A DNA stretch of 60,709 bases, filler included, from Basidiobolus ranarum (taxonomy: Eukaryota), in assembly GCA_040143965.1 (NCBI GenBank). It is 17 parts of 17 records of this genome, joined end to end, with 100 filler letters (N's around TTAATTAATTAA, not from the genome) between each part and the next. Parts side by side here need not be neighbours in the genome. Positions count along the whole stretch, not along the records: positions 50,115 to 53,580 come from JASJQH010002471.1; 16 more parts are not named here. The stretch is one strand, 5' to 3'. The notes under the pieces were generated by a model. That model did not search any database. It was given only the letters and a program-made list of their open reading frames with translations, and was not told the origin of the DNA. This document shows, piece after piece, positions 1 to 60,709 of the stretch; positions within the stretch are counted from its first letter, which is position 1, and each line of letters starts with the position of its first letter. The position numbers were made by a program, and so were the translations under genes.

Positions 1-2648
1 TTATCAAGTTCATCTTGTCGATTCACCAATGTGGTAGCAGCTTTGTCATATACAACTAGCCAGGCTTGATACTCTTCCTCTGGAATCTCACGCATGGAAA
101 TACACAGCGTACGTAAACCTTCAGTGGCATATTCCTATTCATGAAATATTATGAAACAGTTAGAGCATTGGCGAATTTGTGCGTTATAGGATTAAAAACT
201 ACCTCCAGATGAGCTAAAGTGGTGTCTACGAATGGATTTTGAGGTGCTAGTCTTTCTAGAATCACCGTATCCGCACCTTTACAATATAACTTGATTTTTC
301 CATCAGGGCCACGTACAATAGCAGACATACGCTTCCTGGTACTATTAAATTCGCAAATATTCAAAATCTCAAACTCTTTATCCTCTCCACAGACATTAAC
401 AGTAATTGATTTGGGCCGACGAGTCTATTGTACAGACAAGTAAGATCTCAAGGATAATAAAGATAGACAAAATATTCATCGAAATACCGTGAAAACATAG
501 TGCAAAATAGATGCACCTTTAACTAATGCTCCTTCATCTGGTGACGCAGCTTGGTATGTAATATCTAAAATGGACCGGTTTTAGCAAGAACCCTAAACAC
601 AACAATCTCAACTGTTCAAATTACCATCAGAATCATCCTCATTTCGTTCAGGAATTACGGTATGACAAGTAGCTAGCAAAGTCAAGAACTCGTGTATAAC
701 GGATGAGGTAGAGTGTGACTTCAGATTGGTGTCCAGCCTATTAAAATCATACTGACCGACCCCTGACTGACTCTCATTGAACTGACTTTTCTTGGAGGGA
801 TCAATCTTATCAGTATATCCAATGCCTCCTATGGAGCATTGACGAAACTCCATTTCATTACATGTTAGTGTGCCGGTTTTATCCGAGAAAATATACTCAA
901 TCTCAATAAATGGCAAATGTTAGTTTCAATTACCCCATACTCAAGAAGGTTCTTCTGAAATACCTGTCCAAGTTCCTCAACCAACGAGCTGGTTCTGGCT
1001 AATGCTGGAGTGTCAGTCTTTGCATAATACATATCTAGATCTGAATTGATGAGAGCAGCCTGTTGATATTTGACGACCTCCATCGTGACAATCAAACTAC
1101 AAGTGAACAATAGGTGAATTAAAGAAAACCTCGGTTAAAACACATATGGGATTCTACCTGATAGGAATCAGATTATTAAAAAGAATCAAGAACGTGAGGA
1201 TATTCATTCCGAACTCTGCCCATTGGTTGGTATCACTCAATAGCAAGTAGCTCATCTCATCGGAGAACTTTATCTAAAGCAGTCGTTAATATACACCTGA
1301 TAGAGCCATGAACAATATGAGAACCTACACGACGAATCAACGATCCAATAGCACAAGCGATACTCAGAATAACAAGAATTCCAAACAAAAAGAGGATTTG
1401 CTGGTTGGTCATTTTCTCTACATTAGTTCTCTTAATGGGTGTAGCACTATTAAATAAGTAGTATGTTTAGACTTTATACTTCGAAGCACTGTTCCTCAGT
1501 CAACAAATTTACCTAGCATTTCTCATCAGTTTAGATTCGTGACCGGTGAATACAACAACGCCATAGATCCACTTCGTATTACGTAGTTGTGCACCCTATC
1601 AAGTATAAGGTTTACTTAGGGATTCCTTGTTGGTATAGCACTACTGAAATCTTACTCTTAACAAAATCTGATTTGGATCAAGCGGGATGGTATTTTCCAC
1701 CATCTCTTTAGTAGTTACCAGGGTTCCATCGTACGTATATAAGCTATTGTTCGGTAGCTCGGATTTGATGTACCCTAAAGAGTGTTGAATCATTTGAACT
1801 TTGCAATTACATAAAAGGAAGAGAGATATGAATCGACAGATACCTTGCAATTCGCCGACCTCACTGGGAGAAGTTAGATGGCTTGTAGCTTGAAGGCCCT
1901 GCTTGATCTTTAGATTGGTTTCGCTGAATCATATGAAACGATTAATATAGATAAATCGCTAACAAGTATGTAGACTAAAAGCTGTACCCATCAAGGTTAC
2001 TGGTTTCAATATAGCAGAGGGCTTCTGGCTCACTACTACTTAATAATATCAAATCAGCAGGAAAGAACTCCTTATCGGCAATACGCACTATATCTCCAAC
2101 TACGATATCTCTCCAAGGCTTGTCTTCAAAGTTTCTACCGGTTAAAACTTTGCAGTGTCGATTATTGGCTTCTGCATCTGATTGATGACGTTTCTGCATT
2201 CGTTATCATCACAATAGTTAATGGTTTAGTCAGTATAATGATTACATACTCTAAACAAAGTAAAATGCATACGTAGTCTTCAAAAATTTCCTTGAAAGCG
2301 GTAGCAATTAAGACCACAATCAAAGGAACCAAAGTAGAGAATCTCGAAGTAGGAGAAATATCTTTGATTTGCTAAGAACAGTCAGAGTATATAGAAATGA
2401 GGCTCAGTGCTGATAATTGGACGAGATTAAAACTGCCAAGGACTTACCTGAATGCATGATATGAACAAAAAGAAGATGTTTGCATATTTGGAGAATTGTT
2501 CAAGCAAAAACTTTGGTAAGAATGTGATGAAATTATATTTCGCAGTTGATATACGGTTATGGAGGTATTTGAATTGACTATTCCGTGAGGAAGAATTGAG
2601 ATAAACAAGTCGAAATTCACCATTCTGAACTTGCTGTTGTACGCTCAT
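1..2648 (-). CDS. P4-type phospholipid-translocating ATPase (Drs2/ATP8A-like), 5' part, many short introns, runs off the window start
   Basis: Exon translations contain [69 protein letters not shown], the phosphorylation motif [11 protein letters not shown] and [22 protein letters not shown] introns separate them. The true start may lie in a further upstream exon. Confidence 0.93.
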
Positions 2649-3590
2649 GTTAGCGGTTGCTTAAAATAAATGGAAACTTATTGTACTTTTGTTGTTTCTA
2701 TTCTAGAGTTAACGAAGTGCATAATTAATACCTATTAACATCTCAGTAAAACAATATTTTCCATTTCACATACCAGAAAAACAAAGCTCAATTGATGCTA
2801 TGATATAAAGAGTATAAATATGTTTACAAGCAAACTGAAGAAAAAGGAATTAGACGAAGCTGCACACCTAACTAAAGTGAATTTAACCAAGGTGTGCAAA
2901 TATGTGAAACAAGAAGTATTTCTTTTGCCGCAACGATATATAGTATAAGTTGAAGTAGGAATGAGGCAACCAGAGATAATGGATAACTAAAATACAGCAG
3001 AAACAAACGTGAAGGAGAAGAGAAATACAAGAGGAGCAATAAATGATTGTCCTGTATAACTGTCAGATGAAGCACTGTGATCCATCAATAATGGGATTCT
3101 GGTTTTAACTTAGCCTCAAAATAAAGAATAAAATTGAACTAATATATCCGAGACAATGAGTCAAAATTCTTTAAGCATACATGGCGCTAAACACCATTGA
3201 ATATGAAAGCCTAATGAAGGCCAAATGAAAGGAAAATAGCAGTGTAGCAACTTAGGCAATCCACTCCGGTTCACCAGATCAGCCCAAGCGGATTGCCATA
3301 CAAATAGCATCCCAAATAAGCAACCAAGCATCACGAACTAATTTTAGCTTGCTATCATCCTATATGGGCATATATAGATAAGCTTTGGTCCCAAACCGTG
3401 AAAAATACTAATCCCAATAGCGTATTAGGAATCTTGTTTAGTTAAAATTCATGGACACTTCCTAATATAGCCATATCATGGTAATTAGGTNNNNNNNNNN
3501 NNNNNNNNNNNNNNNNNNNNNNNNNNNNNNNNNNTTAATTAATTAANNNNNNNNNNNNNNNNNNNNNNNNNNNNNNNNNNNNNNNNNNNN

Positions 3591-3627
3591 CCACTCAAGA
3601 GTTACGTGGCCTACTTTGGCAGGGGCC

Positions 3628-3658
<31 letters not shown>

Positions 3659-3689
3659 TTCAAGTGTCAGAGGTTCCGAAGAACTTGAC
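3591..3689 (-). ncRNA. U6: U6 spliceosomal snRNA gene (variant 3' part; truncated at contig end)
   Basis: Minus strand reads ...GTTC-TTCG-GAAC (5' hairpin)...AAAATTGGAACGATACAGAGAAGATTAGCATGGCCCCTGC. This is the U6 core with the ACAGAGA box (3638-3644) and AGC triad (3630-3632). A TATAAT lies about 25 nt upstream (3711-3716). Confidence 0.85.
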
Positions 3690-3940
3690 AATAGGCATTG
3701 GCTTATTTCCATTATATTGAAGTTGTAAATGATTTCCTCATAGGTTATGGGATGGTCAAATATCATTGATTTCAATTGAATAATCGAAAAGTTCATTATA
3801 GTTCCCCAATTCTTCCCCATAAATTATATGTGCGGGGATACAATTTACAATAGGGTGGGGTTAATACTCAGTGTTTTTACCAGTCAAACACTTATTTGGC
3901 TGATATATTGTTAACCACACGTCTTTGTTACATTTGCGTC

Positions 3941-4365
3941 ATGTGGAAAAGTCAACTTTCTAAGCACATCAAGGAGCTTCGTATTCATTTTTGTCAGAAG
4001 TCTCCTGCTAGTAGTGGCCTTCGGTAAACAAATTTTAACCTTCGACTACCTCGAACAACTCTTTCTAATTTTTCTCTTTCTAGTGACTACGTTGCAAAGA
4101 ATTATGCCTCCTTGAAAGAGAGTAATCCTAAAGTTCCTATCCTCATTCGTGAGGCTAGTGGCATTGACGCCCGAGTCTTCGCTCGTTACGGTACGTATCA
4201 TTTTTATACCGATCATTCGCATAAAATAGAGAAAATTTATTCTTCTTTATAAAAGGCTTCGGACAGGAGAAGAAAGTTGTTCTCAATAACCTTAAACCAC
4301 AAGAAATCGAGAAACAGTTAGAAATCCTAGTTCAATCTGTTCAGAATCAAACCAAATTGCATTAA
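3941..4365 (+). CDS. NDUFA2: NADH:ubiquinone oxidoreductase subunit B8 (NDUFA2-like), 3 exons (~3941-4023, 4084-4190, 4256-4365); missed by the ORF track
   Basis: Spliced translation MWKSQLSKHIKELRIHFCQKSPASSGLRDYVAKNYASLKESNPKVPILIREASGIDARVFARYGFGQEKKV..LH* matches the CI-B8/L51_S25 pattern. Introns are GTAAAC..TAG and GTACGT..AAG. Confidence 0.92.
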
Positions 4366-4728
4366 ACAACGTCCTACATTTCTAATTGATATGTATGTCT
4401 TCCATGTTTTTCATAGAAATATGTAATATTCTGGATTGAAACCTGTTCCGAACCATCACAACCTAATATTGTAGTAAGACAGCTTAGCAAACAACACAGA
4501 CGCATTTTTATAAACTTAAGCCTCTCATGACTCGAACTTCTTAACTCTATATTTTAAGGCCTATATACATATTTGTAGAGAAGGTTGATGTATAAAGAGG
4601 GATTGAATGTTGATGTATATTTATTATGAAAGAAGCCAAAGGCAGATGGATGGTATCTGGGTTTAAAAAATCGGTATGACGAGCAATAGAGATTAGAATT
4701 TGACATATGCAAGCATATTTCAGCAATT

Positions 4729-5199
4729 CTACGTTGTACGATTCAAGGCGAGCACCGGTTCTGGTGGTGTCAGGTATGTCTCCATACTGCTCTCATCTTT
4801 GATGAGTGGGGGGCGCTTTGACGAAGAAGTAGACACATGGTATTTCTTAATTTGAGATTGTCTTTTTTGAATCGATTTGGCTGGAGTGAGCTTAAGTATC
4901 GGACCGGGCTTCGTATGTCTCCTCTTCCACCGATTTACAACATACACCAATATTATAGTAAGAATACCCATAGATATCAATCCTAATAAAATAATCAACG
5001 CAAGCGCCAAAGCACGAGTAATGCTGGTACGATCATAAATGATGTTTGAAGTGGCAGGATCAACGTGAGCTACTACGAAAGGAATTCCATCATCTGGTGG
5101 TTGTTGATAGTGTAAAATCTCCAATGGGATTGATGTAGCTGTAGGTATCATCCTGATGATTCCAAAGAGAATAAACAACCTAGCGTGATCGCCGTTCAT
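4729..5199 (-). CDS. Hypothetical single-pass membrane protein (156 aa)
   Basis: Intronless ORF with a hydrophobic N-terminus, a long TM segment (ALALALIILLGLISMGILTIILVYVV) followed by NRWKRRH, and a TATAAA upstream (~5252-5257). Confidence 0.55.
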   Translation of the reverse strand: MNGDHARLFILFGIIRMIPTATSIPLEILHYQQPPDDGIPFVVAHVDPATSNIIYDRTSITRALALALIILLGLISMGILTIILVYVVNRWKRRHTKPGPILKLTPAKSIQKRQSQIKKYHVSTSSSKRPPLIKDESSMETYLTPPEPVLALNRTT

Positions 5200-5698
5200 T
5201 GCGTACAGTGGGAAAGTTGAAGCCGAAGAAGTTCCTAGACTACTCGTTGTATTTATACTCTAGCATACCCAAAGCCAGATGTCGAGATTATGGCTTAAAA
5301 TTAATCCTTGTCTCATTGTTTAACTCGGAAATATAGCAAGGAATTTGAGCGCCATTTCCTTCGTTATTGTTTTATCACCAGTATTATCGCCAGTATCATT
5401 ACACCAGTTTCTCAAAATAGCTTGGGTTCGATTACTCCACATCTCCACATTCCTGGAGTCGCTTGAATCTGCATTGTAAGTCAACCACAATAAATATAAT
5501 ATCCCATGTTAAATATAGCCCTCAACAAAGCCTCCGCATAGTGCGCGCAATTAATGTGGAGACCTGCATCCGTATTACATGTTTTAATTGTCGTCAAGTT
5601 GCAACTATATGCATACTTAGGAAAACTATATAAGCTTCCCCGCATCCCCATTAACGTGAAATATCCTCATTTTGTATTTGTATTTCCATAAGTCTTCC

Positions 5699-6049
5699 AT
5701 GTCTCACCAGTATCTTTCTGCTTTTTTGGTATGCCTCCGTATCAGTCAAGTGATTGGGGACAACATTATGGAAGAGCAAGCTGGATCCATTAATTATGAG
5801 GCAATTCAAGAAGGACTCCTTCCTTCGGTCGAGTTCACGCTACTTACTTTACCATGGTTACTAGTATTCTTGTTGGCTTTAGGAATAACCGGATTTCTTG
5901 GAATGCTATGTTGTTTTGGCATGTCATTTACTCGACAATACTTCAAGCTACGTAAAAATGCCATACGCAAAGGAGGCCGCGGGCTCCGGAGCGAAAAAGA
6001 CGAGCTACTGGTTATTCCGGAACAAGATCTCTTGTCCACCAAAGTTTAG
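5699..6049 (+). CDS. Hypothetical small membrane protein (~116 aa)
   Basis: ATG at 5699 lies downstream of TATATAA (~5627). The protein has a signal-like N-terminus, a TM segment ending LCCFG and a basic tail. Confidence 0.5.
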   Translation: MSHQYLSAFLVCLRISQVIGDNIMEEQAGSINYEAIQEGLLPSVEFTLLTLPWLLVFLLALGITGFLGMLCCFGMSFTRQYFKLRKNAIRKGGRGLRSEKDELLVIPEQDLLSTKV

Positions 6050-6441
6050 TATCAGCACTCATTGAACACTGGAGTTAGAATTGGATATATCCGCACCTGT
6101 CTATTCAGCTGTTCTACGCAAGTCAATGATACCAACCTGTCAGTTAGTCTCAATTTTGTAAAATGTAAATAAACCGAAGTCATCCTGATAATGGTGCAGT
6201 ATTAGTTCATATCTGGTCTACTTTTGTGGAGTGGGTAAGCAATAGTGTACAGTAGTTAATCAAACTACAATCTCCATATAACTCTGAATAACGTAAACCC
6301 TTTTAGGAAAACCTCTCTTAAGACCTCAAACATTCTGTGTAAATCGCGTGTTAAATGTTTAATAGCATTTATTTTCTGTAAATGGAGAGAGAAGATGCAA
6401 GGAGTTTTTGGATAATGTGATATCAAAATGTATGTTGATGC

Positions 6442-7078
6442 TTAAACTAGAGTCTTGAAACGCTCGAAAGCCACTTTGTGAAGCTCCTCTCGGTGGTCGG
6501 GATGTGCAATATCGATCATCGCTCTGGCTCTTTGCAACAAATTCTTGCCAAAGAGATAGGCATAGCCGTACTCTGTTACAATGTAATGCGAATGGTATCT
6601 GGAAGTAACGACACCAGCTCCTAACTTCAGAGTAGATACAATCCTGGAGTCACCAATTGCGTTGGGGTTACCTTTAGCTTTGGTAGTTGAAGGAAGGCAG
6701 ATAATAGGGACACCTCCTTGACTTAAAGCGGCACCTCTCTCGAAATCTACTTGACCTCCAACACCAGAGATATGACGAGTACCGATGGAATCAGAGCACA
6801 CCTGCCCAGTTATATCGACTTCAATTGCCGAATTAATGGCTGCAACCTTAGGATTGCTGGCAATAATCGATGGGTTATTAGTAACACTACCATCAACAAA
6901 CAACACCTCTGGGTTGTCATCAATGAAATCATAAAGACGTCTTCCACCCATAACTAAAGAGGTTACCACCTTTCCTGGAAGGAACTTCTTATTTCTGTTG
7001 GTAATAACTCCTTGTTCCATAAGAGGAATCAAACCCTCTTGGAACATCTCGGTATGGACTCCAAGATTTTTATGGTTA
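6442..7078 (-). CDS. Acetyl-CoA hydrolase/CoA-transferase family I (4-hydroxybutyrate CoA-transferase-like), C-terminal part
   Basis: Motifs NLGVHTEMF (catalytic Glu), INSAIEVDITGQVCSDSIG, SGVGGQVDF, IVTEYG and IAHPDHRE. The 5' end is cut by the spacer. Confidence 0.93.
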
Positions 7079-7515
7079 NNNNNNNNNNNNNNNNNNNNNN
7101 NNNNNNNNNNNNNNNNNNNNNNTTAATTAATTAANNNNNNNNNNNNNNNNNNNNNNNNNNNNNNNNNNNNNNNNNNNNCGCCGAATCCCGTCGTGCTCAT
7201 TAAATCAATGTGGACAGAACAACGAAGCATGAAGTGTTTCCAAAGAATCGAATAAAATGTGAATGCTTACGTGCTTTAATCATCCCAAACAACTAGTAAT
7301 GCTTTCTATTTCATTACTTCCCCTTCTATAAATTAGTATGATTATACATAATTTAACTATAAATGTTCCCATTAACGCAAAGTTAGCCATTTCTCAGTAT
7401 CAAGTTTTGATTGGTCTATTTTGGGATTATATATTTATTGATAAATACCAAAAAATTCATTTTAACTGCCATAAAATTTAGGTGCATGACCAAAACTTTG
7501 ACAGAAACTTGGAAT

Positions 7516-8445
7516 ATGATTTTGTCAACACGTTTTTCCTTACTTCGAAGGGTAAATACTGTACTTGTTCGAAACGCAAGGTCATACACAGTAGCACCTA
7601 GCTCACTTGAAGGAAGTAAATGGTATGTTGAAAATAACAGCAGTATTCCGAAAGAATTCAACTCAGTCTTTGAGTTAACTCAAGAGAGATTTCCAGACGC
7701 TTTTAAAATGATCAATCCTATTCAAGGACAACTATTAAAGCAGATTGTACGTTTTACAAAAGCTAGGAATATTTTGGAAATTGGAACGTTCACGGGTTAT
7801 TCAGCCTTATGTATGCTTGCCGGTTTACCAACCACTGAAAAATGTAGATTAGTCACTTGTGAAGCTGACGAAACGGCCGCTCAAGCAGCTAAGGAAAGCT
7901 TTCAAAATTTTGATAAGCATAATATGATAGAGCTTATATTTGGACCAGCACAGAAGACGTAATATAAGGAATATCTTTCGCATTCTTCTAGATACTTACA
8001 CTTTTCAAACATGCAGGCTCGAAGCATTTCCAACTGGAACTCAATTTGATTTGATTTTTCTTGGTATGTTGAATTGAAAGTGATTCTTTAACGTACATAT
8101 TAATCATATGTTAGATGCAAATAAGGGTGGTTATGTCCAATACTATGAGACAATTCTCAGTCAAGATTTACTAGCTGATGAAGGACTAATCATAGCTGAT
8201 AATGGTATTGTAGATTATAGTTACCGTTCATTATTATCCATTATAGAGCTGATCTGATGATTTTTTTAGTTCTATTTCGTGGGGAGGTACCCATGGTTGC
8301 TACTGACCCGATAGGTACCAAGAAAATGAAAGCCGCTCAGGCGATGCATCGATTCAATGAATATGTATCTCAAGACTCACGAACTGAGCAGGTGATACTT
8401 CCGTTGTTTGATGGGTTGAATTTCATCCAAAAAGTACGGAAATAG
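7516..8445 (+). CDS. SAM-dependent O-methyltransferase (caffeoyl-CoA/COMT-domain, Methyltransf_3 type), 4 exons, probable mitochondrial presequence
   Basis: Motifs ILEIGTFTGYSAL, FDLIFLDANKGGY, GLIIADNVLFRG and EQVILPLFDGL are assembled across GT-AG introns. The N-terminus MILSTRFSLLRRVN..RNARSY is Arg/Ser-rich and lacks acidic residues. Confidence 0.9.
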
Positions 8446-8753
8446 AGTCCCAACTAGTCAAGCCATATGACTTGTGAACTGGAATAATAAAGCAATTCAA
8501 CAAGCTGTGGGAATGGTATCTTTTGGGATTAATCTAGCAAGATCTAAGCGACTTCGACTCTGATAAGTACTATCTCAGGGTTATATTTAAGTCCGTATGG
8601 ATAGCAATGCTATTGAAGTCTTTTTATCGGCAAGTGTATGTGAGTTTAATAAATAAATAGAATCGTACTCTTCTATAAAGCTTTGTGGAATAAATCCTTT
8701 TTGTAGATAATAAATATCATAAATAGATTGTTCTGATAAAGGGGGATTGGAAA

Positions 8754-9944
8754 TTATGCTCTAATCTCAACAATAGGAAGGCAGACAACAGCGCGAACTC
8801 GAATACCCAGAGCGTCAAGACGAAGACGAATATTGTCACAAACCTGATCATTTTCTTGTAAATTGAGGTTTGGAAGATTCAATCCTTGGTTGGGTCCACG
8901 CACCTCACCATTAGCAAGACATACGAAGGCATTGGCATTGATTCCAGAACTAACTAGGCTTGCTACGATATTGGGGCAGTTGGAAGAACTGGCGCCACCA
9001 TTGTTAGACTGTTGAAGACAGATATCTGCATTGACTTTAACTCCTAGGATATTAGCATCAGCCACTACTTCTGGGCAAGAATTGCCACCTGAAAGTAAAG
9101 GTAAATTCCTATGAATTAGATCATTTAAGCAAATATCCGCACTGATTTTGATTCCGAATGATTCCAATTTAGCGAGAACATCTGGGCAGGTTTTTCCATT
9201 TCCATTTCCATTCGCCTGGGCAGTAGGAGTTTCGGGGCGTAAACAAATTCTAGGATTCACATTGATACCTAACAGATTGGCATCGGCAACGATATCTGGA
9301 CAACTATTTCCACCGGATAGTCGAGATAAACTCTCTCCTATACCGTTGTTGAGGCAAATACCTACATCTAACTTGATACCTAAAATACCCAGTTTAGCGA
9401 TGATATCAGGGCAAGTGGTAGGCTCCTTGCTTCCATTATCATTTCGACCGAGACATATCTGAGCATCGATTCTTAAACCTAGTAGATTGGCATCAGCAAC
9501 AATGTTGGGGCAAGAGTTACCACCGGTGAGATTTGGTATTCCCGTATTTTGAATATTTTGAAGACAAACGTTTATATTAGCTGCAACACCCAGAACATTG
9601 AGTTTGGCAACAATACTTGAGCATGGATTGGGATCATTTCCTCCACTGCATAGGTTAGCATCTACTTCGATTCCAAAGGCTATAGCGCTGATAGCTGCCT
9701 CTGCACATGTCAAATCATTGGGATTTCTTCCACCATATGGTGATGGGACTTTTCCTTCCTCTCCGATGCACACTTTGGAATCCAATCTAGCCCCATAGAA
9801 GTTTAATCTGGTTACCAATCCGTTACAGAAATTCTCTTTGATATGATGACCGTTATATGGGACTTGCTCACGTTTGATTACCAGACCAGAGGTCGAAGAA
9901 AGAGCAAAGATAGTAAAGAGAGACCGAACCGAGAGAAATCTCAT
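8754..9944 (-). CDS. Secreted 396-aa protein with ten C-x18-C repeats (unknown family)
   Basis: Intronless ORF with a signal peptide followed by KR. All 20 Cys fall in ten 20-aa units like CPxIVAxxNxLGIxxxAxICL. A TATAAAT lies upstream (~10056-10062). Confidence 0.85.
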   Translation of the reverse strand: MRFLSVRSLFTIFALSSTSGLVIKREQVPYNGHHIKENFCNGLVTRLNFYGARLDSKVCIGEEGKVPSPYGGRNPNDLTCAEAAISAIAFGIEVDANLCSGGNDPNPCSSIVAKLNVLGVAANINVCLQNIQNTGIPNLTGGNSCPNIVADANLLGLRIDAQICLGRNDNGSKEPTTCPDIIAKLGILGIKLDVGICLNNGIGESLSRLSGGNSCPDIVADANLLGINVNPRICLRPETPTAQANGNGNGKTCPDVLAKLESFGIKISADICLNDLIHRNLPLLSGGNSCPEVVADANILGVKVNADICLQQSNNGGASSSNCPNIVASLVSSGINANAFVCLANGEVRGPNQGLNLPNLNLQENDQVCDNIRLRLDALGIRVRAVVCLPIVEIRA

Positions 9945-12401
9945 GATAAATAAGGAGTATTAAGTGGTAAATTTAGCGAAAGTAAATCACTTGTAAAGTA
10001 CAAGATATTGAAGAACACTGAACTTGATCTGAATTGGAAAGATATCTCATCATCTTATTTATAGTATCAATGACTGATGACCAAGAATCAAGCTAAAAGT
10101 ATGGTCCACTAATATTGATATCTCCTGCTGTAGTAGAATCATTTCGAGTTGAAAGTACCTTCGGAAGTTAATTTCGAGTAAATATCTGCCCTGCCTCCTC
10201 GACGGTAAAATAAGTCCTGCATGACATTTATGGGGTAAATGTAGCTGGAACTTGATTGAAATATCTAGCATACTCCTGGCATTTTGTAGGCTATTCTCAA
10301 TCGAGAATAAAAGTTAATCTCGATCTATATCCTCAACTTCCAGAAACGAAACTACTGTAAATATTATTCTTAAACAAATACAATTAACTGTAGAGAAGTG
10401 ATACAACCGAAAGTCAAGACTGATCTATAGCCAAGGCATAATAACTGATATTTCAAAATCATCGTGAATAATTGATCAAAGCAATTCTCATCTTATCATA
10501 GATCACATGATTTGGTTGATTGACCAATTGAAAGTATGAAAAGTTTTATGACTACGATGGTTATCAAATTGATAGCTCTTTCTCTTGTTTCTTTCACGAC
10601 GAAATCCATTCGTTTGAAGAATTACTGAAATCAATGGCTGTCATTCAAAAGTCTGGTATCGTTGCNNNNNNNNNNNNNNNNNNNNNNNNNNNNNNNNNNN
10701 NNNNNNNNNTTAATTAATTAANNNNNNNNNNNNNNNNNNNNNNNNNNNNNNNNNNNNNNNNNNNNAAAGTGCTAGGGTATTACTGATGTGAGAAGATTAC
10801 AATAAAAGTATCTCCAATGCATTTCGAAATCAGCTTTTAAATGCCAAAGTGAAGGATCGTTCATACTTTGGTAGCACAGCCGTATATCTTTAGGTTGACA
10901 AGAGGAAAACTGCCACACATATCTCCAACCATCTTGTCATTCCTTATCTACGATTCATCTGACCTTGCTTGATCGGGTACCGATTGGTATGTAACAATGT
11001 TAGACAATTAGATAGCGGCATAAATGGTGCGATATAAGTATGAATCAAGTTTACATATTAAATTTGCTAACAGTAAAACTAGACGTTTTAGTTTTTTTTG
11101 TGGACATAGGGATTTCTAAACGATCAACATATTTTTTGAAATCTTACCTGTACTCCTACAGCGATAACTGAGGAGAAAGAGAGTTTGATTCTTGGCTTTC
11201 CTTTTGCTTATGAACCAAACTTATTTACGCCAGATCCTGCCTTCATTCATGATGGACGGTGCTAGTATTCGAGATACTTGCAATTACTGCAACTCTGCAG
11301 ATTGATGAGCTGTTACCAACTGCAGCCTACTTGAAACACGCTGGAGCTCTCCTTGATTAGCAAGCTGGTGCAGCAGCGTATGGTTGTGATAAAAATCCAT
11401 GTTGTCTGAGTTGAGGTGTTTACTACACACAAATCCGGATTTGAAAGTGAAAGATCCGTCTATGTACATCATGCTATAAATAGTTATGACGAGAAAGCGG
11501 TTTATTATCTCTGCTGGTTATGTACCAGGTGAATGAGCAATCGCCCTTGGAAATATTAGCCAATGGTGCTATGTCTCACAGCATTCAAGAGAATTGAGAG
11601 TAGAGATTTGGTTTCTCAGAAATAGAGTACGTCATCGATAAGATTAAAGCAGCAAATGCATCAAGCTGTCTTCATTTTGCGTAATTGGAAACCACTTCAT
11701 TTGTTCAGGTGGTGATCATTGTTCAATATATGCTCTACCATTTGTCAAGATAATGGTGTATCGAAGGGCAATTCCTGAAACCTCATATTTGCTGTAGTAA
11801 GGTTGGCTAAATTCCAATCGAAGTGCTTCATGGTTATGCACCACCCAACCAGCTCTCAAGTAAAAGCACACATCAGAAGGTCACAGGTGAAAGACAGCCA
11901 GGTCAGAAATTTAATTTCCCTGTCTCACCTGACTACACCTGTGGAATACATGGAAGCTCAATCCTTGAATTGCTTCTATTCATATAGGGATTCTGCACAG
12001 GAACAATAGCAGCCCCGTCATTGGATCAGTACTAACCCATGGATCCAATTAGTTCCGCACTCTTGCCCATACCGCTCACAACAATCGTAGTACTCGTTAG
12101 CTGCTGAATAAGACTGGAACAAATAGGCCCACCAATCAATAGATGGAACAATGCTCGAGCTACATCGAATGGTTTTTGGGTTCGTGCGACTAGCTGTACG
12201 TATTTTTCTTTAGAGTGTAATAATCCCATATGTGAGAGGATAAACAAGCATCTGATCATATAAAAGCCGCTCATGAGTCTGTTGATAATTGATTCCTCGT
12301 CTGCGTGTTTTACTGGGATTTCGTAAACTTGTTAACTTGTCTTTACGCAGTCCTTTCCTCCGTATCATTCACCTTGGTTGACTATTCTTGTGATTGTTCA
12401 A

Positions 12402-13197
12402 ATGACTCGGTTTGATTTGGTAAACTTCCCAGTAGCCAAAACTGTGCTGCTGGTGACTCGACTGCTAGAGTCTATTATCAAGGCTAATGATAGGGTGCCA
12501 AGTAAAAATGTCACATGGTTTCATTCAAGAGCAGTGCCGAATATATCAGTTCAAGCGTATCTACACCGCATCATCAAATTCGCACCTTTCGATAATGAAG
12601 CATTGTTGGGAGTGCTAGTTTATTTTGATCGCATTACGACATTATCTGTTCGGCGAAATAGTAAATTCATCATCAACTCTTTAAATATCCATCGTCTGTT
12701 AATTGCGAGTTTAGCTGTTTCTACTAAATTTTCCTCTGACGTTTTCTATCCTAACTCTCAATACGCCAAAGTAAGTAATAGCAACATACTGTTTCCACCT
12801 TTTGTAAATTAATCTAATCGGAATGTTAAATATATAGATTGGTGGGATTCCTTTAACTGAGTTGAACCAGCTTGAACTGGAGTTCTTGTTTTTATGCGGA
12901 TTCGATCTCTTTGTGAAGCCAGATATGCTCCAGAGATATGGAGATAAGTTACTTGCGTTAGCCCAAATGGGCAATGGAAAACATAACGATATCAGCATCT
13001 CCTACGGAGTTAAACGTAATATTCCGAACCATGAGGATACAGAGACAGAGAATGCAGCCATCAAAAAACACAGTAGACGAAAGACCTATCACCTAACAAT
13101 TCAGCAGCCATACACAAGCCCTGGAAAATCATGTATATCTATATCATCCCTGCTTACAGATACACCTATATTGAAAACTGTGCATACTGAGCAATGA
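12402..13197 (+). CDS. Pho80/Pcl-type cyclin, 2 exons (intron ~12771-12837)
   Basis: Motifs FHSRAVPNISVQAYLHRI, NIHRLLIASLAVSTKFSSDVFYPNSQYAK|IGGIPLTELNQLELEFLFLCGFDL. Confidence 0.92.
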
Positions 13198-13679
13198 AAA
13201 AGTACAAGTAATTCCCTCACTACTTCACAGCTCGCTAACTCGTAAATTTGTAACACCAACTCGTAGATATATGCCCACTTCTCCACCTCGCTTGTCCATA
13301 TGTATGTTCTATCGGACACTGAGTTTTAACCATTCTAGTAGTGTTCACTTTCAATGTAAATTTTGTTATTCTCATTACGCTATCGCATTTGTGTTGCTGG
13401 CATTTACTGTCTGAAATCCTTAATCCTTCTCTGAAAGTGTACTTGTAACCAATGACAAATGAGATTCTGTAAAGTTAATCAGCTATCGAAATAAATCTGG
13501 TAAATAATGAAGCATTTAAACCAGTTTTCTATTCAATTCATATCTCAGTTACTAGTGTATGTCGCTTTTTGTTAGTAACAGTGGCTCTGGATATCGCTAG
13601 GTTTGTTACGTCAGTTTAGGGGTCATCAAGCTTTAGTTTGGTATATTAGATTAACATTAATTGAACCCTCAACTAAATA

Positions 13680-13973
13680 GTCATGTAAACTAATCCTATG
13701 TAAGGTATAAATTTCTCAAAGTTCTGTCTAGCTAATTGTTTGGTTAATATATCAGCAATCATGTCTTCTATAGAACAATAATTTAAATCAATAAACCTAT
13801 TCTCTATATTCTCTCTAATAAGATGATGTATAATATCTATATGCTTGCTTCTAGTATGAAATATGGTATTTCTATCTAATTTAATACCACTTTGATTGTC
13901 TGGAAATATAGTATTGGGGAAATATCATAAATAGCCCAAGTTTATTAGGAGTTCTCTTAACTATGTTGCATTT
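13680..13973 (-). mobile_element. Decayed Ty1/copia RNase H fragment
   Basis: Minus strand gives FHTRSKHIDI..HLIRENIE..YCSIEDMIADILTK with in-frame stops. It is interrupted by LTR-B at 13974. Confidence 0.8.
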
Positions 13974-14250
13974 TGTTGGAGGATCTTGACAAAATGGAGG
14001 TAGACTTTGTATATTAGAAGCAACCTATGATAGTGTGTTTTAGTTACTTTATTCTTAAGAGTATATGGTGACTTATATAGTAGAAAAGTAAATCAATTGC
14101 TTGAGTTATTCAGGAGTTTGTGTAATAAGATATAATAGATAAGTGGGGGTAATAAGACATACTTGTTATATAGATATAGAGATATTCCTACTTATAATAT
14201 AGGGGCTATAGATACATTGCTTTCTGTTTCTGATATATGTATCATAACTA
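13974..14250 (-). mobile_element. LTR family B copy (truncated by contig end)
   Basis: Begins TGTTGGAGGATCTTGAC and aligns with the copies at 37929 and 50487. Confidence 0.88.
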
Positions 14251-14350
14251 NNNNNNNNNNNNNNNNNNNNNNNNNNNNNNNNNNNNNNNNNNNNTTAATT
14301 AATTAANNNNNNNNNNNNNNNNNNNNNNNNNNNNNNNNNNNNNNNNNNNN

Positions 14351-15754
14351 CTACGTATTCAAATACTTTGTCAGCATATTGATACATTTCGGCCTCATAC
14401 GATTTCAAAAGGCCTAGCTCATATCCCCAGTCTTTACCATTCTGGATAGTATCGCAGCACGAAGTGCTTGAACTGCGCATAACAACTGGTTCACACGAGT
14501 ACTTCTCTGAATATAAGAATCATTATCGAAGCAAATGGATTCCAGGCCCTTCAAACGCGACATAATCTGATCTATGTTAGAAAGACGACCTCCTCTTTCT
14601 TTATCTAAGCGGAGTTGAAGCTCTCTATTCCAACGTCTTTCGAGATCTTTAGTCTGCTTTTCCAAAGACTGGGAAAGTTGATTGAAGTATTCCTTTTTGA
14701 TCTCATCTTTTTCATGTAGGAATCGCTCTCTCATGTGTGCTTGAAGATCCGCAAGTTGTTGAGAGGCGGCGTCCTTTTGCTTTTCTAAAACCTCTGTGAA
14801 GTGTTTAGTTTGCTTTTCAATCTCATCTTGAAGAGCTTTCTTTTCTCCATCCTTAAGAGAAGAGATATGACTTTGGAGTTCATGAATAGCTTCTTTTGCT
14901 TTTTGAACTACGGTAACATAGTTTTCTTGAGTAAATGTTTCATCATTCAAAGATTTAAGAACGCGGTTAATATTTCCTAAAACGTTGTTGACCGTGGGGT
15001 CATTAGATTCAAACTCGGGAACATCGAATAAGGCATGTTTGATCTTTCGGAAAGCTTCACCAGCATCTTCTACGGCATGGCTAAGTGCTTCAGTAGGAGG
15101 GCGAATAGCAACATCCTCCTGAGAATCCGTTATGATAGTAGAGGCAGGAATAAAATTTGGCTGTGATACGGCCTGAGCCTCGGGTTGAATTGTGGCCCTA
15201 GGGGTAACAACATCGTCTTTAGGAAATCCAAACTGGGGTTCCTCTGTCTTACGGAGGTCTTCTATCAACTTTTTAGCATCATTGGTATACTCCACGAGTT
15301 TGTTATATAATTGACTGCCATATTCAGGTAGTTTTTGTGCCTCACTTTGAAGACGACCTAAAGGATCCTTTTCGTTCTCAATTTCAGTAACGAAATCTTT
15401 AGCACCAGGTACATTCTCAGTGAATAATTTTCTGAAATTCTCATCCTTTAAGGCGTAAAATCCAGAACCAACATAACCAGCTCCACCTAAAACGGCCAAA
15501 AGTGAAAAAGTTTTTAATAAAGAACGTCCTTTCTTTGGGGTTACGGGAGTGACAGTTGAGTTGGTAGTGACTTCAGTGGTGTATGGCTAGTGAAGTAAAT
15601 TCGAATTATTGATTTACGTCTACAAATCCAAATTTCGTGGTATATATACCTTTCTAAATACTAATGTGCGAGAATTGTGTGCTCTTGAGGCGGCTCTTAT
15701 AGTAGCTTGAGAAGCCAAAGATCTTTTTGTTGAAACTTGAACGCCTCTAATCAT
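14351..15754 (-). CDS. MIC60: MICOS subunit Mic60/mitofilin, 5' part
   Basis: Mitochondrial presequence MIRGVQVSTKRSL.., an intron at ~15588-15649, TM segment LLAVLGGAGYVGSGFYAL, ENFRKLFTENVPGA, a long coiled coil and ERGGRLSNI. A second intron (GTAAAG..CTGAC..TAG) ends at the contig edge. Confidence 0.85.
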
Positions 15755-17147
15755 ATTTCGTTATCTATACAGTGATGTAAAGTTAGAACAAAGATTGACA
15801 TTGATATTCAAGGAAAACAAATACCCGAAGTTAGGTAGTGATGGCAAGAAAGTCAGTTTACCTTCAAAGGATGAGTAGTTCTTTGTACAATCAAATCCTT
15901 TTTGGGGAAACCAATTTTGGGGTATAACGAGATTAAAAAATTTCACCTTATTCATATGATTCTCATTTGCACATGATTTATACTTTGCTTCTTACCCCAC
16001 ATCCTTTCACTAAACGATTTTCTGCCAGTATTGAATGGTGAGGAATACATCAAAATTGGATTTACCGAGAGTAGTTCAACGATTACCATTGGATTTCAGA
16101 CCATTATTAGAGCATACGTCAAATCTTGTGAAAGAGGCTTACGAACCTTCAAATTTTATTATGCATAAATAGAAGTTGCTTAAGGAAACATGTTTATATA
16201 TATGTTTACCATCGACCTCCACACTTTTGTTGATCTATAGGTACCCGGCATCACTGACCCCACATTATAGCCCATTACATCATCAATTGTTTACTAGTTA
16301 TACTTCCCGTAGCTTATATCACAAGCTCTCTTCCACCATAAAATTGGTTTCGTGCTCTCAATGGAGTAGAAGATAAAATGGAATTAGTGCATTGCAAACT
16401 TGGAATTCTCTTGATGTTTAAATGGTATTTGAGATGGCAGTTTCAAAGTATGTTGGAATATCTCAGATTCTTAAATATATTGTTACAGAGTTCTCTCAAT
16501 ATCTGTTATTGGTAAACGTAGTTGTCTGCAAAGGTAAAGTATTGAATAGCCCTTGCTGAGTATGCTCCTGTGAGTAACACTCATTCGATAACTTCTGATA
16601 TACCATAATATATTTTCTTTCTAGTCATGTCTAGTAGGAAGTAGACAATACGCTTCAAATTTACCAAAATTATTTTGGATTATTGTATTGGTGAAACAAA
16701 GGCATTTTATGCACTACATCAGAAGTATAGAACAGGTGATCTAATCATATTAGATGCTAACAACTTATCCAGAGCATATGTTTGTTCTGGAGATTCCCAA
16801 AACTTACTGTCAATCCAGTTGAAGTACACATCTGTAGCACCCAAATCCTATAAATCATGCCTAGCATATTCAATGTTTCCTTGACTGGGTATCTCTCAAG
16901 TTAATATCAAAGCATTCAGTTGGAATAATAGATCTTGAAGAAGCTGTGAAAATTTGATGTTGAATTTATCAAAGTAATATACACTTAGCGCATACTTCAT
17001 CTAATTATCCCAAGTGCTTGTAATTCATCCCAAATACCACTCATGAGTAAAAGTTATCAAGATATTAAACCTCTTGATTCATGCTTAGTTGTATATTAAA
17101 AGGCTGATTTTGCTGATACTCAAAAGGTGTGATCATTAACTTCATCC

Positions 17148-17465
17148 TGTTGAAATTATCATTGCCTAAACGCCTATATAGTCATATATAGCTTAGTAGT
17201 TAGTTATTCCATATTTCACTAAGATATTACCCATTATTCTCATGAGGAATTTAGTTAGAAATTTGAAGATATATAGATTTTTCAAAGAAGCCCCAAACCT
17301 TGCACACATGTTTCTGGGACCTTCCTAAACACATTCCACTTGCTAGTTTGCTTACATCCTGACAAAACTAGAAATGTCAACTTTAACTCAATAAATCAAT
17401 AAGTGAAAACATCAATTTCTCTAATTCTCCAAACCACTTCCAACAGGCTCCCAATTACTCTAACA
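17148..17465 (+). mobile_element. LTR family A solo LTR
   Basis: TGTTGAAA...CTAACA termini, with flanks CATCC/CAGCC (5-bp TSD, one mismatch). Aligns with the copies at 28080 and 37441. Confidence 0.85.
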
Positions 17466-17631
17466 CAGCCTCCTCATCATATTTCAAGTGGATCCAGAGG
17501 AGTCAGTATACTTAGTAGCTCTACCTCTATATCCCTTCCCAGCTGTAGGCAAATAGTTACATGAAGTATACCTTTCAATAATCCTACCTAGTGGACATAA
17601 ATTTGATCTTCTTAGTATAAGGATTAACAGC

Positions 17632-17834
17632 TGTTGAAGTATTTGGGAGCTTGTTGGAAGTGGTTTGGAGAATTGGAGAAATTTGATGGTTTTCACTTGT
17701 TGATTTATTTGAGTAGAAAGTTGACAGTTATAGTTTTGGCAAGTTGTAAGCAAACCAGCATGTAGAATATGTTAAGGAAGATCCCAGGAACATGTGTGCA
17801 AAGTTTGGGGCTTCTAGCACAAGTTTGAAAAATC
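17632..17834 (-). mobile_element. LTR family A partial copy, inverted relative to 17148
   Basis: Reverse complement of the 3' half of LTR-A (TGTTGAAGTATTTGGGAGCTTGTTGGAAGTGG...). Confidence 0.85.
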
Positions 17835-17934
17835 NNNNNNNNNNNNNNNNNNNNNNNNNNNNNNNNNNNNNNNNNNNNTTAATTAATTAANNNNNNNNNN
17901 NNNNNNNNNNNNNNNNNNNNNNNNNNNNNNNNNN

Positions 17935-18224
17935 ATGGGAAGAGTGGAAACGTGGGGAAAGGTGCATTGAATCAAACGGTAACGTTCCCTGCACGTGGAG
18001 ATCTCACCTTTCCGCTACCCTTCCACCTTTTGTACACCGCAAGTGACCCTGACAGCCAAGCAGCTCTTAAAGATCTAGCAACTAGATGTGGAATACTAGG
18101 TGGAGTACGTCAACCTTTGAGTATGAGTTACACCGCTGAGTTAGACATAGCTCTAATCTCTTGGTTGGGGATCAGGCCTACAATTTCCAACAACATCTCA
18201 TTTGACTGTCCCATTACCATGTGA
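17935..18224 (+). CDS. C-terminus of a fungal LEA_2-like domain protein
   Basis: The pattern F.LPF.L.Y...DP...AL.DL..RCG..GG....L...Y....I..I..LGI.PTI.....FDCP resembles fungal LEA_2-like membrane proteins (recognised from memory). Confidence 0.55.
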
Positions 18225-18586
18225 ATTTAGGGTTAGGCTTATTTGTTACCATTTTTGTTATCATTCTATTTCCAACAATCCATATTCAATATAGCAGCTA
18301 GCAGCATTATGAGTCATAGTTACTCGGATTGAATTATCCCACTCATTCTAGAAAATAAAAAATTACACATTAACCAGCTTTAGGCATGCAGGCTTTAATT
18401 CCTTGCTAATACATGAACTCTCTTTTTTTTCTCCACTTAAAACAAGTTTGTTTTAAGCCTGGCTCAGTGAATGTATTACCTCCTTTTGATTATTTATTCT
18501 ATCTTTGCTCTCTTACCCAATACCGATAGAATACATACCGTTAGACAAGGGAAAGTTTCTCTCCCATTTTATATAGAACACCGACT

Positions 18587-20431
18587 ATGTCACGTACAGG
18601 CTGCATACAGCTATTGTTCATCCTTACTTTGACCTTCTTTGCTGGTCAAGTGGTGTTGGGCTGTATTTCAGGATCTCTAGCACTGGTTGCAGAGTCCTTT
18701 CACTCTTTGAGTGTATCGATTTGTTTGTATGTTACTTTGTATTCTAGCAAGGTAAGCTTCATTGTTCCCATTTCATTGTATACTCCAAGTGAAACGCTTG
18801 ACTTAAAATTATTCTCCCATAAGCTTGCCGAAAAAAACGCACACTCTTCACAATTCACTTACGGTTGGCAACGTGCAGAAATTTTGGGTACCCTCCTAAA
18901 CGGCATACTATTGATTGCCTTAAGCTTTGCCATCGTCATTAATGCCATTCAACGTTGTTTCCATTTCAAAGGTATTTTTTTGTATTGCTATTTTGTCAGA
19001 TGGATACGTTTATCACTAACCTTGATCGATTCTTTTCTGTTGGTTTTTGAATAGAAATGGAATTCCCTCAAATAGTCTTCGCAACTGGTGGCCTCAGTTT
19101 GCTAATTAATATTATAACGGTACTATTGTTTCGAGGTGAGTTAGTTGGGGTTACTTCAAGTGAAAAGAAACGAACCAACATATATTAACGATCTATATTA
19201 TATAGAGAGTACATTCCTCTACCTCAAAAATATACTACGAGACAAATCCCATCTCTCATCATCCCCAACCTCTTCGTTTACCTCGCATAATGAACCCAGA
19301 ATACACTTCTCGTCGCCGTTTGATTCTATAGATAGATGTCACTACGATGAGACTGCACCATTATTTTTACCTCAATTCAATCGACAAAAACTACCGAATT
19401 CACTCACCACTGACTCTTGCGTGGATCGAATCCACTTTGGAAAAAGAAATTTAACATGGTATTCTTATCATCTAGCTAGTTCTACTTTCGGAAGTGTGGT
19501 ACTTCTGATTAGCTCAGGAATAGCCTGGGGCACAGCGTCGACATGGGGATTTCTCGCTGATCTAATAGGCGGGTACTGTACACCCTTCACCCTGTCTTTG
19601 AGCGTTGTAATATGAATACTAACTTCAATGATCTAGCTTAATCATAGCGTCGGTACTCTTCACTACGTCCATCCCGTTAGGTATGTATCGAAGTTGAAGA
19701 ATTTGTAGTGCACAAATCATTTACCATTCTCAATAGTCATCAAAGCTGCCAGCATACTTATGCAAGGCCTACCCAATGCCATTCCATTTGATCTGATTCG
19801 GGATTGTATCAATGAGGTAAGAAAGTAGATTGAATAGAAATAGATCATCTGATGCAAGCAAACTTACCCCATTTTTACTGATCGAAGATACCGGGGATTT
19901 TATCAGTACATGAATTCCACCTTTGGCAGCTCAGAGATGCCACCACTGCCGCATCAATACGAGTTAAAGTGGTTAACGCAACCTCTTACTCACCAATAGA
20001 GCGTAAAGTACAAGAAATACTTCAAAGTTATGGGATTCATAGCTTCACCGTAGAGCCAGAATTTATGAATAGTTATCGAGATGTATTGACCCGTACTACT
20101 AAAGAAAAGGGTTGTGTACTTATTCCAGCTAACTAACCCTAAGCTCCTACTGATATTCTAGTATTCCAAGATTCCGGTTACTCGACCGGCCTCGGTGGAT
20201 GATTTAACGACTTTAAGTGGCCGAAATAGGTATTATCCTCTACCCGTACATATTCCGGTTCAACCCGTCCAACATAAACTTGGCCATGACTCCATTATCC
20301 ACTACTATCAACGTCAACAACAGTATCAACAACAACAGCACCTTCTCTACCCCCATCAGCTTCCTCAATATACAAAACTTACGGTAGTCGGTTCCCCTCA
20401 ACCGCACCGGACTAATAGCTCCTTCTTTTGA
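18587..20431 (+). CDS. Cation diffusion facilitator (Zrc1/Cot1/ZnT1-like) with atypical metal site, multi-exon
   Basis: Motifs SLALVAESFH, FTYGWQRAEILGTLLNG, ILMQGLP, IPGILSVHEFHLWQL and YGIHSFTVEPEF. Several GT-AG introns and a Q/H-rich tail. Confidence 0.88.
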
Positions 20432-21516
20432 AGAGACTCCACCCATCCCATCGTACAAAACAGAACATCAAATATCATGATTGACAAGATTATGGAGATA
20501 GACTCTTTACATAATCTTGTAGACCTAATGCTCCTATTGCCTATTCTAATAAAATCCACCAAGATATCACTCCTAGATAGCTAGTATAGATGCTTATCTT
20601 AAATATATCAAGGGTGAGAGTATCCAAATAGATGAGCAACAATCTCTGGAATATAACAAATCTTCAGTAGATGACAGTATTTGAAAATCACCATTATATT
20701 TTAGATTGCATGAGTGTTTTGAAAGCAATTTTAGTAGGATAACTTGGTTTAAGGTGCTTGATGATATGTTAGTATATTATGACATTAAGAGAAAACTGGC
20801 CAGATAGGTATTGATGGATTTGTATCCTGTCCTAAATCTCACCCTAATACTATTATAGCTCAAAAAAGTATCATTGATGATTGAATATGAAATATTGATC
20901 TTAGAAATATAACTATTCATAAAAGAATGAAGTTAAGTTAATATGTAATATGAGAGTCAGAAATAGATACAATAGCTACCTATCTAGATTGTTCACCTAC
21001 TGTTCAATCTATTACCCAGAAACTTTGCATGCTTTTTTTAAAAAAACAAGCAGTTTATTTTTGAAGAAAGTTGCATGTTGATTGGAACCTGTTATAGGTG
21101 GGTTACACTATTAGCAAAAGGGCTAGAGCTGGGTCAAATAATATAGCTTAGTAACCAGATCAGACTTTCCCGTTTATTTCGGTTTATTATATAAGTACAT
21201 CCATTTTAAAAAGGAGAATCAACAACTTTGGGTCAAGAAGTTTATCGTACTTGTGTTACTCAGATACTGGGTCTAGCGGGTGGCGAAGAATATCTGCATT
21301 CGAACATGTTTTCAGAGATTGATGCTCCGAGGAATTTGAGTTTAAAGGCAATATCATGGCCTCCAGACTCTGACATTACATCATCCCTACCTAGCAGCCA
21401 ACTACCACTGAACGTTNNNNNNNNNNNNNNNNNNNNNNNNNNNNNNNNNNNNNNNNNNNNTTAATTAATTAANNNNNNNNNNNNNNNNNNNNNNNNNNNN
21501 NNNNNNNNNNNNNNNN

Positions 21517-22411
21517 GTAAGGTATTCCTCAGTATGACTGATTTGTGACGCAGGAGATTAACGGAATAACTGTTAGGCTATCACCCGCACGGAATCTTTG
21601 CTGTAGGAGCTTTTGCTGCTGTTGCCACTGAAGGCGCGAATATCAGTGAGGTCTTCCCGGGGCTGAATATTCGGTTACTCACCTTGGATACCAACTTCAA
21701 ACTCCCTTTTTATCGAGATCTACTATTGGGTCGTAGAGTAGCTTCGGTGAGCCGTCGTTCATGCGAAAACATCTTACAAAAAGGTCCCGGCCATTCTTGC
21801 ATGATTGTTGTTGGTGGAGCTACAGAATCACTTAGCGCATTCCCAGGAACCAACGACCTTGTCCTCAGGAAACGGGTAGGATTTGTGAAGCTATCTCTAA
21901 GAACTGGGTATTGTTATGTTGTTTCGTTATTTCCCAGAATTCTGGATAGATACTAATACCAAACTTCTCGTACGTAGTGCTTCCCTAGTCCCAGTGTTTG
22001 GTTTCGGTGAAAATGATATATTTGACCAAGTAGCTAGTGAACCTGGAACGAAAGTTCGTCAGGTTCAAAGTAGAATACAACAGATATTTGGATTCACCGT
22101 ACCATTATTCTATGGACGGGGGATTTTTAATTACGATCTAGGGATCTTACCTCATAGACGGCCTATAGTTGTAGTTGGTAAGTGGTATTTCAATTGAAAA
22201 CCAGAATACTAGTATTATCTTTTTGATTCCAGGTGCTAACTTCTCATTTTTAGTTGGTAAACCAATTGACGTAGAAAAAATCGAGAATCCTACAGAAGAA
22301 GACATCAAAAAATATCATGAGCTATACGTTGCAGCCTTACAGGAACTTTACAACAAGTACAAAGATGTATATGCAAAAGAGCGCGTTTCTGAGCTTCGTT
22401 TCATCGCTTAA
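21517..22411 (+). CDS. DGA1: Diacylglycerol O-acyltransferase 2 (Dga1-like), C-terminal part
   Basis: Catalytic GYHPHG motif, plus IVVGGATESL, LRKRVGFVKL, LVPVFGFGEND, PLFYGRG and LPHRRPIVVVVGKPI. Confidence 0.93.
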
Positions 22412-23870
22412 AGATCCAATGTCTCGCACACATCAGCGTATCTCTTATTCCTAACTTACCTGCATTCATTGGGTTTTAATACTATCGATTCATTAACATA
22501 CACTATCAATAATGTAAGTGTACTGTTGAACAAGTTAGACTAGTGGTGTTGGAGAGAAAGTAGTACTATTTTCTGCGGCACATGGGACGATTTTACACAA
22601 TACCTGGACATACAGTAGCTACCATACATTTTATTGCCAATACCTTTAACTATTAAACATCACCATAATGACTAAACAAGTGTTCCAAAAGTGAATAAAT
22701 CAGGAATGTCATTATTAATTAAGTTCTACCTTGAGCCGATAAACTGTGTAAGGATACTGTGACAGACCGAGAAAACCATCAAGAAAACTCCGACCACACT
22801 GCATAATCCTATGAATATTTCAGGAAGTGCTCGATTGCTGTAGTCCATCATACAAACTGCTCCTAATTGATATAGGAGATAAATTGGTCTAAAATGGGTG
22901 CTGGCATCGAAATGTCAACTTTGCGCGTGATATTTGTGGTCTACATAATGAATTCATTCTATTTGAAGCCAGTTTAGCTGCCGATAGTGGTGTTATCAAA
23001 GACGAAATCTGAACTACCAAACAATCGCATCGTTTATGCAGCTGAATGACAGGTTGGAGACAATATTTTAGATTATCACCAGAGTGTAGCCAAGTGCTCG
23101 TAAGAAATCACATTTCGTACTCATCAGTGCGATCACAATGATGGATTACCACCCCACCCGTCGAGGAGTATTCTCGGTAGGAAAAAACATTGTCAAACTG
23201 TTGAGCTGGTAGGGTAAATTAGATCGGCAGGAGGCTTGATCTCAATGGAATATTTTACACAGAAATCGCACCCATCGGACAGGCTGTGTGATGGTTTACC
23301 CAGATGTATATTGGTGCAGAGCTACCTGTATCATTAACGTGTGCCGGATAAGATTCCAGGTGAATCATTTCAGTAGCACACACTTCCTACGTCACTCTAT
23401 CACCAAGGGATCAATTTCTGCCGCTCCTTCTATATATATCTAATACCCAGACGACGTGGACTTGATCCCTAATGCAAATCTATCTGGGATGTAGAATAGA
23501 GCATCAGGTATATTTGAATCAGCTATGGAATAAGACGATTTTGGTGACGTATGTCGTTCTGCCATAGTGGCCATAAGTGATCTTACAACAAGTGGTATTG
23601 GATGAATATTGAATGGTCCTCTTGGTACGAGGTCTTCACAGATGAGGCTTTCTATGCGCAGATATTAGGCATCAAAAGAAGTGCTTAATTCTGAAAGGTA
23701 CATAAACAGAAACTAGTCAACATTAATTGAGAACCACTCTAACATCTTGGACTTTAATCCCTGTTTGTCCCTAACCAGAAAGTAGAAGACATTAGCAATA
23801 TATGCACTACTACCCATCATTATCAACTTCTTTTTTCATTTTAAATTATAAACTGGAGTATCTTGATATC

Positions 23871-24190
23871 TGTCAAAGTATTATGGGAGCTTGTTGGAAG
23901 TAGTTTTTCGAACTAGTGGAATTGGTGGTTTTCACTTATTGATTTATTGAGTAGAAAGTTGAAATTTGTGGTTTTGTCAAGATGTAAACAAACTAATGTA
24001 TCAAATGTGTTAAGAAAGGTCCCAGGAACATGTGTGCAAAGTTTGGGGCTTCTTTGAGCAATCTATATATCTGAGAACTTCTAAGTAGATTCCTCTTGAG
24101 AATAGTAGGTGATATCTTAGTGAACTATGTAATACTAGACACTAAGCTATATATGACTATATATGTGTTTAGGCAATGCTTATTTCAACA
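23871..24190 (-). mobile_element. LTR family A solo LTR
   Basis: TGTCAAAG...TTTCAACA termini, flanks ATATC/ATATT (degenerate 5-bp TSD); reverse complement of LTR-A. Confidence 0.85.
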
Positions 24191-25095
24191 ATATTCACAG
24201 CAGGCAGACTTCAAAAATTTCATGTAGCCTTGTTAGCATTTAAATGGTCATTTCTGAAAAAATATAATGTAGACTACATTGTTGGTTTCCATACCAGTAA
24301 TGATGAGACATACTGCTGAATGCATTTTAACTGAAGAACTTTTTTGCATAAATATCTTACAATAGCATGCAAATATTATCTTCTTTTGACTTGAGCTCTT
24401 TAACTGATATTCATTCCATATCCGCCCTAAGTCATCAAAGAATGTGGCATTTACTGAACCGGTAAAGAATCTACTGGAGAAATATTTCTTAAGAAGAGTC
24501 CATACAAAAATAATCCCAAAAATCTGTCGAAACAAAATAGAGGATGAAAAAGATATTAAGCAGTGGAGAATCTATTTAATGCAGCAGTGTATATCGTGGA
24601 CTTTTTTTGAACTTAACATCAACACTTTTATGCATGCAATTAACATTTTAATGAATAAATATTTCTTCTAATTCAAATACAAGATTACGCCAATCCAATT
24701 TTCTCTTACCATAATCATGAGAAGTTCTGTAAAAATACTGTCAAACAATTCATTCACCCAGTATCAGTGACACTGAATATCTTGAACATATATGCTAAAC
24801 ATGTATAGATCGAAATTATGTTAAGGCTACTTACTTTAGTTATTGAATTTATTCTCAAAAGTGCGTTATTTTACATTAGTGCTTTAGATGTTCAAAATAA
24901 TGAGAGGGTTATCCTCGATATACATTGTTAATCAGATTAGCATACAATAATACTGACAATTCCACACAGAGCATCATTTCATCCCAGGTGCACTCNNNNN
25001 NNNNNNNNNNNNNNNNNNNNNNNNNNNNNNNNNNNNNNNTTAATTAATTAANNNNNNNNNNNNNNNNNNNNNNNNNNNNNNNNNNNNNNNNNNNN

Positions 25096-26145
25096 GGCAT
25101 GCTTTGTTTCGAAGTGAGTCTCTTTCACCGACCCTGAGCCAACATCAGTAGTGAGCAACTGGCTTGTGGTCTCAAAAATAATAGAAGGTGGCTCGGTGTA
25201 CGTCTGGTAGTTGATGTGTGTGTTGTAAACAGTAACAGTATCTGGTATGCTTTCTGTCGTAGGTACCTTGTTTGCTGGCTTTTTGGTTACCACAACTGTT
25301 GGAGTTACAGTCGTAGGTTGTAGAGTCTTCTTCTTGGTTACCCTTTTCATGGTGTCCTTTGTATCCAAAGCTGTTTGGATGACTAGCGTTGGTGACTTTG
25401 ATTCCTTCTTGGTCAAAGTATGATGTTTGGTAACTTTTTTGGTAAGCGTATGTGGTTCCGCTTCTGATTTTGGAGCAACGGTGGTAGTTTGCTTAACCAC
25501 ATCCACATCTGTCACCAATTCTTTCTTGATTACAGTAGCATGCGTTGTCTCGAAGTGAGTTTCTTTCACCGACTCTGAGCCAACATTAGTAGTGAGCAAC
25601 TGACTTGTGGTCTCAACGATAATAGAAGGCGGCTCGGTATAGGTCTGGTAGTTAGTATATGTACTGTAAACTGAAACTGTATCGGGTAGGGTGCCTATCG
25701 CAGGATCTTCATTTTCTTTCTGTATCTTTGAAACTACGGGTATGCTGATACTTGGCTTTGTTTGAAGCGAGGAACCCAGTAAGCTTACCGTTTTTTCAGT
25801 ACTTTTTACTTGCTCTGACTTCGTTTTATGAGCAGTTTCCATACTAGGATCGGATGTCATGGTGTTGACGTTAGTTAATTTGCTTGCCTTTGCAGTTGAA
25901 CTAGCTTTCTGGAGGGACACCAATCCGTCTGTGGTAAAACTACGAAGGTGGGCCTCTGTAGTTGCCGATAACAGTGAAGAATGAGTAGAAACTGGTATGT
26001 TAGACTGAGCCGATTGTGAGTTCCAGGCTTCTACTCTTTTTGATGAAGACTGGACTCCATTGTCAAGGGCCGGGCTACTTTGTTGCAATGCAGAGATAGC
26101 ATTTGCAAACGCTATGGTAGCGGAAAGTCCATGAGTAAACCGCAT
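25096..26145 (-). CDS. Secreted Ser/Thr/Lys-rich mucin- or adhesin-like protein with an internal ~50-aa repeat, 5' part
   Basis: Signal peptide MRFTHGLSATIAFANAISA, S/T-rich body, and PDTVxVYxTxxNYQTYTEPPSIIxETTSQLLTTxVGSxSVKETHFETxHA present twice. Confidence 0.8.
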
Positions 26146-28079
26146 ACTTGACCTGAGGAAATTATGTCAGGCTGACTCTATAAATTAGACTCCAATTTGA
26201 TGTGACCGCTCTTTATGGTATGGGGGATTATCATTGTTCTAGAATTATCAAAAAAAACCTCGTATCGTTCCCGGACTCTGGTGAGCAGGCAATTGTCTAG
26301 ATATGCAAGAAAATATTGATTTTCTGGTTTGCTCAAAGAGGGAATATCCAATCGGTTCTAGTTGCCATACATATACCGTATCAGAATGGGTTATCATTCA
26401 GTGGAAACTTCTTTTCATCACCAATTTCCTAGTGCAGCTTGGTAGCAATTAACACCAAAAATGTCACCCATGATTGAATTTGCCATGCTATACGTGGCTG
26501 ATAGATATGGATCATCTCCACATTCAAGTCCCAAACTATTAGCAGAAATTCTTAAGTAGAAAGCCTCTTTTATCTACACCGAATATAGAGTTAGCAATCA
26601 CACGGTTTTAAAGTTTGTTGACCTATGCAATGATCGGTCTCCAGTACCAAATTGGTGGGTAATATTTTTAGAATTCGGTTACTCTATTGGTGACAAAGCA
26701 AAGATTGGTGTTTCATTTCTCTGTGGTCTTATTCCGCTCTAATTGTGGAAAGGAATAGGCTCGCAGGCACGACATATAATGTGACTCTGGGTAACTGGCT
26801 TCATTACAAATGCGCGACAGTAGTAAGTTTTCTCGGGTTTACGCCCAGGACAATGCGATATATGTCTTTGGTTCGGACTCTAAGACCCCTTTTGTCATAC
26901 ATGCAACGTTATCTACCCCTTTAACCGGGACATTGACCCAGTGATTATGATTTTTGAATATATCAATGTTCGACAACCAACCTCGGTAATACCATTTCCC
27001 GAAAGACATGTGTGGAATCCGCTGAGTTGGGGCTTCGTGCACTATCATTTCGCGGCAGCTATACCGCATCGGATAGGTATACCATTGGTAGAATTTCAAG
27101 AGTTGCCGTGGCTAGCTGAAGCCGAGTGTTTACTGATTCCAAGATTACTAGATGGCAATCCAACTATCGCTATCACTATACGGAGTCATTCTCAACAACC
27201 GATGTGGATTCTCAGTGTCTGATTACTGGGTTCGTGCGTACCCGGTATCGTGGTCACCCACACGTGATATTGATTCCAATATATACAGCGATTATTTCTT
27301 AAACAAGTTAGAAGCCATTCCTAGGTACAGTTCTCTCGTATTTGCACCCTTATTATTATTGATAAGCCTTGAAATGACAGCTCTGGCTTAGTATATAGGA
27401 GGAAGGGTATCATTTGTATATTTGGCAATCTCCTCATTCATTGGTGAAGAGCCTTAGAGTGGGTCTCTAGATCGCTTGCTCTGTCCATAATTGGTAAGAG
27501 TTTATGACCAATATAGCCTTTTTGGATCGTTCTTTGCACCTACTAATTGTGGTGTGTGGTTTGCGATTATCCAAATCAATCTTTTCCTCAGCTGACAACT
27601 GGATTCCTCCAACCACAGGTCTATTTGGCATGTTGCCTCCGATGGATGGTTCCGTACAGTGTGCTGATTTTCCTACCTTAGCTGACATACCAAGTACGAT
27701 TGCTCAATAACTACATACAATACGTGATTGAGTTTTCGGGATATTTGTTTACGCATTTCTGGTTTTTAATTTAATCTTTAGTTAATCGCGTAATTGTTGG
27801 ATATGGTACGAGCTACCCAGGTGGAATGCAAGTTGATGAGTTTGGAAGAAAGTATGGATTTCGCCTGTTGGTGTATGCGGCTGAAATTATTGAAAATAAC
27901 TAGTATCACTTTAACTATTTCCCATTAGGTTAATATCATAGAACTTCTGTAATATTTTTCAATCTGTTCAACAAACTCCAAGCTTTTCACATATTGCTTT
28001 ATGACCCTCCAGAGTACATTTCTTTACATGGCCATACAAAGTTGAATAAAAATATCCGGAATCCACTTATGCTCAATGT

Positions 28080-28573
28080 CGTTGAAATTACCATTGTCTA
28101 AACACCTATATAGTCATATATAGCTTAGTACTTAGTTATCTTATATTTCACTAAGTTATTATCCATTATACTCAATCGGAATTTACTTTGAATATTTTTA
28201 CCAACTTAGAAGTTCTCAGATATATAGATTTTTCAAACGTGTGCTAGAAGCCCAAAACTTTACACACATATTCCTGGGACCTTCCTTAACATATTATACA
28301 TGTTAGTTTGTTTACATTGTGACAAAACTATAAATGTCAACTTTCTAATCAATAAATCAACAAGCAAAAACCACCAATTTCTCCAAATCTCCAAACTACT
28401 TCCAACAGGCTCCCAAATACTTTAACAGGTTATGAGCCCCAAGCTTGCACTCTCTGTAATGTCTACTTCTCAAAATTATGGAACTTTTCCTTCTTCTGAA
28501 AAATTGGATGGAACCAATTATCAAGTTTGGAAAATTAAGATGAAAATGCTGCTGCAAGAAAAAGAACTTTGGG
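28080..28573 (+). mobile_element. Ty1/copia family A 5' end: LTR (28080-28427), PBS GGTTATGAGCCC (28428-28439), gag start
   Basis: The LTR ends TTTAACA and is followed by the PBS. The ORF EKLDGTNYQVWKIKMKMLLQEKELW is a typical copia gag N-terminus. Confidence 0.9.
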
Positions 28574-28673
28574 NNNNNNNNNNNNNNNNNNNNNNNNNNN
28601 NNNNNNNNNNNNNNNNNTTAATTAATTAANNNNNNNNNNNNNNNNNNNNNNNNNNNNNNNNNNNNNNNNNNNN

Positions 28674-30291
28674 AAGATGGAGGATTTTTGCGTGTTCCTA
28701 ATTTCGATAGTGCACCATTGAATCCTCAAAGACGAATGTTAATTCCGGTTGAAGAGGACGGTACACCAATCGACCATGCCGATATCGCTTTGCTCAATGA
28801 CTCCAACACAAACATCGTGTACGCTCCACCTAATTTCAATTACAGAGTAAGTGGCTTTTTTCAATGGGAAGCAACAAACGAAAGCTAACATCTTCAATTC
28901 AGCTTATTTTGTTTTTGTTTTTGATGTGGCTTTCTGGGTCGATATTTGGATGTTCTCTGCTTATCACACCTCGTAAATAATCTTACTATACATATACAAT
29001 GGAGACAACTATTAACCCCCACTATTCCCATCAGTATTGGTTGGAAGATTTATCCTAGGGAAACTTATGCATAATTTCTCCATCATCCATGATGGCTATT
29101 CGTTCTTCGCCGGGCTCTACTTTATATGGGGCTGCTTACTGGCCTTAGAATGGACTCTTCGTAAGGTTGTAGCTTACTACAACTGGAATGGAGACTTTGG
29201 TGTTTTCAAACGCACGTGCAAAGATTATGTCATCACTGTAAGTTTTATTTAAAAATATGTGATCCGAATCCTTCTAATAGCGAAACTGGAATTGTAGTTC
29301 TTCAAGTTGGTATATGTTTTCGTCACTCTTGGAGTGATTATCCCTTGCCTTATGTCGTTAGCTGTGCAACTTTACGTTGTGTACCCGTTGCTCAGACGTC
29401 AACCTTCTCGTATTCCAGTCTTTCTTCTTCAGGTTTGAGTTATATACGTATGTATTTACAAGTTTGCAGAGCACTGTTTGTGTTAACATCTTATTCAAAA
29501 TAGAATTGGGCCATAGGAGTTATCTATGCCAAGATTGCATATCAACTTGTCTTCATTTTGCCAGAGAATAGATGGAGTAGAGCCATTAATCAAGTACCTA
29601 ACTAGATATTCCTACAATGTCAAAATCCATATTTCTAAAACAAGATCAACTCTGAAATTTAGATCACGCAAGGAAGAGGACTTCGTAATCCCGATATAAA
29701 GGCCATTACTAGATCACTTATCCTCCCCATTGGTGGTACCGCACTAATTGCTGTCTTAGCTCCCGCATTCTTTGCTTACGCTACTGAGAGATACCAAGGT
29801 AAACTAACCTGATTATCCGATTCTGTTGACAAATATTAATTTCAATGCTAGGTTCTACGGAGGTATTGGCTAACTCCGATACATACCGCCTCGCTTATCC
29901 TCTTACCCTTGTTATTGTTACATGTTACTTCGTCCAGAAGAAATCCATTTCCTTATATCATCAGTGGATGGGATCTATTCGTGATGAGGAATATGTGATT
30001 GGTCGTAAATTAGAGAATTTCCAACGAGTCAGTAAAATAGATTCCATCAGTAATCATGAGCCCGAGGTTTCCACTGTAGCTAAAGAGGATCAGGATAACG
30101 AATCTGACGAGTCTGATGAATACGATGAGTCGGAACCTTTACTAGGTAACTCTGAAGCTAATTTTGATCCTAGCGGTCAGTCTACATCGGCTGGCCCCAG
30201 TGATTTTGCTCAAGCCCATGCTTCGGAGTCAAGCCCTGTTCAAAGCCATGGTCAATCTACAACGGAGCCGGCCTTAGTGCAGGAAGATTAA
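28674..30291 (+). CDS. DOA10: ERAD E3 ubiquitin ligase Doa10/MARCH6, C-terminal part, multi-exon
   Basis: Motifs DGGFLRVPNFDS..RRMLIPVEEDGTP, VYAPPNFNYR, HDGYSFFAGLY, several TM exons and the C-terminal element IRDEEYVIGRKLENF. Confidence 0.85.
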
Positions 30292-30785
30292 GAGTCTCCG
30301 TCCATTTTTCTTGTTTCTGTTTGCCACCCTTCTTTACCACTTTACAGAGTTTCGTGTACTTTAATGAAATCAATGATTTACGCTTGTATAACAGAATTCA
30401 TATTTCCCTTTTCTGACATTTCTCTTTGGCTCGTTCTATATATTTTTCATTATCTACAAATGTTACATTTCAGTAATGAAAATCTCAAGCATTTAGTTAA
30501 ATTAAAAAAGTACGAAAAAATACATCTTTCTTTCTTATTAACCATCACTTCTAATTCTCTTGTTTCACTTGTTATTGAGCTACTGTTCATACTTGCCACA
30601 AACCCTAGCCTTAACTCAATGGCAGTGTTATACTCAATTAATCATTAATTTTATGAAGCGTTATTGATTTAATATTTATCCAGAAAAGGAAATCGATGAA
30701 AGGTATTTTATTTCAGTATATATTGTAGATTTTGTTTCACACATACACATACACACAAACACCTACGGTCTCTATTTTCTAGACG

Positions 30786-32150
30786 ATGTCTTTAAAAGAG
30801 AAGTCCAATCTCATTACAAAGCAGCTATTAAGGTGAAACAAGCTTTTTAGTTTATAATAAACTTCTTTTTATATTTCTTGCGTCTTTCTTCTCCTCAAAT
30901 AGACATACTTAGCTCTTTATTAAGTGAAATTCTGAGGTACGAAGAGGACCTAAAAACCTCAGAGCTTCAGACACGACAGGCAAAGACTCGAGAAACTGCA
31001 GTAGCGGCTGCTGTTGATGCTGCCCATATACGTAGCAAGTATTTAAGCCTTTATTTTTGATATATATTTTGTATGAATTTGTGTTGATCATGAACCAGTT
31101 TGAAAGATCTATATGAAGAGATCATTTTATCAGATTTGAAATTCTCCAAGGAGAATGATATCGAAGAACGTCTATGGCATACGATTTTTCACGGTCCAAT
31201 CAAGATGTTAAGGATGCAGTTAGAGAAATTACAGGTACATACACCATATCTAAGCAAATTTGGAAAGATATACTTTGTTGAATAATTGTTTTAGTCTAAA
31301 GATAAAAATGCCGCTCAACGCTCTCGCGTTGAATTAAGTCGACTATTCGATCTGGGAACTGGTTTTTATCATACTTTACTGAACAGCGTTAAACTTCAAA
31401 CTGACATAAATGTGGATACTTTTGGCTTCGGTACTATCTCATGGAACGTGTAACATTATTTTTATTTTTTACTCAAAAGTGTGGTACATTATATCATTAG
31501 ACCTTTTGAAAATGAAAGAAGCAAAATATCCTAAGCATAAAGAAATTGGAGCTGCATGTATTCAACGCTGTTTGACGTATCTTGGAGACTTAGCTAGATA
31601 CAAGGAAATTTCTAATAACAAAGATGTTAGCGATTGGACTCTTTCTCGTGAATTTTATGCACAGGCAGTTCGCGTATATCCGGATAGTGGTAAAGACTTT
31701 GTAGCTAGTGTATTACCATAATTCTTCTACATTTAAACATGTATATTTTACTCCAAAAAGGTAAACCTCACGGTCAGCTTGCTCTACTTGCCACCTATTC
31801 TGGCAATCACATGGAAGCTGTGTATTGGAACTGTCTTAGGTACGTTCTCCGTCGGTTGCCATTGATATTAATGAAATCGTTTGGAATTCTTACACTTTCA
31901 AAATAGCCTTGTTACAAAGTACCCTTCTACTATAGCCAAAAATAACCTTCAAACGCTGTATTCAAACATCTCGAAATCCACTGCAGCAAACCAAACGAAC
32001 GAGTACGTGATGAATTCGATTATGTTGTATTATCATTATGCTTGCTAACTTCAATTGACGTGTGCATATAATCAGCGAGTTTAATCGATTTGTCAGATTG
32101 TTCCTGAAGCTGCAATCGAGACTTCTCTTGTGTAATTCCAGGTATGATTA
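30786..32150 (+). CDS. EST1/SMG5-6-7 family (14-3-3-like TPR domain) protein, 5' part
   Basis: Motifs IEERLWHTIFHGPI, GTGFYHTLL, CLTYLGDLARYKE and FYAQAVRVYPDSG|KPHGQLALLA across GT-AG introns. Confidence 0.88.
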
Positions 32151-32250
32151 NNNNNNNNNNNNNNNNNNNNNNNNNNNNNNNNNNNNNNNNNNNNTTAATT
32201 AATTAANNNNNNNNNNNNNNNNNNNNNNNNNNNNNNNNNNNNNNNNNNNN

Positions 32251-33130
32251 CAGAAAACTAACACTGGGGTTGTGTTCAGAACATCTGTGGGAGTAAAATG
32301 AGCTATTTGTGGGGCAATTTGGACAAGTTTGAAATTTCCAATATGGAATTGCTAATTCTCAAATTATTCACATATATATTTAATATATGTTCCGGTTTTT
32401 AGTTAAGTGATATTTGACTAAGTAATGATAAATCTCTTATATGTGATATATGAAGTAGTTAGGTGTATAAAGATAGAGATAACAAATATGATAAAGATAA
32501 TAAACTTCAACACTCCCACTCAACTAAATATTCCTATATCTTAATCCTAACTTTAATCTTGATACTTCAAAACTTGGCTTGAGTAATGGTTTGGTAAGGA
32601 TGCTAGCAATCATGTCCTCAGTTGGACAGTACTCCAGTTGGATGTGCTTATTCTCAATAGCTTCCCTAACGAAGTGATGTTGAATGTCAATGTGCTTACT
32701 TCTAGCATGAAATTTGGGATTTTTAGCTAAAGAAGTACAATGTTGATTACCTTTGAAAATTATGGTGGGTAAACTTTGAAAAATGCCCAAGTCTTTGAAT
32801 AGTTTTGTTAAACACATAGCCTCCTTTGTTGTATGTGATTCTGCCATGTACTCTGCTTCAGTTGTTGAAAGTACTATGGTGGGCTGTTTACTGCTATTCC
32901 AAGATATGGCTGCTTCACTATAGAGAAAGGTATATCCAGTGATAGATCTTCTGTCCTCAATATCACGTCCCCAATCTGCATCACTAAACCTAATTAGATC
33001 CTTATTCTCATAAGAATATATGTATCTTAATCCCAGATCAATTGTCCCCTTCAAATATCTGAAAATCTGCTTAACTGCTGCATAATGCTCAGATCCTGGG
33101 CTTTACATATGTTGGCTGACTACTACTACA
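32251..33130 (-). mobile_element. Ty1/copia 3' end: RT/RNase H (32524-33130), polypurine tract TTGAGTGGGAG, 3' LTR of family C (32251-32512)
   Basis: Motifs FSDADWG..DRRSITGY, SKQPTIVLSTTEAEY and RSKHIDIQHHFVRE. The PPT abuts TGTTGAAG, and the LTR matches 35993-36356. Confidence 0.92.
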
Positions 33131-33134
33131 TACA

Positions 33135-34070
33135 TTTTTGAGAGGCTTCATGAATAGGCCTATACTAGCACAATTGCAATTTGCTTGCAAAAACCCATTA
33201 TAAGTCATATGTAATAAGTCAGGAACCTTCAGAGTAATGTCTTGTTTTTGTTTTTTCCACAATTGGCTCAAATCATGGTGATATTGGGCAAGATTCCACA
33301 TAGCTTCCAAAATGTTAAACCACTCATCATCAGAGCAAGTGATGGTAGCTCTGACATTTAGAGTTTTTTAGTTTGCTGGTTTTCCTATGAGATTTCTACT
33401 TTCATATGCCTAACCAATTTTGGGTTGTTGTGTAGGCTTAATGGTGAAACACATATTTTGCTCTGCTAGATTGTCATAGTGATGTTCATATATATGGTGA
33501 GATTGATTGAAATCCCATATCAGAATGATAGAGGGAGCAGCATGTTGCTGCAGCTCAAGTACAGCATTCTGAAGATCTTGTATCCTTGTTGAGTGACTCA
33601 CTAACTATTGACTAGTTGCTTCAGAACACTGCATGAATTGCAATATTGAGGCATTATTGCTTGTCATGGCCTGTATAGCAGCTTTGTAGTTTTTACTTAT
33701 GATTGCATACAAATTATTGGAGCATTCTGCATGAGATTCCCTGGTTATAATGACTCTGTACAATTTTCTATGGAGTTATGGTTAATGGTTGGCAAAGTAG
33801 ACTTTTTGGAAGTTGATGGTCTTGATGGTGTTTCTGCTGAACTTTGCTCAACTATTGATTTACTATGTAATTGGAGGATTGTAATCTCTTCACTTGCACT
33901 ATTGCTAGAAAGGAAAACATCTGGTAAGTTAATTAATGCATCATTGTTACCTGGGTTAGTTCCCAGCATGTTAATGCCTTCCAAAGTGGATATTGGATTG
34001 CTTTGCAGCTCATCAATTAAGTCCCCTGTTCTTGCTGGTTTCTTTCCTTTCCTGCTGCAGGCTTTACTTG
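33135..34070 (-). repeat. Dispersed ~0.9-kb repeat, also at ~55512-56450; carries a decayed ORF of unknown type
   Basis: The two regions align (e.g. CATGAATAGGCCTATACTAGC; TAGCAxCTTTGTAGTTTTTACTTxTGATTGCAxACAAAT). It abuts the copia RT at ~33130. Confidence 0.8.
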
Positions 34071-35827
34071 CAGCATTGGATGATTTCATGGAGCTCCAAA
34101 TATAAGCTATGCAACAGGCATTTTGAAAACAAGCAAGTCATTGTTGTTACATACTATATGCCTCACTAGTTGTAATAAATTTATCTTTGTGTGAGAGGGA
34201 AAAGGAATTGTGATCAGAGTATGATTTAAGCATCATATTTGCACCTACTGAGTAAGTAGCAATAACTCTTCATTTTGCTGAAAGTTGATAATTGCATTGA
34301 ATGGATTAGGCTTTTCATAGGGCGAAATGAATAGCACCTTCCAGGATATCTAAATAGAACCAAATTGGGTGAGTTACATGAATTTTGATGTAGTAGACAT
34401 AGCGCCATGATCTGGGACTAAGCTTTGCTTAATCGAAGAGATGATCTAGAATTGAGATCTGGATGGATTCTGCTAGTTTATATGGTAAGTGACCGGAGCC
34501 ATGGGAAATAGTACGCAATAAAGGGCTCAAAGCAATACTGGAATATTGGTTATCAAATAAGCGGTCAGGGTATATGAATTTTATGTGATTACAGTATCAA
34601 CTGAACCGTATTTAGTACACAACACTAATATTGACCCTGTGCACATTCATACTCACGCTCAAGCTCATACTCATACCCATATATATTGTTCCCTATCTTA
34701 TCTCCATGTTCGGGGAAATGACTCAGCCATTTAGAGTACATTTAGTGGCTATTGAGTTTTCACTTGTCTACTCACAGGTATTGGATGAATTCAAATTAAC
34801 TCCCCATTAACTGAGATAGATAGAATTCCTATCAAATCTGGATTAAAAGTTATTTTGGTTTAAAATTTAATAAAAAGTTGGCTTACTTTTACCGCTTCAC
34901 TTTTTACAGAGCCTAGATCGACATTCATGTAATGTAATGTTTAATAGTTGGCTATGAACCACGTACTCGATTCGTACCCAATGCGGAAGAATGTATCATT
35001 CATCAATATTATGACGTATGAAAGTCTCGCTGGATTAGAATAGTCTGGTGAATGTTTACTTAGCAGTCGAATATCCTTGGATGAGCTCGAGTGAACTGGT
35101 GATTGTTTACGAGAACTACGCCATTTAGTAATGCTTTTGCGTGGTAATATTACGCCTAGTTAACTTTATTAATTTAATTTCATAATAGTAAACATTTCGT
35201 CTCCACATTAATTAGCGCTAGAAAGGTGGAAGGGGGGATACGTGGTAACTGATTCATTCCCGCGTCTCGAGCATATCTATCTCCTTCAGAACATCGTTAA
35301 TTAATCCATCAATGTTGTCTACTCCGGGGTGTTTAGCATGTAGAAATGTAAATGATACGAAGAGAATATGGTACATGTAAAATGACAGTGTGCGGTTGTA
35401 AATCTCTAATACAGTCTTAATAGAAGTAGATGAATGCAAAATTAGGGGTGTAAAAGTGTTAAGTATTGCTCATTGAACAGTGTAGCAGAACATTATAATC
35501 CTCGGATGAATTTTCCTAGTCTTTCTTTTTCTTCCCTGGATGTATTTTTACTCTGATCTGGTAAATTGGGCGCTACATCATCAGCACCTGGTTCACTTAA
35601 AGCTTCTTGGAATCCAACAGTATGAAGGTTTGGCGCCCACTTCGCGTTATTCTTCATATTGTGTAGTTCGAGGGCTTCCGTTTTCTGGTTGGGATCAACG
35701 ACCTGATGATGAGTAGGCGCGTAGCAGNNNNNNNNNNNNNNNNNNNNNNNNNNNNNNNNNNNNNNNNNNNNTTAATTAATTAANNNNNNNNNNNNNNNNN
35801 NNNNNNNNNNNNNNNNNNNNNNNNNNN

Positions 35828-37440
35828 AAGAGATTTGGCCATGTTGGATTTGATTATTTGAGCAAAATTATCAAAAATAGCCTAATTTCTGGAATTCAAA
35901 TTGATCCCCCAACCAAAATGGAAATTTGTGAGGGTTGTATATATGGAAAACAAGCCAGGCAACCACTCAAGAGCTCAGGTTGAATCAAATATTGTTGAAG
36001 TTTATTGTCTTTATCATATCTTTATACACCTAAATATTTCATATATCACATATAAGTTAGTTGACATTACTTAGTCAAATATCACTTAGCTGAAAATTGG
36101 AACATATGTTATAATTATATGTGAATAATGTGAGAATTAGCAATTCCATATTGAAAATTTCAAACTTGTCCAAGTTGCCCCAAAGATAGCTCATTTTACT
36201 CCCACAGATGTTCTGAACACAACCCAGTGTTAGTTTTCTGTATTTCCATCAAAATGTATAAATGCTTTATTTCTGAATAATAAATAATTATCCCACAAAG
36301 CTATTCACAACTCCACTCTTCCAAAGTTCCTCCAAACAGCCCATATTTTCTGAATAAATATGTTAAAAATTGCATTTGATTCATTCAGATTTGTGTGGGC
36401 CTATGCAAAATTTATCTTTAGGCTAAAAAAAAATATTCATTCACATTTATTGATGATTATAAAGGAAACACTTAGGTCTACTCTATGGAAAGAAAAGAAG
36501 AAGCTCTCTCTATCTTTGGAATTTTTAAAACAATTGTGGAGACTGAAACTGGAACTTAAATCAAGAAAATGCATACTGATAATGGTGAAGAATAAATCTC
36601 AACACTATTTGTGCACTTTTACAAAGTTCATGGAAGTAAGCAAGAAGCCACTGCCCCCTATTCACCTCAATAAAAGGAGTTGCTGAAAGAGCTAACATGA
36701 CTATAATAGAAATGGCAAGATCTAAGACAAATGTACAAATTTATCTCATAACTGTTGGGTGGAATCTGTTGCAACAGCTGTATATCTGAAGAATAGGAGT
36801 TTCATAGAAGTCTGTCTAACTCTACACTATATCAAGCTTGATTTAGAGTTAAACCTGATGTAAAACATTTGAGGATCTTTGGGATGCATTGCTTATGTCA
36901 ATATTATGACCAAAAATCAGTCTAAATTTGATCCAAAAAGCAAGAAATGCATATTTCTAGGTTATTGTACCAAAACAAAGGCCTATAGACTCTACAATAC
37001 TAAAATTTCAAAGTTCATCAAGTCCAGGGATGTTTTGTTTAATGAAAATGAAATATTTTCACCAAAAATGCCCTCATTTGATGACAGAAATTGATTTTCT
37101 CCTGATCCAATCAATCAAATAGATTCAAACCAAAACACTGAAGAAGATAGTATTCCTGTGGACCCTTCAGCCAATAATCTGCCAACTGAAGAGCCCAATA
37201 CAATGCCAGAAGTTGTAGCACCTTTATCCCAAACCAAGAGATCAAATTGGATCAGCAATAGTCCTGATTTCTATGTCAAAGAGTCCCAAAATTGGGCCAA
37301 CACCTGCACAGCTCAAATACATGAACCCCCAACTGTAAAAGAGGCCCTGAATGGCCTTTATACAAAATTTTTGAGATCTGCAATGGCTGATGAATACCAG
37401 GCATTGATTGAGAATCAAACTTGGATTCTAACAAACTTAC
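35828..37440 (+). mobile_element. Decayed Ty1/copia pol (GAG-pre-integrase, integrase, linker, RT start)
   Basis: Motifs RFGH..CEGCIYGKQ, LIHSDLCGP, GVAERAN, IFG-CIAYV..KFDPKSKKCIFLGY and EPPTVKEAL..AMADEYQALIENQTWIL, with many frameshifts. Confidence 0.9.
35993..36356 (+). mobile_element. LTR family C solo LTR nested in the integrase
   Basis: Starts TGTTGAAG and is flanked by AATAT on both sides. The host sequence rejoins in register with the homologous copy near 52540-52560. Confidence 0.85.
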
Positions 37441-38630
37441 TGTCAAAATTAGCTTTGCCTAAACAGCTGTATAGTCATATATAGCTTAGTACTTAGTTGT
37501 CTTATGATCCACTATATATTGTCCTTTATTCTCAATCAGAAATAACTTAGAATATTGACACCAACTTAGAAGTTTTCAGATATATAGATTTTTCAAACTT
37601 GTGCTAGAAGCCCCACACTTTGCACACATGCTCCTGGGACCTTCCTTAACACATTTTATATATTAGTTTGTTTATATCTTGACAAAACTATAAATGTCAA
37701 CTTTCTACGCAACAAATCAATAAGTTAAAAATGCCAATTCCTCTAATTCTCCAAACCACTTCCAACAGGCTCCCAAATACTTTGACAGGTTATGAGCCCT
37801 GAGCCTGCACTCTCTGTAATATCTACTTCTCAAAGACAAGGTGCCTTTAACTCAATTTGTCTAAACCTTAAAAACAAGCTGCTAATTTGATGTTCAAGAG
37901 CTAAAACTGGCAAGAAGGTATGGAAAGCTGTTGGAGGATCCTGACATAATGGGGTTAGACATTGTGTATTAGAAGCAACCTATGATAGTGTGTTTTAGTT
38001 AGTTTATTCTCATGAGTATATGGTGACTTATAGGGTAGAAAGGTAAATCAATTGTTTGAGATATTCAGGAATTTATGTAATAAGATATAATAGATAAGTG
38101 GGGGTAATAAGACATAATTGTTATATAGATATAGAAACATTCCTATTTAGAATATAGCGGCTATAGATACATTGCTTTCTGTTTCTGATATATGTATCAT
38201 AGCTAAAGTTAACTATGATGTTGAATAAAGATTAATTATCCAACAAAAGCCTTGGAAGACCCCTACCAAACAAGTTGTACTGCCAACAAGTCATCTCTAA
38301 GAAGACAATTCTTTAACTTAAAGATGAAGCCAAGAGAAGACAGTCAATCTCTAATTAATAGCATCACTATTTTTAGTGGATGAAATGGAATGCATTGGAG
38401 TACCTACCACTGATCAAGATGTCATAGTTAGAGTCCTGAACAGTCTGTTGCACAGGCTTCAGAACCTAGTAATAGCTCTAGTTTCTTGAACTGATAATTT
38501 GACCTTAAATTATGTATTTGGTAGACTTCTGGATCAAGATTCATGCAAGTTCAGATCCAACTAAAAGAATGAAGAAAATGCTTTCATAGGCTATGGGAAA
38601 CCTTCCTGCAAAGGTCAAAAGTACAGTAGT
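37441..38630 (+). mobile_element. Copia family A insertion: LTR 37441-37787, PBS GGTTATGAGCCCTGA, decayed gag
   Basis: TGTCAAAA...TTTGACA termini, PBS at 37788-37802, and leader sequence shared with 28428-28470. The right boundary is approximate. Confidence 0.82.
37929..38245 (-). mobile_element. LTR family B solo LTR with perfect TSD
   Basis: TGTTGGA...TCCAACA termini (317 bp), flanked by AAAGC on both sides. Confidence 0.93.
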
Positions 38631-38636
38631 ATATTA

Positions 38637-38841
38637 TGTTTCACCATGCAATATCTATATAAGCACCATGTATTCCTTGATCAGATCTCAGTCTGATCAA
38701 CACTAGTTATCAATAAAGATTCTTGCCAAAGTGTCTTCCCTGTCTAGTCTTGTCTTGCCTTGTGGTCTACACCCAAGTATTCTCCTGCCTTCTAGCCTCT
38801 TGTTGTTGTTTCCAGTCCTTGTTCAGTTCCTTATTGTGACA
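38637..38841 (+). mobile_element. Probable LTR family D (ends TGTGACA); a second partial copy lies at 53681-53752
   Basis: Contains TATATAA and AATAAA. A pyrimidine-rich 3' part ending CCxTATTGTGACA is shared with 53681-53752. The left boundary is uncertain. Confidence 0.55.
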
Positions 38842-39402
38842 GTTTGATCAGACTACTTACACTTGCCTGTAGACTTCTCTGCATTACTGTTCTCCAACCT
38901 CAAAACCCCCCAAGGTTGGCTTCACCCTTATTTCCCATCTTACCCAAGCTTCCCTGCTAAGGCAAAGGTACCTTCCACATTGGGATAATTGCTTTAAGTG
39001 CATGCTTGTCAAGACACAACTGGTTGAGTTTACAGTTGTTTTTGATCAAAGAAGCTTTAGTACTTCATCAAGATCAAAGTACTCTGACACCAGCATATTC
39101 TTTGTCAAGGTGCCAATCATTTTTTCAACAAAAAGTTGGACAATGCATTTTGATTTTCATTCCTAGAGAAACTTGTGGTTTTGAAAACTTCCCCCTCCCA
39201 ACATAATAAGTATTATGTCTACACCAGCCCCCACAATGGAAGATAACATGTGAGCTCTTACTCAGCTTCAGCGAGAAAATTACAAACTTTGTACTTCTCT
39301 TGNNNNNNNNNNNNNNNNNNNNNNNNNNNNNNNNNNNNNNNNNNNNTTAATTAATTAANNNNNNNNNNNNNNNNNNNNNNNNNNNNNNNNNNNNNNNNNN
39401 NN

Positions 39403-40164
39403 CAATGAATGCAATCACGAAACCAGTAATGAAAGTTGAGAGAGACATGATACACATGCCAACTTTATCAGACATGCCATCAAAGATCAATTGAGTGTCA
39501 GCATTGAGACGAGAGTTGAGAGACTCTGACTTTTTGCCTATATCGTGCCATGCAATATCTTGGCGCATGATTGCGTGTAGATATTTCTCACGAATACGCT
39601 TAGTTTGATTCTCAGCAGACAATGTGAAGAAACACATTTGGCCATACGCGGCGACAAACATACAGGCACCAATGATAGTGAACTTGATGACAATGTCGCG
39701 CAAAGCAGCGACTTGATCTTTGATTGTGTCAGGATTAACGGGTCCAGTAAGGCTCTGAATTACATCACCCATCAATTGAGCAACCAAGGGCTGACCCACA
39801 CCGCATGCAACAGCACAAATTGTACCTAGACTAATGTAAAAAGTATTCATAATACGATTAGTATGTCTTTCAGGTGATATTGTCCGAGCCACAACATTAA
39901 TACAGGAAATGATACTTACATAATACAGGTGATATCCCATGAATTGGCAAAACGGTAGAGTTTGAAGTAGCTAACTTTGGGGCCAAGTTCTTCATCCTTA
40001 TTTTTCTTCTTGTTACCTTTCTTACTTTTCTTCTTTTTCTCTTCTACTGCATCAGAGTTGTCAATGCTGATGATACGATCAGCTTTTTCGTTGTTTACGG
40101 CAACATCAACAGGATCCACATTTTTGTCGATGGATATGGACGTGAGGGCTTCTTCCTTAGACAT
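39403..40164 (-). CDS. ABCB1/MDR (P-glycoprotein-like) ABC transporter, 5' part (intron 39831-39919)
   Basis: Motifs VSYFKLYRFAN..D, GTICAVACGVGQPL, AENQTKRIREKYLHAIMRQDIAWHD, RLNADTQLIFDGMSDKVG and FITGFVIAF. Confidence 0.93.
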
Positions 40165-40559
40165 ATCAAGCGTAGGAATGTGTAGAGAGCAGAATCAAAA
40201 TCGAAATATGAATTAAGTACAAATGAAATTGAGTTGTGGAGTATTACAGTGATAAACTGGAGGAGAGAGGGTCGAAATGCTTGCCTTTATAGTTGTATTC
40301 CAAGGCTGGAACAACATGCGAAAACTCAACATATGGTATGAAAAAAGGAATTAACTGTAACCCAGAAAGGAAATTTCAACCTAAGTAAGCTCTAAACAGT
40401 AAAGATAAGGATTAGTGTTTGGTTTGTTTTCTTTGAAAACTGCCAATCTAGGATATCCGCAATGGAATATCGTAAAATCATCAAAATCCTGGCAATACTG
40501 TGTGACCTGTGTTCCAGAATTTGATATTGTTAATTATATATATTATGTGCTTTATTAAT

Positions 40560-40961
40560 GCGGATTATCGGCCACTCCATACTTTTATTTAGCTTGTATT
40601 CTAACTAATATAAAAGACATTTTGGGTATTTACCACAGTTGCGGATTAACGGCTATGTTCATGTATAAGAATGATGGACTAATTTCTTACCCAAAGCGTG
40701 TTTACCATATTCGATGATAAGCGGATTATCGGCCACTACCTTTTAGGGCATTGCACTCGAGCTTAATGGTATTTATCAACAACAGCGGATTAACGGCCAC
40801 TTCAATTTAGTTAGCTATTTTCATTTTAAAGAGGTAGTTACCCAGGAGGTATTTACCGATCAATCGCGAAGGCGGATTTTCGGCCGCCTTGATTTAATAT
40901 ACATAGTTGCTTATAAATGGTATAAATACTGATGTTGAATTCTAACGGATCATCGGCCACT
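40560..40961. promoter_or_regulatory. Cluster of six GCGGATT(A/T)(T/A)CGGCCACT-like elements upstream of the MDR gene
   Basis: Copies at 40560, 40641, 40721, 40785, 40872 and 40945, separated by largely unrelated spacers. The gene's TATAAAG is at 40285-40291 (minus strand). Confidence 0.75.
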
Positions 40962-42325
40962 TCTGATATCACTTCTATTATAAACAACATAAATGCTTAA
41001 TGAAAATCTAAATAAGTTTAACGTCTGAGCAGCAATCTAGATGAGCCACTCTATCATATTGCCGATTTTAAATACCGTTTTCGTTCAAGTAGTGTATATC
41101 ATGTTTGTCAAATGCACTTGGAGTCAATGAGCCTATTGGTCTTCGTTTGAGGGATAATAGGAAACGGATTGCAACCAAGAAGCTCGAATCAAGTAGGTTT
41201 CTTGTAGAATCCAAAATATTCAAACCCTGGTACTCAATCACATACCATCAGAAAATATGATTGCCTAAACACAACCAAAGCTGGAAATAAGTGAAGTAGG
41301 AATCAAAATGATCCCAATGTGGAAGTTGAGAGAATAGTTACTAAATCGATACATGCATAGAGGGTGGTTTACGAATCCGTAAGAGCCACTCAGCCTATGA
41401 TAATATACAAATCTCGGCTGATTTACAAGTACAAGTATAAACTTTACTCGAGCTCATACCAACAGTAATTGTCACTGATTTTAGTTCAAATGAGAGTTAG
41501 GATTACATAGCCATCTGTCGAGATTGGTGAGGCTATATCCATCCAACAGTATCGTCCTTATTGTTAGGATAAGTAGGCGCATTAACAGTAGTATTTGTCT
41601 CAGTCATGAATTACTAGTGCATCTGAGGGAAGTTGTACTATTCTGAATGATTATAGATATATGGTGTTCGAGGAGTTCAGTAGTTAATATTTGCACCAAT
41701 TAGAATACGTATTTCAGTAGATATGACGAATTTAGACTGGTACTAGGATATTAAAATAAACCACTCACATTCCGTGCTTAACATAATTATAAGTTCAAAT
41801 CATAAAATAGATTTCAGAAATCTTTTGGACTTATCCAAAATTCTACTAGTGCCATCTTCAATACAGGTAGGTGCTCTGATTTTAATGAATAAAACAGTAA
41901 TGACTAATTTATTCTTGTTATTCGACACACAACCAATCTATCTAGATATTAACCATATTCTTCAGAGAACATCGATGAATGATTCGTGTTAAATATCTAC
42001 ATATTCCTGTATCTTGTTTTTGATATTAAACACTCATTTATTGATTGTTGATCCAGGTAAAAAACTACTCGGGGTATATCACAAAGATGTTCACAGAGAT
42101 CATTTCAATGCATTGAAAACTCTTTAAGGCCCTCCTCCACAATTATAATCCTAATAGCACAATTGTATTGATTTGTTTTATTTCCAACATGAGTATTTCT
42201 TTCAATGCTACTAATAATTTGCAACCATTAACCAACTAACACCTTGCACATTAGTTCCTGATATCATTACTTTAACTGGTTGCTAAACTATGCCAACATT
42301 TATACAATTCCTCCATTAAAGTTTG

Positions 42326-42636
42326 TCTTGAAATTAACATAGCCTAAACATCTATATAGTCGTATATGGCTTGGTATTTAGTTAGTCTATATTTGGCTAT
42401 GATGTAACTCACTAATATCAAGAGAAGTTTACTTAGAAGTTTGAAGATATATAAATTTTGAAGACTTGCCATAGAGGCCCCGAACTTGTTTGGGACCTTC
42501 CTTGACATATTCTAAGTGCTTTCTTGCTTACCCAACTATAAATGTCAACTTTCTACTCAATAAATCATCAATTGAAGACCATCAATTCTTACTAGTTCAC
42601 CAAACCACTTCCAATAACTCCCAAAATGCTTCAACA
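42326..42636 (+). mobile_element. Diverged LTR family A copy
   Basis: Shares GCCTAAACAxCTATATAGTC, TGGGACCTTCCTT and AATGTCAACTTTCTACTCAATAAATCA; ends TCAACA. Confidence 0.75.
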
Positions 42637-42767
42637 AGAATACGGTCTTTGTCAAAGATATTTCAAGACAGAGAAATTGTAAGTCTTCCAGATAACCATT
42701 AGGAAAATTGAATTATATTCTTTATACCTTTGAAGGCAATATAGCAGCTATTAAAGTATTGTGGAAG

Positions 42768-42876
42768 TGTTGGATAATTAATCTTTATTCAACATCATAG
42801 TTAACTTTAGTTATGATACATATATCAGAAACAGAAAGCAACGTATCTATAGCCCCTATATTCTAAATAGGAATAT
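42768..42876 (+). mobile_element. LTR family B, partial
   Basis: TGTTGGATAATTAATCTTTATTCAACATCATAG.. is the reverse complement of the end of 37929-38245. Confidence 0.88.
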
Positions 42877-43327
42877 NNNNNNNNNNNNNNNNNNNNNNNN
42901 NNNNNNNNNNNNNNNNNNNNTTAATTAATTAANNNNNNNNNNNNNNNNNNNNNNNNNNNNNNNNNNNNNNNNNNNNTAGTATTATCGGAAGCAGCAACGC
43001 GCTCTTGACTGTTCGTACCACAATGGTAATATTAATATTCTGACATGGAGACGATTTCTAAGTGTATGCTAGTATGCTAGGCGTTAATAAAATAAGTGTA
43101 TACCGGGTGTTAATAAAACTTTATCTTTGTCACTGAATATTTCAGTCATGCATTGGATTCCTTATTCATTTCCTAATTTATTTGGAACGAATCCATGTAC
43201 GAGGTAAAGGGGACAAAGTAAAGGTTACTGGTAAATTCCCAACATCTCCAAATTCATATAAATATCTTGTCTTGGCTAGCATCTGGTAATCAACTCAGTA
43301 GTTCCATCTTGCTTTACTAACGTATCT

Positions 43328-44229
43328 ATGGAGACCAATACCAACCCGATGCCTACCTATTCCACTGACCCTATGCTCACTCGTATGACTCCATCCTCAA
43401 TTATGAGCTTGACAGATGGAAATCGTTACCAGTCTACTCTTCCTTTCGCCCCATTACCTAGCATACAGCCACCATCACCTGGTGCTTCTCCACAAATGTC
43501 TTACTTCTACTATGATAGTGTGCAAGACTCCCCTTCACTCTCCTCCTGCTCAAGCACTAATAATTCGCCAGCGAGCAAACCCATAAAGCCTCTTATAAGT
43601 CCAAGTCTGCGGCAGCTACTTCCGGAGGGTATGCTGAGTAGTTTGATATAGGAATGATAAGTTCTAACCACGTCATTTTTAATAACCAGGCGCCCTTAGA
43701 GCTGATCAAGCGGCAATGAGACTGGCTTCCAAGAGTAACTACCAAAACATCCTAGATGGTGATTCCGAGTAGGTGCTATCCATACGTTTGATCAATAGTT
43801 TCAGAGAATCTCATATTTCTATTAGAGTCATTGGATTGAAATACAAGGTTGACATACAGTCAGGAATGGAAGTTCGTCGAACAAGTCATAAAACTGCTGA
43901 GCAGAAAAGGCGAGATTTACTAAAGCAATGTTTCGAAGATCTCAAATCCGTAACGCCAAATTTGAATGAAAAGAATATCAGTAAAGAATACATCCTAAAG
44001 AAATGTATTGGTGCCCATTCTAAAAGTGGAACATGTTCGTAGATTAAACTCTTTTCCATTTTTAGGTCACACTCATATTCTATCATTGCGCAATCGGATT
44101 CGCAATAAGGATGACTACATAACAGCGTTGAAATCTCAGTTAGCCCGTAGGGGGATAACACCCATGGAATACCCTGAAAGCGAGAGATCAATAGTTTCGT
44201 TTGAGTTGGAGGATCCTGCCTTGGTATGA
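43328..44229 (+). CDS. bHLH transcription factor (Max/Mlx-like basic region), 4 exons
   Basis: RRTSHKTAEQKRRDLLKQCFEDLKSVTP..SKEYILKK|..HILSL with an S/P-rich N-terminus and GT-AG introns. Confidence 0.88.
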
Positions 44230-44483
44230 ATTGATGATGATGACTTTGCTTCAATGTACAAATTGCTCCTTTTCTACTCGACTCGTATGATAAACGTAAA
44301 CATGGCCGCGTAAATATGCGCATCCAAGAGAACATGTATCCCATCTTGGATAAGCCTTTTCATAAGTAAATACATTGATATTGGTTTTGTTACTTTCTTT
44401 AATTGGTCGTTTGTTGTTTCGTGTCACAAATACTGGTTCATCTCAAATTCCACGTGTTTCAATGGGATAAAGTAATAGGTAGA

Positions 44484-44575
44484 AGGGAAGGAATATAGGG
44501 TTATTGATTAGGGAAGGAATATAGGGTTATTGATTAGGGAAGGAATATAGGGTTATTGATTAGGGAAGGAATATA
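44484..44575 (+). repeat. Minisatellite, 26-bp unit AGGGAAGGAATATAGGGTTATTGATT x3.5
   Basis: Perfect tandem copies start at 44484, 44510, 44536 and 44562 (last one partial). Confidence 0.95.
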
Positions 44576-45081
44576 CATCAAGCAATGTAGCATGTAGTGA
44601 GGGCTCATGTTAGAAGGGTGAGGTGTGTGGGATTGCGGGATTGCACAATTGTCAGCCTAGGTCGTGGGTCGAGAAGATATACTCATTGGTTGAACTCAAG
44701 GAATCTTGTCAGTCAGTAACTCTAAGAATATCTCCCTAATTAGGTCAGCATGCGCCGTCCAGCAAATCATTGACCGTAAATCGGCCATGATCAGTTGTGG
44801 TAATATCATCTTGTGATCACCAGATATGGGTATCTCCAAAGTATAATAGCATACATACAAATAGTAGTAGCATAGTAAGGATTGATAGCGCTTTCTCCCG
44901 CCTAATCTGATGTACAAGTCATTTTACCTTCCTTTTCCAATCTGACTTATTACTTAGCACATTGCTTACCTATTCACGAACCAACTAAGCTAAAAAAAAT
45001 CAATTATAATAGAAGGGATGTATTTGATTTTATTGAGTTTTACAAAGTATGCGAATTGATGCCAAGTTAAACAGTCAACCA

Positions 45082-45507
45082 TCATCCGCTCAGAATTCTA
45101 ACCGCTCCGACAGTAACGAACTTCCCTTGTTGAGCAATGTGAACTTCTCCTCTGTTGGAGGAGATTAAAGCAATTTGATTTCTTCGTCGAGTGCAGTCTT
45201 GCAAAGAACGATACAATACCGCTTGCGCAGACTTACTCGGGGGTTCGGGTGTAACACTGGCTGTATCCACTGGTCCAAAGGTTACTCGCTGACACGAGTT
45301 AGCCGGAAAAGATAGTTGTTGAGCGGTATCTTCGGGTGTATTCTCCAGCTCTATAATTTAGTAAGAAAGCATGTGGGTTTTGAGTTGACCTATTGATAAA
45401 CAGAGCAGTTACTACTTACTCAATAAAGCGCTGTTCCCTTGAGCATAGACCAATCCAAAAGTGACCATAGCCATAGAGAACATGGAAATGAAAGAGATTG
45501 ACTTCAT
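45082..45507 (-). CDS. Small secreted protein (~118 aa, 2 Cys), 2 exons
   Basis: Signal peptide MKSISFISMFSMAMVTFGLVYA, intron GTAAGT..ATAG (~45351-45419), then KLENTPEDTAQQLSFPANSCQRVTFGPVDTASV..AVLYRSLQDC..ILSG*. A TATAAAA lies near 45600. Confidence 0.75.
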
Positions 45508-46546
45508 GGTATTTCGTGAGTGGAAAGTAGATAGATGGAAGGTGAATGGATGCTACTGTTTTTGAAAGATGTATATTTCTAGGTAAGCTGGTTACAGTTT
45601 TATAGTTGGTTAGGTGGTCTCATCAATTCGGCTGATGCTATTGCATATGAGGGCTTGGCTGAAGAGTTTCGCTAGGCTAAGTATCGCATAATAGATTATT
45701 TACAAATATAGTTAGTGATGAAAATCGTTTACAAATAGTTAGGGATGTAGATTCACTGTGTATTTTACTACATGAAATTATATACCTGACTAGATCTGCA
45801 TCTTAAGGCCTGAAGTTGGAATATCATGACTGGAAGACTGTTGAGTGAACTAGCAACATGGACTTCATATCGGTTGAAACCAGCAGTAAGAACAAAGGTA
45901 CTACTGGGCTTGAACAGCAGAACTTATGTTTTACTTGGCCAGGATATGCAACATTAGTACCACATAAATGGTAACGAACACTGTTTTTATATAGTACCTT
46001 ATCTAGGTTAGTCAGCCACAAAGAAGTCCATTGCTAACCCCAAATCAACGCCTACTCCATAACTTCAAATTCCATTTCATAAAGTCCAGCTTCTTGTGTC
46101 ATTGATATACCTGGTAGTTCAATGGTTCTATTACAGAAGCTATTAGGACCTAAGTTGATAGTTGTAAGGTTAAGTCCCTTGAATACTACGGACATTGTGA
46201 GAATATCGAGTAATATGGAAAGTGTTCAAACTTGATTTAACATTACCAATCAAATTTAAATTAAAACAAGTAACAATTCAAACTGCAACAACCAACACAG
46301 TGGAGTTCTGTAATTCATGTGGCACAAATGTCGCCAAGTGAGCACCACAAAATATTGCCAATAGTTACAAGGACAATAACAAGAATATCAGCCAATTACT
46401 TCATCAGCACTTTCATTATGAATTGCTTGCACTAGTTCAATGATGCNNNNNNNNNNNNNNNNNNNNNNNNNNNNNNNNNNNNNNNNNNNNTTAATTAATT
46501 AANNNNNNNNNNNNNNNNNNNNNNNNNNNNNNNNNNNNNNNNNNNN

Positions 46547-49500
46547 TGCAAGAGAGCCTTCCTGGAGTTGTTGCATTGTGACAGGATTTATTGAACATTG
46601 GATCAAAAAATTAGAGTAAATGAGATTGAATTAGATCATGCTAGAGGGTGCTGTATAGTGTCCAATTGAGCAATATGAATCTTAGAATACTTTATCCAAC
46701 ATCATATATAGAGCATACTCTGGCACTATCACAGGGAATAAGTGTACAGATAAAGATATGTGAAGCCTTTCTTTTAGCCATGGCATAATATACACAACTA
46801 GTGATACTTCCACATGTTGTAGCACCTCTAATGCCAGCAAGTCAGAGTTATTTGGGTCAACATTATATAAATGTCTGCACAATTTGAGGACCTGTTTTTG
46901 AGTGTCAGTGATAGTAAAAAGCAGCAATTTGTCAAGTGTAATGTTGTTCAACATTTTAGTTGGTCAGCAATTTTCCCACCATTAGTCTGTTACTAAGGCA
47001 AATCTATATTGCAGAAATGTGTCTGATTAGGCAAATATGTGAATGTTTAGAAAGTAAACACAATGAGTTGATAATTCTTTTGTGCTCACAATGTGGCTGG
47101 AACACATGGCTTAAAGTGCTTAAATTGAGATATGCAAGTTTATTGGAATATATATAGTGGTGATCCAGTCAGATTTCTTAAATAGCTAAGAGTTGTTGAG
47201 GACGGAGCAAGCTAGTATTAAATTCATTAAAACTGGACTGATGTGTATTTAAGAAGACTATGGTTTATTGTTAATTGAATTTATAGTTCAGATGGGTAAT
47301 GACAAATCTACTGTTTACCAATATATCTGCTATGTTGGGATCTAGCTGTTTGGTAGTTGGATTGCAGAGTCATTGACTTAAACATCTTGGGGTAGCACAG
47401 CAATTAGCTGTTACATATTGGGATGGCAGTAAATTTGCTCAAGCAAAATTTTAGGATGGAAGTAAGGTGCTCATTGGACCTTTGATGACATAAAAATATA
47501 GTATTCACCATTAATCACCTACGACTGTAAACTAATACTGATTGTACTATCCCAAATAAAAGCAGGTAAAAAATTATGAAATACGCCAAATCAAAGATAT
47601 GATTAGGTGCGAAATCTCCAAACTGTTTAAGCAGAAGATAATAGCTGAGCAGATCTAGCTACTGTGAGCTTGAGAATAGTAGCAATTTACTCTAGTAATG
47701 GTAGTAGGCAGGTTTCCTAGGCAGCTAGACTTGGTGTTCCACTATGCTCCTGGAGACTGGGCTTTGAAAGAAACATGAGTGGGATATGGGAGTTGTTGTG
47801 ACATACACTGAGCTTAAAGGTTCAGTTAGTTTTATTTATACTTTTTTTTTGGCAAGGAGAATTAGCCAGCACCAAGATATTGTATAGGCAATTCCATTAA
47901 AAGCAAGCATGCTTAAATAAATTTTTAGATAAACAACAGAGTCATGCATCTGTTTTGTCTTAGCAGTCAGAACCATTGGTTTTAATTTTTGTGAATCAAA
48001 TAGTGTTGCATCTTGGCAGAGGACTCCACACCTAATATCCATCAGAGACAAACCATGTGATAGGTTAAATGATGTGCCAAAAGGAATATAAGGTTAAGGA
48101 TATAGTTATGTAATAAAGTTGGGTGAACTATTAGCTATAATGATTATTAAATAGATATCTATGTAAGTTCATTAGAGATATTGAATGCTTGGGAACTTTC
48201 AGCATTGATGCACAACACCAATTGATTTCTAGATAATTGCTAATTGGTATTACTAACATTACTGATTGGTGTTGCTAATATTACTGGTCTGGGAATAATA
48301 CTGAGGTACTTGTAATATTGAATTTGCCTAACTCAACAACTAACCAAAATGCCAGCCAATAGGGTGTTTTTGGAATATTTTCATGTTATAAAATTGCAAT
48401 GCCAACATAAAGAACCATACTTTGACATGACCAAATATCATTGGACAAAATTTATGATAGACATATTGTTTGCTGTTAAATTTGTCTTAAACCAGCTGGT
48501 AATTTTTGGATGGTTCTCTGATAGGATTGCCACCAGAGAGAGTAGATTTAACCAGGATTGAATCAAATTTATTTTTTTTAAGGTTACCTCTGGCCTTTTT
48601 GGGTATTTGTTGGTAAGCTTTGTATCCAATGCTCCCAAATGAGAAACAGAAAGATTTAAACCAAACCATTTATACAGGGGGTCATTCTAAGTGCCTCTTT
48701 GGCAGGGCCTGTGTTTGTCTAGTAGAAAGCTATAGAAAGATCTTGCATCCAAATTCAAGGCCTAGTATTGATGATGCAGTATATCCCTGTGAGCTTTTAT
48801 TTGATGACATTTTGCTATTCAGAGACTCCACCTTGCTGTCAGGTGTAAGGGAAAGCAGATTCTTGCCTAATTTTGTAGTAGGTAATTTTTTATCAAATCC
48901 CATTAATACGTGTTCTCCTGCATTGTCTGTTCAGGGATTCTTAGTTCTTTTTGCTGTTTCATTCAGTATTGGAGTTTAAAATTCCAACAACACTACTAGA
49001 CAGAGGCCATTGTTGACTGGTCATCAGTGAGTTGAATTAATGCTCTTGCTAGACCAAATGCAATGGTGTTGATGGTTCCATAGATATAATGTCAAATGAG
49101 TGTATTCATTTCTCTAGCTCTTGTAGCCCCATCTCTAAGAAAATATCTCCTATTTTGTTCTCCACATAAGCTGCCTAGACCAAATTTATTAATGAAAGAA
49201 TCTCTTAGATCAAGTCCTATGCCTATTTTCTGCTTTTGGAGTGCCTTCAAGCTCAGTTGCCAAAGTTACTCTAAACAATGGTGACACAATGGTAATTGGT
49301 ACAGCTTGTCTATGGCTAAGTTGACATATTCAGAGTTGGTTACTCTGGGATCTATCTAGTAGAGATATCAGTCCCTAGTTCCTTAAGCAAGTACTATGTA
49401 GTACTCTGTATTCTTCATGATATAGCATCCCCCAACAGAGAGAGCATTTGACATACATGAAGTATAACTTAACTGACATAAAACATTTTCTCCAACATTC

Positions 49501-49903
49501 CAGGAGCATATAGGATATTGGTCAAAGAACAATACAACAATTTTCCATTAATATCAGCATCCATGTACAGTGTTTCCTACGTCTACTGTGTGAGCAGCTT
49601 GATTATCACCCAAGCAGACTCTCTTGACTGCTAAGTATTTTTATGGAGTTTAGGCTACAATAATAACTGCATTATTGAAAGGCCTGCCACAAGTTTAAGT
49701 GCTTGTGCTTGAATTTAGTACCACATAGCTAAAGCCAAATAGTGCATATGTCAATCTATCTCACCAATAAGCCTGTCTTGCAGCTGTCCCAGAAATGCAA
49801 TCAGCAATGAAAGTATACATGAGCAAGTTAAGAAGAGTGCTGTGCTGGATAATAATACCGTCTGGCATCTCATTAACCCATTGCATTACTTCCATTACTG
49901 ACT
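46547..49903. repeat. Strongly CpG-depleted, decayed repeat-like DNA (family unassigned)
   Basis: CG dinucleotides are nearly absent and ORFs are short and broken, as in the neighbouring TE contigs. No diagnostic motif was recognised. Confidence 0.45.
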
Positions 49904-50014
49904 CCCTAACAGAAATTTGAGGATTGTTATCGTAGGAAAACCGTCACAATTTTAATCCATTTGGGATTGACCGTTTACTTACCATCATAAAATCGTCAAG
50001 TTAGATTTGATTTT
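49904..50014 (+). mobile_element. Terminus of a dispersed element starting CCCTAACAGAAA (other copies at 53378-53580 and from 54560)
   Basis: Three copies share the same sharp left boundary after a T, in unrelated flanks. One interrupts a copia element. Confidence 0.75.
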
Positions 50015-50114
50015 NNNNNNNNNNNNNNNNNNNNNNNNNNNNNNNNNNNNNNNNNNNNTTAATTAATTAANNNNNNNNNNNNNNNNNNNNNNNNNNNNNN
50101 NNNNNNNNNNNNNN

Positions 50115-50803
50115 CTCAATAGTTTATAAAGCATATTCTCAATAAGTAATTTATGAATTATTAAGCTAAAAAGTAGCCAGTTTACTTATAGCATGAGTTG
50201 TTGTGATCCTGGTCCTACACATATTTCCCTAAATGCCAATCTGTCTTTTTCTTTGAAGGTTGCCCTGGCTTCTTGACATGTTGGCTTCTTTGTTTCAGTG
50301 CAGAAATTGTACTTTCTTCTTCAGAAGTTTCTTCTTCTTCATATGGTAGAACTACTTCCCAGACATGTTTCCCTTCAAGCACAAGTTGCATCTTGAATTT
50401 CCATTCATGGAAATCTTCCCCATTGAATGTTAGAATATTAGTAATCACCTTATGGGAAGAAGACTCTAATTCACTTGCTGCTACCATGTTGGAGGATCTT
50501 GACATAATGAGGGTAGAAATTGGGTATTAAAAGCAACTTATGATAGTATGTTTTAGTTACTTTACTCTTAAGAGTATATGGTGACTTATATAGTAGAAAA
50601 GTAAATCAATTGTTTGAGATATCTAGGTGTTTGTATAATAAGATATAATACATAAGTGGGGGTTATAAGACACACATGTTATATTGATATAGAGATATTC
50701 CTATTTGGATTATAGGGGCTATAGATACATTGCTTTCTGTTTCTGATAAATGTATCATAACTAAAGTTAACTATGATGTTGAATAAAAATTAATTATTCA
50801 ACA
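50115..50803 (-). mobile_element. Copia family B 5' end: LTR 50487-50803, PBS TGGTAGCAGC (50477-50486), gag start
   Basis: The LTR end CCAACA is followed directly by TGGTAG. The ORF FNGEDFHEWKFKMQLVLEGKHVWEVV is gag-like. The element is inserted in the host RNase H at KQPSIALS. Confidence 0.9.
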
Positions 50804-52926
50804 GAAAGTGCTATGGAAGGTTGTTTCTTTGAATTCCAAGAAATAGCTCCATTATAGCAAAGAAATAAGTATCCTGCTGTAGATCTCCTGTCTTCAATAT
50901 CTCTTCCCCAATTTGTATCTGAATATCCCATCAGATCAAAGTTTGATCCAGAATATGTGTATTTTAAGCATAGATCCACAGTACCTTTCAAATACATAAA
51001 AATTTGCTTAACTGCTATGATTGATCAGATCCATATTTTTGAAGATATTGGCACATAACTCCCACAGAATATGCAATATCTGGCCATGTTCCAACCATGA
51101 TATACATTGAGCTACCAATCATGTACTGATAAGGAAATTTCTGACTTTTGAAATTGAGTGTTTCCAAGAAAGCATCTATCTTGCTATTCCAAGCTCTTGG
51201 AGATTGTTTTAATCTATATAGTGTTTTCCTGAGTCTGCAAACTTTTTTAGGGTTTTTTGGCTCCACAAATCCATCTGGCTGGTCCACATAGATCTCTTCA
51301 GCAAGCTCACCATTCAAAAGCAGCTTTAACATCCATTTGATGTATGATAAACTAATATTTAGCTGAAATTGCTAAAGTAGTCTACTTGAATTAAACTTTG
51401 CTACGGGAGCAAAGGTTGCTGTATAAGCTATTCCTGGTGTTTGGGAACACCCTTTGGTTACAAGTCTAGCCTTGTACCTTTCTATATTGTCATCAGAGTT
51501 GTATTTAACTTTAAACACCCATTGGTAGCCAATTGATTTTCTATCATCAGGTAAGTTGGTTAAAATTTTAAAGTCTGGGGCTCATGCATTTGAGCTGTAC
51601 AGGCATAGGCCCAATCTTAGGACTCATTGAAATAGCAATCAGGGCAATTCCCGATCCAATTTGATCTCCTGGTTTGGGATAAAGGTACTACAACTTCTGG
51701 CATTTTATTGGGAACTTCAGTATGCAAAATTTTGGTTGAAGGGTCCACAAGAATGCAATTTTCTTCATTATTTTGTATTGTATCAATTTGAATGATTGGA
51801 TCAGGCAAAAGTTGACTTTTGTCTATATCTGAGGTCATTTTGGGTGAAATTTTTCATTTTATTAAGCAAAACATCCCTGGACTTGATTAACTTGAAAATT
51901 TTGGTATCATTCAGTCTGTAGGCCTTAGCTTGAGCATAATAACCAAGAAATATGCATTTCTCACTTTTTGGATCAAGTTTTGATCAATTTTTGGTCATAA
52001 TTTTGACATAAGCAACGCATCCAAAGATCCTTAAATGTTTTACATCAGTCTTAACTCCAAACTAAGCTAGAGATGGCATAGAGTTAGACAGACTTCTAGT
52101 AAAACTCCTACTCTTCAGATATACTGCTATAGTAACAGATTCCACCCAAAAGTCATGACATAAATTTTGTGCATTTATCATAGATCTTGCCACTTCTATT
52201 ATAGTCTTGTAGCTCTTTCAGCAACTCCATTTTGTTGAGGTGAATAAGGGACAGTAGTTTCTTGCTTAATTCCAAGAACTTTGCAAAAATGCTTAAATAG
52301 TGTAGAAGCATATTCTCCACCATTATCAGTATGTATTTTCTTGATTTTAGTTCCAGTTTCAGTCTCCACAAGTGTTTTAAAATCTCTAAAGATAGAGAGA
52401 GCTTCTTCTTTTCTTTCCATAAAGTAGACCCAAGTGTATCTAGTATATTCATCAATAAATGTGATTAAATATCTCTTCCTGCCCAAACATAAATTTTGCA
52501 CAGGTCCACACATATCTGAATGAATTAGATCCAATTTTTTAACAAATTTAATTAAACCAAAGCTCTTAAACAATTGTGTAGCTTATTTTATATATATACA
52601 ACCCTCACAAATTTCCATTTTGGTTGGGGGGTATATTTGAATTTGAGCAATTTGGCAATTTTTGATCATTTTGCTTAAATAATTACATCTAGTATGGCCA
52701 AATCTCTTATGCCTTAATTGAATAGTTTCTTGATTGGAATAACTTATATTTACACATAAACTTCTTTGATTATATGTAAGTTTGTAAAAATTTTGATTCT
52801 TTTCTCCCAAAGCCAAGTAATTCCCATTTTGATCAGTGATGATGCATCCTGACTTACCAAAATTGATTTTTAGCCCTGCTGAGGTGGCCTTGCATACAGA
52901 TATTAATTCTTGGCACTATTTGTAAC

Positions 52927-53210
52927 TGTTGAAAGTCTGGAGACTTGTGGTACAAGCAGTAATTCCTAAAAAGAAGAAAATTTGGAGTATGGTGACTGCA
53001 TCTGAACACAAAGTCTAAAGCCAATCAGTTGCTTGTAAAGCTGGAATGCGAAAGTACTATACATTGACATACTAGGTTAAGGTTCCCCAGCAATATAAGC
53101 ATAGCATACAAGGACAGGTAGCTCAGTGGTTAGAGCACCTTGCTAGAGTGAAGGAGGTCCCAGGTTGAAATCCTGGCCAGACTAACATTTCTCCCTAAAT
53201 AAGTTCAACA
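52927..53210 (+). mobile_element. Solo LTR (284 bp) containing a tRNA-like sequence
   Basis: TGTTGAA...TTCAACA termini, perfect GTAAC duplication on both sides, CCAAT at 53021 and TATAA at 53094. Confidence 0.88.
53112..53184 (+). tRNA. tRNA-like/pseudo-tRNA sequence inside the LTR (isotype not assignable)
   Basis: 73 nt: GGACAGG-TA-GCTC-AGTGGTTA-GAGC-A-CCTTG-CTAGAGT-GAAGG-AGGTC-CCAGG-TTGAAAT-CCTGG-CCAGACT-A. The A box is intact, the B box has one mismatch and the acceptor stem has two mismatches. Confidence 0.7.
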
Positions 53211-54559
53211 GTAACATGTAGTACATCCTTCCAAGTATAAACTTTCTCATCAGAAGCTCCAGTTAAATTAACTTGAATTGCTCCCATTCCAATAGCATCC
53301 AATGTGCAGTCATCCCCTATGAAAACCATTCTAATTGGGATTTCTTCATATGCCACTAACCAATGTTTTTCATTTGTCTCTAACAGAAATTTGAGGATTG
53401 TTATTGTAGGAAAACCGTCACAATTTTAATCCATTTGGGATTGACCTTTTACTTACCATAATAAAATCATCAAGTTAGATTTGATTTTAATCAATTTTTT
53501 CAGTTTCAGGAGTGAAATTTCAAGATCTTGCAAAATAGTTGCAAATGATTGGCTAAAATCTCAGAGAACTATGGATCAACNNNNNNNNNNNNNNNNNNNN
53601 NNNNNNNNNNNNNNNNNNNNNNNNTTAATTAATTAANNNNNNNNNNNNNNNNNNNNNNNNNNNNNNNNNNNNNNNNNNNNCACACAAGTACCCTCCTGCT
53701 CTCTAACCTCTTGTCTCTGTTTCCAGTCCCTGTCCAGTTCCCTATTGTGACATTCTTCATGGTTTCCATATCTGATGAAGCACTTTCAATTCATGCACCA
53801 CAAGCTCTAATGATTAAGTAAACTGGTTTTGGAATAGTAGGTCAATATCTGATAGATACCTGGATATAATCTGGCTTGCTATATAATGAGACAAACATTG
53901 GAAATTTATTCTCATCTTTCCCTCTATTTAATAGAAAATCATTTCTTATTCAACCAAAGATTTTGCCAAAGTATTTCTCATGGGTGAATTCATGGTAAAA
54001 GAGAATATATGTGTCACCAAGTGGCTGCCACACTGATTCACTTCCAAACACTACTTGTGCACTATGTTATTTGACCATTCTATTAGGGATATTTAAAGTA
54101 GAGTTCCAATACATTACTAAAACACATATTCAGCCATTTCAAATTGGATTAGCATTTGCATGCCATTCAATTGCAGTGGCTGATTAGAGATAATATTTCA
54201 AAATGGGATATGTTTGCCTACTGATTCATCCATTCAGGAGTCTTTGGGTTTGGGGAGGTATTCTGGTTATATGTCCACATTTAATAACAAAATTTATTCA
54301 ATTTGTTCAAGACATTTTGGCATTCTCTCAGACACATCTCTTTAAACATGGACAGAAAGTTTTATAGCATATGCTTCAGCAGACAGTGCACAGATTCACT
54401 GAGAGTGCAAGCTTGATGGCCAGGATGGTGTTAGATCAAACTAGATCAATATTATCTGCTGACTTAATCTCACATTACTCAACCATCACCAACACACAAC
54501 TTGTGTCAGTATTTATCTTGCTATTCATATCAGCCATGGTACTGACTTTGATATTAAAT

Positions 54560-54860
54560 CCCTAACAGAAAATTGAGGATTGTTATTGTAGGAAAACCAT
54601 CACAATTGTAATCCATTTAGGATTGACTGTTTAGTTACCTTCATAAAATCATCAAGTTAGATTTGATTTTAATCAATTTTTTTCCATTTCAGGAATGAAA
54701 TTTGAAGATCTTGAAAAATAGTTGCACAGGATTGGTTACAATCTTGGAGAACTATGGATTAACACATGTGCAAAAAACATAACTCAAATTTTACACATTT
54801 ACCACTTGAATGCTAATTTTTCACCTTTGAAATTCCTAGTTTCTTTGATATATTCTCTTG
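54560..54860 (+). mobile_element. Longest copy of the CCCTAACAG element terminus
   Basis: Aligns with 49904 and with 53378-53580 through GAGAACTATGGATxAAC. The right boundary is not determined. Confidence 0.65.
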
Positions 54861-56599
54861 AATATTTTTATTATTGTATTAACATTCCTGAATCAACATT
54901 TTTCCAGCTATCTGGTGGATAGCCTGAGATATTTTGCCACTCTGTATATATTTCTTCCCAGATATCTGCATGGTCAACACCAAATTGCATGTCAAGTTCA
55001 ATGTCTTTCTTCTGAAGCTTTTGTTGCCATACTTGCACTATGTTTTTTCATCACACTTTTGAGAATACTCCTCAAGCACTTTGACTACTTTCATACATCC
55101 TTGTAGTGTGACACTACTGAGGGTACGTTGTGGCATCTGTGTGGCTTTTGCTTGCCTTTAACTCTGGGGTTAATTTCAACACTTTGAAAAGTACCAGTTG
55201 AGGTTGGAGAGCCATGAGTTTTATTTGCTGGTGTTTTGGCTTCTTCAGAAGTGCCAGTTCTTGGATAAACTTCCAAATTTAGCAATCTTCCAACTGGTGA
55301 ACCTGGTTCCATGGTGAAATTAAGCTTTTTTGCCAGTATATCTGACTCTGGAGATGCAGATCTCTGTAATGGTGTGAAGAGTCTGGTCATTAAAACAGTA
55401 GAGCCTGAACTCACTGGCTCCTTTGCTTTTCCCTTAGGCTTACTAATGTCCTGCTCCTTGAGTACTCTTTAGCTGCTTTAATATCTTTTCCAAGTAAATG
55501 ATTGTGTAAGTTTTTGAGATGTTTCATGAATAGGCCTATACTAGCCCATTTGCCATTTGCTTGCAAAAACACAGGATAAGCCACATGATATAAGTCAAGA
55601 ACCTTCAGAGTAATGCCTGGTTTTTAGTTTTCAACAATTGGCTCAAATCCAGGGGATTTTAGGCAAGATTCTACACAGTTTCCAAAATGGTCAACCACTC
55701 ATCATCAGAGCAAGTAATGGCAGCTCCAACCTTCAGAGTCTTTTGGTTTGCCAGCTTTCCAATGATATTTCTACATTCAGGTGCCCAAGCAATTTCAGGT
55801 TGTTGAATAGGCTTAATGGCCCAACACATATTCTGCGCTACTAGATTGTCATGGTGACATTGATATGTATGGTATGGGATTGATTGAAATCCCAGATGAG
55901 AATGGATGGAGAGTGCAGCATGATGCTGTAGCTCAAGTGCAGCATTCTGAAGGTCTTGTATCAATGTTGAGTGACTCTCTAACTGTTGACTAGTTACCTC
56001 CAAATGCTGCATTAATTGTGATATTGCAGCATTATTTCTTGTCATGGCCTATATAGCAACTTTGTAGTTTTTACTTCTGATTGCACACAAATCATTATGG
56101 TATTCTGCCTGCAATTCCTTGTTTTAATAATTCTATCCAAAATTTCTTTGGAGGGTAGTTCAATAGGGGGCAAAGTAGCCATTTTGGAAGTTGATGGTTT
56201 TGATGGTGTTTCTGTTGAACCCTGCTCAAGTATTGATTTAATACATAACTGGGGGACTACAATCTCTTCACTCCACTATTGCTAGAAAGAAAAACATCTG
56301 GTAAATTGAACAATGCTTCTTAATTACTTGAGTTGGTTTCCAGAATGTTAATGCCTTCCAAGGTGCATAGCAGATTGCTAGACTGCTCATCAATGAAGTC
56401 CTCTGTACCTGCTGGTTTATTTCCTTTTGTGCCAGCAGGCTTTTGCTTGGAGGCCAATTGTGATTTAGCTTTTGAATGCTTTTTGAATGGCATTGAAGTT
56501 TTCAGATGGTAAAATTGGTGTAGTCAAATTACTTATTAACAGCTTATAATAAACCAAAATTGTTATCCATAACCAGAAATATCTTGTAAATCCCTTGAA

Positions 56600-57145
56600 G
56601 ACTTATCTGTGACACCAAGTCATCACAGTTATATGACCTAAATGATGTAGATAGAAATGCAACCTTGGTCAAAACCATAAGTCTAGACAACTTTGAGGAC
56701 ATGCCCCCAGATGTTGACCTTGGTTATTCCAGTGCCAATGGTAGTAGATTAAAAGTTGAAGAATAAGACAATGGTTTTTTATGAATTCTTTATTTTTGAC
56801 AAGCATTAGTCAACTCAAAACACTTAGAGTAAAGGAAGCAGCTATGCTTATTGAGGAGTAGGGAGTTCAATCCAATCTTAGCAACCAGGTGTTTATTTGT
56901 TTTCTTACACTTTTACCACAGTTGATTAGCAACTGTTGCTTGCCACAGACCTGGCACAAGTGGAAAACACTTGTCAAGTGTATGACTTATAATCCTTCAG
57001 TAATTAAACTACCTTCATGTCCAAATGGTTGTTTGGCTTTCACCGGTGATCTGAAAAACCTGCAGTCATATACTCTTTGCACACAATTGGCAATCACTGA
57101 ATCAGGTATATACCATTCACATTTGGCTTACATATCATTGATACC
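56600..57145 (+). mobile_element. Decayed CACTA/EnSpm-like transposase N-terminal region
   Basis: SCPNGCLAFTGDLKNL..LC resembles the CPxGCxAFTG motif of fungal CMC/EnSpm transposases; the context is CpG-depleted. Confidence 0.55.
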
Positions 57146-57245
57146 NNNNNNNNNNNNNNNNNNNNNNNNNNNNNNNNNNNNNNNNNNNNTTAATTAATTA
57201 ANNNNNNNNNNNNNNNNNNNNNNNNNNNNNNNNNNNNNNNNNNNN

Positions 57246-57735
57246 ATACACGAGACGACAATACTATTTGGTCCTCGCTCAGCTGGTGCCACAGGCTGAA
57301 AACCACAGTGAATAACATTATTCTCGTGCTGACGCCAAAACTGGACAAGTCTTCGTTTTGTTTCTTTTTCTTCACTAGTCCTGAAGATTCTAGTTAGTAC
57401 TTACACTCGACTATGTTGCTATAAAATAGACTATTGGCATACCAATTCATGGTCATTTCTTCAATGACCCCAGTTAAATTTAAGGAAGCTTTGTTTAGAA
57501 GTGAAGCATAAGTGTTATATGCAACCATAGGCACTGCACCCACTGGCCCATTTGAAGCTGTGTTAGAGTTGGTGGAACCATTAGGAAGGTAGTAATTAGA
57601 AGATGGCGGTGCTGTTTGTTGAATGTCTGTGGAACCTATCGAGTTCTGTGCTTCTGGTTGTATCACTGACTCGTTAGTAGAGGGTGGTCCGTAAAAAGGT
57701 CTCATTGCTGAATGTGGATTGGGTGGGGAAATCAT
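57246..57735 (-). CDS. MedA/Medusa-like (DUF7082-type) developmental regulator, partial
   Basis: LNKASLNLTGVIEEMTMNW|TSEEKETKRRLVQFWRQHENNVIHCGFQPV..IVVSC matches the W..EE....RRLV.F.R / SC pattern of the MedA domain. Intron ~57381-57442. The start may be in an upstream exon. Confidence 0.75.
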
Positions 57736-60709
57736 AAAAAACTCCAAACAGGCTCTTAAATAGCAAAAACTAATCAAAATCACCAGAAGAATATGTCTAC
57801 ACAATAAGTGTAACTAGCTGGAGAACTGTACTATTATAAATATGGGTAGCAAGATAAATAATCCTAATATTTGAACAAGTATTTGAAGGAGGAAGCAGAA
57901 ATTAGCCAAAAGTGTATTCATATACCAAGCAAGTGTAAAACGAAGCCCACGATGCTATTAACAATTGCAAACTCGGCTCAATATAAAAAGGAAACTATAA
58001 GATCAAGTTAAATCTAGAGAAAGGAAACTGGTACAGGTAGATAAACAGATACAGATTAGAATGAAAAGGCAAGACACGAGCGTTAGTTGTAGAGTTTGAG
58101 ATGTCAAAGTTTGAAAGATTTGGAAGGGTAATACAGTGGAGAGGTGGAGATTACCAATCAAGTCTGCTTATAAGTCACGTACATATAGTGGATTGATCGG
58201 AGTTGGTGAAAAGTAGCGCCAAACACAATTATAAATATGTAGTGAAGAAAGAGAGGGCACGGATTTGGATAAATCCGGACTGGATTCAGGTATTGTGGAT
58301 GAATATTACATTGAATCAAAACGGCAAAATTTGAACCCCTAATTTTGCCTTTGTGATGAATCATCTAACTCTGATCATATTCCCAGCCGCAAGAGACTGC
58401 TACTATAAGCATCGACATGTTTCAGAATTCGTAGAGTCATGACCAATTGACTGGGATAGTTTGTCTCATTGCTAGATCTTCTCCAAGATAACGATATCCA
58501 TGACTGTCTGTATGCGTGCAAACTGCGAAAGCTTTGTACGTCATTCAGCATGATGCATATCAGAACATATGTCAACTCAACATATATAGGTGCGTCAGGA
58601 GGAGCAGGCATATGGGAGGTGAGTGGTTTGACATAATCCAAGTCATCACAAAATATGCCGGATGTGCATGAATGTGAGGCCTTAGTTGATTCGATGATTG
58701 ATTTGAATGATTGCGCAATCAGCATACAGATGAGATCTGGATACGAAGTACTTGCAACCATATTAGGAATTTTCCAGAAATCTTCACCTTTCTTGCCTCA
58801 AAAAGTGACTATTTTTAAGGCCTTATTAAACCTTGTTATCTCGATAGTCGCATAGGGTTAGCCTGGTTACATAGCCATATTCCAGACTACAAGGCCAATA
58901 CACGGACTCAACCCTTATCCTTATAAATCTAACACCTGTGATCTCCCGCCTTACTAAGCGCTACCAGTCCTATGGATTGAAGACGTGTGAATTTTTTCTT
59001 TTGCTGGTAGAGCATTTCTTGCGGTAATACCTTTTGTCTCTTTCGAAAGAGTGAGCTAGTAACAGGAGGCTGGCTACACCATCCAACTTCTCTAGCCAAG
59101 GGGCACTAGAAATAGCTCTTGAATATCCAGTCGATACAATGCTAAACAGGAAAACTTTGGGATGATTCCACCGTAATAACTGCTGGTCAAGTGATTGATC
59201 ACCTTCATCAAATTGATTGGAATAAAACCAAAGCAACCTCGTGACCAAAGGGATGAAAATTGTCAGCTTCAACTATAATCTGAATTAGAGCACTCATAGA
59301 TTAATGCTAGTGAATATAGTGAATGATGATTTCATTAATGCCCATGTTTTTGCTAGCCTGCTGTCAGCTCACTTGAAATATTGAAATGGAACTTATCCAC
59401 ACTACTGATCGTACGTGTCTCGCATCAAGTTATGTTGATCTTTGCCAAGCTCAGAAATCCCTCTCAGCCTGACATTTGATGTTTTTAACGATAGTGAAAT
59501 GAAAATACAAGCAGCGACAGTGGTTCTAGATGTCCTAGCAAATTTTACAGAATGGGAGCATGTACTTGAGTAATTGTCTATGAATATTGTGAGATTCCAG
59601 TGCATTTATTAGGTTTATTAAAGCAGCATTCACGTTTATATGGTAGCATTGGAGGTTTATGGCAAGTGTGGTCAAGTTTACATCCTGTAATCCTTGATAC
59701 TACTTTCTCACAACGGTTACCCCGAGTAAGAAATATATGGCTAATATTCGCTAGTAAAAAGGAGAACTGATCGCTAAATGCATACGATCTCTTTCAGCAA
59801 GCAAAATGTTATGTGCAAGTAATGTTGCATGAATTAAGAATATGCTTAGTTTTAATTTATTTAGCATATGCCAGTTCACTCGACACTCTAGTGCATCAAG
59901 TTAGGGCATGATCATTCATATATTCTCATTTACTTTATCAAGATAACACGTAATTTTAACAATACGGTGCTGACACCGGCTTCCTCAAGTCGCCATTCAT
60001 TTGCTAGATTTAATGTGTAGCTAGGTGCTTAATCATGTAAGGCGGCACACCCTAGTTTTGCATAGATCCTCTGTTTGCTTAGATTGGTATTGGTGATCAC
60101 TGACCAAGTCTCGACTGATGTTAAATCCAAATTTGGAGAGATTGGCGTCTGCGTGATTCAAAAGCGTTCATGTTGACATCAAGAGGGTAGCAAAATTCCT
60201 GCTAGTCATTAGATCTAAGTGAATAATTCATCTTAGCTGTTAGATAATTTATTACTTTTTCGGGATTAGAGCATATAATGGTGCTGTCAACTCTGGCAAG
60301 TTTATAAGCGTCAAAATAGGAATCTAAAATACTGTTGCTTAAAACGAGGTACCTAAGCAATACATGTCAGACTGTTTATCAATAGGAGCGAGAGGAACAT
60401 CTTATCAACAATTACGAAAATTTAACTTGATAACAATAATAACAAAGGACACTCCTGGTTAAATATCAATTGTCATAACATTGGTTTATTAGTAGATTGA
60501 TATGACAACAAACAGACAAATATAGCATATGGGATGGAATAAATGGTAGGATTCATCCTAAATTACACACTTCTGATAGTGATATTTGTGGTGGATGGTT
60601 AGGTGGTTCTGTGTGAATCTAACCTCCAACACATGATATTCACAGTCTATACCCCCCCTCTCTCCTCTCTCAGAACATTTTCATCGCTTTCTCTCCTCCA
60701 CATTTGCTC

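Follow-up and report, generated by a model that had tools for sequence, protein, structure and literature searches.

A solo LTR with a tRNA-like module interrupts a copia gene of Basidiobolus ranarum and probably derives from a Helenus-like retrotransposon

Introduction

A short repeat inserted in a copia gene of the fungus Basidiobolus ranarum contains what looks like a whole tRNA. The locus thus raises the question whether a tRNA-derived promoter can be an integral part of a long terminal repeat (LTR) in this lineage, and to what kind of element such an LTR would have belonged. Two known systems offer themselves for comparison. Cassandra, as told by Kojima, is a TRIM of plants with 5S rRNA in its LTRs, and Helenus ("TRIMp3") is a TRIM with a tRNA-like sequence in its LTRs (Kojima, 2024, PMC10886601). 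An earlier note on the DNA studied here had stated that Helenus elements with 5-bp target-site duplications are reported from some fungi, and the description by Kojima bears this out: fungal members make 5-bp duplications, are frequently found as solo LTRs, and are apparently mobilised by copia elements, mostly with the tRNA-iMet anticodon loop as priming site (PMC10886601).

According to the same source, Helenus elements consist of two LTRs around no more than a PBS (primer binding site) plus a PPT; the screen was for elements of <1000 bp, the longest family has 1263 bp, and the LTRs measure 120-323 bp across all members (PMC10886601). Isotype and anticodon of the embedded pseudo-tRNAs disagree, and tRNA-Ser-AGA is among the inflated classes in fungi. 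The fungal hosts given by Kojima are Pucciniales and two Agaricomycetes in Table 1, with Amylostereum additionally in the text; the screen began with Repbase LTRs and was extended only to related genomes. Kojima further states that "not a few" LTRs in Repbase contain tRNA-like pieces, of which only some can be classed as TRIMs, and proposes that Helenus arose by insertion of a SINE into the LTR of a TRIM (PMC10886601).

Materials and Methods

The stretch of DNA analysed, called the window throughout, comprises 60,709 nucleotides from assembly GCA_040143965.1. It contains spacers at 16 places, each made of 44 N, TTAATTAATTAA and another 44 N, from 3491-3590 to 57146-57245 and recurring every 3,565 to 3,588 bases. 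These spacers are not biology; a number of repeats are truncated by them, as happens at 14251, 42877 and 53581. Rfam scans were run locally with permissive settings (52000-54200) and on the whole window at both thresholds, with the same tRNA score in all of them.

Results

Genes and repeats of the window

The window contains a gene-dense stretch at 7411-21953 with ordinary eukaryotic genes, in which Pfam detects fragments of five proteins: O-methyltransferase, Pho80-type cyclin, MIC60/mitofilin, cation-efflux protein and diacylglycerol acyltransferase (DAGAT); copia fragments lie between these genes at 13685-14086. The mitofilin fragment matched three proteins, one of Basidiobolus ranarum with 79% identity, one of B. 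meristosporus with 78% and a third with 24%, and the host is by this measure Basidiobolus-like. A U6 spliceosomal RNA gene was found on the minus strand at 3577-3689 (Rfam RF00026, 61 bits, the cut-off being 44), the 3' part of which enters the N stretch 3547-3590. A direct repeat of 936 bp is present at 33135-34065 and 55511-56443 with 82% identity, overlapping open frames without Pfam match (for example 55674-56048, minus strand), and may be another mobile element of uncertain type. In addition, a 26-bp unit forms a tandem array at 44458-44575; of the 40-nt segments compared there at 26-bp spacing, three are identical and one more has 63% identity.

A 284-bp unit with LTR ends is inserted into a copia gene

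The following features were located at the insertion.

50803-53425, minus strand: host copia polyprotein region, degenerate (stops and frameshifts) and interrupted by the element (Pfam; tblastn with P0004, P0010 and P0013)
52922-52926, no strand: left copy of the target-site duplication GTAAC, 5 bp
52927-53210, plus strand: solo-LTR-like element, 284 bp, with 7-bp inverted ends TGTTGAA (52927-52933) and TTCAACA (53204-53210)
52927-53111, plus strand: U3-like part, 185 bp, 38% GC, with the putative promoter motifs CCAAT (53021-53025) and TATAA (53094-53098)
53112-53184, plus strand: tRNA-like module, 73 nt, a predicted pseudo-tRNA with anticodon AGA, 53% GC (ARAGORN, Rfam tRNA, fold z-score)
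53119-53129, plus strand: box A, TAGCTCAGTGG, intact
53163-53173, plus strand: box B-like sequence, GGTTGAAATCC, tRNA position 56 being G and not C
53185-53210, plus strand: 3' tail, 26 bp, 31% GC, its last 24 nt resembling the resident copia LTR at its 3' end
53211-53215, no strand: right copy of the duplication GTAAC

The interrupted copia carries Pol_BBD, pre-integrase, integrase, reverse transcriptase and RNase H domains; on the minus strand, Pfam places Pol_BBD at 53195-53425, gag_pre-integrs at 52586-52915, rve at 52202-52582 and RVT_2 at 51018-51371. In a tblastn alignment with the copia relative P0013, the right flank of the element extends to about residue 352 and the left flank resumes at residue 356. 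When the element and one copy of GTAAC are removed, the joined flanks translate into ..KDVLHVTNSAKN and, after a separate one-base frame slip, LISVCKATSAGLK, where P0013 has ..KEVLYVPEIAKNLLSVSKATSEGLS; across the site they read ..DVLHVTNSAKN and then LISVCKATS, with ..EVLYVPEIAKNLLSVSKATS as the counterpart in P0013. Since P0013 is continuous across the site and the flanks read through, the 284 bp arrived as one unit and made the 5-bp duplication. The element and its perfect duplication had been described in the earlier note, and the sequence of 52700-53450 confirms its coordinates. The stretch 52927-53210 is a real, well-bounded solo LTR, with the TG..CA ends and the 5-bp duplication expected of one.

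The longest open frame inside the element is about 30 residues. CCAAT and TATAA had been reported upstream of the tRNA-like part and were found there, TATAA starting 18 bp before it. Internal repeats within the element, including a likeness between the T arm and the 5' end of the element, were considered and rejected; they amount to 6-8-mers with E values of at least 0.9 and were treated as chance.

Another repeat touches the same copia region: a stretch of about 200 bp is present in three copies, 89-96% identical, at 53377-53580, 54559-54763 and 49903-50014. The copy at 53377-53580 overlaps the Pol_BBD coding sequence, an overlap suggestive of partial duplications, or of nested pieces of one and the same copia.

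The element contains a degenerate tRNA

ARAGORN called a single tRNA in the whole 60,709-base window, Ser-AGA on the plus strand at 53112-53184. The same module matched the Rfam tRNA family RF00005 with 47.2 bits (gathering score 29; E 5.7e-07 for the whole window). In the ARAGORN cloverleaf the D stem (4 bp) and the T stem (5 bp) are perfect, as the earlier note had it; the anticodon stem, which it had also counted as paired, contains a G.G mismatch, and the acceptor stem contains two A.A mismatches and a G.U pair. The lowest-energy fold of the module RNA is not a cloverleaf, and it is no more stable than expected (z-score -0.11; 88 of 200 shuffles folded at least as well).

Serine tRNAs have a long variable arm. 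The variable loop of the module has 5 nt and is short, giving a class I shape despite the serine anticodon AGA. The T loop reads TTGAAAT, so that tRNA position 56 is a G. Where a functional tRNA-Ser would have the long variable arm, intact stems and C56, the module thus has a 5-nt loop, three stem mismatches and G56, and judged by its sequence it is a pseudo-tRNA, not a working tRNA.

The internal promoter boxes are preserved to different degrees. Box A is intact and fits the pattern TRGCY..YGG given by Kojima for Helenus; the box B-like sequence at 53163-53173 contains GGTTG and not the conserved GGTTC, which in a single copy may be a mutation of that copy. In yeast SUP4 the exchange C56G lowers TFIIIC binding 370-fold (PMC11811891), and the recruitment of TFIIIC is described as governed mainly by the B box (PMC11724288). 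The A and B boxes had been called near-intact in the earlier note; this holds for box A, which is perfect, and not for box B, which carries just this exchange. Because of G56, it is therefore doubtful that the copy at 52927-53210 would be driven by Pol III. Going by the sequence and the yeast analogy, Pol III is unlikely to use this copy well as a template, and with respect to Pol III it is probably a dead relic.

A run of at least four T was not found between the module and the end of the LTR. This observation is uninformative, as 2249 of 5000 shuffles also lacked TTTT; it does imply that any Pol III transcript would have to end beyond the LTR. For Helenus itself, Pol III transcription is unvalidated according to Kojima (PMC10886601).

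The module appears integral to the LTR

A tRNA segment that had inserted into an existing LTR on its own might have left traces at its borders. The 57 bases before the module and the 31 bases after it have two 5-mers and no 6-mer in common, and a common 5-mer was likewise present in 1678 of 2000 shuffles. Neither an A-tail nor a simple-repeat tail nor a SINE body was found beside the module within the element, of which 26 bp remain between the module and the LTR end. The claim that the tRNA part has neither a duplication of its own nor an A-tail therefore stands, the flanks having only chance-level 5-mers in common. The base composition of the module (53% GC) differs from that of the upstream part (38%) and the 3' tail (31%). 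This would fit a foreign origin of the module at some time; in the copy at 52927-53210 it is accompanied by no mark of a separate insertion, and the pseudo-tRNA looks integral to the solo LTR.

Resident LTR families have similar ends

A second copy of the 284-bp element was not detected in the 60.7-kb window with blastn or nhmmer. Two short patterns of the element gave 0 matches in metagenome_contigs, as did one scan of the prokaryotic genome_contigs and one of viral_contigs; since fungal DNA is next to absent from these collections, the 0 matches say little either way. That there is one copy only in the window and none in the collections was counted, with small weight, against a Helenus-like reading.

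Two other LTR families were identified in the window.

28080-28427, 37444-37787, 17149-17465, 23870-24193 (minus strand) and 42328-42636, with a partial copy at 17631-17834: the resident copia's LTR family, length about 345 bp (blastn)
37929-38245, 50487-50803, 13974-14250 (cut by a spacer) and 42768-42876 (minus strand, cut by a spacer): second LTR-like family, 317 bp, TGTTGGAGG..CCAACA, copies 88-97% identical

Copies of the first family are 67-88% identical to each other (blastn), and run TGTTGAAAT..CTTTAACA, the start being TGTTGAAATTA. Two of them are directly followed by GGTTATGAGCCC and then by copia gag, and the family is the LTR of the resident copia. The sequence GGTTATGAGCCC is its PBS, presumably of the tRNA-iMet anticodon-loop type. 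In the second family, the copy at 37929-38245 interrupts a copia gag and is flanked by the duplication AAAGC; a matching duplication was not found at the copy 50487-50803. Both families share with the element the signature of TGTTG..CAACA-type ends and 5-bp duplication, and both lack a tRNA-like part, the tRNA match in the element being the only one in the whole window.

Ends of the type TGTTG..CAACA are widespread in copia elements. The first 8 nt of the element, TGTTGAAA, are identical to the consensus of the resident copia LTR, and its 3' end, CTCCC.AAAT..TTCAACA, is similar to the CTCCCAAATACTTTAACA of that LTR. To judge this similarity, the last 24 nt were aligned to the 3' ends of five copia LTRs, and 7, 110, 238, 544 and 579 of 5000 shuffles, respectively, scored as well. 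The five copies are one family and not independent tests, so the 3'-end similarity is one modest piece of evidence; that it is modest for four of the five copies (110 to 579 of 5000 shuffles) was counted against a Helenus-like reading, and the identical first 8 nt together with the best alignment (7 of 5000 shuffles) in favour of it. The 317-bp family yielded no match to the 3' end of the element. Beyond the ends, the element showed no similarity to either family, and an overall homology between the element and the copia LTR was rejected.

Comparison with Helenus and other known elements

The element resembles Helenus as published in several respects. It has a tRNA-derived sequence with box A inside an LTR, a 5-bp duplication as in the fungal members, and a length of 284 bp, which falls within the LTR range of 120-323 bp; it occurs as a solo LTR, and the Ser-AGA anticodon of its pseudo-tRNA is at odds with the shape of the molecule. 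Its genome also harbours a copia family with TGTTG..CAACA ends and a PBS that is presumably of the iMet anticodon-loop type. It differs from Helenus in its host, Basidiobolus as opposed to Pucciniales and Agaricomycetes, and in box B, which reads GGTTG and not GGTTC. The likeness is one to the published description and not an alignment to named Helenus consensus sequences, and it concerns an element known as a solo LTR alone.

With Cassandra the element shares the principle of an LTR that houses a small-RNA gene and its internal Pol III promoter; the embedded RNA is tRNA-like in the element, not 5S, and the Cassandra lineage is one of plants. Consistent with this difference, a permissive Rfam search of 52000-54200 found no 5S rRNA, its only matches being the tRNA and two chance matches to bacterial sRNAs. 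A and B boxes within a head of tRNA origin also characterise the tRNA-derived SINEs (SINE2). In a SINE this head stands at the 5' end and is followed by a tail, whereas here 185 bp precede it, and the element has TG..CA inverted ends, no tail and a fixed 5-bp duplication around the whole unit. The resident copia LTR, finally, agrees with the element in the first 8 nt and a similar 3' end, and differs in the rest of the LTR and in having no tRNA-like part.

In the main text of Kojima (PMC10886601), the supplements of which may list more, there are 0 occurrences of Basidiobolus, Zoopagomycota, Mucoromycota and Entomophthor-. The titles and abstracts listed in literature searches mention no tRNA-bearing LTR, either for Basidiobolus or for any other fungus that diverged early. 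The suggestion that the element is possibly new for its lineage is plausible in the light of this silence and of the Basidiobolus-like mitofilin.

Discussion

We consider it probable, with some reserve, that the element at 52927-53210 is the solo LTR of a Helenus-like, copia-type retrotransposon with a tRNA-derived module built into its LTR. It would then be likely to record a Helenus-type LTR in a fungal lineage without an earlier report.

The competitor that deserves most attention holds that the solo LTR comes from an ordinary, long element of the copia type, either autonomous or a large derivative without autonomy, in which the tRNA stretch is incidental and Pol II starts from CCAAT/TATAA, and not from a miniature (TRIM/Helenus) element. 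We regard this as unlikely, though it has several points to its credit. The length of the parent cannot be read from a solo LTR, box B is damaged, CCAAT (53021) and TATAA (53094) lie upstream of the module, and among the Repbase LTRs with tRNA-like pieces only some belong to TRIMs (PMC10886601). Against it, the module has the shape of a whole tRNA, its box A is perfect, and it is not a fragment; the 284 bp lie inside the Helenus LTR range, and the two other LTR families in the window are without a tRNA-like part. Less probable still is an ordinary solo LTR into which a tRNA retrocopy or the head of a tRNA-SINE had inserted secondarily, in this copy only. The GC content of the module would agree with such an event, and Kojima derives Helenus itself from the insertion of a SINE into a TRIM LTR (PMC10886601); the flanks of the module, with no duplication beyond chance 5-mers and no A-rich or simple-repeat tail, speak against it, as do the mere 26 bp to the LTR end and the absence of a SINE body.

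Some DNA transposon superfamilies have TGT..ACA ends and make short duplications. The perfect 7-bp inverted repeat at the ends and the 5-bp duplication could accordingly be those of a small non-autonomous DNA transposon (MITE) and not of an LTR, a reading that we hold to be very improbable: the inverted repeat has only 7 bp, and two LTR families in the window, of which one continues into a PBS and copia gag, likewise have TGTTG..CAACA ends with a 5-bp duplication. That the module is a working tRNA-Ser gene which by chance lies in repeat DNA is scarcely credible, even though both ARAGORN and Rfam call it a tRNA. Its shape is the short one of class I, lacking the long variable arm that serine tRNAs have; it has two A.A and one G.G stem mismatches, a G at the invariant position 56 and a preferred fold other than the cloverleaf, and it moved as part of the 284-bp insertion.

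Under the favoured reading, a solo LTR of a Helenus-like element, the history of the locus can be sketched as follows. A complete 284-bp unit was integrated into the resident copia and made the 5-bp duplication; the original insertion would have had two LTRs, and later recombination between them would have left one. In an active parent, TFIIIC and Pol III would have been recruited by the A and B boxes of tRNA origin, with transcription starting near 53112. The sequence upstream of 53112 would then correspond to U3, and the tRNA-like part together with the tail to R-U5. A start from the upstream CCAAT/TATAA as a Pol II promoter would be an equally possible alternative. A copia, most probably one related to the resident family, would have provided reverse transcription and integration in trans; the resident family shares the first 8 bases of the element and resembles its 3' end.

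On a more tentative level, the Basidiobolus lineage, early-diverging and of zygomycete grade, may possess its own family of miniature LTR elements with a tRNA promoter, independent in origin of the Helenus of rusts and mobilised by the resident copia; we put this forward as possible and stop short of calling it probable. If it is true, LTR elements with Pol III promoters would reach a third fungal lineage at the level of phyla. It would also suggest that the capture of tRNAs by LTRs recurs wherever such copia elements, with a PBS that is presumably of the iMet type, are active.

By itself, a single decayed solo copy is a modest point of annotation. Confirmation of a family would place an early-diverging fungal lineage among the few hosts in which LTR elements with small-RNA promoters are known, and would support a repeated origin of such elements. 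In rust fungi, pseudo-tRNAs carried by LTRs inflate the tRNA counts (PMC10886601); should the family be confirmed, tRNA gene counts in genomes of the Basidiobolus type may be inflated by LTR-borne pseudo-tRNAs as well.
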